Source: Heterodontus francisci (Eukaryota). Taken from it: a stretch of 64,000 bases of DNA. The position numbers and the translations under genes were made by a program. The notes under the pieces are model-generated. The model had not been told where the DNA came from and made no database searches. It saw only the letters and a program-made list of their open reading frames with translations. The stretch lies in contig NC_090376.1 in NCBI RefSeq assembly GCF_036365525.1, positions 148,064,966 to 148,128,965 on the forward strand. Direction: 5' to 3'. Shown piece after piece: positions 1 to 64,000 of the stretch. How positions within the stretch are numbered: the first letter of the stretch is position 1; every line of letters starts with the position of its first letter.

Positions 1-1133
1 ACACTGAGCCCTGTGGAATGCCACTGAAAACCGCTTTCCATTCACAAAAACATCCGTCAACTATTACTTTTGCTTCCTGTCACTGAAGCAATTTTAGATC
101 CAATCTGCCACATTCCCCTATATCCCACGGGCTTTCATTTTACTGACCAGTCTTCCATGCGGGATCTTGTCAAATGCCTTACTAAATTCCATGTAGACCA
201 CATCCAATGCACTACCCTCATTAATCCTCCTTGTTACTTCCTCAAGAATTCAATTAAATTAGTAAGACATGACCTTCCCTTAACAAATCCATGCTGACTC
301 TCCCTGATTAATCCGTGCCTTTCTAAGTGGCAGTTTATCCTGTCCCTCAGAATTGATTCTAATAATTTACCCACCACTGAAGTCAGACTGACCAGCCTAT
401 AATTATTTGGCCTATCCCTCGCACCCTATTTAAACAATGGTACAAGGTTCGCAGACCTCCAATCCTCTGGCACCTCACCCGTATCCAGTGAAGATTTGAA
501 GAGAATCCTCAGCGCATCCGTTATTTCCTTCCTGGCTTCCTTTAACAACCTGGGATGCAATCCATCCAGTACTGGTGATTTATCCACTTTCAAGGATGTC
601 AGACCCTCTAATACTTACTACCTCATTATGCTATTTCACCACTCCTCCTCTTTTACTACAATGTCTGCATCATCCCTCTCCTTTGTGAAGACAGAGGCAA
701 AAAACTAATTAAGAACCCTGGCCACATCATCTGCATCCACGTATAAGTTCCCTTGTACATCTCTGATAGGCCCTACCCTTTCCTTAGTTATCCTCTTGCT
801 CCTAATGTACTGATAAAACATCTTCGGATTTTCCTTGATTTTACCTGCCAATATTTTTTCATGTCGTCTCTTTGCTTTTCTAATTTCCTGTTTTTAACTT
901 CACCCCTGCACTTTATATATGCCTCTAGGCTTTCTAAAGTATTAAGTTTTTTGTGATCATCATAAGCTTTCTTTTTCTGCTTCAACTTACCCTGTAAGCC
1001 TCTGGACAACCAGGGGGCTCTAGATTTGGTCATACCACCCTTTATTTTTGTGGGGACATGCCTACACTGGCCTGTAGAATCTCACTTTTGAATGCCTCCC
1101 ACTGGATTGCCACTGATTTTCCTTCCAGTAGCT
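1..1133 (-). mobile_element. CR1 (HER1-like) LINE, decayed ORF2 RT region
   Basis: Minus-strand translation gives CR1 RT motifs RP-xx-LTSVVGKLLE, QHGFVKGRSCLTNL and SGIPQGSV; ORF 788..1033 reads KSRAPWLS...KKKAYD; multiple stops. Confidence 0.85.
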
Positions 1134-1392
1134 GAGGCGTGAATGTGACTTGCCACTTACCAGCCCAAGCCTATATGTTGTCCAGGTGTTGTTGTGTCTG
1201 GGTGCAGACAACTTCATTATCATTAGCAGTTGCAAATGGGACTGAACACTGAGAAATCATTAGAGAGTATCCCTACTTCTATTCTTTTGTTGGAGTGAAG
1301 GTCATTAATGAAGCAGCTGAAGGTGTTTCTGCCTAGGACATTGCCCTGAGGAACTCCTGCAGCATTGTTGTGGGACTGAGATGACTGGCCTC
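1134..1392 (-). mobile_element. CR1/L2-clade LINE fragment (second family, 'family B')
   Basis: AGVPQGNVLG...FSCFINDL in ORF 1223..1420; similar to 61700-61960. Confidence 0.75.
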
Positions 1393-3685
1393 GACCATAT
1401 CCCTGTGCAGCTTTGGCCAATAAAAATGCATCTTTACCCTAGCCTGCGTCGTCTGAATACCCAGATGACCTGCAACTGGAATCTCATGGGCAATTCTCAA
1501 AATGTCATTGCGGTAGTAAAGAGGAAGAATAATTTGATAGACTATAGCCCAATCCTCATCAGCTGGTCTCCAAGTAGCTTTCCACTTTCTCATCAATATG
1601 TCATTTTTAAGATAATAGCACTCATGGATTTTTTCAGCCTTCGTCTCAGAACACACTGTCTGAGATATTTTCTTTAAATCAGGGTCTGCCTGTTGTGCCT
1701 CAATCAAAGAGGATCTGCTGAATAATTCAGCTCACTACTCGAATTCTCGAAAAAGGTTTCAGCTCGCCAAGCAAACGGCTTGCCATTTATATCCACTGAC
1801 TTTCCCTCCTCTTGTTCAGCCCGATGAGCCTGGGACCTAGTCACTACACAACAACCTGGGAATATTCTGTGAACTTCTTCCTGTAAAATGTCTGTTTCAG
1901 CAACCCCACCTACTTTACTGAAACTAATGGAGATGCCAATACCTTACCCCAGCTAGGTCATTTCCTAGTGACAAATCCACCCCTTCAATATGGGACAACT
2001 CCCACTATTAAAGGACCAGTGACTACATCACATTGTAAATTAACCTTATACAATGGAGTTGATAAATAACCTCTCTCAAAGACCCTCACGAGGACTTTCA
2101 TATTCATTCAACTATTTGGGGAAAAATTCACATTCTTTGCTACCATTAATGACTGGTTCTCCCTGTATCTCAAAGCAGAATAATCAACTTGCCTGCCTCA
2201 TAAGACGGATATGGGACACCTTATGCCTTGAACACAGAACTTCTATAACCTTCAGGGACCTGATTTAATTCATCAGCAGACATAGGAGAACCAAGGCCAC
2301 TGGCTTGTCAACAGCGCCTCCTATTGGGGCATCCTTTTCACGACAGGTTTTCAGTAAACCTACCACAGCTGCCAATTTTCCTTTAAATTTTCAGCATTTA
2401 TATGCCCTCTTTTATTACAAAAATAACACGTTGGTCCTTTTGACTCACCCCTAGTCTCCTGATTATCTTTCTTACTACTCTAAGGATTACCTGCATCCTC
2501 TCCTTTACCCTTTATCTCAGTAAAACCAGAGTCTTTTCATTATCAACCTTCCTGTCTCTCCAACTTGTCTGTAACTTTCCAATCTGCGGGTCAATTCCTA
2601 ATCATCTGCCATTACTACAGCATCCCTTATTTTGCCAACTTAATGTTCTTCCAGATGGGACCTTATTCCTGAACGGACACTATTTTAAAATTCTTCCACT
2701 AGGACTACTTCCCTAAAGTTCTCAAAGTCATGCCCAATCTTCATTGACCTATATCACCTGTCAAGCACAATTTCTTTCTCTCTAGCAAGTATGTCTGGCA
2801 CTGTTTCTTTTTTAAATTCCTGATTTTTGGTCTGTAAGCTTCTATTACCAATTCATAAGCATTGAGAACAACAGTCTTTACCCTGTCATAGTCCCTTTGA
2901 GTGTTCATCTGAAAGAGATGAATATACCTGCAAAGCTTGCCCTACTAAAGCACTCTGTAGGAGCATTGGTCAAAATGATTTAGGCCACTCCAGATTCATG
3001 GTGATTTTCTCAAATGATACAAAGTACATTTCTACTCCATCTTCATTATCTTAGGTGTCAAGCGTATATTCTTTGTCAAATTAAAATTATGAGGAGTTTC
3101 ATCTGGGTCATCCTCAATTTTCACCTACAATGTATGCCCAGCAGCTTTGAGCTTCTCCAGTCTCACCTTGTGGTCTAATATCAATTTTTGCATTTCTTGT
3201 TCTCTTTCTTTTTCTTTCTCTTCCCTTCCTCTTTTGAATTCAAGTTTTCGAATTTCAAATTGTAATTGTGCCTTTCTCTTTCTCTTTCCCTTTCTTGACT
3301 CTCTTTCTTTTTTATGCCTTTCTTCTTTTGGTCTTTCTCTTTCCAGTTCCAGTGGCTTCATTTGTAACTGAATTCTCGCTAACTCAGTCCGAATGCTACC
3401 AAGATCACTCTCTTCCTCCTCAAAGTTAAAATGCTGAGACAACACTTAAACAGTTTCTGCCTTTTTAGCCCCCACTTGCTCTGCTGCAGGCTTTAACACA
3501 CCCAATGTTAACTGTGTTAAGTCATTGAGAGTCAAATCCTTTCTCTCCGCATAGGCTTGAGCATTAAAAATAGATATTCTGACTTTCTTTTATCAGTTCA
3601 GCAAAAGTAATTGTGAAATCTTGTTAATTTAAATTCTAGCAAATTCAAGTGTACCCATTTTACAGCCCAATTGTGAAAAATTCAA

Positions 3686-3704
3686 ATCCCGGATGAGGCC
3701 CCAA
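3686..3704 (-). other. Primer binding site (tRNA-Pro type) of the Gypsy element
   Basis: Minus strand TTGGGGCCTCATCCGGGAT, a few nt after LTR end ...GTAACA; close to the known tRNA-Pro PBS TGGGGGCTCGTCCGGGAT. Confidence 0.8.
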
Positions 3705-3706
3705 TT

Positions 3707-4074
3707 TGTTACAACCTCAGTAAAAACCATTAACTTTAAAAGAAGAACTATGAACTCCCAGACCGATTATAGAATTACACAAGATTTTACGTTTTAAGAC
3801 TTTTACTATAATGACTAAACTATAGATCAACATTAACTAAACAGCACCTAGTAGGCAGAAAATACACTAAATTACAGAGAATGGTTTTTCCCATTAACTT
3901 ATTAACACACTGGAAAACCCCATTCCACATTCTGACAATACACATTGTTCTCATCAAAAAGGTACCCTTGCAGTTAAAAGACCAAAACTCCTCCCAGCTG
4001 CAATGGTTTGAATCTCCCAGAATCCTATTCCAAGCCAACGTCCTCTTTGCTCATTTCTTTTGAATGATGTCACA
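3707..4074 (-). repeat. 5' LTR (partial) of the Gypsy element
   Basis: Ends ...GTAACA next to the PBS; possible TGTGAC start at 4074 (outer boundary uncertain). Confidence 0.55.
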
Positions 4075-4131
4075 TGTTTCCTCCGAATGTCCATTTTACA
4101 TTGCATTGAAGATCACAGCTTTTAAAACATA

Positions 4132-4251
4132 TGGAGTTTAATGCAGAAAAGTGTGAGGTGATTCACTTTGGAAGGAGTAACAGGAATGCAGAGTACTGGG
4201 CTAATGGGAAGATTCTTGGTAGTGTAGATGAGCAGAGAGATCTTGGTGTCT
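4132..4251 (+). mobile_element. CR1/HER1 LINE, 5' piece of a copy split by the Tx1 pair
   Basis: MEFNAEKCEVIHFGRSN...GSVDEQRDLGV; reading resumes at about 9500 as KSLKVATQV. Confidence 0.85.
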
Positions 4252-4262
4252 AGTCCTTCCTG

Positions 4263-7098
4263 ACTGGTGGGAAGCGATTAAGGAGAACATCAAGAGGTTC
4301 TTCATCCACAAAGGTGTTCAGAAGGCGAGAGAGAGACTGAGGGAACTGTCCCGACTCCAGAAAATTATGCAAAATCTGCTCCGGTTGCAGTCAATGGGGG
4401 TCGAGGTCAAGGAGGACCTCCAAGAGGTGAAGAGCCAGCAGGCCTCGCTCTTTGCCAAAGAGGCCTCCAAGATCATCTTCCGGTCCAGAGTCCGCTCCAT
4501 CGAGCAGGATGAGACGTGCTCGCGTTACTTCTTCCAAAAGGTACACAGAGAGAGCTCTGTTATCAGCAGCCTGAAGGAAGAAGATGGCTCGGTAACGTCT
4601 TCGCAGTCCGACATACTAAGGATCAGCAAATCCTTTTATGCTGGGCTGTATGACGCGAAGCCCACAGACAGCAGAGCCTCCCAGCCTTTCCTGTCATCTA
4701 TCACAGAGGTCTTAGATGACAGCAGGAGGGAGAGACTGGACAAGCCGCTAACTCTGGACGAGCTGACAAAGGCCGTCGAGTCTTTCGAGACGAGTAAAAC
4801 TCCCGGGAGCGACGGCTTACCGGTCGAGTTGTACTCGTCCCTGTGGGACTGGGTCGGCCCGGACCTGCTGGAAGTATACGAGAGTATGCTCCTGGCCGGC
4901 AGCATGTCAGAATCCATGAGAAAAGGCATCATCACCCTCATTTACAAGCAGAAGGGGGAGAGGGCAGAAATCAGAAATTGGTGGCCCATCTCACTGCTTA
5001 ATGTTGATTACAAGATTCTGTCCAAAGTCATAGCCAGTCGAGTCAAGTCTGCTCTGGAGCTGGTGATTCACCCCGATCAGACCTGTACTGTACCCGGCAG
5101 GAAGATCTCTGATAGTCTCGCGCTACTCAGGGATACGATTGCCGATGTACGGGACAGGAGGGTTGACACCTGCCTCATCAGCCTGGACCAGGAGAAGGCT
5201 TTTGACAGGATATCGCACACCTACATGATGGACGTGCTTTCCAAAATGGGGTTTGGGGAGGGAATCTGCAATTGGATCCAACTGCTCTACACAAACATCA
5301 GTAGCGCAGTCTCAATCAACGGGTGGGAATCTGAAAGTTTCCCGATCAAATCTGGAGTCAGACAGGGCTGTCCTCTGTCCCCGGTCTTGTTTGTTTGCTG
5401 TATTGAACCCTTTGCTGAGTCTATTAGGAAGGATGCGAGCATAAGAGGGGTGACAATCCCAGGCAGCGGAGGCACTCAGGTCAAAACCTCCCTGTACATG
5501 GATGACGTCGCCGTCTTCTGCTCGGATCCGCTGTCCGTGCGCAGACTGATGAGCATCTGCGACCAGTTCGAACTGGCCTCGGGAGCCAAAGTTAACCACG
5601 GCAAGAGCGAGGCCATGTTCTTTGGGAACTGGGCTGACCGATCCTTTGTCCCCTTCACCGTCAGGTCAGATTACCTGAAGGTGCTGGGGATATGGTTTGG
5701 AAGGGCCGGGGCGTGCACCAAAACATGGGAGGAGCGAGTAGCCAAGGTACGACAAAAGTTGGGCATGTGGGGGCAGCGATCTCTCTCCATTGTGGGTAAG
5801 AACCTGGTCATCAGGTGCGAGGCGCTCACGTTGTTGCTCTACGTGGCGCAGGTCCGGCCCATACCCCACTCCTGCGCTGTGGCAGTCACCCGAGCCATTT
5901 TCCGCTTCGTCTGGGGATCTAAAATGGACCGGGTCCGCAGGGACACGATGTTCAAATCTCTGGACATGGGCGGGAAAAATGTACCCAACGTGGCCCTCAT
6001 CCTGATGACCACCTTCGTGTGCGGCTGCATCAAGCTATGTGTAGATCCCCAGTACGCAAACTCCAAGTGTCACTACATGCTGAGGTTCTATCTGTCCCCG
6101 GTGTTGCGAAGGATGGGCCTGGTCACATTGCCGCGGAACGCTCCATGCAGTTGGGACGTGCCGTACCACCTATCCTTCGTGGAGCAGTTTCTGCGGGAAA
6201 ACACCTTTGACCACCGGTCCATCAGGCAGTGGTCTGCACGGAATGTCCTCAAGGCCCTACAGGAAAAGGAGACGGTGGATCCTGTCGGATGGTTCCCCGA
6301 GCAGACCGTCAAAGTCATTTGGCAGAATGCCTCATCACCAGAACTTTCAAACAAGCACCAAGACGTAGCTTGGCTGGTGGTGAGAAGGGCCCTCCCCGTC
6401 AGATCCTTCATGCACACCCGAAGTCTCGCCCCCTCCGCACAGTGCCCCCGCGTTGGCTGTGGTGGGGAAGAGACGGTCGCCCACCTCCTCCTGGAATGTG
6501 CCTTTGCAAAGCAGGTGTGGAAAGAGATGCAGTGGTTTTTGTCAAGGTTCATCCCAAGCAGCTCTGTAACACAGGAGTCTGTGCTCTACGGGCTGTTCCC
6601 AGGGACGCACACCGAGACAAACATCAACTGCTGCTGGAGGACTATCAATTCGGTGAAAGACGCCCTTTGGTCTGCCCGAAACCCGTTGGTCTTCCAGCGC
6701 AAAGAGTTGTCCACCACCGAATGTTGCAGACTGGCACATTCCAAGGTCCAGGACTACGTGCTGAGGGACGCACTAAAGCTTGGGGCAGCCGCAGCAAAGG
6801 CTCAATGGGGAAAGACCACAGTGTAAGGTACCCCACCAAGCTGGACTGAGGGGCTGGATCCATGGGAAACCCCTCGAACTGTATCGTTAATATTCTCAAT
6901 TGCTGTAAATGTAAAACTGTAATTGACATGACAATTGTGAAACGGAAGGGTTGGGAAGAAACTCATGAGAGTATTGAAGGAAACTGATATCCCTTGCAAT
7001 GTTTGTATTTTTTGGTGCTGTTTGGAAACTGTCTGGCAATGTAATTTTTACAGATGTTTATGAATAAAGTATATTTTGGAAATAAAAAAATAAAAAAA
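4263..7098 (+). mobile_element. Tx1/L1-clade LINE copy 1, 5'-truncated, young
   Basis: Open ORF2, 3'UTR, AATAAA and A-rich tail; flanked by 11-bp direct repeat AGTCCTTCCTG (4252-4262 and 7099-7109). Confidence 0.92.
4367..6826 (+). CDS. Tx1-type ORF2p remnant: RT plus C-terminal zinc-binding region, no endonuclease
   Basis: 819 aa uninterrupted (frame also open upstream to DWWEAIK at 4262); motifs KTPGSDGLP, PISLLNVDYK, DQEKAFD, GVRQGCPLSP, YMDD, CPRVGC..ETVAHLLLEC. Confidence 0.9.
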   Translation: MQNLLRLQSMGVEVKEDLQEVKSQQASLFAKEASKIIFRSRVRSIEQDETCSRYFFQKVHRESSVISSLKEEDGSVTSSQSDILRISKSFYAGLYDAKPTDSRASQPFLSSITEVLDDSRRERLDKPLTLDELTKAVESFETSKTPGSDGLPVELYSSLWDWVGPDLLEVYESMLLAGSMSESMRKGIITLIYKQKGERAEIRNWWPISLLNVDYKILSKVIASRVKSALELVIHPDQTCTVPGRKISDSLALLRDTIADVRDRRVDTCLISLDQEKAFDRISHTYMMDVLSKMGFGEGICNWIQLLYTNISSAVSINGWESESFPIKSGVRQGCPLSPVLFVCCIEPFAESIRKDASIRGVTIPGSGGTQVKTSLYMDDVAVFCSDPLSVRRLMSICDQFELASGAKVNHGKSEAMFFGNWADRSFVPFTVRSDYLKVLGIWFGRAGACTKTWEERVAKVRQKLGMWGQRSLSIVGKNLVIRCEALTLLLYVAQVRPIPHSCAVAVTRAIFRFVWGSKMDRVRRDTMFKSLDMGGKNVPNVALILMTTFVCGCIKLCVDPQYANSKCHYMLRFYLSPVLRRMGLVTLPRNAPCSWDVPYHLSFVEQFLRENTFDHRSIRQWSARNVLKALQEKETVDPVGWFPEQTVKVIWQNASSPELSNKHQDVAWLVVRRALPVRSFMHTRSLAPSAQCPRVGCGGEETVAHLLLECAFAKQVWKEMQWFLSRFIPSSSVTQESVLYGLFPGTHTETNINCCWRTINSVKDALWSARNPLVFQRKELSTTECCRLAHSKVQDYVLRDALKLGAAAAKAQWGKTTV

Positions 7099-9500
7099 AG
7101 TCCTTCCTGTCATCTATCACAGAGGTCTTAGATGACAGCAGCAGGGAGAGATTGGACAAGCCGCTAACTCTGGACGAGCTGACAAAGGCCGTCGAGTCCT
7201 TCGAGACGAGTAAAACTCCCGGGAGCGACGGCTTACCGGTCGAGTTGTACTCGGCCCTGTGGGACTGGGTCGGCCCGGACCTGCTGGAAGTATACGAGAG
7301 TATGCTCCTGGCCGGCAGCATAGCAGAATCCATGAGGAAAGGCATCATCACCCTCATTTACAAGCAGAAGGGGGAGAGGCAGAAATCAGAAATTGGCGGC
7401 CCATCTCACTGCTTAATGCTGACGACAAGATTCTGTCCAAAGTCATAGCCAGTCGAGTCAAGTCTGCTCTGGAGTTGGTGATTCACCCCGATCAGACCTG
7501 TACTGTACCTGGCAGGAAGATCTCCGATAGTCTTGCGCTACTCAGGGATACGATCGCCTACGTACGGGACAGGAGAAGGCTCATCAGCCTGGACCAGGAG
7601 AAGGCTTTTGACAGGATATCGCACACCTACATGATGGACGTGCTTTCCAAAATGGGGTTTGGGGAGGGAATCTGCAATTGGATCCAACTGCTCTACACAA
7701 ACATCAGTAGAGCAGTCTCAATCAACGGGTGAGAATCGGAAAGTTTCCCGATCAAATCTGGAGTCAGACAGGGCTGTCCTCTGTCCCCGGTCTTGTTTGT
7801 TTGCTGTATTGAACCCTTTGCTGAGTCTATTAGGAAGGATGCGAGCATAAGAGGGGTGACAATCCCAGGCAGCGGAGGCACTCAGGTCAAAACCTCCCTG
7901 TACATGGATGACGTCACCGTCTTCTGCTCGGATCCGCTGTCCGTGCACAGACTGATGAGCATCTGCGACCAGTTCGAACTGGCCTCGGGAGCCAAAGTTA
8001 ACCACGGCAAGAGCGAGGCCATGTTCTTTGGGAACTGGGCTGACCGATCCTTTGTCCCCTTCACCGTCAGGTCAGATTACCTGAAGGTGCTGGGGATATG
8101 GTTTGGAAGGGCCGGGGCGTGCACCAAAACATGGGAGGAGCGAGTAGCCAAGGTACGACAAAAGTTGGGCATGTGGGGGCAGCGATCTCTCTCCATTGTG
8201 GGTAAGAACCTGGTCATCAGGTGCGAGGCGCTCATGTTGTTGCTCTACGTGGCGCAGGTCCGGCCCATACCCCACTCCTGCGCTGTGGCAGTCACCCGAG
8301 CCATTTTCCGCTTCGTCTGGGGATCTAAAATGGACCGGGTCCGGAGGGACATGATGTTCAAATCTCTGGACAAGGGCGGGAAAAATGTACCCAACGTGGC
8401 CCTCATCCTGATGACCACCTTCGTGTGCGGCTGCATCAAGCTGTGTGTAGATCTCCAGTACGCAAACTCCAAGTGTCACTACGTGCTGAGGTTCTATCTG
8501 TCCCCGGTGTTGCGAAGGATGGGCTTGGTCACATTGCCGCGGAACGCTCCATGCAGTTGGGCCGTGCCGTACCACCTATCCTTCATGGAGCAGTTTCTGC
8601 GGGAAAACACCTTTGACCACCGGTCCATCAGGCAGTGGTCCGCACGGAATGTCCTCAAGGCCCTACGGGAAAAGGAGACGGTGGATCCTGTCGGATGGTT
8701 CCCCGAGCAGACCGTCAAAGTCATTTGGCGGAATGCCTCATCACCAGAACTTTCAAACAAGCACCAAGACGTAGCTTGGCTGGTGGTGAGAAGGGCCCTC
8801 CCCGTCAGATCCTTCATGCACACCCGAATTCTCGCCCCCTCCGCACAATGCCCCCGCGGTGGCTGTGCTGGGGAAGAGACGGTCGCCCACCTCCTCCTGG
8901 AATATGTCTTTGCAAAACAGGTGTGGAAAGAGATGCAGTGGTTTTTGTCGAGGTTCATCCCAAGCAGCTCTGTAACACAGGAGTCTGTGCTCTACGGGCT
9001 GTTCCCAGGGACGCACACCGAGACAAACATCAACTGCTGCTGGAGGACTATCAATTCGGTGAAAGACGCCCTTTGGTCTGCCCGAAACCTGTTGGTCTTC
9101 CAGCGCAAAGAGTTGTCCACCACCGAATGTTGCAGACTGGCACATTCCAAGGTCCAGGACTACGTGCTGAGGGACGCACTAAAGCTTGGGGCAGCCGCAG
9201 CAAAGGCTCAATGAGGAAAGACCACAGTGTAAGGGCCCCCACCAAGCTGAACTGAGGGGCTGGATCCATGGGAAACCCCTCGAACTGTATCGTTGATATT
9301 TTCTTTTGCTGTAAATGTGAAACTGTAATTGGCATGACAATAGTGAAATGGAAGGGTTGTGAAGAAACTCATGATAGTATAGAAGGAAACTGATCTCCCT
9401 TGTAATGTTTGTATTTTTTGGTGCTGTTTGAAACTGTTTGGCAATGTAATTTTTGCAGATTTTTATGAATAAAGTATATTTTGGAAATAAAAAAATAAAT
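7099..9500 (+). mobile_element. Tx1/L1-clade LINE copy 2, 5'-truncated, ORF disrupted
   Basis: Near-identical to 4683-7090; frameshift near 7375, small deletion near 7575, TGA at 7730 and 9212; A-rich tail. Confidence 0.92.
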
Positions 9501-10143
9501 AAATCCCTGAAAGTTGCCACCCAGGTTAATAGGGCTGTTAAGAAGGCATATGGTGTGTTAGCTTTTATTGGTAGGGGGAACGAGTTTCGGAGCCACGAGG
9601 TCATGCTGCAGCTGTACAAAACTCTGGTGAGGCCGCACCTGGAGTATGGCGTGCAGTTCTGGTCACTGCATTATAGGAAGGGTGTGGAAGCTTTGGAAAG
9701 GGTGCAGAGGAGATTTACTAGGATGTTGCCTGGTATGGAGGGAACGTCTTACGAGGAAAGGCTGGGGGACTTGAGGTTGTTTTTGTTGGAGAGAAGGAGG
9801 AGGAGAGGTGACTTAATAGAGACATATAAGATAATCAGAGGGTTAGATAGGGTGGATAGTGAGAGTCTTTTTCCTCGGATGGTGATGGCAAACACGAGGG
9901 GACATAGCTTTAAGTTGAGGGGTGATAGATATAGGACAGATGTGAGAGGTAGTTTCTTTACTCAGAGAGTAGTAGGGGCGTGGAACGCCCTGCCTGCAAC
10001 AGTTGTAGACTCGTCAACTTTAAGGACATTTAAGTGGTCATTGGATAGACATATGGATGAAAATGGAATAGTGTAGGTCAGATGGTTTCACAGGTCGGCG
10101 CAACATCGAGGGCCGAAAGGCCTGTACTGCGCTGTAATGTTCT
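9497..10143 (+). mobile_element. CR1/HER1 LINE 3' end (continuation of 4132-4251)
   Basis: ORF 9453..10076: LYKTLVRPHLEY, LERVQRRFTRM, FFTQRVVGAWNALP; 3' tail GGGCCGAAAGGCCTGTACTGCGCTGTAATGTTCT. Confidence 0.9.
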
Positions 10144-10234
10144 GAAAAACTGTACTACAAAGTCCAGCATTCATAACAACAGTTAATAATATCAGCTGAC
10201 AAAATGCAAAATAGGAATCCTTTTCCCAGAGATA

Positions 10235-12405
10235 AGGCTGAATTTTTACTTACCTCACTTACTGGGTGCTGCCGCATGGCAGGGTTTGGGGTGGTGGGTT
10301 GTGTGTGGTCCAAAAGGCATGTGAAACCTGGAAGTCAGGAATCCCAGAAACACTATGGAATTTTAATTCCATGACATGATGTTACCAATTGGTTCTCAAC
10401 CAAGAGGCCAAGCCTGATTAACTGGCTTCCAGTCAGACAGGGAGCTGATCAGTTAAAGCTGCTGGACCAGGCAGGTTTGCTCCATGGTGGCAGTCTTGGA
10501 GGGGGAAACAATCGGGGATGGGGATAAGGGATCAATTGTGGGAGGTTTGATCGTAAAGGAGTGTGGTCGATCAGGGAAGGGTCGATCCCAGGGAGGGGAA
10601 CAGTGAGGGTGATTTGCAGTCAATCTGAGGGGGTGGGGGGGAACAATTGGGTGACATGGGATTGGAGGCCTAGTGATGGGGAATTTTGGCTTGGTTGTTG
10701 GGGCAGTGGAATCAGGGTCTGGTGGTGGTGGGGGTGAATTGGCTGCCTGGTGGTGGAGGTGGGATTAGGGGCCTGGTGGTGGAGGAGGATTGAGGCCTGG
10801 TGGGGTGGGGGAATCAGGCACTTGGCAATGGCAGAGGGATTGGGCCTGTTGGTGATGGGGGATAGGAGGTCTGAGGGGAAGGTTAGTGGGGAATTGCCCA
10901 ATCGCAGAGTCTCCTCAGGCTGGTACTGGGATCCAGGAAGTAAGTGTAAAGGCACTAACCAGAGTTAAAGTTGAAAAACTAAATTTTTTTTTTTTTTATT
11001 TCCAAAATATACTTTATTCATAAAAATCTGTAAAAATTACATTGCCAAACAGTTTCCAAACAGCACCAAAAAATACAAACATTGCAAGGGAGATCAGTTT
11101 CCTTCAATACTGTCATGAGTTTCTTCCCAACCCTTCCGTTTCACAATTGTCATGTCAATTACAGTTTTACATTTACAGCAATTGAGAATATTAACGAAAC
11201 AGTTCGAGGGGTTTCCCATGGATCCAGCCCCTCAGTCCAGCTTGGTGGGGTACCTTACACTGTGGTCTTTCCCCATTGAGCCTTTGCTGCGGCTGCCCCA
11301 AGCTTTAGTGCGTCCCTCAGCACGTAGTCCTGGACCTTGGAATGTGCCAGTCTGCAACATTCGGTGGTGGACAACTCTTTGCGCTGGAAGATCAGCATGT
11401 TTCGGGCAGACCAAAGGGCGTCTTTCACCGAATTGATAGTCCTCCAGCAGCAGTTGATGTTTGTCTCGGTGTGCGTCCCTGGGAACAGCCCGTAGAGCAC
11501 AGACTCCTGTGTTACAGAGCTGCTTGGGATGAACCATGACAAAAACCACTGCATCTCTTTCCACACCTGCTTTGCAAAGGCACATTCCAGGAGGAGGTGG
11601 GCGACCGTCTCTTCCCCACCACAGCCAATGCGGGGGCACTGTGCGGAGGGGGCGAGACTTCGGGTGTGCATGAAGGATCTGACGGGGAGGGCCCTTCTCA
11701 CCACCAGCCAAGCTACGTCTTGGTGCTTGTTTGAAAGTTCTGGTGATGAGGCATTCCGCCAAATGACTTTGACGGTCTGCTCGGGGAACCATCCGACAGG
11801 ATCCACCGTTTCCTTTTCCCGTAGGGCCTTGAGGACATTCCGTGCAGACCACTGCCTGATGGATCGGTGGTCAAAGGTGTTTTTCCGCAGAAACTGCTCC
11901 ACGAAGGATAGGTGGTACGGCACGTCCCAACTGCACGGAGCGTTCCGCGGCAATGTGACCAGGCCCATCCTTCGCAACACCGTGGACAGATAGAACCTCA
12001 GCACGTAGTGACACTTGGAGTTTGCGTACTGGGGATCTACACATAGCTTGATGCAGCCGCACACGAAGGTGGTCATCAGGATGAGGGCCACGTTGGGTAC
12101 ATTTTTCCCGCCCATGTCCAGAGATTTGAACATCGTGTCCCTCCGGACCCGGTCCATTTTAGATCCCCAGACAAAGCGGAAAATGGCTCGGGTGAAAAAC
12201 TAAATGACCATGAGGCTCGCAGCCTCATTATCATATTTAAAGTTCCAAACTGTCTCCTTGGACTGGGTTAGTCACCCACCCACTTTCTGGACTTGGTTAA
12301 AGTTAGAAACGGGTGGGTTGGAAGTGGGTTTGGTTTGGGAAACTGATATTTCAACTTTAATCCCCACCTGACTCAAACCTGTCTTTTTAGGTTACAATTC
12401 ATCCC
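10235..12405. mobile_element. Non-autonomous Harbinger-type element (MITE family 2), split by Tx1 copy 3
   Basis: Degenerate termini AGGCTGAATT / AATTCATCCC; internal blocks match 21834-22639 in reverse orientation (GAGGCTCGCAGCCTCATTATCATATTTAAA; GGATCCAGGAAGTAAGTGT). Confidence 0.6.
10985..12192 (-). mobile_element. Tx1/L1-clade LINE copy 3 (3' 1.2 kb)
   Basis: ORF 11255..12157 matches the C-terminus of copy 1; poly(A) tail; 13-bp TSD TGAAAAACTAAAT at 10972-10984 and 12193-12205. Confidence 0.93.
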
Positions 12406-12649
12406 AAGATATCTATCATTTGATGAGAATAAACATTCATTAGAAATTTAAATTTGAATAATGGGTTTCTCAGCCAACAGGGAGCTATTCTAAGCTGAAG
12501 CTCCTTTGACAGATTTGTTGAAATAGAATGATTAGTTTTAACAAACTTTGGCAGAATAGAGTAAAATTCTGTTACAGTTTGGAACAACTGTATTTATATG
12601 AACTTCTTGGGGAACTCTGTACACAGTATATAAAATACCTATAATACTT

Positions 12650-12950
12650 CTGTTTTATTATTGGGATGTGGGCACCACAGACAGTGTAGTATTTATTAGC
12701 CATCTCTATTTGCTCCAAGGATCAACCACATAGATTAAGACTCGATGCACATATCGGCCACATCAGGTCGGGATTTCAGTGCCCCCCCCCCCCCCCCTCC
12801 TGATGAACATAAATGAGCTAGTTGGGTTTTTACAACAAACCGAAAGTTTTCATTTTTTAGTTAATTGACAGAAGTCAATTTTATAATGTACAGTGGTGAG
12901 ATTTGAAAATATGACCTCTGGGTTATTAGTCCCATACTATGACCACTAGG
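12650..12950 (-). mobile_element. Decayed SINE with family-B LINE 3' tail
   Basis: GGGATGTGGGC tail motif and TACTATGACCAC (A-box complement), as in 35093-35823; contains a C16 run. Confidence 0.5.
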
Positions 12951-14869
12951 TGAGAAAATATAAAATAAGCAGAGAGGGAATGTAAATGTTCAAAGTGTGA
13001 GAAACTAATTATTATAAAATACTATGGAAAGGAAGATGTGAAACCTGTAATCTGTAATCTGAAACCTGTAAGGGCATTTCAAATAGCAAATAAAAATTTT
13101 AAAATTTGTTTCAGAAGTAACAACCCGAATTTTACTTGGGGTGAGGGGTGGGCATTAATTTCTATGTGAGGTCCAAACCACCTTTCCTGCCCTTTTTTTG
13201 CACCTACTCCACTTTGATTTCCTTACTGAAGCCAGTATCAGGAACCGACACAAAGTTAAATCACTGTCGGATTCTGGTTGATGCCAATGGTAAAATCTCA
13301 ATGAACCCCTGGTTTGTCTGGGACGAGACTCTTGCATGCTGCCTGAAACTCACTACTAACATTGTGCAGAGTGCATGTATGGATCCGCTGAGAGTCACAC
13401 CACCGATATTCTAACCTCTGCATACTCTGGCCCTGAAAATAGGACAGATTTTGCTGTGAATGGCGAAGCTGTTCGTTACATTTGCACTTGACAATAGGAA
13501 TTCATAGGTGAGTTCCTCAGGTGATGGGCATGGGGGAAGCAATAGGCGAGCATGAAGGATGATCACACGTTCCAAGTTACAGACATTTGGCCGAGCTGCA
13601 GCCAACTCTGTGTGCTTCTGTCTGGAGTGTCACATGGGTTTGGTGGTTCTGTTTTCTCCTGCAGGTGAATCACAATAATGGCCAGGCGACATCTCCAGGG
13701 AACAGCCAGAAAGAAAGGTTCCTCAGAGGGTGCAGCAACAGATCCTTGTCCTGCACCATCCACTGGATCAGATACTGTTGCCTTGATAGGCCAATGCGTG
13801 AGTAGAGATTCGAGGTTACAATCTAGTACGGGCACCGCACAAGTGCCAGACCAGATGTCAAGGCTGTGACAGCTGAGGTCTCTGGCATTCAGAGGAGTGT
13901 AAGAGACCAGGCCCATGCTGAGCCCCGAGCTGATAACGAGACTCTGGAGTCACCCATGAGGCATGCAGATGCTGAACATGCAGCATGTGTTGTGTGGAGA
14001 TCTGGCAGAGATTAAAGAGGGCATGTGGCCCTGTCTCAGACAGTGCAGAAGTCCATGCAGGCCATGAGCGCTGCCTTTTCCCTCTCGTCAGCGCACATGG
14101 TCTTCTCCATCGAGAGATTGGCGACTCGCCTGGAGAGCCACATCCAGAATGCCAGTCAGTGCATGCTGGAGATGAATGCAGATCTGCATGCCATCACCTT
14201 GTCGCTAAGCATGAGGGATCAGTGGCAAGGCGAGAGGGGGATGGGATACCTGGAGTCTCCGCCAGGTTCTCGTCCTTCTCAGGTCAGCAGGGAGGTACAA
14301 GTATGCCTCGCGATGGTGGTGGAGCAACAGCAGTCTGCATCTGGGAGCTCCATTCAGGGTACTCTTGGTGCGGCCAGTGGATCCTCAGCTTCTCTGCCAG
14401 TAACACCAGCACCTCAAGTTGCCAGGATGACAGAGGAGGCTTCTGCGACTCTTCAGTATGCTGGGGCCCTTTCGGCCTCAGGCCGAAGACGGCCACCAAG
14501 ATCATCCCAAGCCATGGGGCATCTTAGTCAGCAGTCTGCCTCTCCGCAGCTGGTAGTGAATGGGGTAAAACAGAAGGGAGCACTTGAAAAATATTTAAGA
14601 AATCACAGTAACTGCATTTGGGCTTCATGGGTGTGAGTTCAATTTATGTGGCTTTTTAAATCGTGTAGTGAACCTTTATGAAATGGCTCTTTGCTTATGA
14701 GTGTCTCAATGCAGCAATGGTGGCCACAGCGTTCTGCATGTGTGGGAGGTAGCAACTCGGAGCTGGATGGGGATGACCATGGTATATGTGCTAATCAGAT
14801 GGACCATCGCCGAAGTGTTATGCACTGATGAGTGAGTCATTCTGGGCTTCCAGCAGATGTTAGTGGCTG

Positions 14870-16510
14870 CAGTGAGTCTGGAATGTGGATCTTTGGTAGA
14901 CAAGATGGCTGATGTGCTGCAGTTCAGGGGAAATGCCTGAGTATAAGAGCTTCCTGAACCTCCTTAGCACCCAACTCTTGAGACCGACCAAGTGGTCCCA
15001 TAGGCTGGTCAGGATGCTGCGGCTCCTCTTCGGCAACCTTAACTGAGGATGCCTCACACGCTACTGTGTCTTCAGCACACAGGGCCTCCCACCTCTCCAG
15101 AACCAGGTTATGCAAAGCGCAACAGACAACCACAATTCAAGATACACTTGCTGGTGGATACTGAAGGGCTCCACCCGAGCAGTCCAGGCACCTAAATCTC
15201 ATCTTGAGCAGGCTGATGCACGGCGTGGTGGGGGGTGGAGGGGGTGGTTGGCAGTGAAAAGCTGTGGCACCCAGGAGTGCCAGAGAATGTAAGCATTGTG
15301 ACTACTCCCTGGATAATAAACACACACCTGTAATATCCACTGGCGGTGGTCACAGACGAGTTGGACGTTGAGAGAGTGAAATCTCTTCCGATTGATGAAG
15401 GCCCCTGGTTGGTCTGTGGGAGTTCTGATGGCCACATGCATGCAGTCAATGACATCTTGGACTGGCGACATCGTGCCAAAGCCTCTGGCTGTCTCGTCCT
15501 GAATGTCTGCATTGGTTGTAGGCTCGATGGGCTGGATTTTAAAGGGTCTCCGATGCAGGAAAGGGTGGCGGGGGATATGAAGATTGCAAAGGATGATGCC
15601 CGCCACTGACCCTGATGTCAGCAGGCCCTGTCCTGATCTCAACAGAGGCGGAGAGGCCTCATGGTGCCCCCGCCCCAGCCCCACACTGCTACCCCCCCCA
15701 ACACCCCTGCCCCCCGCTCAGTGACAGGACCACGATTTCCATATTGAAATAAACTAACCTACCTGAATTAATGAAGGTCCATCGCCATCTTATTGGTCGC
15801 ACCAATCTTCATTCGGGTGGGCGGCAATGCTGCGCCTTCGAATCCCCTTTCGGGGAAACGAGGCGTGACACATGTGGGGAGTGGGGAGGAGATGATTTTC
15901 TCAGTATGGGAGGTGGGGGGAGCCAGGTCAAATGCTTCGGATTGGTTGGGGGTGTGATGGGAAGGGGTAAAGGGCAAAGGTTCTGAACTTTGCGGCGGGG
16001 GGGTTGTGGAGGGAAGCTCCTATATGCATGGTTGGTATTCTGGCGGGGGAAAGGTCACAATGATGTTTAATGTCATTTGGGGGGAGGGGTGGGAGAGGGC
16101 ATGGAAAGACTTTTCAATTAATTTTTATTAACTGTACAATAACTTGCACTTTAAAAATTGCAGTTGTCATTTAGGTCTCGGAGCCCTTTAAAAATGATGT
16201 TGGAGCCTGTGCATTGGACGCCGTTGCCGGTGCTGGCTCGCCCACCCCCTCCATGTCATCGGGTGGGGATGGGGGGTGGCCACCCTGGCCATGCTAATGA
16301 GCCTACCTGTTTGGAATTGCGGTAGCTCTGCGACATGGGCCCCGTGAGTGCGGGCCACCATATTTTTCGCCCGCCGCTTATTTCAATGGCGGGCTTTTAA
16401 AATGCAGCCCAATGTATTGGATGGCCCTCCTAAAGAGGGCATTGGTCACAGCCTTCATGCAGTGAATTGAAGCTGATTGGGAGATGCTGCACGTGTCCAG
16501 TGGCAGCCTG
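14870..16510 (-). pseudogene. HARBI1-like DDE transposase, interrupted by a MITE
   Basis: ISQSASIHCMKAVTNALFRRAIQYI (16412-16490), then after the MITE VIDCMHVAI, INRKRFHSLNVQLVCD, YPGSSHNAYIL, VVCCALHNL. Confidence 0.85.
15529..16410. mobile_element. Harbinger-type MITE (family 1), 882 bp
   Basis: TIRs GGGCTGGATTTT / AAAATGCAGCCC; 3-bp flanks GAT/AAT; internally similar to 24640-25479. Confidence 0.85.
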
Positions 16511-16672
16511 GCACGCGCAGAGGTCGGCAACCAGTCCGTACACAGACTCAGTCCATGGTAAAAGATTTTGTGGGCCATGACTGGTAATTTCAGGGAAGAG
16601 ACACTTCCCATTGACTTCTTCTTTCTCACCAGACCGACTATTAAAAAAAAAATCGCACTGTCAGTTTCACAG

Positions 16673-16822
16673 CTGACAAATGCTGAGAGCAGGAACGGTG
16701 CTTCCGAACTTTGGACAGCTTCAGGTTTTCCGACAGGTTACGATTTTTTTTAAAGCCCGTTGGAAAACCCCGAATCTGTCTGAAATTCAGAAACTACTGT
16801 TCCTGCTCTCAGCAACTGTCAG
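16673..16822. repeat. 150-bp imperfect palindrome
   Basis: CTGACAAATGCTGAGAGCAGGAAC...GTTCCTGCTCTCAGCAACTGTCAG; arms pair nearly to the central T-run. Confidence 0.85.
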
Positions 16823-17280
16823 AAAGAGAGAGATACAGGGGGAGAGACAGAGAGACACATCGAGAGGGATGGAGAGAGAGGGAGAGAGAGAGAAAGACAG
16901 AGAGAGGGACAGAGAGAGAGGGGGGAAGACAGAGTGGGGACAGCGAGAGGGGTGCAGAGAGAGAGAGGGGGGAGAGAGAGGGGGTCAGAGAGAGAGGTGA
17001 GGGAGAGAGATATGGGACAGAGAGAGAGGGGGAGATGGGGAGGGGGACAGAGATAGAGGAGGGACAGGGAGAGAGGGGGACAGAGAGAGCGGGAGCGACA
17101 TGGGGGGACAACACAGAGAAGGTGAAATGAAACGGAGAGGGGAGGGAACAATACAGAGAGGGTGGACAATACAGAGAGGGTGGATAACACAGAGAGGGGG
17201 CAACACAGAGGGGGGAACAAAGAGAGGGGGGATCACAGAGGGGGGGTAATCAATGAAGGGAACACAAAGAGGCACAGAGA

Positions 17281-17311
<31 letters not shown>

Positions 17312-17323
17312 GAGGAGGAAGAG
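16823..17323 (+). repeat. GA-rich low-complexity tract with about 18-bp ACAATACAGAGAGGGTGG units
   Basis: Visible directly in the sequence. Confidence 0.9.
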
Positions 17324-17643
17324 AATGCGATCAAGATCACTCCTGGCAAATGTACATCTATCCAGAACACACTGTATATCGCTGCAACAGGTGTGTGGGC
17401 AGACATTGATGACTTGTTCAAGCAACTATAATGCTAGGTATCTCACTAAATCAGTGTTCAACATAGTGATGAAAAGGTAAGTCAATAAATTAGTCTTCTA
17501 ATTTAAAGCTTCTTCACAAAAATGCATATTTTTTGTTGTTTTGATTAATAGTAAGCTAAAGTTTTAATGCCCTAATCTTTCTGAAATTGTCTCAGCAGTC
17601 CCTTATGTAAGACAAAAATTATAATGTGGCCCTCTCACATGAA

Positions 17644-17800
17644 NNNNNNNNNNNNNNNNNNNNNNNNNNNNNNNNNNNNNNNNNNNNNNNNNNNNNNNNN
17701 NNNNNNNNNNNNNNNNNNNNNNNNNNNNNNNNNNNNNNNNNNNNNNNNNNNNNNNNNNNNNNNNNNNNNNNNNNNNNNNNNNNNNNNNNNNNNNNNNNNN
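17644..17800. other. Assembly gap (157 N)
   Basis: Run of n. Confidence 1.
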
Positions 17801-17912
17801 CTCTCTCTCCCACCCTCTCTGTATGTCCTTCTATTTCTTTCCCCCCTCTCTCTCCTCCTCCTCTCTCTCTCTCTCTCTGTTCCCCTCTCTCTCTGTCTCT
17901 CTCCCCCACTCC
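17801..17912 (+). repeat. CT-rich microsatellite
   Basis: Visible directly in the sequence. Confidence 0.9.
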
Positions 17913-19619
17913 CTAGCAGCTAGGTTATTTTCAAACAGAAGTTTAAAGGCTTGTGTTATGTAAACTTATTTTAAAATGACAAAAGTCACTTAAGGAATGT
18001 TTCCATTTCTACATTTTGGCATGCATTACTTTCACTTGGGAGACAAGCTTAGTAACATGTTGAAAGTTGCTGGGCTTTTACTTCCATATAAATGTCTCAA
18101 TTCCACTGCTATCCATTTGGAAGCACATTGTTGCAGAACTTGTATTGAGGGGAAAACAGGCAAGAAAATCCAAGGAATCTCCACAAGTCAGCACTGTAAG
18201 TTCCTCATGAATATAAGAGTGTGGTATAATGGGACTGAGTAATATTAGCAAACACAGGATGCTGCTGACCCATATAAAATAGTTAGTAAATACATTGTAA
18301 CGGATAGCTTTATTAAACCTTAATCTATGATGAACTGTCTATAATTCCTGAACAAAATCTGTGCTGCATAAGCAGTTTCGAAAACTGACAAGAAGACATG
18401 TTAAAAATCTGTTATGTTTCAATGACCATGTTAGAAATTGTCATTAACTGATTTTTTTTGCTGTGAAATGGATTAAAGGACAAGTTTTACGAGTATGTCA
18501 AAGATCAATAACTGCATCATTTACTATCCAGTTTGAGGGCAGATATCCTGAGTGGCCAATGTCATTTGAAAGTTTTCTGTATCATATAATTACATTACAT
18601 TAAAAGTGCATCTTTGCTAACAGGTAGGAAATTTGGCTTGGACATAAATTAGTTAACTGAGAGTACAATCTTACAGATAGTGGCTAAGCATTTTGCAACT
18701 GAATAATACATGCAGTAACAGTCCCTCAACTTCTTGCAGAAAACCTTTTTATTAATAATTAACTTGTCAGAGCTGAATCAGGATTGACAGTGATAGACTG
18801 AGATATAGACATCAGGGAATTTAAGCGAATTACTTTATTGGAGGAATAAATCGTGTTCATCTAATTTTGTCTCTAGCTTTGGTGAGTAAATGACATTTTG
18901 GCTGTGTGAGATGCTGTTGTTTCTGTATTTTAGAATCCAGGACCTGGCTTAACAGCCTATCAACGGAAATAAACTAGTCTTGGCTACCTACTGTTAATCA
19001 CTCTGTTCCCGACTGTCCTACTCTGCTTTTTTGTTTGACATAACTCTTCTGAAGTACTATCTGTTCCATCCTATAAAATTATCCTAATCTGGAGATCACT
19101 GCCCTGTTGTTTGCTGTCCCATCTTCAGACACATGAGAAAAGCTGGTGGAGGTGTTCCACAAACATTGACCATCACGGGTAAAATTATGTTGTGATAATA
19201 GCAGTGTGAGAAATGGTCCATCTTCCTATTGATGATTTTTCTACTGACGCACCTCAATAACCACAATAACAATCCTCTTCTTGAGTTTCATGGCTTATTG
19301 GAGGAATTTGCTCTCCTGACACAGTGTGAATCCACAGAGGTCATCCAATAAGGTCTATCTACTACCCGTGGCATGGTGTAGCTAGCTGTATTCTGTCAAC
19401 AAAAGTAATTCGCATTGGCATTGCATACAATTTAGCTTGCTTGCTAGCTAATACAGTTGTGCTGCTCTCCTTTGACGTTTGCACGCTTAGCTACCTTTTT
19501 ATAGGGAAAATGTGTTTTAAATCAGGCTGTGTTTTGATGGCATAAGATTGGCTGTATACTTTATATACAGATTAATTGCCCCCATCACCATGGCTGAGTA
19601 AATAATTTTGTCAAATGTC

Positions 19620-21198
19620 CATGGTGCAACATGTCGGTGCCTATCCCTGGGCATGAACCTGAGGCATAGAAATTTAGGGCGACTGTGACTTTGAGAGTCA
19701 CTAGCATTGGACGCCCACCCACACAATTAGAGCTGACTGCCACCACCATCATATCACACACAGCCATCACAATCTGACAGGACAGTCACAGTCATCAGAG
19801 ACATTGGCACTCTGACATCTGGAGGAAGGATGTCCGCTGCTGGTGCACCCTGCCTACTGGGTTGCCTTGTCTTCTTGCAAGTCCTAGTGCTCGGTGCAAT
19901 TTGTGGCCTTCTGCTCCTTTCCCATCACAAGGCTGCACCTGCAAGAGGCTAGCAGGACATTCTGCCCTTGGCCACCAGCTTGCCTTTCCCTCCTTCTCCA
20001 AATCTACTCCTCGCTGGAGGTGCTTCCTCCGGAATGGAAGAGATTTCCAATCTCCCCTTTAATTTGAAGCCACAACTTCACTAACCTGAGTCCTTTGGTC
20101 CCCTTAATCTGCTGACACGTTGCCACTCATTTAAAGCTGGGTGGCTTTGATCCCCATGTGCATTCTGTAAAATGCTGCAGGACTTATAAAATAGAAGTCA
20201 ATCGAATTTTCAAATACCTTAACTAGCCTTTAATTGGCCTTTATCGGATGGTGAGCGGAGTCCCCATCTTGCTTGCCGTCCGTTGCACATAAGATGCGTT
20301 CAGGCATGATGCCGTTGGGGGCCCAGGCCGATGTCATTACGCACCAATTTTTGTTCCTGCACCTCCAACGATATCCGCATTTCAAAGATAATCCACTTTG
20401 GTAGCAAAAACAGGAAGGCTGATTATTATCTGAACGACTATAAACTGAGAGAGGGGAATATGCAATAAGACCTGGGTGTTCTCGTATACAAGTCGCTGAC
20501 GGTAAGCATGCAGGTGCAACAGGTGGTAAAAAAGGCAAATGGTATGTTGGCCTTCATAGTGAGAGGATTCGAGTACAGGAGCAAGGATGTCTTGCTGCCA
20601 TTATACAGGGCCTTGGTGAGGACACACCTGGAATATTGTGTGCAGTTTTGGTCTCCTTATCTGAGGAAGGATGTTCTTGCTATAGATGGAATGCAGCAAA
20701 AGTTTACCAGACTGATTCCTGGGATGGCAGGACTGACATATGAGGAGAGATTGAGTCGGTTAGGATTATATTTGCTGGAGTTCAGAAGAGTGAGGGGGGA
20801 TCTCATAGAAACCTATAAAATTCGAACAGGACTTGACAGGGTAGATGCAGGAAGGATGTTCCCAATGGTGGGGGAGTCCAGAACCAGGTGTCATAGTCTA
20901 AGGGTACGGGGTAAACCTTTCAGGACTGAGATGAGGAGAAATTACTTCACCCAGAGAGTGGTGAGCCTGTGGAATTTGCTACCACAGAAAGCAGTTGAGG
21001 CCAAAACATTGTATCTTTCAAGAAGGAGTTAGATATAGCTCTTGGGTCTAAAGGGATCAAAGGATATGGGGGGAAAGTGGGAACTGGTTACTGAGTTGGA
21101 TGATCAGCCATGATCATAATGAATGGTGGAGCAGGCTCTAAGGGCCGAATGGCCTACTCCTGCTCTTATTTTCGATGTTTCTATGTAAAATTCCGGTC
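19620..21198 (-). mobile_element. Harbinger fragment (HARBI1 5' part and terminus), interrupted by CR1
   Basis: GGRPMLVTLKVTVALNFYASGS (ORF 19585..19770); TIR-like AAAATTCCGGTC directly after the CR1 tail. Confidence 0.65.
20386..21186 (+). mobile_element. CR1 LINE 3' fragment
   Basis: ORF 20508..21032: LYRALVRTHLEYCVQFWSP, FTQRVVSLWNLLP; tail GGGCCGAATGGCCTACTCCTGCTC...TTTCTATGT. Confidence 0.9.
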
Positions 21199-21833
21199 AT
21201 ATTCTTTTTTGTAAATCTCAAGCAATAATTAAAAGCCGAAGGCATGAGATCCTACACTTGTCGAAGTTAATTTTCAGTGCCAGAGAGTTTGTTTGACAGT
21301 AATTAAGACTTGCCACAATATCAAATAGGTACTTAGACTGGAATGGATAAGACCTCACTTTCTGTGGTGCGTTTAGTCCATAACTATGACTTGAGGGCAG
21401 GAACGCAACATTTGAATGGGAAGCCAGATGGCAAGATGCTGTTTTTACTTAACTTACGCATCTTGGACAGCAAGTTCTGGACTTTTGCACTTAACTGTAC
21501 ATCTGCACTCATCTAAAGTTGATGTCTGATTTGTACAGAAATAACAGTAAACACTGTTATCCTCATCATTATTTTCACAACAAAATCTGGGTCAATAACT
21601 GTGAGGTGGGAAGGGAGTGTGGGTGGGGGAGGTGGTGTGGGAGGGGAGATTTAGCACTGGAAAACCAGAAATAGTTTCCTGGAGGTCCTGTTGAATTTAA
21701 TGGCAGGACCAGATTTAATTTTTTTTGAATTGTTTCCTCTGAAGTTGACTGGTGATCAGGAGGAAGTGACAGTGCTCAATTTTTCCAAAGGTTTCTCTTG
21801 TTGTTTCACAATGAACCATACAATGCCTGCATT

Positions 21834-22639
21834 GGGCTGAAGTATTAACTTAAAAAAACAGGCAGTTTGGGTCGGGTGGAGGGTTAAAGTCTCAGAAAAC
21901 CATTTTGTGACCCAAACCCACCCATTTCTGGATTTATTTGAAGCCAGAAGGTGGACAGGCAGCCAACCCAATCCAAGGAGTGAGTTTGCAACTTTAAATA
22001 TGATAACGAGGCTGCGAGCCTTATTGCCATGCAGATTTTGAAATTTAACTGCTTTTGTACAGGTTTGCTGAGCACCAGAGAGCCAGCAGCTTCCTCGAGG
22101 TGAGGACTTAGTGGATTCAGAAAGTAAGTGCCTTCACACTTGCCTCCTGGATCCAGGCACCTGTCTGAGGAGACTTCACAATCAGGGTCCACTCCAACAA
22201 CCTTCCCCATGAGGCCTCCAACCTCTAAACCCTCGGCCTTCGATTCCCCTCACCACAAGGCCATCCTGATTGGCAGCTCCCTCCAATCAACCCCCCCAAG
22301 CCCCGGATCACTCACCCCTCCAACTGATCTGCCCAACTCCACCTCTGGTTGACCCACCCTGCAAGCCAACCCCCTTCTCCTACAGTTGCTCCACCCAACT
22401 CCAAGCAACACCTCCGGTCCCACCAACACGAACTTACCACTGCTGCGGCCATCACTGATTGGCTCCTGACATGATTGGAGAACCAGCTGCCAATTAGGCT
22501 TCCAGGCGGGGAACCGATCAGTAACATCAATGACACCAGTTAACGCTCCACAGTGTTTGGGCGAATGTCAACTTGCAGGTTTCCCCCAACCTTCTGACTG
22601 GCCAACTCCCTGTGCGTCAGGTCAGTAAAAATTATGCCC
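21834..22639. mobile_element. Harbinger-type MITE (family 2)
   Basis: Termini GGGCTGAAGT / AAAAATTATGCCC with perfect 3-bp TSD ATT (21831-21833, 22640-22642). Confidence 0.75.
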
Positions 22640-23834
22640 ATTAATTCTGGAGCAATGAGGTCATGGGTGTGCTTTCCACTATTTTAAAATAGAATGTATT
22701 GGAATCGTGATAATCCCCTTTCACAGTACCTCAAATCCTACCATCATTAGGAAGTTAGATTAAAATTTCTTAAATTTTTTGGCATATAAATACAATGTCG
22801 TGCGAATATAAGATTGTGAATAGAGAAATATTACAATATAGCAGCTGATGCCAAGGCGACAGCCACCTACTCTACACATAATCACTGCTCATTGCTATCA
22901 TGAAGATAGAATCATACTACTGCATCACTTATTTGAAAATTGATATTAATGAAGGGTTATGGAAACCTGTATCACCAGTGGCTAAGTAACTAACTGTGGG
23001 CTTATTCATTTTCTGTAGTAATATTTTGAAAGAAAATTTGAATTACCTTCAAAAAGAAAGAGGTGGTACTTGCAAAGATAGTATAGAGAATATATAACTG
23101 ACTTAAGTATCAGTGACATTTCCATTATTTCTTCCTCTATGGGAATCTTGGTCTCTTTGATCGAAATTATTTCTGTTATTAGACATGGAATCAACTCACC
23201 AAGATCTGAAGATATTAATGAGCCTGGATATTTTAAACTCTTCAACAATGAATAAAAAAGGAAAGTTATAATGACAAACACCCCAGGGATGTTCTTAATC
23301 GCTGGTAGTCATTGAACCGAAATAGCAGCAATGTTGTCTTGACAGTGCCAGATCATCATTGCAATGAGTCGAAGGAAGTAGGACTAAGGCGATCTGCTTT
23401 TGTTTAAACTGCAAGTAACTTTGTTTGCAGTTCCCTCCCTAAAACATCTTGTTTTCAATTATTTGTGTAATGAAACAAATAATTTGAACCCTACTTCCCA
23501 CAGTGGATTTACAATACCTGCTTAAATTGGATTATCAGCTTCTGCTTTCTTGTTCCTTTCTCAAATATTTGTTTATTTTCTCAGATTATGAAAGATACGT
23601 TCATCCCATTTGATCCCAGAACAGATTCTTTCTGAAACTATCATTGATGTAGCACAGTCCAGGAGAGTTTTCTCACTGTTAAATCTCATTTTCCTCAATT
23701 GCCGAGAAACACAGAATCTTAGAATATTACAGCGTAGAAACAGGCCATTTAACCCATAATGCCTGTCAATCCTTTGAGAGACTTATCCAATTAATCCCAT
23801 TCCCCTGCTTTTTTCCCATAACCTTGCAATTTTT

Positions 23835-25740
23835 TCACATAATAAACTTGCCAGCAAAGTTGAAGCTCATGGAGTACAAAGTTGGCTGAATGACAAGAAA
23901 TGTCATAAATGTTTTACAGGCTGGACAAAAGTGGGGCTCCCCAGGGGTCTGTACTAGGACCACTGCTTTTTTTGATATATATTAATAACCTAGACTTGAG
24001 TGCAAAGGGCACAATTTCAAAATGTACAAATGACAGAAAACTTGGAAGTATTGTGAACTGTGAGGAGGATAGTGAGAGACGTCAAAAAGACATAGACAGG
24101 CTGGTGTAATGGACGAACATATGGCTGATGAAATTAAATGTGTGAAGTGTGACAATTTGATGGGAGGAAAAAGGAGAGGCAATACAAAATTAAGGGCACA
24201 ACTTTAAAGTTGCTGCAGGAACAGAGACACCTGGGGGTATATGTGCACAAATCATTGAAAGTGGCCGAGCAGCTTGAGAAAATGGTTAAAAAGGCACACA
24301 GGATCCTGGTCTTTATAAATTGAGACATAGACTACAAAAGCAAGGAAATTATAATGAACCTTCATAAAACTCTGGTTCGGCCTCAAATGGACTATTCTGT
24401 TCATTTCTAGGCACCACAATTTAGGAAGGATGTGAAGGCTTTAGAGAGGGTGCAAAAGAGATTTGAGAATGGATCCAGTTATGTTGATAGATTGGAAAAC
24501 CTAAGGGTGTTCTCCTTAGAGAAGGTTGAGAAGAGATTTGATAGAAGTCTTCACACTCATGAGGGGTCTAGACAGAGTAGATAGAGAGAAACTGTTGCCA
24601 TTGGTGGAAGAATTGAGAACTAGAAGATACCGATATAAGGGGCTGGATTTTACAGCCCTCCCGACGTCGGAGATCATGGCGGGGTGGTGGGGGTGGGGGA
24701 CAGGAAAATGCCTCCGGCAGAGGCCCATCACAGGCCTCGACACCGGGAAGGCGATCCTGATATTGCCGGCAGCGGTAAGGCCTCATGGCAGCTCACCCAT
24801 TCCCCCGCCGCTCAGTGACGGGACCAAAATCTAAATATGTTAATTTATTAAAATAAATATATTAATTATTTACCCGCTCCCGCCGTCCATTCTAGGATGA
24901 TATTAGTGCCAGTGGCTGGCACTCCTGTGCCTTCGGATACCCGTCCGAGTATCCGAGTCGGTACACTGGTGGGGAGAGGGAGCAGGCAAGTTTTTCAGTG
25001 TGTTGCGGGGGGGAGCGAGGTCAAACTAATTTCATTGGTCTAGGGGGTGGTGGGAAGGGGTAAAGGTTAAAGTTGATAAACTTTGTGGGGGGGAAGGTTG
25101 GGAGCACAAGGTAAGTGTTTTTGGAAGGGGGGGGAGAGAGGAGGTAATTACATTTATGCTTATTGGGAGGGGGAGAGGGTCAAGATACCTTTCTTTCATT
25201 TTTCAGAATCAATACTCCTTTAAAATGTTAATTAGCAATGTAGGGCTCGAAGCCCTTTAAAAATGGCATCGGCGCCTGTATTATTGCTGGAGATGGACCT
25301 CCCGCCTCCTCTACGCCATTTGGCAGGGGGATTGGTGGGGCGGGGGGGGTGTTGCTGGTGGTCCAACCTGGCTATTTAAATGAGCCACCGCATTTAATAT
25401 TGTGGCACTCCGTGACGTGTGGACTGCACGGGCAGACCGCCATTTTTCATGTCGGCTGCTAAAATGAAAAATCCAGCCCAAAGTGACTGGCAAAAGAATC
25501 AATGTGACATGAGAAAAAGTTTTTTTATGCATAATGGTGGTTAGGAATGCACTACCTGAGAATGTGGTAGAGGCAGATACAATCAAAACAGAATTGGATA
25601 AGTGCCTGAAGAGAAAAATTTTGCAGGACTATGGGAAAAGGGTGGGGGAGTGGGACTAGTTGAGCTGCTCTTGCAGAGAGCCAGTACCGATATGACAGGC
25701 AAAATGACATCATTTTGTGCTATAACAGTCCTATGACTTT
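23835..25740 (+). mobile_element. Old CR1 LINE fragment split by a MITE
   Basis: SGAPQGSVLGPLLFLIYINNL (ORF 23909..24109); RRDLIEVF..MRGLDRVD; resumes after 25479. Confidence 0.8.
24640..25479. mobile_element. Harbinger-type MITE (family 1), 840 bp
   Basis: Perfect 12-bp TIR GGGCTGGATTTT / AAAATCCAGCCC; flanks AAG/AAA. Confidence 0.88.
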
Positions 25741-25854
25741 AACTACTCTACTTCCTGAGGTAGCAAGTTTCACATTAAAACCACTCTCTGGGGAAATAAG
25801 TTGTCCCTGAATTCCCTATTGGATTTATTAGTGACTTTCTTGTTTCTGTATTTG

Positions 25855-26690
25855 CCTCTATTTATAAATCAAAGGATCCTGCATGCCTTTTTAACAACGC
25901 TCTCAACTTGTCCTGCCACCTTCAAAAATTGCTGCATGTATACCCCGAGATCTCTCAGTTCCTGAGAGATTATACTATTTTGTTTATATTACCACTCTTC
26001 ATTCTTCCTATCAAAATGTATCACTTCACACTTTCCTGCAAATTTCAATTGCAATGTATTTGTTCATTTCACCAGTCTGCTGATGTCATCTTGCAGTCTG
26101 TTATCATTCTCTTCACTGTTCACTCTGTTTCTGCATTTTGTGTCATCTGCAAACTTTGAAATGACACCCTGTAAACACAAGCCCAAATCATTAATATATC
26201 TCAAGATGAGTAGTAGTTTCAACACTGACACCAGGGGTAAACCACTGCACACTCCCCTCCAGTCTGAAAATCATTCACCACTGCTTTCTGCTCTCTGTAT
26301 TTTACTCAATTTTATATCTACACATCTACTGCCCCTTTAATCTCATGGGCTTCAATTTTGCCTGCAAGTTCGTTATATGGTACATTATCAAACACGTTTT
26401 GAAAGTCCATATACACATCAACTGCACTACCTCATCAATTCTTTCCATTATTTCATCAAGTGCTCAATCAAGTTAGTCAAGTCCAATTTGCCATTAACAA
26501 ATCTGTGCTGGCTTTCATTTATTTATCCATAGTTTTCCAATTAATTTTGCCCTGGTTTAAAACTGATATTAGGCTGACTGGCCCGTACTTGCTGTGTTTA
26601 TCCCTCTTCCCTTTTTGAACAGGGGTGTAACATTTGCAATCCTCTAGTCCTATGACACTACTTCCATATCCAAAGAGGATTGAAAGATTC
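25855..26690 (-). mobile_element. Old CR1 RT fragment
   Basis: YINDLGLCLQGVISKFADDTK (ORF 26064..26252). Confidence 0.75.
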
Positions 26691-26914
26691 TTGCTTAAAC
26701 TGCATCAAGTAGTAAAAAATAATGAAGGCTTGGATTTTCCTCTAATTACCACCCATTTTAATGCAGATTTTGGGTGGTAAACTGGGTTGCTAGAGGCTAC
26801 TAACTCAGATTCACAAGAAGATATCAGCATCTAAATTATCCTTCCAAAACAGTGTCCATCCACTTGATGGCTTTTCAGGAGCCTGAATCACCTCCTGTAA
26901 AACAGTAGAAAATG

Positions 26915-27135
26915 GAAGAATTTGCGTTTTTGCAGTTCTTTTCATGACATCAGAATATCCCAAGTCACAGCCAATTAAGTACTTTTGAAGTATAGCCACA
27001 GCTATAATGTAAGAAATAACACACAAAAAAGTAACACACACAGCAATGAGATAAATGGCAAGGTAATCTGTTTTTAGTGATTAAGGGATAAATATTAGCC
27101 AAGAAATTAGCGAAACCTCCTGCTCTTCGTCAAAA
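26915..27135 (-). mobile_element. DeuSINE (SacSINE1-like) 3' part
   Basis: Reverse-complement similarity to 27340-27582. Confidence 0.55.
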
Positions 27136-27142
27136 AGGAACC

Positions 27143-27582
27143 TTGACTCAGTTGTCATATATCAGCAGGTTATGGGTTCAAGCTGTATTCCAGAGACTTG
27201 AGCATACAATCTAGACTAACACTTCAGTGTAGTACTGAGGGAATGCTACACTGTCACAGATACTGCCTTTCAGATGAGATGTTAGACCAGGGTCCTGTCT
27301 ACTCTTGCAGGTGGGTGTAAAAGATCCCATAGCACAATTTGAAGAAGAGTAAGGTATTTTTCCAAGTGTCATGGCCAACATTTATCCCTTTACCAACACA
27401 ACCAAAACAGTTTATCTGCTCATTTATCTCAATGCTGTTTGTAAAACCTCCCTGTGTGCAAATTGTCTGCCATGTTTCCCTACATTACAAAAGTGATCAG
27501 ATTTCGAGGCTATTTAATAGGCAATGAGGTTTGGGATATCCTGAGGCTGAGAAAGAAGTTGTATAAATGTTAATTCTTACTT
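27143..27582 (+). mobile_element. DeuSINE (SacSINE1/AmnSINE1-like)
   Basis: Deu-domain-like GTACTGAGGGAATGCTACACTGTC...TTTCAGATGAGATGTTA...GTAAAAGATCCCAT; B-box-like GGGTTCAAG. Confidence 0.75.
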
Positions 27583-27635
27583 TCTCAGTGGTATCTACAA
27601 AGCCACTTATCTTTACCAAGGAGTCCCCAATTATA

Positions 27636-28603
27636 TTTTTTATTCGTTCCTGGATGTGGGCGTCGCAGGCTAGGCCAGCATTTATTGGCCATCCCTAATG
27701 GCCCTTAAGAAGGTGGTGAGCTGCCTTCTTGAACCGCTGCAGTCCATGTGGGGTAGGTAAACCCACAGTGCTGTTAGGAAAAAGGAGTTCCAGGATTTTA
27801 ACCCAGTGACAGTGAAGGTACGACGCTATAGTTCCAAGTCAGGATGGTGTGTGGCTTGGAGGAGAACTTGCTGGTGGTGGTATTCCCATGCATCTGCTGC
27901 CCTTGTTCTTCTAGGTGGTAGAGGTCATGGGTTTGGAAGGTGCTGTCTAAGGAGCCTTGGTGCTTTGCTGCAGTGCATCTTGTAGATGGTACACATTGCT
28001 GCCACTGTGCGTCGGTGGTGGAGGGAGTGAATGTTTGTGGATGGGATGCCAATCAAGCAGGCTGCTTTGTCCTGGATGGTGTTGAGCTTCTTGAGTGTTA
28101 TTGGAGTGTTATTGCCCATCCAGGTAAGTGGAAAGTATTCCATCGCACTCCTGACTTGTGCCTTGTAGATGGTAGACAGGCCTTGGGGAGTCAGGAGGTG
28201 TTGCCATTGAATGACAAGGGGAGAGGGTTGGATTCTCTCTTGTTGGTCATTGTCTGGCACTTGTGTGGCATGATTGTTACTTGCCACTTATCAGCCCAAG
28301 CCTGGATATTGTCCAGGTCTTGCTGCATTTCTACATGGACTGCTTCAGTATCTGCGGAGTCGCGAATGGTGTTGAACGTTGTGCAATCATCAGCGAACAT
28401 CCCCACTTCTGACCTTATGATTGAAGGAAAGTCATGAATGAAGCAGCTGAATATGGTTGGGCCTCGGACACTACCCTGAGGAACTCCTGCAGTGATGTCC
28501 TGGTGCTGAGATGATAGACCTCCAACAACCACAACCATCTTTCTTTGCACTAGGTACAACTTCAACCTGCGGAGAGTTTTCCCCCTGATTCCCATTGACT
28601 CCA
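27636..28603 (-). mobile_element. CR1/L2-clade LINE family B, 3' fragment with internal deletion
   Basis: AGVPQGSVRGPTIFSCFI, MFADD (ORF 28191..28604); tail shared with 60930-62183. Confidence 0.85.
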
Positions 28604-28769
28604 ATGTTTCTTCACTTCCTTCTCTTTGGCAATCACTTGCTTTATGGTGCTGCTATTTCTTCTAATTTCATGAAATAATCCTTAGCTGTGTGGAACCAAT
28701 GAGTGGAGGATTATGTAAACTGTATGAGCTCTGATCCAAGCCCAAAGCATCAGTAGAAAGAATGAGGAG

Positions 28770-29475
28770 CCATAATGCTAAAGGGGATGCAGGAGCAGAG
28801 AGACCAGGAGGTTCAGAAATCTGTGAAGATAGCAAGACAAGTTAATAAAGCTGTTGAAAAAGCTTACAGAGTCCTTGGCTTTATAAATCGAGGAATACAG
28901 TACAAAAGCAAGGAAGTTATGTCAAACCTTGGTCAGGCCCCAGCTGGAGTACTGTATCCAGTCTTGGGCAACACACTTTAGAAAGAATGTCAAAACCTTG
29001 GAGAGGAGATGGAGGAGATTAACTAGAATGGGGGAATGAGGGACTTCAGTTCCATGGAGAGACAAGAGAAACTGGGATTGTTCTCCTTTGAGCGAAGAAG
29101 GTTAAGTGGAGATTTAATAGAGGCTTTCAAAATCATGAAGATTTTTGATAGCTTAAATAAGGAGGAACTGCTTCCTATGGAAGAAGGGTCAGTAACCAGA
29201 GAACACAAATTTAAGGTAATTGGCAAAAGAACCAAAGTGAGATGAGAATTTTTTTTCCACAGCATGTTATTATGATCTAGAATGTATTGTCTGAAAGGAT
29301 GATGAAAGGAGATTCAATCGTAACTTTCAAAAGGGAATTGGATAAATACTTGAAGGGGAGAAACTTACAGGGATATGAGTAAAAGCAGGGAAGTGAATCT
29401 AATTGGATTGCGCTTTCAATGTGCTGGCATGATGGGCCGAATGACTTCCTCTGCCAGAAGATTCTATCATTCTAA
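28770..29475 (+). mobile_element. Old CR1 3' fragment
   Basis: LGLFSFERRRLSGDLIEAFKIMK; GATGGGCCGAATG tail. Confidence 0.8.
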
Positions 29476-30269
29476 GATTAAATAAACATTGACATTCAAA
29501 TCCATTGAATGAGTCATGGCTCCATTCTATTTTCCATTTGGATGATTTTTCTGTCCTTTATAAAACTTATTTGGCTCTGTTTGATCATTTGGCTGAGAAC
29601 CATTTTCAGACATCATTAATTATCTTAGCAAGAATTTTGATGACTGTATGAAAAAATAGATACAGTCCTATAAATATTACATTGCATCAGATCTTTATCT
29701 GGTTTAAACCAAATTATTACTGCGACCTTTTTCAAGGCGTACAGAATGCAACAGTTAATCCTGGTCTGCTCATAGACCTGCAGTAATGCTGGAGCTTGGG
29801 GATTTAGGGAGGGGAAAAATCAGCAGACAGAACATCTGCTGCATCTGATTTACCCACTGAGAGATTTGATGACCCTGGAAAGACAGCTGAACTCTGTAAC
29901 TTTGGCTGGTTTCCTAGTGTGTTGTGACAGTAAATGTACAAGATTAATGTTGTTACAAAGTAGTTTGCTCTGTCTGGGAAGGATAATGCTTAAAGATACA
30001 TATGAAATCATGGAATTCTCTAAGAGTATAATTAATCTTCTTAGGGTTAACTTTGGTTGTTCCATTCCACTGCAATGTAGCCTGAATAATATTAAGTGCT
30101 TTGTTTCAAGTTTCCAATTAAACAGTTTACTGATTTTATCTGCAAACGTTGGTACTTTATCCTTGGGGTAGCATAGATTCTATTCTGTCAATAATGCTTA
30201 GTTCATATTTATTCTTTACAGTCCTTCTGTAGGGGAATGAAAACACATTTACTGAACTGTCAGAATCCT

Positions 30270-31325
30270 GAGCCCTAGTTTTCATCCAGAGATGGGAATG
30301 TGTCATACAAGGGCAGTAGTGGGTGACAAAACCTGCCCGATTTTAAGGGACAAGTGTCATTTAAATAACACTTGTGGTGTTTTCTTTATGATAATGCATC
30401 TGCAGGCATGCCAATCACCCACATGACACAATTCTCTGGTCACTGACCACCTCCAGGCGCGTATCCATTGTCTCTCGAGATAAGGAGGCCCAAAAGAAGA
30501 AAGAATTTAAAGGCTGATTCTGCCTCGACAAGTGAGGCTGAAGGAAAACAGTAAAGCAACATTGAAGAAAAGTTAAAAACAACTATATAGTTGGCTGCAA
30601 AGAGAGAGTAAGTGCCCCCAGGTTCTCGGATACTTCCCTGGAGGTCATGCTGGATCCAATGAGAGCCAAGAGGGTTCTGTGCACCCACAAGTGAAAAGAA
30701 TCAAGGAGGCTTAGATTGAGGTGAGTGAGAGAGAAGGACCATCACATCAAGCACCTGGAATCAGGAAATGTTTCAATGGCCTGAGTAGGTCAGGCAATGT
30801 CAGTACACATCCTACTTTACACACCTCCTGGAATGCATCTCCTTCCAATTACTCTTTCTCCTTCTATACCATTCTCAACCTGGCATCATTTCCTCACCAC
30901 TAATCACAATGGTACACTGTATAACCTTTCATCCTCCCTCCTTACATGTGCTCGCCTGCTGCTTCCTCCCTTCACTACTGCCAAGAACACTTGCCCTCAT
31001 CTCCACTGAGATGTCAATCTGCATTTCTTAGCAGATTTCCTTAATATACATTGTCGCTAATTCCAGCAAATACATGATATCCCCAATCCTATTACATTTG
31101 CCTGATTCTCTCTTTCTCCATGTATAGTAAATACAAAAGAAGCACACATCCTTGTTAGCCAGTCATAATGCTGGCCCACCCCTTTACAGGAGAAGCGAAT
31201 GCAAAATATCAGGGAGAATGCCAGAACTGGCAGAGGTTCACTGGAGTTCATGAAAATTACCCTGGAGGAAGAGGAGGCAATGGAGATAAGTGACATCACT
31301 AGCACTCTGAGAATTGGGGATGGTG
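30270..31325 (+). mobile_element. Decayed Harbinger accessory (Myb/SANT-like) gene remnant
   Basis: RKCFNGLSRSG near 30765; exon-like TTTACAG|EKRMQNIRENARTGRG..ITLEEEEAMEI near 31190, paralleling 33700-34150. Confidence 0.55.
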
Positions 31326-32918
31326 AAATAAAAAACAGAAAATGGTGGAAATACTCAGCATCTTTGGAGAGAGAGAACAAGAGTTTACATTTCAGGTCAA
31401 TGACCTTTCATCAGAACTGGGATAAGTCAAAGATGGAATAGGTTTTAAGCAAGTGAAAGGGGGAAGGGTGGAAAAAGAGCAAAAAGGAAGGTCTGTCATA
31501 GGCTGGAGGGCAGGACAGATTAAATGACAAAAGAGTTGGTGGTGGAAGGTCAAAGGGTGTGATAATGGAAAAAGTAAAGAAACGGAAATATGTCTAGAGG
31601 AGGTTTGAATGGCAAAATGATGAACAGCTGCTGTCCAAAAGCAAAAACATGAGTAAAACAGAGATCTGTAAAGAAAAAGGAAACAAAATGGGGGCAGAGA
31701 TTCCAGTCTGAAATTGTTGAACTCAATGTTGAGTCCAGAAGTCTCTAAATTGCCTAATTGAAAGATAAGGTGCTGCTCCTCAAGCTAATATTGAGCTTCA
31801 TTGGAACACTGCAATAGGCTGAGGACAGAGAGGTCAGTCTGAAAGCAACGTGAAGAATTAAAATGACAGGCAACTGGAAGCTCAGAGTCACGCTTGCAGA
31901 CTGAACGGAGGTGTTCTGCAAAGCAGTCACCCAATCTGCATTTGGTCTCCACAGTGTAGAGCAGACTGCATTGTGAGCAGTGAATAAAGTATACAAAATT
32001 TAAATCGCTGTTCACCTGGAAGTAATGTTTGGGGCCTTGGGTGGTGAGGTAAAAGGGCATCTCCTGTGCTTGCATGGAAAGTTGCCATAGGAAAGGGAGA
32101 AAGTGCTGGGGTGATTGAGGATTGGACCTGGGTGTTGCAGAGGGAATAGATCTTCGGAACGCTGAAAGGGGAGGGAAGGGGAAGATATGCATGTTGATGG
32201 AGCCACGCTGGAAATGGCAGAAATGGCAGAGGATAATCCATTGAATATGGAGGCTGGTGGGGTGGAAGGTAAGGACCAGGGTAAGCTATCTTGGTTCTGG
32301 AAGGGAGGGGAGGGGAAGGGGTGAGAGCAGAAGTGCGGGAAATGGGAAGGACACGGTTGAGGGTCCTGTCAACCACAATGCAGGGGGTGAAATCCTTGGT
32401 TGAGGTAAAAGGAAGACATATCAGAAGCACTGGTATGGAAGGTTGCATCATCAGAACAGTTGCAACAGAGATGGAGAAACTAGGAGATTAGAATAGAATC
32501 CTTGCAGGAAGCAGGGTGTGAGGAAGTGGAACCAAGGCAGATGTAGCAGTCGGTGGGTTTATAGTGAATATTGTTGATAACCTATCCCCAGAAATGGAGA
32601 CAGAGAGTCGAGGAAGAGAAGGGAAGAGTCAGAAATGGACCATGTGAAGGTGAGACCAGGGTGGAAATTGGAAGCAAAGTTGATGGCATTTTCCAGTTCA
32701 GGGCGAGAGCAGGAAAAGGCATCAGTTCGGTCATCAATGAACGGGTAAAAAGGTGAGGGAGGGGTCCTGAGTAGGACTGGAACAAGGAATATTCCACATA
32801 TCCCACAAAAAGGCGGGCATAGCTAGGACCCCTGCAGGTACCCATAGCAACATTTTTATTTAGACAAAGTGAGTGCAGTTAAAGGAGAAGTTGTTCAATG
32901 TGAGAACAAGTTCAGTTA
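31326..32918 (-). mobile_element. Penelope-like element (RT, GIY-YIG, pLTR), decayed
   Basis: MGTCRGPSYARLFVGYVE (RT); ETKCRLGDCFAEHLRSV (GIY-YIG region); pLTR with hammerhead. Confidence 0.85.
31382..31418 (-). ncRNA. Minimal type I hammerhead ribozyme (Penelope pLTR), variant
   Basis: AGTT-CTGATGA-A-AGGTC-ATT-GACCT-GAAAT-GTA^AACT. Confidence 0.7.
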
Positions 32919-32999
32919 GTCTATTTTCTGGTTATTGATTTAATGGTTATTAACTGAATCTTGTTTTTGACATTTGTCCTAAGCCTCCTTTTCCTGTTT

Positions 33000-33144
33000 T
33001 AATTTAAACTTTATTTCTTTTGTCATCCATTATCTTTGGATGGTGTACCTTTTCCTTTCAAAGGAATATGCTTATTTTGTACCTGCACTATCTCTTCCCT
33101 GGATGCCCTCCATTGCTCTGTCACTGCTTTACCCTGCAAACACA
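33000..33144 (-). mobile_element. CR1 fragment, left part of a copy split by Harbinger
   Basis: LQGKAVTEQWRASREEIVQVQNKHIP continues the frame ending AQVYWK at 37734. Confidence 0.7.
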
Positions 33145-33504
33145 GGGCTGAATTTAATGAGCCCACTGCCGGGTCCGATGGTGGGCCTGGAAAAGAGCGC
33201 CATTATCACCCATCATGTGGGCGGCTGCCCCACCACAATTACACAGTAGATGGCCATGTTACATAGGGGAGGTGCAGGTCCCTCCCCAGTCACATGTCAG
33301 AGGTGGGAGACGAATCATTGATTACTGCCTCAGATGTCTCCGGACCAGGTGCTGGTGCCATATTTAAAGGCCTGCCAGCCCTGCATTCACTGCTGCTTTG
33401 AATGTATTTTCAACTTTGTGCTGCCTACAGCTCTGTCAGACTGGTTTCTGTACCCCTCCCACCACCACCACCCCCCCCCCCACCCACAAAGAGGGCAGAT
33501 GACA

Positions 33505-35090
33505 ATGGCTGAGACAAGACACACAGTGGCCCCATGGTTCAGTGATGCCTCCCTGCAGATCCTCATCCAAGCTGCAAGGAAAAGGCTGGAGGTTCTCTTC
33601 CCCCGTGATGGCACAAAGAGGTCCTCCTGCCTGACCAAGCAAGCCTGGGTGGAGATCGCAGAGAGGTCAGCAGCCATGGGATCACCCGACGCAACTGAGT
33701 TCAGTGCAGGAAGAGGGTCAATGACCTCCTGCGTTCTGCCAAGGGAAGTGCTCCACACCAATCGCCTTTCTGAGCATTACATGTACATACGCGGGAGGTT
33801 GCACGACATGGGGAGGATAGGAGCGCTGCAGCATTGGCTGAGTGGCTGGGGTTTTAACTCTTCCTGACAGATGCATGGCTTCCTCTCGGCCACAAGCCAC
33901 CGTCCTTCGTAGCTCACCCACCTTAAATCCCCAGACAGCGAGTGTCGGCATGAGAGACATTGGATTCCCCCAACAGGTGATGAGGAGCTGACATGAGCAG
34001 AACTGTCATGTTGATCTCTCTGCCATTCTCTACTATCTCCATCCTTACCCTTTACTACAAGAGGGCCCATAATAGGAGGGAGACAACCTAGACTGGAGGA
34101 GGAATCCCAGATCTATGTCCATTTACGTCTGCCGAGGAAGAGACTTTGGAGCTGGCGGGCACCCAGGGCAGTTACACAATATCAAATGAGGAGACTGGAG
34201 TCCCTGTGCAAGAGCATGAGGAATGAGTCCCATCGGCATGTGCATTAATGTTGGAAACTCACATTACACATGGTTGGCGTCAGGAGAGCTGCACAGCCGA
34301 GCTCACATATGTTTGTATTCTCTCATGTAGGTAGCCATTCACAAGGGTCTGCAGCCACAGTAGGACATTCATCGACCTCTAAGAAGGAGAACCACTCAGA
34401 GAATGCATTGTGCCATGACTCTCTTGCACCCCCCTCAGTGTAGATACTTTCACCATGGCGGGTACCTGCTCAGCTTTAGAACCAGGGTCACAAGATGATG
34501 AATGCACCACACACGCATGAGAGCTGCTGGCCGAGGCTGAGATAGCTGAGACCTCCGACATTCGGAGGACTGTGAGTGGCCAGGCCCATGTTGAGCCCCA
34601 GGATGATGTTGAGCCTGTGTTGTTGACAGTACAAGACATGCTAGAGTTACAGAGAGATGCCAGAGGTCATGTGCTGTCATGAGCAGACAATGGAGGACTC
34701 CATCCATGCCATGATTGTTGTCTTGTCTCAGGCATATGAGCGCATGGCTTCCTCCATCGAGAGGTCGGTGAACCTCATGGAGAGCCAGATTCCACAGATG
34801 CCTGCAGACCTACACACCGTTGCCTTGGCCATGAGCTCAATGCAGCAGTGGCAAGACAAGAGAATGAACAGGAGCCTGGAGACTTCTGCAGCTCCTCGTC
34901 CTTCTCTGGTGAGCAGGAAGGCTAAAAAGGGCCTTCAAAGGGAGGAGAAGCTGCCATCCATATCTGGAGGCTCCCCTCAGGGCACTGTGTGTGTGGACAT
35001 CGGCTTCTCAGTCCCGCAGAAAGTGAGCCCAGCTCCAGCAGCCGTGATGTCTGATGAGAGTCCTGGACATCCCCAGGCAGCCGGGCCTTC
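33505..35090 (+). pseudogene. Harbinger Myb/SANT-like DNA-binding protein gene, intron-containing, decayed
   Basis: APWFSDASLQILIQAARKRLEVLFPRDG...KQAWVEIAE..QCRKRVNDLLRSA; later RTGGG..EEETLEL exon; acceptor-like TGTAG at 34330. Confidence 0.75.
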
Positions 35091-35092
35091 CA

Positions 35093-35823
35093 GGGGAGAC
35101 GGTGGCATAGTGGTAATGTCACTGAACTAGTAATCCAGAGGCCCAGCTTAATGGCCTGGGGAGATGGGCTCAAATTCCAGCACAGCAGCTGGTGGAATTT
35201 AAATGTAATTAATTAATAAATTCAATTAATTAATAAAAATCTGGAATAAAAAGCTAGTTTCAGTAATGGTGCCATGAAACTATCATTGATTGTCAAAGTG
35301 GTGCAGTGGTTAGCACCGCAGCCTCACAGATCCAGCGACCTGGGTTCAGTTATGGATACTGCCTGTGCAGATTTTGCAAGTTCTCCCTGTGACCGTGTGG
35401 GTTTCTGCCGGGTTCTCCGATTTCCTCCCACAGCCAAAGACTTGCAGGTTGATCGATAAATTGCCCATTGTAATTTGCCCCTAGTGTAGGTAGGTGGTCG
35501 GGAATATGGGATTAAAGTAGGATTAGTATCAATGGGTGGTTGTTGGTCGGCACAGACTCAGTGGGCCGAAGAACCTGTTTCAGTGCTGTATCTCTAAATA
35601 AATAAAAACCCATCTGCTTGACTAATGTCGTTTAAGGGAAAAAAAATATGCTATCCTTACCTGGTCTGGCCTACATGTGATTTTAGACCCATAGCAATGT
35701 GGTTGATTCTTAGCTGCCCTCTAAAATGGCTTAGCAAGCTGCTTAGCTATCAAGGGCAATCAGTGTTGGGCAACAAATGCTGGCCTTGGCAGTGATGCCT
35801 ACATCCCATGAAAGAATAAAAAA
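35093..35823 (+). mobile_element. tRNA-derived SINE with family-B LINE tail, split by an HE1-like SINE
   Basis: A-box GGTGGCATAGTGG, B-box-like GGGCTCAAATTCC; tail AAATGCTGGCC...ACATCCCATGAAAGAATAAAAAA. Confidence 0.7.
35297..35607 (+). mobile_element. HE1-like V-SINE
   Basis: TGGTGCAGTGGTTAGCAC (A box), GGGTTCAGTT (B box), V-domain-like TTCTCCCTGTGACCGTGTGGGTTTC, CR1-like tail GGGCCGAAG...TGCTGTATCTCTAAATAAATAAA. Confidence 0.85.
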
Positions 35824-36336
35824 GCAGCCAGGGGACATCACAGGTCAAGGGTCAGCCTGATCAGCAGCCTGCCTCCAGCCCAGCTGCTGCCACGTAGGAG
35901 CATTTGCAAACATATTAAAAAGAGCACCTAGCCACACTTTGCAGCATATGTGTTTTGTGTCAAATAATTTACAAATCCTTTATTCAAATCATTAGAATTC
36001 ATTGTCTGAAAGCCATGTGCCATTATGCCTTAATTGTGAGATGCTGACCACCCCCTTCCCACTTTATGGCTAGGCCGGTGTGACAATGGTCCTCACTAAC
36101 ATCGAATGAGAGCCCTCATGTTCTTCCATGAGCACTAGCGAGCAACTGGTCGCAAGTCATGGAATAAAAATGGAAAGGAGGAGACAGAATTCATACCTGA
36201 CAGTGAGTCTTTATTGCATTCTCAGCGAGTGGACATCAGGGTGGCTGGAAATGAATAACTATGAGGTTGTCTCTTTCCTCCTTTGCGTGTCTCTTGACCT
36301 GTCTGGCCTCCAGCACTGAGTCTTCAAAATCCATCA

Positions 36337-36474
36337 ATTAAAAGCAAAATACTGCGGATGCTGGAAATCTGAAGTAAAAACTAGAAATGCTGGAAATATT
36401 CAGCAGGTCTGGCAGCATCTGTCGAGAGAGAAGCAGAGTTAACGTTTCAGGTCAGTGACCCTTCATCAGAACTG
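36337..36474 (-). mobile_element. Solitary Penelope pLTR
   Basis: Matches 43345-43479. Confidence 0.85.
36437..36473 (-). ncRNA. Minimal type I hammerhead ribozyme
   Basis: AGTT-CTGATGA-A-GGGTC-ACT-GACCT-GAAAC-GTT^AACT: complete core, palindromic stem III. Confidence 0.8.
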
Positions 36475-36475
36475 A

Positions 36476-36760
36476 AGTTCACCTTCTTGATGCAGTGGTG
36501 GGCTGCTGCCTGGGAGATCCCAAACATGTCCCTGGTGGATCTCTGGAAAGATCCAGATGTGTAGAAGCTTGGGGCCACGGTGATCTTCAGGGCCACTGGC
36601 ATGGGATGACCCCCAAATCCCATAGGTCGCAACTCGTCCTGCAGCAAGACGCATAAACCGGTGACAGCTTCCCTGGAGAGCCGTAGTCTTCATTCACAAC
36701 GGCGCTCGGACATTAGGAGGTAGCTAATCCTAGTTCAGTACACTCTCGTGTGAACATGGG
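36476..36760 (-). pseudogene. HARBI1-like transposase 5' portion
   Basis: GGHPMPVALKITVAPSFYTSGSFQ..DMFGISQAAAHHCIKKV (ORF 36447..36647). Confidence 0.8.
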
Positions 36761-37135
36761 CCCTTCTTGGCCTGGCAGGTTGCTCTTGCTCTCATCGTGG
36801 ACCTTCACAGACAGGTGCAGCTGTGTCTTGACCCTGCCTCCGTTGGAGGCGCCGCATCATGCCATGGGGCCGGAGGGGGGGTGGGGGAGTGGGGGGAGGT
36901 CCAAGAATACAAGAATGCAAGGCGACCTGAAGGCCTTCAGATGGCTGTTGATGCAGAAGCGACCCTGTGTTGGCAACTGAGTTTTTGACAGTTCCCTCAG
37001 CGGAGTCCCTGATGGACCTCAGAGCCCAAACTTGCTGATGGTCCACCCTCTGTTTCAGCAGTTTGACTGAACAACTAAGTCACATAGCTGTTTGTTAACC
37101 AAATGCAACCCCCCCCCCACAATGGTGCTGAAGCC

Positions 37136-37350
37136 TTGAAGAGCCCCCAAGAGCCCAAACCCCCTTGCAGAGCTCCTCAGACCCTGAATCCCCTTGCAAA
37201 CCACCCCAGAGCCTGAACCTCTTTGCAGAGCTCCTGAGACTCCGAACTCCATTGCAGAGCCTTCAAGACCCTGTGCCCCCTTGCAGAGACCCCGAGACCC
37301 GAACCCGCTTGCAGAGACCCTGAGACATCGAACCCCCTTGCAGAGCCCAC
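37136..37350 (+). repeat. 29-bp minisatellite, about 8 units
   Basis: TTGCA(GAG) core recurs at 37165, 37194, 37223, 37252, 37281, 37309 and 37338. Confidence 0.85.
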
Positions 37351-37733
37351 AGTAACACAGCCTGACAATGGCCTGCGAACCATTCCATCACCCCCCCCTT
37401 CCACTATTCAGCAATACTCAGGACTGCTTCACAATCGCGGCAATATGGTCTCTTGCCTCGCTGCGACCAGGTTTTAACAAGCGTAAACCCGAAAGCATCT
37501 GGGTGCCGTGCGCTGTTCGCCCAATTGAGGTCCTATCATAAGATTGCAATTAATTATATTTAAATACATTTAAAAGAGCTGCTCAGCAATTTAAAATAGC
37601 TCCCCATCATGACGGGGCGTCAAAATCCGGAACCGATGTCATGGCGCCAGATTTCCAAGTGAATGCTTCCAACGCAATTCTCCGTCCCCCACACCACCAT
37701 TTCCACTTCAAACAGCCGAGCAAAATTCTGCCC

Positions 37734-38625
37734 ACCATTTCCAATAAACCTGTGCTAGGTTCCTTCTTAAATCACTGAAATTAGCTTTTCCCCAGTGGAG
37801 AATTTTTACCTTCGATATTTTCTGGTCTCTTTCCTTGATTACTATAAACCAAATTGTGTTGTAGTCACTGGTAGTTAGATGATCTCCTACAGTAAAGCAC
37901 TCCACTTACTCTATTTAATTTCCCAGAATCAGGTCCAACACTGCTTCCTTCCTTATTGGAGACATATTGATCGAGAAAATTCTCCTGTGCACACATCGAA
38001 AATACCTTTCCTTCCCTGCCCTTTGCACAATGATTTTCCCAACCAAAATTAGAATAATTATGTCCCCTAACATTCTTATTCTATTATTGTCACACATTTT
38101 TAACATTTGCTGACAAATGTGAGCAGCTATCTCCTTCTCACTATTTGGAGCTCTATAAAGAACTTCCAATAGTGTTCCTCAACTCAAGCCAATTAGATTC
38201 AGCCTGGAACTATCTAGTATATCCTTGATATTTAGAACTTTAACATTATCCTTAATTCATGCAGAGGCACCCCGTCCTCTTTCTCCTTCTCTATCATTCT
38301 TGAATACTTGGTAACTGGGAATACTAAGAATCCATTCCTAGCTTTATTTAAGCCTTGTCTCTGCTAATGCAACCACATCATAATCCAGTGTAATAATTTG
38401 TTCCTGCAGCTCACTAACCTCAGTAGCTGCACTACAGACATTGTCATCCATATGATTTAATACCTCCTTTGTCACTTTTGCTATTTTCCTCAATCCAGTC
38501 CCTACAGTTTTTGGGATAATTCCACTTTTACTGCTGTTTATATCTCTCTATCCTCTGATCTAATTTCCACTCCTTCCTATTGTTTCCTGGTTTCCTCCAC
38601 CTGTCAAATTAGCTTAAAGCCTCCC
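37734..38625 (-). mobile_element. CR1 endonuclease-region fragment
   Basis: LYRAPNS..EAVLDLILGN; GDHLTTSDYNTIWF (ORFs 37915..38169 and 37708..37905). Confidence 0.8.
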
Positions 38626-38647
38626 CAACAGTAATAATTAACCTGCT

Positions 38648-38922
38648 GTTAAACTGAAGTCCCTTCTGACCTCTCAGGTGGTTGTAAAAGATAACATGAC
38701 CCTATTTTGTTGAAGAGTTGGAGAGTTATCCCCAGTATCCTTCAATCGACATGACAAAACATAGATTATCTGCTCATTTTCACATTGCTGTTTGTGGGAC
38801 CTTGCTGTGTACAAATTGGCATTTGCTACATTCCAACAGCAACTACACTTCAAAAGTTCTTCATTGGCTGTTACGCACTTTGGGATGTCCTGATGATGTA
38901 AAAGATACTATATAATTGCAAT
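38648..38922 (+). mobile_element. DeuSINE 3' half
   Basis: GTTAAACTGAAGTCCC..CTCTCAGGTGG..GTAAAAGAT; similar to 27280-27580. Confidence 0.65.
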
Positions 38923-38959
38923 CCTTCCTTCCTTCCTTTCTTCCTTCCTTCCTTCCTTC
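38922..38959 (+). repeat. (TTCC)n microsatellite
   Basis: Visible directly in the sequence. Confidence 0.9.
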
Positions 38960-39060
38960 TAACTCTATTTCTCACTCCACAGGTGCTGCCTGACCTGCTG
39001 TGTATTTCCAGCAATTTCTGTTTTTATTTCAGATTTCCAGCATCTGCAGTATTTTACTTT
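38960..39060 (+). mobile_element. Penelope pLTR 3' fragment
   Basis: AACTCTATTTCTC...GACCTGCTG...TTCCAGCATCTGCAGTATTTT, the reverse complement of 43345-43445. Confidence 0.8.
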
Positions 39061-39337
39061 AATTTTAGCATGTGCACTGGCTTGGGAAATTCCAGTGCTC
39101 CTGTGTTTTCCTCTTACACTGTCCGGTGGTCACTGATTTTCACATCTCCTTCACCTTCTGTGGCAGTGTGATGACTACCTCCTGGAATGTACATTTGAGG
39201 AAACTCTTAGACTCCAGCCAATCTTCAAGCAACTGCCAAAACCTCCCACACACATGAAGTGTCCTGGAGTTCCCACATAGAGCAAGATACACATGCAATA
39301 GGTCCCCACTGGCCTGCCATGGTAGTCAATTTACAAA

Positions 39338-40310
39338 TGTTACAGTCAAGTAAGGAGGGGTCAGAAAAAGAGTCTTTTCCCTTTCCTTGTTTGACCACAA
39401 CAGGTTTAATTCTTTCTTAAAGTGGATGCACTAGCCTATTCAATAGGCGTTTGATTACTTACTTGCTACGATCATGACAAGAACCAATTGGACAGGTTTT
39501 CTTTAGTTTAACAAAGAAAAAAGTTAACTTTATTGTACCTAAACCAAACTAATGAAAATAATAAATTATGCGCCAACTTTCACTTACATACACACACTAG
39601 AGGTTCACACACAAACAAACAAATAGTTTACAGAGTGGGAAAAGATAGATTGGTTGAGTTAGAATCCAGAGAAAATGGGGTATACACTCTGTGGGGTTTG
39701 GTGATTCGGCTGGCTTCTGACTGAATTCGGTGGTCCTGAGGCTTTTAGTTTGAAGAGGTAAGATGACTGGTTCAGAGGGTCTCTTGGAGATAGCAATGCA
39801 GATGATTTCCTCCAATGGGGTTACTGATTATAGCCAGAGTATGCAAAAGTGGTCAGTCAACAGGCAGGGTTTGAAGCATGCAAGCTGGAATGGAGAGAGG
39901 GAGAGAGAGGGATCCCCACTTGGGTCTGCACATGTCAGAGTCCTGATGCTTCACCTTGCTACTGCAGAGAAACACCCGCTTAAAACCAAAGATGGTGGGG
40001 ATGTCTTCTCACATGACACTCACTGATTCTTGCATAGTAATTAGCAGTATTTTTTCTTGCTAAAAGAGAAAGAACAAGCAGTTCCCTTAAACTTCCTGGG
40101 TCTTAGTTCTTGCTGTGATGAGCAGACATTTTGTCTCCCTCCTCACAGGCTTTACAATGTAGGATACAGTGTTGCAAATTAGGTGGCCATCTTAAGCTGG
40201 CATCTTTTATCTGTTCTTTTCTAAATTTCTTTTAAAAAATATATATAAATTCGGATCTCCAGTCACTGGATTAAAGAAAATTATCATTCAACAAAGCAAG
40301 TTGTGTGACA
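39338..40310. mobile_element. Solo LTR (Gypsy-type), 973 bp
   Basis: TGTTACA...TGTGACA termini; 4-bp flanks CAAA/CAAG; no coding content. Confidence 0.65.
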
Positions 40311-40717
40311 CAAGCCATTAAATCATTGAGGCCCTGTCAACTATAATACATGAGAATGAACTTTAAAATTTTCAAGGCACCTACATCTAAGACATTGAAA
40401 TACTAACCTATAAAACTTGAAGAAACTAACCGCTGAAAGACTGAGATACAAAATTAGTAAAATATTAACTAAAAGAAGTGGAAATGATATCTATAACTCT
40501 AGAACACAATGAAAACTATAAAGTGAATTTCAACAATGAATAAACAAACAATTTAATAGAGCAAACTAAAAAAAAGGGCAGTGAGTTGAACTAAGAAATG
40601 CAGTGAATGGTCAAAAAAAATTAAGTCTAAGTCTGAGTAAGTCTGAAGTTTTCATTACTGGTAAGTATAGATAGTAACCTAATAAATAGGTTATTAGGGA
40701 CACCTCAGTCCCACTGA

Positions 40718-41600
40718 ATGCACATCTTCCATCATGTGAGAAATCCAGGACACTTCTCATGTCTAGGACATAAAAAGTGTTATCAGCTGGAGGAGCTTGA
40801 GGTCTGGATTTCAAAGTTGAGCAGCAGCTGGTGCCACTGCAGTGCATCCTCGATACAGGGAGCTACTTGGATATTTCAAGAGTTGGTCACCCCACAGCTT
40901 AATAGTATACAGGCAGAGGGAGAATGGGTGTCTGCCAGACAGACAAGAAGAGCCAGACAGGTATTGCAGGAGTCCCCTGACTGCATCTCGCACTCTAGCA
41001 ATGATTCCTCTGGGGAACAGAGCCAAGCTCACAGCATCGTGGGTGGCTCAGCTGTTCAGGCGGGGGGGAGGAGGCAGTTCAGGAAAGCGAGAGTGCTGCG
41101 GAATTTAATAGTTAGGGGAACAGACAGGTGTTCCTGCAGCCATGGATATAACTCCAGAATGGTATGTTGCCTCCCTGGTGTCAGGGTCAAGGATGTCACT
41201 GAGAATCTGAGAACATTCTGAGGAAGCAGGGTGAACAGCTAGAAGTCGTGGTTCTTATCAGTACCAATGACATAGGTGGAATTAGAAATGAGGTCCTACA
41301 GGCAGATTTTAGGGAGCTAGGAAAGAAATTAAAAAATAGGACCTCAAAGATAGTTATCTCCAGATTACTCCCACTGCCACTCACTAGTGAGTACAGAATT
41401 AGGAAGATAGTGCAGATGGATGTGTGGTGGGAGAAATGGTGCAGTAGGGAGGATGTAAGATCACGGGGATATTTGGACTGGTTCTGGGTGAGGTGGGACC
41501 AGTCAAAGCCAGACAGGTTACACCTCAACAGGGCTGGGATCAATACAATGGTGGGGAGGTTTGTTCCTGCAGTTGGGTTTAAACTATCTTGGCAGGAGGA
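40718..41600 (+). pseudogene. CR1 ORF1 with SGNH/GDSL esterase-like domain
   Basis: RMVCCLPGVRVKDV, VVLISTNDIG, DRLHLNRAG (ORFs 40718..41221 and 41248..41748). Confidence 0.8.
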
Positions 41601-43338
41601 AGGAAACCTAGGCATAAATTCAGAAGGGGCAGAAGAAAATCTAGAAATGGAAGGCAGAAAATTAGTAAGCGAGTTTGCAAGGCAGAGAATACAAAGGCTA
41701 GATAATAGATTTCAAAGGCGTTGTTCAGTGATTAATGCAAGGAGTTGAGTGAATCAGGCAGATGAGTGAAAGGCACAGATAGACACTTGGAAGTACGATA
41801 TCATAACTATTACTGAAACGTGGTTTTTGGGAGTGCAGGAATGGCAGCTCAACATTCCTCGGTACACAGTTTTCAGAAGGGATAGAGAGGAGGAAAGAAA
41901 GGGGGGGAGGTGAGTTTCGCAATATTGGTTAAAAAAAACAATTGCAGCTGTGAGGAGGGCTGATGTGCTAGAAGGATCATCAAATGAGGCCATATGGGTT
42001 GAACTGAGGAACAAAACATAATCATTATCACACTGCTGGGAGTATACTATAGAGCTCCAAACAGTCAGAGGAAGATCGAACAGCAAATATGTAGATAAAT
42101 TGCTGAGAAGTAACAAAACAGTAGGGCAGTAATAGTAGGAGATTTCAACTACCCTAATATTAACTTGGATAAAAACAATATAAAAGGTATAGAGGGTGCA
42201 AAAGTTTTAATGGATTCAGGAAAACTGTTTTAGCCAGTAAGTAGCAAGCCCCACAAGCGATGGGGCAGTTCTGGACTTAGTGTTAGGTAAAGAACCTGGA
42301 AGGGGGTATCAGTGGGAGAGAATGTTGGTGTTAATCATCATAATTCAGTTAGATTTAGCATAGCAATGGAAAAGGATGAAGAGAGAATAAGAGTAAAGTT
42401 TGGGAAAGGCCAATTTTACTATGCTGGGATGGCAAAAGTGAACTGGAAACAACTGAAATGAGAACAGAAAGTGCCAGAAATACTCAGCAGGTCTGGCAGC
42501 ATCTGCAGAGAGAGAAACAGAGTTAACATGGTTAAAAATAAAAATAAAAATAAATAATTAAAGAAGAATTATATATAAAAATTAATAAATAAAATAAAAA
42601 TAAATAAATAAACAAAAATAATGGGGCTCGGGGTTTGAAATTATTGAATTCAATGTTGAGCCCAGAAGGATGTAGAGTGCCAAATTGGAAGATGAGGTGC
42701 TGTTCCTCGAGCTTGCATTGCTGTTCACTGGAACATTGCAGCAGGCCAAGGACAGAAATGTGGGCATGGAAACAAGGTGGGGAATTAAAATGGCAAGCAA
42801 CTGGAAGCTCGGGATCATGCTTACGGACCGGGCGGAGGTGTTCTGCAAAGCAGTCACCCATCTGCGTTTGATCTCCCCAGCGTAGAGGAGACCACATTGT
42901 GAGCAGCGAATATAGTATAATAATTGAAAGAAGTACAAGTAAATCGCTGCTTTACCTGGAAGGAGTGTTTGGGGCCTTGGATGATAAGGAGAGAGGGGGT
43001 AAAAGGGCAGGTATTACACCTCCTGCAATTGCATGGGAAGGTGCCGTGGGAAAGGGAAGAGGTGGTGGAAGTAATGGAGGAGTGGACCAGGGTGTCGTGG
43101 AGGTAATGGTCCCTTCAGAGTGTTGACAGGGGAGGGGATGGAAAGATGTGTTTGGTGGTGGCATCACGCTGGAGGTGGCAGAAGTGGCGGAGGATGATCC
43201 TTTGGATGTGGAGGCTGGTGGGGTGGAAAGTGGGGACAAGGGGAAGGCTAAGGACAGAAGTGCGGGAAATGGGTCGGACATGGTTGAGGGCCCTGTCAAC
43301 CTTAGTGCGGTTGAGGAAAAAGGAAGACATATGAAAGG

Positions 43339-44074
43339 TAAAATAAAAGCAAAATACTGCAGATGCTGGAAATCTGAAATAAAAACAAAAAGTGCTGGCA
43401 ATACTCAGCACGTCTGGCAGCATCTGTGGATAGAGAAACAGAGTTAACGTTTCAGGTCAGTGACCTTTCATCAGAACTGGCAAAGGTTAGAAATGTAATA
43501 GGTTTTAAGCAAATAAAGCAGGGGTGGGGCAAAAGATAACACAAGGGAAGGTGTTGATAGGACAGAGGGTCACAGAGAATAACTAACCAGAAGGTCATGG
43601 AGCAAAGGCAAAGGGTGTGTTAATGGTGTGGTGAAAGACAAAGCGTTAGTGGAAAGAGGGGGTTAAATGATGGAATAATGGACAGCCCTGGCTAAATGAA
43701 CAAACATGAAAAAGAAACAGTGGGCAGGCACATGGTAAAAAACTGAACGATGAAACAAACTAAAATAAAATAAAAATAAAAAATACAACTAAAAATAAAA
43801 AAGGGAGGCCAGTCATGCTCTGAAATTATTGAACTCAATGTTCAGTCCGGTAGGCTGTAGAGTTCCTCATCGGTAAATGAGATGCTGTTCCTCGAGCTTG
43901 CGTTGATGTTCACTGGAACACTACAGCAAGCCCAGGACAGAGATGTGGGCATGAGAACAGGTGGGTGTATTGAATTGGCAAGCGACAGGAAGCTTGGCAC
44001 CATGTTTTCAAACTGAGCGAAGGTGTTCCGCAAAGCGGTCACCCAATCTGCGTTTGGTCTCCCCAGTGCAGAGG
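43339..44074 (-). mobile_element. Second Penelope 3' fragment nested in the first
   Basis: Imperfect 14-bp direct repeats AGACATATGAAAGG (43325) / AGATATATGAGAGG (44075); GETKRRLGDRFAEHLRSV. Confidence 0.75.
43442..43478 (-). ncRNA. Minimal type I hammerhead ribozyme
   Basis: AGTT-CTGATGA-A-AGGTC-ACT-GACCT-GAAAC-GTT^AACT. Confidence 0.8.
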
Positions 44075-46880
44075 AGATATATGAGAGGCATTGTTGTGGA
44101 AGGTTGCACCATCAGAACAGATGCGTCGGAGACAGAGAAACTGGGAAAATGGAATAGAATCCTTTCAGGAGGCTGGGTGTGAGGAAGAGTAGTCAAGGTA
44201 ACTGTGGGAGTCAGTGGGCTTATAACAAGTGCTAGTGGACAGCCTGTCCCCAGAGATGGAGACAGAGCAGTCGAGAAAGGGAAGGGAAGTGTCAAAGATG
44301 GACCATGAGAAGGTGAGAGAAGGGTGAAAATTAGAAGCAAAGTTGATAAAGCTTTCCAGTTCGGGGCGAGAGCAGGAAGAAGCACCGATACAATCATCAA
44401 TGTACCGGAAAAAGAGTTGGGGAAGGGGACCTGAGTAGGACTGGAACAAGGAATGTTTGACATATCCCACAAAAAGACAGACATAGTTAGGACCCATGTG
44501 GGTACTCATAGCAACACCTTTTATTTGGAGGAAGTGAGTGGAGTTGAAGGAAAAGTTGTTCAATGTTCAGCCAGGCGGAGGATGGTGGTGGAGGATGGGG
44601 ACTGGTTGGGCCTCTGTTCAAGGAAGAAGTGGAGAGCCTTCAGACAATCTTGGTGGGGGATGGAGGTGTAGAGAGGTTGGACGTCCATAGTGAAGAGAGA
44701 TGATTAAGGCCAGGAAACTAGAAACTGTTGAACTGGCGTAGGGCATCAAGAGTCATGGAGTAAGAGAGAAGAGACTGGACAAGGGGAGAAAAAAATGGAA
44801 TCAAGATAGGAGGAAATAAGTTCAGTGGGGCAAGAATAGGCTGAAACGATGGGTCTGCTGGGACAGTCCTGTTTGTGGATTTTAGGCAGGAGATAGAGCA
44901 GGCTGTTTGGGGTTGCAGGAGAATGAGGTTGGAAGCTGTTGAGGGAAGATCTCCAGAGGAGATAAGGTCGGTCCTCGGCCTGCTGCAGTGTTCCAGTGAA
45001 CATCAATGCAAACTCGACACTCTACAGCCTTCTGCACTTAATATTGTGTTCAATAATTTCAGACCATTATTTTTTCTTTCTTTATTATTTTTATTTTGCT
45101 TTAATTTTATGTATTTATTTTTTATATATATTCTTCTATAATTATTTATTTTTTTAACTGTGTGCTGGTCTTAAACTTATTTTTCATGTTTTTGCTTTCG
45201 AACACACCTGTTCATTATTCTGCCATTAGTACTCTCTCTCGACACATGCTTTGTCTTTCACTACGACTATTTAATGCTCCATTTGCATTCTGTTCTGTGA
45301 CACCTGCCATTTAATCTCTCTCCCCTCCATCCTATCACATTCCTTCTTCTTTTTCTTCTTCCCCCTCCCCCCTTTCACTTGCAGATCTGAAACGTTAACT
45401 CTCTTTCTCTCTCCACAGATGTTACAAGACCTGCTGAGTATTTCCGGCACTTTCTGTTCTCATTTCAGAGTTGCAGCATCAGCAGTATTTAACTGGAAAC
45501 AGATACTTGACGGCAAATCAGTGTCAGAGCAATGGGAGGCATTCAAGAAGGAGATAAAGACCATTTAGAATAAATATATTACTACAAAGAAAAAGGGTGA
45601 GATTTGCAAATCTAGACCCCGCTGGATGTAAAAGAGCAGAGAGTAGGATAAAGCAAAAAAGGGAAGCCTGCCTCAGATGTTGAGAGCTCAATACTGCAGA
45701 AAACCAAGATGAGTATAGAAAGTGCAGGGATGAAATTAAAAAGAAAATTAGGAAAGCAAAGAGAGGGCATGAAAAAATATTGGCAAGGAAAATCAAGGAA
45801 AACCCAAAGATATTTTATAAATCATAAAGACGAAGGAGATAAATATGAAAATAATAGGGCCACTCAAAGACTAAAAGAAAGGTAACTTAAGTATGGAGGC
45901 AGAAAATGTGGGCTTAGTTCTTAGAGAATACTTTGCATCTGTCCTTCAAAAGAGGGGGTCGATGCAAACATTGTAGTTAGGGAGAGCTGTGTGAAATATT
46001 GGATGGAATGAACATAGTGAGGGAAAAATATTAAGATGTTTAGCATGCTTGAAAGTGGATAAATCACCAGGCCCAGATCAAATGTGCCCCAGGCTGCAAT
46101 AAGAAGCAGGGAAAGAAACAGCAGAGGTACTGACTATAATCTTCCAATCAGATCTGGCTATAAGCATAGAGGACTGGAGGACTGCTAGCATTGTACTGTT
46201 GTTTTAAAAAGCAGCAAGGGATAGCCTGAATAATTACAGGCCAATCTGCCTAACTTCAGTGGTAGGCAAATTATTAGAAAAAATTCTGAGGCACAATATA
46301 CATCGTCATTTAGAAAGGCTTAGATTAATCAAGGACAGTCAGCATGGATTTAAGGGAAGGTCGTGTTTGACTAACTTGAATTTTTGAGGAGGTAAGATGT
46401 GGGGGTGGTGGGGTCAATGAGTGTAGTGCATCTGATGTAGTGCATACAGATCTTAGCATAGCTTTTGACAAGGTCCCACATGGCAGACTGGTCAGAAAAG
46501 TAAAAGCTCATGGATCCAAGCAAAAGTGGCAAGTTGGACCCAATATGAGTTCAGTGGCAGGAAGCAAAGGGTAATGGTCGACTGGTGTTTTTGTGGCTGG
46601 AAGGCTGTTTCCAGTGGGATTCTGCAGGGCTCAGTACCGGGTCCCTCGCTTTTCGTGACGTATATCAATGATTTAGATATAAATGATTAAAAAGTTTGCA
46701 GATGATATGAAAATTGGCTGTGTTTTTGATAGTGAGCAATAAACCTGTAGACTGCAGGAAGATATCAACGGACTAGTCAGGTGAGCAGAAAAATGTTAAA
46801 TGGAATTCAATCTATAGAAGTGATACATAATGTATTTAAGCTGGGCAAACAAGGCAAGGGAGCACATAAATAAATAAATA

Positions 46881-47290
46881 CGTTTCTTTGGAGCAGGGAA
46901 GGCTAAGGGGGGACATGATTGACGTGTACAAGATTATGAGCGGCATTGATAGGTTAGATAGGAAGAAACTTTTTCCCTTAGCGGAGGTGTCAAGAACCAG
47001 AGAGGGGGCATAGATTTAGGGTAAGGGGTAGGAGGTTTAGAGGGGATTTGAGGAAATTCTTTTTCACCCAGCGGGTGGTTGGAATCTGGAATGCACTGCC
47101 TGAAGAGGTGGTGGAGGCAGGAACCCTCACAACATTTGAGAAGTATTTAGATGAGCACTTGAAACGCCATAGCATACAAGGCTATGGGCCAAGTGCAGGA
47201 ATATGGGATTAGAATGGGTGCTGGATGGCCGGCACAGACATGATGGGCCGAAGAGCCTGTTTCTGTGCTGTATAACTCTATGACTCTATA
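46881..47290 (+). mobile_element. Younger CR1 3' fragment nested in the long CR1
   Basis: RLRGDMIDVYKIM, FFTQRVVGIWNALP; tail AACTCTATGACTCTAT. Confidence 0.85.
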
Positions 47291-48435
47291 ATAATTCATA
47301 GAATTCTGAGAAGTGTTGAGGAACAGAGGGACCTTGGAGTCCATGTCCACAGACTTCTGAAGGTAGCAGGACAGGTAGAAAAGGTGGTTTAAAAGGCATA
47401 TGGGAAACTTTCCTTTGTTGGCTGAGGAGTAGAATTTAAGAGCAGGGAAGTTATGTTAGAACTGTATAAAACACTAGTTAAGCCACAGCACAGTCCTGCA
47501 TACATTCTGGCCACCGCATTACAGGAAGGATGTGATCGCACCATGGAGGGTACAGAGAAGATTTACAAAGATGTTACCAGGAATGGAGAATTTTAGCTAT
47601 GAGGAAAGATTGGATAAGTTGCGATTGTTTTCTTTGAAACAAAGGCGGCTGCGGGGAGATTTAATTGAGATGTATAAAATTATGAGGGTCTGAATAGAGT
47701 GGATAGGAAGGACATATTTTCCTTCGCAGAGAGGTCAATAACTTGGGGGCATAGATTTAAAGTAATTGGTAGAAGGATGAAAGGGTAGCTGAGGAGTATT
47801 TTTTCACCCTGAAGGGGCACTCGAACTCACTGCCTAAAAGGGTGGGAGAGGCAGAAACTCTCACTGCATTTAACAACTACTTGGCTATGCACTTGAAGTG
47901 CTGTAACCTGTAGGGCTAGAGACCAAGAGCTGGAAAGTGGGATTAGGCTGTATGGCTCATTTTCAGACAGCACATGATGGGCTGAATGGCCTCCTTCTGT
48001 GCCATAAATTTTCTCTTTCTATATTAATACTTACCTGTTATCCACCAATTCAGTCTTTAGCCAGCAGTGACATCATTTTTGAATTTCTTTCTGTTTTCCA
48101 CATTCAGCTCATGTACACATTCTCACACCGCTTCCCTTCAGGTTCACTCTCTCTGCTCTCACAGGGTCTCTCGTGTGAAGGGCTGCACTGCAAATGTCCC
48201 CGTAACTGCCATTCATTCCCAGGCTATATGCATTCTGGAGCATCTCACATGTACACGCAATGGATAACTTCATATGTTCCATAACATTTTGGAATGTTTC
48301 CAGACAAATACTTCAAAGACTGCAACAGCTACTCATAATGTGAAAGTATGCTTCTTTTAAAAGCTGTGTCTAGATATCTGGACCTTTAGCCTCAGCAACA
48401 GAAAGGTGGCCTTGCCCACCAGACTGGTGTTTCTT

Positions 48436-49620
48436 TTTCCTTTTTTTATTCATCCATGGGATGTGGGTGTCGCTGACAAGGCGAGCATTTATTGTTCATC
48501 CCTACTTGCCCTTGAGAAGGTGGTGGTGAGCCATGTTCTTGAACCTCTGCAGTCCATGGGTTTAGGTACACCCACAGTGCTGTTAGGGAGGGAGTTCCAG
48601 GATTTTGACCTGGCATCAGTTAAGGATTGGCAATATATTTCCAGATCTGGATGGTGTGTGAGTTGGAGGGGAACATGTAGGTGGTGGCATTGGCCATGTG
48701 TCTGCTGCCCTTGTTCTTCTAGGTGGTAGAGGTGGAGGGTTTAGAAGGTGCTGTTGAAGGAATCTTGGCAAATGGTTGTAATGTATTTTGTAGATTATAC
48801 ACACTGCAGCCACAGTACACCTGTAGTAGTAGCAGTGAATGTTTAAGGTGGTGGATGGAGTGTCAATCAAGCAGACTGCTTTGTCCTTCAGTGTTGTTGG
48901 GAGCTGCACTCATCTAGGTAATGGGGAATATTCCATCCCACTCCTGACTTGTGCCTTTTAGATGGTGGAAAGGGTTTCGGGAGTCAGGAGGTGAGTTACT
49001 CACTGCAGAATTCCCAGCTTCTGACTTGCTTTTGTAATCACTTTATGTATGTGGCAGGTCCAATTAATTTTCTCACCAATGGTGACCCTCAGAATGTTGA
49101 TGTTGGGAGATTCAGCGATGGTAATTCCATTGAATGGCATCAATAAGGACTAGTAAAATTGAAGTCAATGGGAATTGGGTGGAAAACTCTCCACTGCCTG
49201 GAGCTATACCTAACACCAAGGAAGAAAGTTAGGTTCTCTCTTGTTGGATAACGTCATTGCCTAGCACTTGTGGGATGCGAATGTTACTTGCCACTTACCA
49301 AATGAGTACCCCAATTCTGACCTTATAATGGGCGGAAAGTCATTGATGAAGCAGCTGAAGAAGATTGAGCCTGGGGCACTATCTTGAGGAGCTCCTGCAG
49401 CAATGTCCTGGGGCTGAGATGTTCGGCTTCCAACAACCACAATCACCTTCTTTTGTGCTAGGTATGACACCAACCAGTGGAGTGTTTTCACCTGATTCCC
49501 ATTGATTTAATTTTGCTAGGGCTCCTTGTGATGCACTCAGTCAAATACTGCCTTGATGTCAAGGGCAATCATTCTCACCTCAGCTCTGGAATTCAGCTCT
49601 TTTGCCTATGTTTGGAGAAA
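48436..49620 (-). mobile_element. Old family-B CR1/L2 LINE fragment, rearranged
   Basis: Similar to 60930-62183; AGAPQDSAPGSIFFSCFIND. Confidence 0.8.
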
Positions 49621-50457
49621 GACCGTCTAGCACTTGCAGCATGGCAGGTTCTGTGTCACTGCTTGCAATGATGAGGTGCTAGATAAGAAGCTGAAGAGGT
49701 CCAGCTTCTCGTGCCTTACCCAAGGAAGCAGAAACAAGAAAATGTTAAGAGAAAGTTCTCAGAGCTACATACTGGACAGCTGCCTTTGCAAAGAGGAAGG
49801 CATGGTACAGCTGATGTCTGGCAGATTGGATGTCAGCACTTGTGGAAATATGTAGAAAAAAGAATGAAACACAAAACAGTTCAGTGCTGGGCCATTGCCT
49901 CCTGATACACCATCGTTTGCTTTGATCTTCTGCATTCTCTAAAAACTCAATCTTTGCATTTACAGAGCACACTCTGTGTATCGAGTCACTTCCATGATTG
50001 TTGCTGTGTACCCCACTCCACTCAATAGTGGACGTCCACTGTTTGCTGTTGACAAAACAAGAGGAGAGGATAATAAAGGTCAGTATTTCTCTCCTGGCCT
50101 CTGCTCACCTCATATGTGCAGGTGCACTCCCTAGGGTCAGTGATGACAGAAAGATGCAGCATGCAGGTGGAAGTCAGTGAAATAGTTGATTCTGATTGTC
50201 CTGGTTTGATTTCCATGTGTTGGAGGAAAACAAAACAGCCAATTTCACACTGGAGCTTTTTGGACAGGTGTGGAAAGGTGCAGAAAAAGGGAATTAATAC
50301 ATGGGTAAGAAGTTTAAGATGGTACTATCATCAATAGATGCACAACAAAAATGAGAGGGCATTTTATTTCCATATATCTCTACTACTTTGCCTAAATGAA
50401 GCTTTCCCTATTCTTTGGCACTGTCCCCAAGCCACAGAACTGCTATTATTACCTTCT

Positions 50458-50830
50458 TTTAAAAAAAGTGCATCCTCATCCTCTCAAAACATTTTAAAAA
50501 GAAGGTGGGTCCTGCTGGTAAGGCCCATCCCAAATTGCCTTTGAGAAGGTGGTGGTAAGCCACCTTCTTAAATACAACTAGGCCATTACAGAGTGCAGTT
50601 GAGTCAACCACATTTCTGTGGGTCTGGAGACATTTATAGGCCAGCAGATTTCCTTCCCAAAAAGACATTAGTGAAGCAGATGAGTTTTTATGACAATCTA
50701 GTAGTTTCATGGTCACCATTCCTGGTACTAGTTTTTTTCTTGCAAATCTGTACCTCCAGATCATTAGCCCAGGTGTACAATAACGTATCAATAATGTGTC
50801 AATAACATAACCACCATGCTAGCATTGCCT
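50458..50830 (-). mobile_element. Decayed SINE with family-B tail
   Basis: Reverse-complement similarity to 35250-35290 and 35610-35823. Confidence 0.6.
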
Positions 50831-51309
50831 ATAACCTGTACTTATTCTCTAAGTTCCTTCACCACATATTGTTACCCAATGATGCATCCACTTCTCATTG
50901 CAGTTCCTCTTTGAATCTGTCCAAACTGATTTTTCACCTTCTAGAACATCGTGACCACCCTGATTACAGTCACCAATGACGTGACTACAAAGAGCTTATT
51001 GTCCGCCCTTGTCCTCCGTCACCTCTTCACACCCTTTGGCATTGCCTCTCTTCCATGGTCCACCCTCCTAGATTAATTCCTACCTGTCAATGTATCCACT
51101 ACATATTGGCAAACAGTTTCGACCTGCATTCCTATGTGGTCAGTTGTGGTGTATCCAAACTTTTATTCTTGGTGTCTTCTAATTTAACATCTACACACTG
51201 TCCCTCAAGGATAGTCTACACAATGACAACCAACACTACCTCTCCACCATCATCATTGAATCCAAGGCAATTTCTGAAGAGTCCAATTGTTTGTTTAATA
51301 TCAAAACAA

Positions 51310-51830
51310 CAACAAAAACTTGCATTTATATAGCAACTTCAGCATAACAAAAAGTCCCCAGGCACTTCATGGGAGCATTATAAAATAAAATATGACTCTG
51401 AGGCACATAAGGAGCTATTATGACAGATGACTAAAAGCTTAGTCAAAGAGGTTGGTTTTAAACAGTGTCTTAAAGGAGGAAAGTGGGATAGCGAGGTGGA
51501 GAAGTTTAGGGAGGAATTCCAGAGCATAGTGCCCAGGCAGCTGAAGGCACGGCCTGCAATGGTGGAGCAATTAAAATCAAGGATGCTCAAGGGAGCCGAA
51601 TTAGAGGACTGCAGATATTTCAGAGAGTTGTGGGGATGGAGGAGATTACAGAGATCGGGACAGGTGAGGCTATGGAAGGATTTGATAACAAGGATGAGAA
51701 TTTTAAATTGAGGTCTTGTTTAACTGGGAGCCAGTGTAGATCAGCAAGGATAAGGATGATGGGTGAACATGATTTGGTGCAAGTTGGGCAACAGAGTTTA
51801 GGATGACCTCAAGTTTACAGAATTTACGGT
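51310..51830 (-). mobile_element. L2 LINE 3' fragment
   Basis: STIAGRAFSCLGTMLWNS...LKPTSL (ORF 51378..51590); 3' end GCTATATAAATGCAAGTT(TTG)n. Confidence 0.75.
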
Positions 51831-52995
51831 GCTTGAATAAGTTGGAATTTTGTTCAGTTCAATATTGACAGAGCCATCCTTTTCAATCCTGGGAAGTACC
51901 TCCAGGCCTCTGGTTCCAGTTCCATGAAGTTCTATGTTGTAATTTCAAGCAGGTGTAATGTAACCCTAACATTCTTCTGGAACCTAACTTTCACACTCTG
52001 CATTTGGTTAGTCATCAAGACAATATTGTTCCACCATTTTTTTTATATTGATTTGCTATTTATGCTTCTCTCTCCTTTGTAAACATGCTCTCAGATGCAC
52101 CGATACGTGAAGAGTACTATATAAATGCAAATTGATATTGTTTAGTGTTGTAATGATGCAGCTGAGTCTCAATTTATAACTCCTCTACTTTGTTTATATA
52201 CATTCTTTGTTATTATGATATTTTGCTAACTTTCCTGAAGACCTGTTTTTTACTCGCTAAATTTCATTTTGAAACATTCTATATAGCAGAAATATGAATA
52301 ATTGTGAGATTTGATTTGAGGATTGCAGGCGTCTTCCAGAAATGACTTCATAGTTTGATAATACTATTCAAAGCAGTGTTTAGCATTTTTATTACACTGC
52401 GAGACTGGATATTTTTCAGCTATGTTCATATATTATAACAGGTTATGTGTTACGTTTAACATTCTAGCACAGGTACTTTCAAAGTTATAATATTCAAAGC
52501 CAAGTCATGGACATATTTCTTCTTCAGAAATCTACTACTTATTATAGTTTGGGACAAGTCTTTTTGCTGTTGACTGATCTCTACAAAATGTTTTAAATAA
52601 TGGTTGTGACTGACAATAACAATACAAAAGGGAAGTACTGTCAGAAGTCAGAAGAGTACAGGCAACAGGGCAAATGCAAGAAGACACTGTGGAAGAAACC
52701 GATGTGGCTCATCAAACAATTGCTGAGCCACTTAAATCAAATTCATTCTCAGCAGGTTTAGAGCTGAATCTAGTCAGTGGTGACATCATGCCTGGTGACA
52801 TCAAACACTTTGAACTAGCAAGGAATTTTTGGGATCTTGGCAATTATTTGTCACGAGTGTAACTTCAGCCACAATTATATTACACAATCACTCAGAAGCT
52901 GTTAGCTATGGAGGACAACTGGAACGTTCAGGGTTATGCTGTAGGCTCCAGCTCATACTCTGCAGAGTTTTTGCAGAGCTCTAATGCGAGGTTAG

Positions 52996-55900
52996 TTCTT
53001 CTTCTTCTTCAGCCTCCTTGTCTCGGGAGATAATGAGTAAGCGCCTGCAGGTGGTCAGTGGTTTGTGGAGCAGCGCCTGGAGTGGCTAAAAAGGCGAATA
53101 CTATAGTGACAGACTCTTCCACAGGTGCTGCAGATAAAATTGGTTGTCAGGGCTGTTTCGCAGTTGGCTCTCCCCTTGCGCTTCTGTCTTTTTTCCTGCC
53201 AACTGCTAAGTCTCTTCGACTCGCCACACTTTAGCCCCGCCTTTATGGCTGCCCGCTAGCTCTGGCGATCGCTGGCAACTGACTCCCACGACTTATGATC
53301 AATGTCACAGGACTTCACGTTGCGTTTGCAAACGTCTTTAAAGCGGAGACATGGACGGCCAGTGGGTTTGATACCAGTGGCGAGCTCACTGTACAATGTG
53401 TCCTTGGGGATCCTGCCATTTCCATGGGCTCACATGGCCAAGCCATCTCAAGCGCCGCTGACTCAGTAGGGTGTATAAGCTGGGGATGTTGGCCGCCTCG
53501 AGGACTTCTGTGTTGGCGATACGGTCCTGCCACCTGATGCCAAAGATTCTCCAGAGGCAGCGAAGATGGAATGAATTGAGACGTCGCTCTTGGCTGACAT
53601 ACGTTGTCCAGGCCTCGCTGCCGTAGAGCAAGGTACTGAGGTCACAGGCTTGATACACGCGGACTTTTGTGTTCCGTATCAGTGCGCCATTTTCCCACAC
53701 TCTCTTGCCAAGTCTGGACATAGCAGTGGAAGCCTTTCCCATGCCCTTGTTTATTTCTGCATCGAGAGACAGGTTACTGTGATAGTTGAGCCTAGGTAGG
53801 TGAACTCTTGAACCACTTCCAGAGCGTGGTTGCCAATATTGATGGATGGAGCATTACTGACATCCTATCCCATGATGTTTGTTTTCTTGAGGCTGATGGT
53901 TAGGCCATATTCATTGCAGGCAGCCGCAAACCTGTCGATGAGATTCTGCAGCCACTCTTCAGTGTGAGATGTTAATGCAGCATCGTCAGCAAAGAGGAGT
54001 TCCCTGATGAGGACTTTCCGTACTTTCGTCTTCGCTCTTAGATGGGCAAGGTTGAACAACCTGCCACCTGATCTTGCGTGGAGGAAAATTCCTTCTTCTG
54101 AAGACTTGAACGCATGTGAGAGCAGCAGGGAGAAGAAAATCCCAAAAAGTGTGGGTGCGAGAACACAGCCCTGTTTCACGCCACTCAGGATAGGAAAGGG
54201 GTCTGATGCGGTGCCGCTATGCTGAAGTGTGCCTTTCATATTGTCATGGAATGAGGTGATGATACTTAATAGCTTTGGTGGACATCCGATCTTTTCTCGT
54301 AGTCTGAAGAGACCGCGTCTGCTGAAAAGGTCAAAGGCTTTGGTGAGATCAATGAAAGCAACGTAGAGGGGCATCTGTTGTTCACGGCATTTCTCCTGTA
54401 GCTGACGAAGGGAGAACATGTCAATGGTCGATCTCCCTGCTCGAAAGCCACACTGTGCCTCAAGGTAGACACCCTCGGCCAGCTTCTGGAGCCTGTTTAA
54501 AGAGACTCGACCGAAGACTTTCCCCACTATGCTGAGCAGGGACATTCCACGGTAGCTGTTGCAGTCACTGCGGTCACCTTTGTTCTTATAGAGGGTGATG
54601 ATATTGGCATCGCGCATGTCCTGTGGTACTGCTCCCTCATCCCAGCACAGGCAAAGTCGTTCGTAGAGTGCTGAGAGTATAGCAGGCTTAGCAGTCTTAA
54701 TTATTTCAGGGGTAATGCCGTCCTTCCCAGGGGCTTTTCCGCTGGCTAGAGAATCAACGGCATTACTGAGTTCCGATTTTGTTGGCTGTACGTCCAGCTC
54801 AACCATGACTGGCAGAGACTGGGCTGCATTGAGGGCGGTCTCAGCGACAACATTCTCCCTGGAGTACAGTTCTAGGTAGTGCTCAACCCAGCGGTCCATT
54901 TGCTTGCGTTGGTCAGTGATTGTGTCCCCTGATTTAGATTTGAAGGGGGCGATCTTCTTGATGGTTGGCCCAAAAGCTCTCTTAATGCCATCATACATTC
55001 CTCTGATGTTTCCGGTGTCTGAGGCCAGCTGAATATGACTGCATAGGTGTTGCCAGTAGTCATTTGCGCAGCGCCTGGCTGTTCTTTGTGAAGCGCTTCT
55101 AGCTGATTTAAGTGCTACGGATGTTAACTCGCTGGGGGCTTTCTTGCAGTTCAACAGTGCAATGCGCTTAGCGACTATGACAGGTTCCAGCTCTTCAGAG
55201 TGAGATTGAAACCAGTCTGCATTCCGCTTCACGCGTTTGCCATAGGTGGTCATAGCTGACTCATAGATGGCGTCTCTGATGTGGGCCCACTTGCTCTCTG
55301 CATCCCCTGTGGGAGTGTTTTGAAGGGCTTTTTCAAGGGAATTAAAAATTTTTTGTAACAACTGTGGATAAGAAATTCTGCTGGTGTTGATGCGCGGGTG
55401 GCCCTTCTGCTTGGAGTGATGCAGCTTCTTTGGTTTGAGGCTAACCTTGCTGCACACCAGGGAGTGTCAGTGTCGCAGTCCGCACTGTGGAAGCTGCGTG
55501 TGGTTTGAACGCTGTCTAAAGAGGCTCGCCTTGTGACGATGAGGTCCAGCTGGTGCCAACGACGTGATCTTGGGTGCCTCCAAGAAACATGGTGACAGGG
55601 TTTATTGTGAAAGAACGAGTTGGTGATGCAGAGGTTATGATAGGTACACAACTCAAGCAGTCTCTGTCCATTCTCATTCATCCTTCCAATGCCATAGCGC
55701 CCAAGGCAGGAGGGCCATGAGTCATGGTCGGTCCCAACCCTGGCATTAAAGTCCCCCAGCAGGAACAGATGTTCGGTATTGGGGATGCTACTAATGATAT
55801 TCTGGAGTTCCTCGTAGAACTGGTCTTTAGCTTCAGGTGAGGAGCAGAGTGTTGGAGCATAGATGCTGAGTAGGTTTACTGGACCAGAGGTGGTGAGCAG

Positions 55901-56740
55901 TCGGACAGTATGCGTTCTGAGCCATTTGAAGGTGGCTCTATCATGCTGAGCAAGGAGTTTCTGATGGCGAAGCCCACTCCATGCTGTCTTGGTTCTTCAG
56001 GATCCCTACCCTGCCAGAAGAAGGTGTAGTCTTGCTCTCGCAGGGAGGTGTGTCTCCTGAAGTGCTGCAATGTCCACATTGAGTCTGCTGAGCTCGTTGT
56101 GAATGATGGCGGTCTTCCGAGAATCGTTGATTTGTGTAAGGTCTTCCGACAGGCCAGGACACATAGTTCTGACGTTCCAGCTTGCAAAACGAAGGGCTGG
56201 TATCTTCTTTCCTTTTTTTATCGTGCTGTTTGGTGCGGTGTTGCAGTCCACTTTTCAGGCTCCAAGCACCCATTGAAGCAGGTGGACTGTGGCGGGACAG
56301 AACCTTATTGACCGGGGCTGCCCGGTTTGAGGCGGGCGGTAGCTGTCCAGTGAGGTGCGATGACCTCTCCCACCGACAAAGGCAACCCGTGGCGCCCAAT
56401 CTCTATGCCAATTGAGCTGGACTTATAACCTGTAACTGCTGCCTTCCGTGTTGTTTTGGTTGCTGTGAGGCGCCTATGGAGTGACCTCTCCATGGCGCAT
56501 GCCTGGGCGAATGTATGGGGGTTGTGAATTGCCCAAGCATCAAAACCCCCCTCTCGGCCTTTCTGGTGGCGTCCAAAGGAGTGCAGAGAACGACGTTTGG
56601 CACTGGTATGGCTGCAGGAACTGCTGGAAACATGCCAAAGGTGACACATGACCAACTACGGGGTTCCGCTCCGGATTTTCTGTTAGGGTTTACTCCCTTA
56701 GCCTTGGACTCTCCCAAGATGCCCACAAGGCAGTGGGGTT
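52996..56740 (-). mobile_element. Near full-length RTE-clade LINE
   Basis: About 480-nt 5'UTR, EN, RT, (GAA)5 tail at 52996-53010; possible 5-bp TSD GTTAG (52991-52995, 56741-56745). Confidence 0.92.
53030..56251 (-). pseudogene. RTE EN-RT polyprotein with frameshifts
   Basis: ALRFASWNVRTM, DIAALQET, HQLDLI..DCDTD, KAPGKDGI, FIDLTKAFD, GVKQGCVLAP, LFADDAAL, LLYGSEAW; longest piece 53865..55457 (530 aa). Confidence 0.9.
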
Positions 56741-56764
56741 GTTAGGGCCCTTGCTCAGGGATAG

Positions 56765-56915
56765 GTGGATGTTGGTGGGAGGAGGGGGTGCGAGGGGGAG
56801 GGATAGAGGGAAGGGGGTGCGAGGGGGAGCTGGGAAGGAGGCTGCAGGGTGGTAGGGAGGAGTGCAGGGGAAGGGGGTGCGGGGGGAAGATGGTGCGAGG
56901 GGGGAGCAGATGGGA
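56765..56915 (+). repeat. G-rich degenerate repeat (AGGGGGTGCGAGGGGGAG-like, about 4 units)
   Basis: Visible directly in the sequence. Confidence 0.7.
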
Positions 56916-57318
56916 GCAGACGGCCATGGATAGAGTTGCACAGCAAGGGAGCTTCCCAGGGAGCTTGCAGCCCAGGAGCCATCTTGGAAGGTCATCCTAA
57001 CTACAAGTTAACAGCTAGTTTAATGTTACCTGGGCCCACTGCCCTCTCCCAGCCTTACCTGCTCTTTGCTTCCTTCATTGAGCACTGAATTTTGCTGAAA
57101 TTGACATCCAGTTTTCTGGACACCTAGGCTACACTTCTCTACCGGACAGAATTATAGCTGGTGATACTCTGATCTTCTATTCTGTTGTCTTCATTGTCCA
57201 GAGCGTCCGCGGCCACGGCCACGGCGTGCAGTAAGTCCAGTGCAGAGAGGCAGAGAGGAAGGAGCAGCAGAACCCTAGGGTAATAAGACCAAGTACAGAG
57301 GGGAAGCATTGAGAAAAA

Positions 57319-57519
57319 GGTGCCCCCAAACACGTAAAAAGTCACGACCCGGCCCCTGTTGACTCCATCGCGGAACGGCTCCTCGGCCACAACTTCAAAG
57401 CGCCCGCGGGAGATGTGCGGCTCGTAGTGCATCTGCAGCGCAATGTCAGCGAATTCCTGCTGATACTGGCGCCCGAGGCTGTCGCCCACCTCCCAGAGGA
57501 CGCGGATGAGCTGTGACTC
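57319..57519 (-). pseudogene. BCL2: BCL2-like gene fragment (BH3 through BH1), 67 codons
   Basis: LIRVLWEVGDSLGRQYQQEFADIALQMHYEPHISRGRFEVVAEEPFRDGVNRGRVVTFYVFGG aligns without gaps to recalled human BCL2 [63 protein letters not shown]; no BH4, BH2 or native TM; TAG immediately upstream. BCL2 versus a close paralog is not certain. Confidence 0.85.
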
Positions 57520-57524
57520 CTAGC

Positions 57525-57612
57525 TGCAAAGATTTTATGAAGATATGAAACAGGTTGCAAAGCAGACCCCTGTGGGACTCCATTGGTAACAATCTCCCAG
57601 GCTGATAACAAT
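57525..57612 (-). mobile_element. Old CR1 RT remnant flanking the BCL2-like insert
   Basis: SAWEIVTNGVPQGSALQP then (frameshift) LFHIFIKSL, matching CR1 [21 protein letters not shown]. Confidence 0.65.
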
Positions 57613-57644
57613 TGATGTGTGGCAGTGGTTTTGTGCCTTTGTCA

Positions 57645-57962
57645 TTTATTTATTTAGAGATACAGCACTTAAACAGGCCTTTCGGCCCACCGAGTCTGTG
57701 CCGACCAAGAACCACCCATTTATACTAACCCGACAGTAATCCCATATTCCCTAACACCTACCTGCACTCGGGGCAATTTACAATGGCCAATTTACCTATC
57801 ACCTGCAAGTCTTTGGCGGTGGAAGGAAACCGGAGCACCCGGCAAAAACCCACACAGTCACAGGGAGAAATTGCAAACTCCGCACAGGCAGTACCCAGAA
57901 TTGAACCTGGGTCTCTGAAGTTGTGAGGCTGCGGTGCTAACCACTGCGCCACTGTGCCACCC
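57645..57962 (-). mobile_element. HE1-like V-SINE, full length
   Basis: Reverse complement of 35297-35607; GGGTGGCACAGTGGCGCAGTGGTTAGC head, (TAAA)n tail. Confidence 0.88.
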
Positions 57963-58889
57963 TATTTATCTTTATGAGGAATCCTGTTAAACACAGCAGC
58001 AACCGACACACCAGGCACAAAGAGATCTTCTGGGATGGTGGGAACTGACGAAATGTTTTATTACCTGCACCCTCTTCCCCCACTCCCTCCCCCCCTCGCA
58101 ACCCCTTCCCAGCCAGGTTAGTTTATAACTATATATGTGTTTATATGTGAGCAGGAGATGTAACAGATCACCTTAAAGCATGTTCAACCTACATTGGACT
58201 GGATACAAGCCCAAGCGGTGTGAGATGATTTTGTAGAGGAGTCTCATGCTACTTGGTTTATAATCAAACTTGGATAATAATCAATTCACTGAGTAACTCA
58301 GTATGAATAATTTGACTCCATGAATGACAATGCATGACATGTGCACATTCTCCTTTAATACAATAAATTCCAAAGTGAATAGAAGCCTGATTACTCTTTT
58401 CACACACTGTCCTTCCCCTTGGTGATTAAACATGATCTTTTCCAGTGCTTATTTTAGATGAAGCCTAAGAGCCAGAATCATAAGAGGTGCTACAAAAGGC
58501 TTGTCGACTGATGAACTTCCTCTTCTAGTTGGTTGCTCCCGGGAAGCAGTGGCTGCTTACAATATATGTGGAGCTTCTGCCTGTGCAGTGTGGTGTTGTC
58601 TCGTTTTCTCATACATGACACTGGTATGGTGCTTTTGGGCGGATAGGCCAGATGCCTAATGTGCAGCTGTGACTGTTCCCTGGACCTGTGTGGTCACTGA
58701 TCAATGGGATCGCTGGTCTAATAGCAGATAGCAGATCCTAAAGTCCCTGAGAGATGGTGGACTGCATTGGAGCTGCTATGACCTAAAGTGGATGCACAGG
58801 AAGCTGTCCAAGCTCTTTCCTACCACTACAAAAACTGCAATCTGTTCTTATATGGGTGTGGAAGCACTGACTCATCTCTGGCAGTTTCT

Positions 58890-60094
58890 GTGGCGGTCAC
58901 CCGAGCCATTTTCTGCTTCATCTGGGGATCTAAAATGGACCGGGTCCGGAGAGACACGATGTTCAAATCTCTGGATAAGGGCGGGAAAAATGTACCCAAC
59001 GTGGCCCTCATCCTGATGACCACCTTCGTGTGCGGCTGCATCAAGCTGTGTGTAGACCTCCAGTATGCAAACTCCAAGTGTCACTACGTGCTGAGGTTCT
59101 ATCTGTCCCCGGCATTGCTCAGGATGGGCCTGGTCACATTGCCGCGGAACGCTCCATGCAGTTGGACTGTGCCATACCACCTATCCTTCGTGGAGCAGTT
59201 TCTGTGGGAAAACACCTTTGACCACCGCTCCATCAGGCAGTGGTCTGCACGGAATGTCCTCAAGGCCCTACGGGAAAAGGAGACAGGGGATCCTGTCGGA
59301 TGGTTCCCCGAGCAGAACATCAAAGTCATTTGGCGGAATGCCTCATCACCAGAACTTTCAAACAAGCTTGGCTGGTGGTGAGAAGGGCCCTCCCCGTCAG
59401 ATCCTTCATGCACGCCCGAAGTCTTGCCCCCTCTGCACAATGCCCCCGCAGTGGCTGTGGTGGGGAAGAGACGGTTGCCCACCTCCTCCTGGAATGTGTC
59501 TTTGCAAAGCAGGTGTGGAAAGAGGTGCAGTGGTTTTTGTCGAGGTTCATCCCAAGCAGCTCTGTAACACAGGGGTCTGTGTTCTATGGGCTGTTCCCAG
59601 GGACGCACACCGAGACAAACATTAACTGCTGCTGGAGGACTATCAATTCGGTGAAAGACACCCTTTGGTCTGCCCAAAACTTGCTGGCCTTCCAGCGCAA
59701 AGAGTTGTCCACGACCGAATGTTGCAGACTGACACATTCCAAGGTCCAGGACTACGTGCTGAGGGACGCACTAAAGCTTGGGGCAGCCGCAGAAAAGGCT
59801 CAATGGGGAAAGACCACAGTGTAAGGTCCCCCCACCAAGCTGAACTGAGGGGCTGGATCCATGGGAAACCCCTCGAACTGTATCGGAGAAATTTTGTGTG
59901 CTGTAAATGTAAAAATGTATATGGCATGACAATGAAATGACAATGAGTTGTGAGGCAACTCATGATTGTATAGTAGGAAACTGATCACCTTTGCACTGTT
60001 TGTATTTTTTGACTTGATGCTGTTTTAAACTGTTTGGGAAAGTAATTTTTACAGATTTTTATGAATGAAGTATATTTTGGAAATAAAAAATAAT
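58890..60094 (+). mobile_element. Tx1/L1-clade LINE copy 4 (3' 1.2 kb)
   Basis: Matches copy 1 from 5879 to the tail; deletion/frameshift near 59367; 15-bp TSD TCTCTGGCAGTTTCT (58875-58889, 60095-60109). Confidence 0.93.
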
Positions 60095-60169
60095 TCTCTG
60101 GCAGTTTCTTAGTTTGGGGGTTCAGCAGATTCCAATAAAATTAACTCTGCAAGGCGCTGACCCTGGGAG

Positions 60170-60900
60170 ACATTCATAGCCTATAACATATGGTTTTCAA
60201 AAATTTTTGTCTAAAATACTACAAATAAGGTTGCATTGTGTGAGATTGATGGGCAGATCTTAAGTTGGTTAGAGAATTGGTAGCATTCGCAAAGCCAGAG
60301 AGTAGTTAGTAATGGTAACAATTCTGATGAGAACTGTTTACTAGTGGAGTCCCAGAGTGGTTAGTGTTAAGATTATTGCTGTTCAGCTTCTTTATTAATG
60401 AAAGCATCAGGAGATCAAACCATAAGTTTGCAGATGACAAGAAGGTAAGTGTGGGAGTTGAGACCTCAAATTTTAAGAAACAGTTTGCAGTGATGAGGGA
60501 ATGAACCCAAGTCTCCCAGATGTCTTTTAATATAGACAAGTACAGTGTGATACATTTGAGCAGAGGCAATTCCAAGCTTGTGCACATCATGCAAGATTGT
60601 ATGCTCAAGTCTGCTGAGTGGGAGAAGGGCATGCGAGTTGTAAGTCACGAATTATTGAAGCTTGAAAGCTGTTTCAAAACCAGACAGAATTTTAAGATCC
60701 ATAACAGGGCAACAAAATATAGATTTTGAAATACCGCCCATACTTATACAATGCCTTGGTCTGGCAGTATCTAGAATACTGTATCCAGTTTTACTCCCCT
60801 CACATGGTGGGCAACATTGGTGTCCTGGAAAAAAAATCACACGGGAACCACAATTAATAAATAGTTTAACTGCCCTTAGCAATAGGCTGAATGGTCTATC
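60170..60900 (+). mobile_element. Very old CR1 RT fragment
   Basis: TSGVPEWLV, KFADDKK, MSFNIDKYSVIHL. Confidence 0.6.
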
Positions 60901-60929
60901 TAGCCTTGTCCTTTTTTGTATACTTATTT

Positions 60930-62183
60930 GGTTTTTTTTATTCATTCACGGGAAGTGGGCGTTGCTGGCCAGGCCAGCATTTATTTCCCATCCTTAATTG
61001 CCCTTGAGAAGGTGGTGGAGAGCTGCCTTCTTGAACCACTGCAACCCATGTGAGGTAGGTACACCCACAGTGCTGTTAGGAAGGGAGTTCCAGGATTTTG
61101 ACCCAGCGACAGTGAAGGAACGGCGATATAGTTCCAAGTCAGGATGGTGTGTGACTTGGAGGGGAACTTGCAGATGGTGGTGTTCCCATGTATTTGCTGC
61201 CCTTGTCCTTCTAGTTGGTAGAGGTCGCGGGTTTGGAAGGTGCTGTCTAAGGAGCCTTGATGCATTGCTGCAGTGCACCTTATAGATGGTACACACTGCT
61301 GCCACTGTGCGTCAGTGGTGGAGGGAGTGAATGTTTGTAGATGGGGTGCCAATCAAGCGGGCTGCTTTGTTCTGGATGGTGTTGAGCTTCTTGAGTGTTG
61401 TTGGAGCTGCACCCATCCAGGCAAGTGGAGAGTATTCCATCACACTCCTGACTTGTGCCTTGTAGATTGTGGACAGGCTTTGGGGATTCAGGAGGTGAGT
61501 TACTTGCCTCAGGTTTCCTAGCCTCTGACCTGCTCTTGTAGCCACAGTATTTATATGGCTACTCCAGTTCAGTTTTCGGTCAATGGTAGCCCCCAGGATG
61601 TTGATAGTGGGGTATTCAGCGATGGTAATGCCGTTGAATGTCAAGGGGAGATGGTTAGATTCTCTCTTGTTGGAGATGGTCATTGCCTGGCACTTGTGTG
61701 GCGCGAATGTTACTTGCCACTTATCAGCCCAAGCCTGGATATTGTCCAGGTCTTGCTGCATTTCTACACAGACTGCTTCAGTATCTGAGAAGGTGCTGAA
61801 TGGTGCTGAACATTGTGCAATCATCAGCAAACATCCCCACTTCTGACCTTATGATTGAAGGAAGGTAATTGATGAAGCAGCTGAAGATGGTTGGGCCTTG
61901 GACACTACCCTGAGGTATTCCTGCAGTGATGTCCTGGAGCTCAGATGATTGACCTCCAACAACCACAACCATCTTCCTTTGCGCTAGGTATGACTCTAAC
62001 CATCAGAGAGTTTTCCCCATCATTCCCATTGACTTCAGTTTTGCTAGGGCTCCTTGATGCCATACTCGGTCAAATGCTGCCTTGATGTCAAGGGCAGTCA
62101 CTCTCACCTCACCTCTTGAGTTCAGCTCTTTTGTCCATGTTTGAACCAAGGCTGTAATGAGGTCAGGAGCTGAGTGGCCCTGG
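60930..62183 (-). mobile_element. CR1/L2-clade LINE family B, relatively well-preserved 3' portion
   Basis: AGIPQGSVQGPTIFSCFIN, MFADD, IYKAQVRSVMEYSPLAW, WNSLP; A-rich tail. Confidence 0.88.
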
Positions 62184-63694
62184 CTTTAAGGTTTTGCATG
62201 CAAGCAATTAGTTAGGGAAAGTAACAACCCATATTTAAATATCCAATTAAGTGCTCTCTTAACTGAAGGGTTAGCTGTGTTTGCTCTTAATCTTACAGCA
62301 TGAGGAGTATGCTGTTACCCAGGCTATTCAAAGTAGTAAAGCAAAAACAGCTGTTGTGTTATCTTGCCTGATCTCATCAGGTCATGAGATTCTTGCAAGA
62401 CTGGTCTGCAGTTCTGGGATGAGAATTGACATTCAATTCCAATGCCATCTCTCTCCTCATGTCATGAGAGACATTTTTTTCAGGTTTTTTCCCCAGCAGT
62501 CTGGCTCTCCTTTGTTCTCTATTTTGTAGGTGGTTTTCAGAGGTCAGCCTCACTGAAATTCTATGCTCTTCTTTTATTTCTCCTTACATTGCCCTTGCCT
62601 CTTTTTATGATTGCCTGCGCCAGATGCTCCAATGGAAGACATCATTGAAAAGTGAGTCTTCCATTACAGAATGAACAGACTGAGCTAAGCATTTTCCTCC
62701 TGATCTATTGCTCTCTCAGATTGATGGTGAAAACTTCAGCCAACCTTGGCTTTTTCAAAGGCCATTTCTCAGCACCTCTCGCATAGTGCTCCCATTTTAC
62801 ATGGGATTTCACTGGAGAACTTCCAATGGATATTTAAATAAGCTGATCCCACAAAGTTTGGCAGATTCAGTTCTGCAGATCATCGCCAGACAAATGTCCT
62901 GGCACATAGGCGCAAACCTGGAGCAACTCACCTTGTGAAATTTCGGGGTCACTTTTAGTTTCCTTTGTTTCAGTAGAGCTAGCCTCAAGACTATGTGAGA
63001 CGCGACTGCCATGACATTTTTATCGTTCCTATGGTAAGCTAATGATCTCAGTATAGCTGAGACTAGGGTAGATTTCATCTTGTAAATAATTCTCATGAAA
63101 TCATAAAATCCGCAAGTTTACGATTTCACTATAAATAGAGCAAAGGAAAGCTTCTCATTATGATTGCAATGTCCCAGACATACAGCGACAGGAGGAAATC
63201 ATTCCACATGCTCTAACCCTAACCAAATTCAACTTCTGGTGCCATTTAAATCGGGGGAGCTGCAGAACCAAAAACATCTGAAGGTTGGGAGTGGAGGAGA
63301 GGTGGTGGGGTGAGGCAATACCAGGAGTAATCCTGCTTTTCCTGGATGCCCAAAAATAAAAATTAAGAATCTCTTCAGCCTTCTTTTAAGGCCCACTGGT
63401 CAAGCCACTTGACACCTGGTACAACTGCGTGCAGGGCACAATTTCTTCCCATTTGTACCTGAACTTTGCAAAAAATGTCCTTGTGCCTGATGCATTTATC
63501 CGGCTTGCTTGCCCATTTATGGGCATGGCTGAATACTTCATCAGGCAGGCCTTAATGCATCAATGGGGCATCCAGGATGCCCCTCTGATTTTCAAGTGCT
63601 GGTAACCTATCTTTTAGGCACACAACAGAGAACCATGAGTTGAATTTCTCCCCTAGTCTATCACAAGATGAAATTAAGGAACACTTAAAAAAGC

Positions 63695-63840
63695 GGAACT
63701 CCAGAATCTGTGCCTATAATCTAAGCTGACACGTCAGTGAGGTACTGAAGGAATACAACACAGCTGAAAGTGCTGTCTTGCAGATGAGATGTTAAACCAT
63801 GGTCCCATCTACTCTGAATGTGAAAGAGTCAATGGCATGA
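63695..63840 (+). mobile_element. DeuSINE core fragment
   Basis: GTACTGAAGGAATAC...CAGATGAGATGTTAAACC, as at 27230-27300. Confidence 0.65.
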
Positions 63841-64000
63841 ATATTTTTTATCATCTAAATAGTTGTCTTTGGTATTTCCTTAATCATTTTCCTTAAAGCT
63901 AGGAATAAACTACTGGAACAAATACAAATGTAAGAACAAATTAAATATGAGAACAAATGCTTGCGCTCTCTACTTTATCATTCATATCTCAGAACTTTTC

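What the first reader, a model, noticed from the sequence alone, without database searches (positions are those of the whole stretch)
57319..57519. Orphan BCL2 BH3-BH1 fragment in a transposon field
Seen: 67 gap-free, CpG-rich codons matching the anti-apoptotic BCL2 core, with no BH4, BH2 or native TM nearby; homology stops abruptly after FGGT with no splice donor. Two near-invariant BH1 residues are altered by single changes (ELF to EPF, CCG; NWGR to NRGR, AGG). Known: NWGR lines the BH3-binding groove. Inference: a captured piece of a BCL2-family gene, fairly recent or unmethylated given the retained CpGs.
Basis: partly seen in the sequence, partly recalled or inferred. Interest (0 to 1): 0.75.

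Follow-up and report, generated by a model that had tools for sequence, protein, structure and literature searches.

The report
Shark repeat carrying dead BCL2 fragment
A 62-codon piece of the cell-survival gene BCL2 sits inside a DNA repeat that recurs in many variant copies in the sequencing data of two organisms, so it is likely a dead gene scrap that a shark jumping element captured long ago and then copied, probably hundreds of times or more.

Summary
The match is real but it is not an orphan. On the minus strand, 57319-57504 encodes 62 residues, 49 of them identical to shark BCL2 (Pfam Bcl-2, E 1.4e-9). No BH4, BH2 or TM lies anywhere in the window.

Laying public contigs on 56930-57644 stacked 967 and 959 variant contigs from two DNA runs of one organism and 30 from a second organism. 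Contigs bridge both junctions. So the piece is cargo of a multi-copy repeat (roughly 150-300 copies by flank depth, possibly thousands) and not an assembly chimera.

It is dead as protein. All 13 changes are residues absent from 13 cartilaginous-fish orthologues. NRGR is nearly private to this copy (about 99% of depth has W). At least four other changes and an upstream +1 frameshift are shared across the family, and one subfamily has deleted the NWGR stretch. It is not recent: about 9-10% nonsynonymous divergence from the parent, with CpG decay under way.

The carrier's class is unresolved; my best guess is a LINE-mobilised non-autonomous retroposon. This is a new member of a known kind (bat HelibatN3, human SVA_F1); I found no report of it in sharks.

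The parts
57319..57504 (-). BCL2-derived fragment, 62 in-frame codons (BH3 to just past BH1), 13 residue changes against shark BCL2
57505..57512 (-). Continuation of the BCL2 homology (Ala-His codons) in another frame, behind a one-base insertion that other copies share
   Evidence: context; table 8 records 7 and 8 reach 57512 with 0 gaps
56996..57318 (.). Left part of the multi-copy carrier; no Pfam match; includes a second CpG-rich stretch near 57190-57260
   Evidence: tables 2, 7, 8
57513..57636 (.). Segment present in only some copies; lower depth (250-920); its junction with the BCL2 piece is bridged in organism B
   Evidence: table 2 and record 32
57645..57959 (-). SINE-like repeat inserted later; 87% identical copy at 35291-35606 (the SINE label is recalled)
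58023..58113 (.). Right part of the carrier: other copies join 57512 directly to about here (18 of 19 match at 58034-58052); the true right end is unknown
   Evidence: table 7
56757..56986 (-). G-rich stretch ending in a high-depth free end at 56986; either the inverted 5' end of the carrier or the 5' end of the neighbouring LINE; 56776-56820 is an inverted 76-81% match to 58067-58111
   Evidence: tables 2, 5, 7
52996..56756 (-). Neighbouring near-full-length LINE (endonuclease and RT, broken into several frames, GAA tail); the RTE clade name is recalled; probably inserted into or beside the carrier
58890..60094 (+). Later LINE 3' piece with a 15-bp target-site duplication (58875-58889 and 60095-60109), 91-92% identical to three other copies in the window

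Best explanation
The fragment is a piece of cartilaginous-fish BCL2 that sits inside a repeat present in many variant copies in two organisms; it was likely captured once, long ago, by a non-autonomous mobile element, likely lost all protein function, and was likely spread as a passenger, my best guess being by LINE-driven retrotransposition. Steps. (1) SHOWN: the source is BCL2, between the BH3 approach and FGGT. (2) INFERRED: capture was a template switch inside one coding exon, not splicing; no donor follows FGGT, and orthologue isoforms diverge only after NGDW. (3) SHOWN: the FGGT junction is shared by many copies in both organisms, which points to one capture followed by amplification. 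(4) SHOWN in part: the master copy had already changed invariant residues (W9, I36, S37, V43) and carried a frameshift; later variants show no sign of protein constraint. (5) INFERRED: later insertions (SINE, two LINEs) broke up this copy. (6) INFERRED, weak (about 0.4): the carrier is a retroposon whose 5' end is the free end at 56986, inverted in this copy, which would put the BCL2 piece antisense in its RNA, where the CpG-rich DNA may be neutral or may help as an internal promoter.
For: MULTI-COPY. 967 (X2), 959 (X3), 31 (X5) and 30 (X6, organism B) contigs laid on 715 bases; in X2, 76 are 99+% alike, 339 are 95-99%, 396 are 90-95% and 156 are under 90%. Summed depth is 1324-2849 over 57170-57361 and 3865-56211 over the BCL2 core in X2, against a median of 9.4 for the 8 listed long contigs. 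JUNCTIONS. 57318/9 is bridged by X2 records 1-3, X3 records 10-11 and X6 records 28-29; 57512/3 by X6 record 32 (2 differences in 100). NO CONSTRAINT. 13 of 13 changed residues occur in 0 of 13 orthologue rows, and 11 of the 13 columns are invariant; orthologues differ from each other by 0-9 (mean 4.2) of 62. Of 11 listed variants within the fragment 8 are nonsynonymous, which fits neutrality (p 0.72) and not dN/dS 0.1 (p 0.001). A subfamily (9 contigs in X2, 14 in X3) lacks about 27 bases covering NWGR (table 7, aligned by eye). FAMILY-WIDE CHANGES. All 7 (X2) and 6 (X3) A>G places at 5% or more are accounted for elsewhere and neither run lists A>C, so the parent bases for W9, V43 and S37 are under 5%; the parent base for I36 is at 4-7.5%. 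RETROPOSON HINT. Free end with unrelated flanks at 56986 (18 and 16 contigs, agreement 0.41-0.42); opposite-strand joints linking that end to 56995 or 57023 in three runs; listed contigs that run on unaligned to the left of 57221, 57253 and 57295. LINEs are 34.2% of the catshark genome (PMC11979771, passages).
Against: The tool warns that summed contig depth is not a copy number, and a filter drops records, so the counts are rough; organism B gives only 2-47 times its contig median. No listed contig spans the whole stretch. X2, X3 and X5 are one sample. Only 40 of 80 variant rows, 12 of 21 indel rows, 24 of 263 loose ends and 32 of 2003 pieces were shown, so the 8:3 test rests on a tool-chosen subset, and the family status of EPF (57377) and five other changes is unknown. 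No empty site, tail, TSD or terminus of the carrier was shown; a 10-nt TSD candidate was no better than chance (204 of 2000 random 10-mers). The 56986 end may simply be the neighbouring LINE's own 5' end. Dispersal over chromosomes is not shown. Parent DNA was not obtained, so there is no true dN/dS.
Confidence: 0.75

Rival explanations
1. Same dead cargo, but the carrier is a DNA element: a Helitron-type or Pack-TIR-type non-autonomous transposon that picked up BCL2 DNA by template switching or gap filling. This differs from the best explanation only in step 6.
For: Patchwork anatomy, with segments present in only some copies. Inverted 45-nt arms at 76% flank the unit. Harbinger-type transposase remnants lie in the window (DDE_Tnp_4, E 1e-10). 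Bat Helitrons preferentially amplify 5' gene parts (PMC4224331, passages).
Against: No hairpin-CTRRT end between 52000 and 61000; 0 of the 8 window-wide hits fall there. No terminal inverted repeats between the far flanks. The arms are low-complexity. Multicopy vertebrate Pack-TIRs were rare in PMC8277862 (four cases; the example shown has three copies; passages).
Confidence: 0.3
2. The copies come from tandem or segmental duplication (macrosatellite, subtelomeric block) of a region that holds a one-off BCL2 fragment; no transposition of the unit is involved.
For: Contig depth cannot tell dispersed from clustered copies; no terminus or TSD was shown.
Against: No second copy in the 64-kb window. 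Copies differ by up to about 20% and fall into indel-defined subfamilies. A 1583-nt contig matches only over its last 123 bases (record 5), which suggests unrelated flanks.
Confidence: 0.13
3. The carrier keeps or kept the piece for a function as a short BH3-containing peptide or as an exon of a new gene, like the Bcl-2 cargo of Polintons or planarian Burro elements.
For: The frame stays open for 126 codons; an acceptor-like TTTGCAG lies just upstream; the highest depth falls in the BCL2 core.
Against: A stop follows that acceptor in frame; no Met before residue 30; family-wide changes at invariant residues; shared frameshift; NWGR-deleted subfamily; neutral variant spectrum. No predicted protein of this form among 36-118 aa proteins (1 hit of 10 candidates, a mammal-type BCL2 piece, a word-limited search).
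Confidence: 0.05
4. Assembly chimera or contamination.
For: The window has an N gap at 17644-17800, and no listed contig spans the whole stretch.
Against: Both junctions are bridged by independent contigs, including from a second organism.
Confidence: 0.01

Closest known systems
Cartilaginous-fish BCL2 (for example the Heterodontus francisci and Stegostoma tigrinum proteins P0092 and P0093, names)
   Same: 49 of 62 residues identical over BH3-BH1; shares RGRFE with the shark rows rather than the ray rows.
   Different: No BH4, BH2, TM or start; 13 changes seen in no orthologue; frameshift; multi-copy.
Bat HelibatN3 and other Helitron gene captures (PMC4224331, passages read)
   Same: A 5' piece of a host gene amplified inside a non-autonomous element; HelibatN3 took the NUBPL promoter and first exon to about a thousand copies.
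   Different: No Helitron ends found here; the cargo is an internal coding piece of an apoptosis gene; different lineage.
Human SVA_F1 carrying MAST2 exon 1 (PMC12593883, passages read)
   Same: Single capture of host exon sequence by a non-autonomous element, then spread as a subfamily (at least 84 reference copies).
   Different: SVA_F1 arose by splicing at an exon end; here neither break is at a splice site, and the piece is older and internal.
Animal Pack-TIRs (PMC8277862, passages read)
   Same: Similar cargo size (median 224 bp); multicopy cases favour GC-rich cargo.
   Different: Mostly single-copy; TIRs and TSD not shown here; the word 'shark' does not occur in that paper's text.
Bcl-2 homologues of adintoviruses/Polintons (PMC8502044, one passage) and planarian Burro LTR elements (PMC6431247, passages)
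   Same: A Bcl-2 sequence travelling in a mobile element.
   Different: Those are coding accessory domains in autonomous elements; this is a decayed piece of the host's own gene, with no polymerase, RT or integrase match in its flanks.

Membership tests
BCL2-derived sequence (PF00452) | Pfam Bcl-2 score above the curated cut-off | tested here: met
   38.8 bits against 31.4
BCL2-derived sequence (PF00452) | Closest relatives are BCL2 orthologues | tested here: met
   best of 67 hits is skate BCL2 at 75%, next 52%; sharks 79%
Functional anti-apoptotic BCL2 protein | BH4, BH2 and C-terminal TM present | tested here: not met
   (output partly cut)
Functional anti-apoptotic BCL2 protein | Intact BH1 NWGR | tested here: not met
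   NRGR in this copy; W in about 99% of family depth; stretch deleted in one subfamily
Functional anti-apoptotic BCL2 protein | Purifying selection | tested here: not met
   13 of 13 changes unseen in orthologues; 8 of 11 listed variants nonsynonymous; no parent DNA, so no formal dN/dS
Processed pseudogene | Exon-exon junction | not testable with these tools
   The piece ends before NGDW, where orthologue isoforms diverge, so it probably lies within one exon
Processed pseudogene | BCL2 3' end with poly(A) and TSD | tested here: not met
   homology stops at FGGT; no A run of 7 or more near it
Interspersed repeat carrying host cargo | Many diverged copies sharing the cargo junction | tested here: met
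   tables 1, 2, 8
Interspersed repeat carrying host cargo | Dispersed loci and empty sites | not testable with these tools
   no genome held
LINE-dependent non-autonomous retroposon | 3' tail and variable TSD | tested here: inconclusive
   right end unknown; TSD candidate at chance level
LINE-dependent non-autonomous retroposon | Variable 5' truncation | tested here: inconclusive
   three listed contigs leave the match on the left at different places (table 8); indels could do the same
Helitron | 3' hairpin followed by CTRR | tested here: not met
   0 of 8 window hits in 52000-61000; a decayed end could be missed
Pack-TIR | Terminal inverted repeats with fixed TSD | tested here: inconclusive
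   only low-complexity 45-nt arms; nothing between the far flanks
Polinton/adintovirus or LTR element with Bcl-2 cargo | Element genes (PolB, integrase, RT) linked to an intact Bcl-2 ORF | tested here: not met
   64 of 65 flanking frames of 40 aa or more have no Pfam hit above cut-off; the one that does is the fragment

The most novel reading that the evidence does not exclude
A shark retroposon family with thousands of copies carries an antisense, roughly 90%-identical piece of the BCL2 coding exon, so that its transcripts or piRNAs cross-target the real BCL2 gene, or the CpG-rich piece serves as the element's promoter. This would be a vertebrate case of the capture-driven epigenetic conflict described in maize, acting on a master apoptosis switch.
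Probability: 0.12. Interest if true: 0.8.

Novelty: new member of a known kind. Interest (0 to 1): 0.5.

Why it matters
High-copy amplification of a captured coding fragment is well documented in plants but, among vertebrates, mainly in bat Helitrons and hominid SVA; a survey of 100 animal genomes found only four multicopy vertebrate Pack-TIRs. A shark repeat family built around a BCL2 exon piece would extend this to cartilaginous fish. Its indel-defined subfamilies could serve as phylogenetic markers. It is also a practical trap: BCL2 copy-number, primer, probe or RNA-seq counts in these sharks could be inflated by dead copies, which bears on claims about shark longevity and cancer genes. If the copies make antisense small RNAs, cross-talk with BCL2 becomes directly testable.

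Tried and rejected
GENOME. No whole genome is held, so no parent locus, copy map or empty site could be examined.

OTHER COPIES. Protein search for longer relatives of the fragment: 0 of 10 candidates, a weak negative. Search at near length: 1 of 10, a mammal-type BCL2 piece. Viral contigs: 0 of 90 pattern stretches confirmed and 0 matches for two DNA patterns. Metagenome contigs: 0 of 242 confirmed; one DNA match, L001, is chance, 23 of 25 bases only.

EXPRESSION. No RNA holder listed. X5 is only guessed to be RNA and is not used as evidence of transcription.

CARRIER FEATURES. Rfam 0 hits in 50000-64000; no tRNA in the window; right flank folds no better than shuffles (z 0.05). A TSD enclosing the LINE plus the unit (52986-52995 against 58112) was rejected as chance. 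The ESM Atlas gave only Bcl-2 clusters at 0.91, with recognition below its threshold.

DATING. I dropped dating by mutation rate: the published 7e-10 is per generation (PMC10587355, abstract and passages) and gives implausible ages for a CpG-rich repeat.

CORRECTION.

EARLIER FINDINGS. Four look-ups found nothing similar.

Full report
OBSERVATION. The minus strand of 57319-57519 gives 67 stop-free residues that match Pfam Bcl-2 above its cut-off (E 1.4e-9) and BCL2 structures best (E 8e-17). A search of 1.84 billion representatives returned 67 hits; the best was skate BCL2 at 75% and the next 52%. Using that protein I collected cartilaginous-fish BCL2 orthologues. Against them the in-frame match is 57319-57504: 62 codons, 49 identical to Heterodontus and Stegostoma BCL2. 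The five residues before RVL are off-frame; the DNA reads Ala-His codons, one extra C, then RVL, and the orthologues read KAHRVL. No other part of BCL2 was seen in the window (the middle of that output was cut). No donor follows FGGT, and orthologue isoforms diverge only after NGDW, so neither break looks like an exon end. The stretch has 19 CpG, more than any of 1269 sliding windows. That the host is a shark is inferred from these relatives.

NOT AN ORPHAN. No genome was available, so I laid 4 of 16 listed public runs on 56930-57644 at 80% likeness. Two DNA runs of organism A (one sample) gave 967 and 959 contigs, spread from over 99% to under 90% alike. A run of organism B gave 30, and a run only guessed to be RNA gave 31. 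All 30 bins are covered in all four runs. In X2, summed depth is 1324-2849 over 57170-57361 and 3865-56211 over the BCL2 core, against a median of 9.4 for the listed long contigs. That is roughly 140-300-fold on the flank and up to about 6000-fold at the peak. The tool warns that this is not a copy number, and organism B gives only 2-47-fold, so I read it as 'probably hundreds, possibly thousands' in A. The FGGT junction is bridged by at least seven listed contigs from both organisms, and the upstream junction by one contig of B with 2 differences in 100. This removes the chimera worry and points to a single capture.

The unit has variants. Ten X2 contigs leave at 57512 and continue with sequence matching 58034-58052 at 18 of 19 bases, so some copies lack 57513 to about 58022. 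In those copies the BCL2 likeness runs a few codons further (AGKAH against AEKAH, read by eye table 7). Nine X2 and 14 X3 contigs lack about 27 bases covering NWGR. The window holds no second copy.

DEAD AS PROTEIN. The 13 changed residues are each one base from the orthologue residue and occur in 0 of 13 orthologue rows. Eleven of those columns are invariant, while the orthologues differ among themselves by a mean of 4.2 of 62. Three changes are mostly private to this copy: the family majority restores W in NWGR (99%), A60 (95-98%) and R31 (63-75%). Four are family-wide: I36 directly, and W9, S37 and V43 by exhaustion of the tool's change counts. The other six, including EPF, cannot be called because 40 of 80 rows were hidden. 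The extra C is shared by gap-free contigs. Of 11 listed variants in the fragment, 8 are nonsynonymous: p 0.72 under neutrality and 0.001 under dN/dS 0.1 (a tool-chosen subset).

Divergence from the parent is about 9-10% at nonsynonymous sites. This copy differs from the family majority at 19 or more of about 510 bases, 7 of them CpG transitions. The capture is therefore old and CpG loss is under way. Slow shark evolution (7e-10 per generation, PMC10587355, abstract and passages) plausibly explains the CpGs that remain; I give no date.

SURROUNDINGS AND CARRIER. To the left lies a near-full LINE (52996 to about 56756; RT E 4e-29). To the right lie a SINE-like repeat (57645-57959) and a LINE 3' piece with a 15-bp TSD. 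Of 65 flanking frames, only the fragment has a Pfam hit above cut-off; Rfam and tRNA scans are blank. The carrier's class is not established. For a retroposon: a free end with unrelated flanks at 56986 beside a CAAGATGG motif (its YY1/LINE-start meaning is recalled), opposite-strand joints tying that end to the unit in three runs (as a 5' inversion would), and contigs leaving the match at different left positions. Against: those joints fall at the edge of the laid stretch, the end may belong to the neighbouring LINE, and no tail or TSD was found. No Helitron end or clear TIR was found either. My odds: retroposon about 0.4, DNA element about 0.3, tandem or segmental about 0.13, the rest unassigned. 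Confidence in the core reading (dead BCL2 cargo in an amplified mobile repeat) is about 0.75.

COMPARISON. It works like bat HelibatN3 (NUBPL 5' piece to about a thousand copies; PMC4224331, passages) and human SVA_F1 (MAST2 exon 1, at least 84 copies; PMC12593883, passages), but it is shown to be a member of neither. Multicopy vertebrate Pack-TIRs were four cases among 370 (PMC8277862, passages). Bcl-2 cargo is known in adintoviruses (PMC8502044, one passage) and planarian Burro elements (PMC6431247, passages), but as coding parts of autonomous elements. Three paper searches (shark with Bcl-2/bcl2 plus pseudogene, transposable element or copies) listed nothing on a BCL2-bearing shark repeat. 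In the Greenland shark preprint the 12 passages shown did not concern it; its supplements were not seen. The one 'bcl2' in the dogfish paper is a software name. Repeat databases could not be searched, so the family may already exist there as an unclassified entry.

NOVEL CASE. Copies about 90% identical to the parent exon could yield small RNAs that cross-target BCL2, as proposed for maize captures (bioRxiv 10.1101/777037, start of the abstract in a search listing). Nothing here tests this; probability about 0.12.

VERDICT. New member of a known kind; interest 0.5.

Noticed in passing
window 57190-57260: A second CpG-rich stretch inside the same repeat (6 CpG in 57201-57300, with a CGGCCA tandem); no Pfam match; it might be a second captured piece.
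   Followed up: partly
window 56930-57068: Opposite-strand joints in X2, X3 and X5 link the G-rich stretch to the carrier's left part; depth peaks at 56954, 57026 and 57386 are of similar height (46,000-77,000 in X2 and X3), hinting at one very abundant family.
   Followed up: partly
window 52977-52992: The sequence just left of the LINE tail resembles the loose end that precedes 56996 in other copies (12 of 15 bases by eye), so the LINE may have inserted into the carrier. Similar matches also occur by chance elsewhere in the window.
   Followed up: partly
window about 62932-63128, minus strand: Exon-like stretch with good acceptor and donor by eye and a 102-aa open frame; only a weak DHR-2 hit (E 0.023) and no PDB match. 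It may be a host exon or pseudo-exon.
   Followed up: partly
window 4232-12199 and 58890-60094: Four 91-92% identical copies of one LINE 3' region (RT plus zf-RVT; one 864-aa open frame), three of them clustered, one inverted.
   Followed up: no
window 13563-16737 and 33322-35130: Harbinger-type remnants: DDE_Tnp_4 (E 1e-10) and a weak Myb/SANT-like frame (E 0.0025).
   Followed up: no
window 1333-1731: Integrase zinc-binding domain piece of an LTR element (E 7e-11).
   Followed up: no
window 17644-17800: Assembly gap of 157 N inside low-complexity sequence.
   Followed up: no
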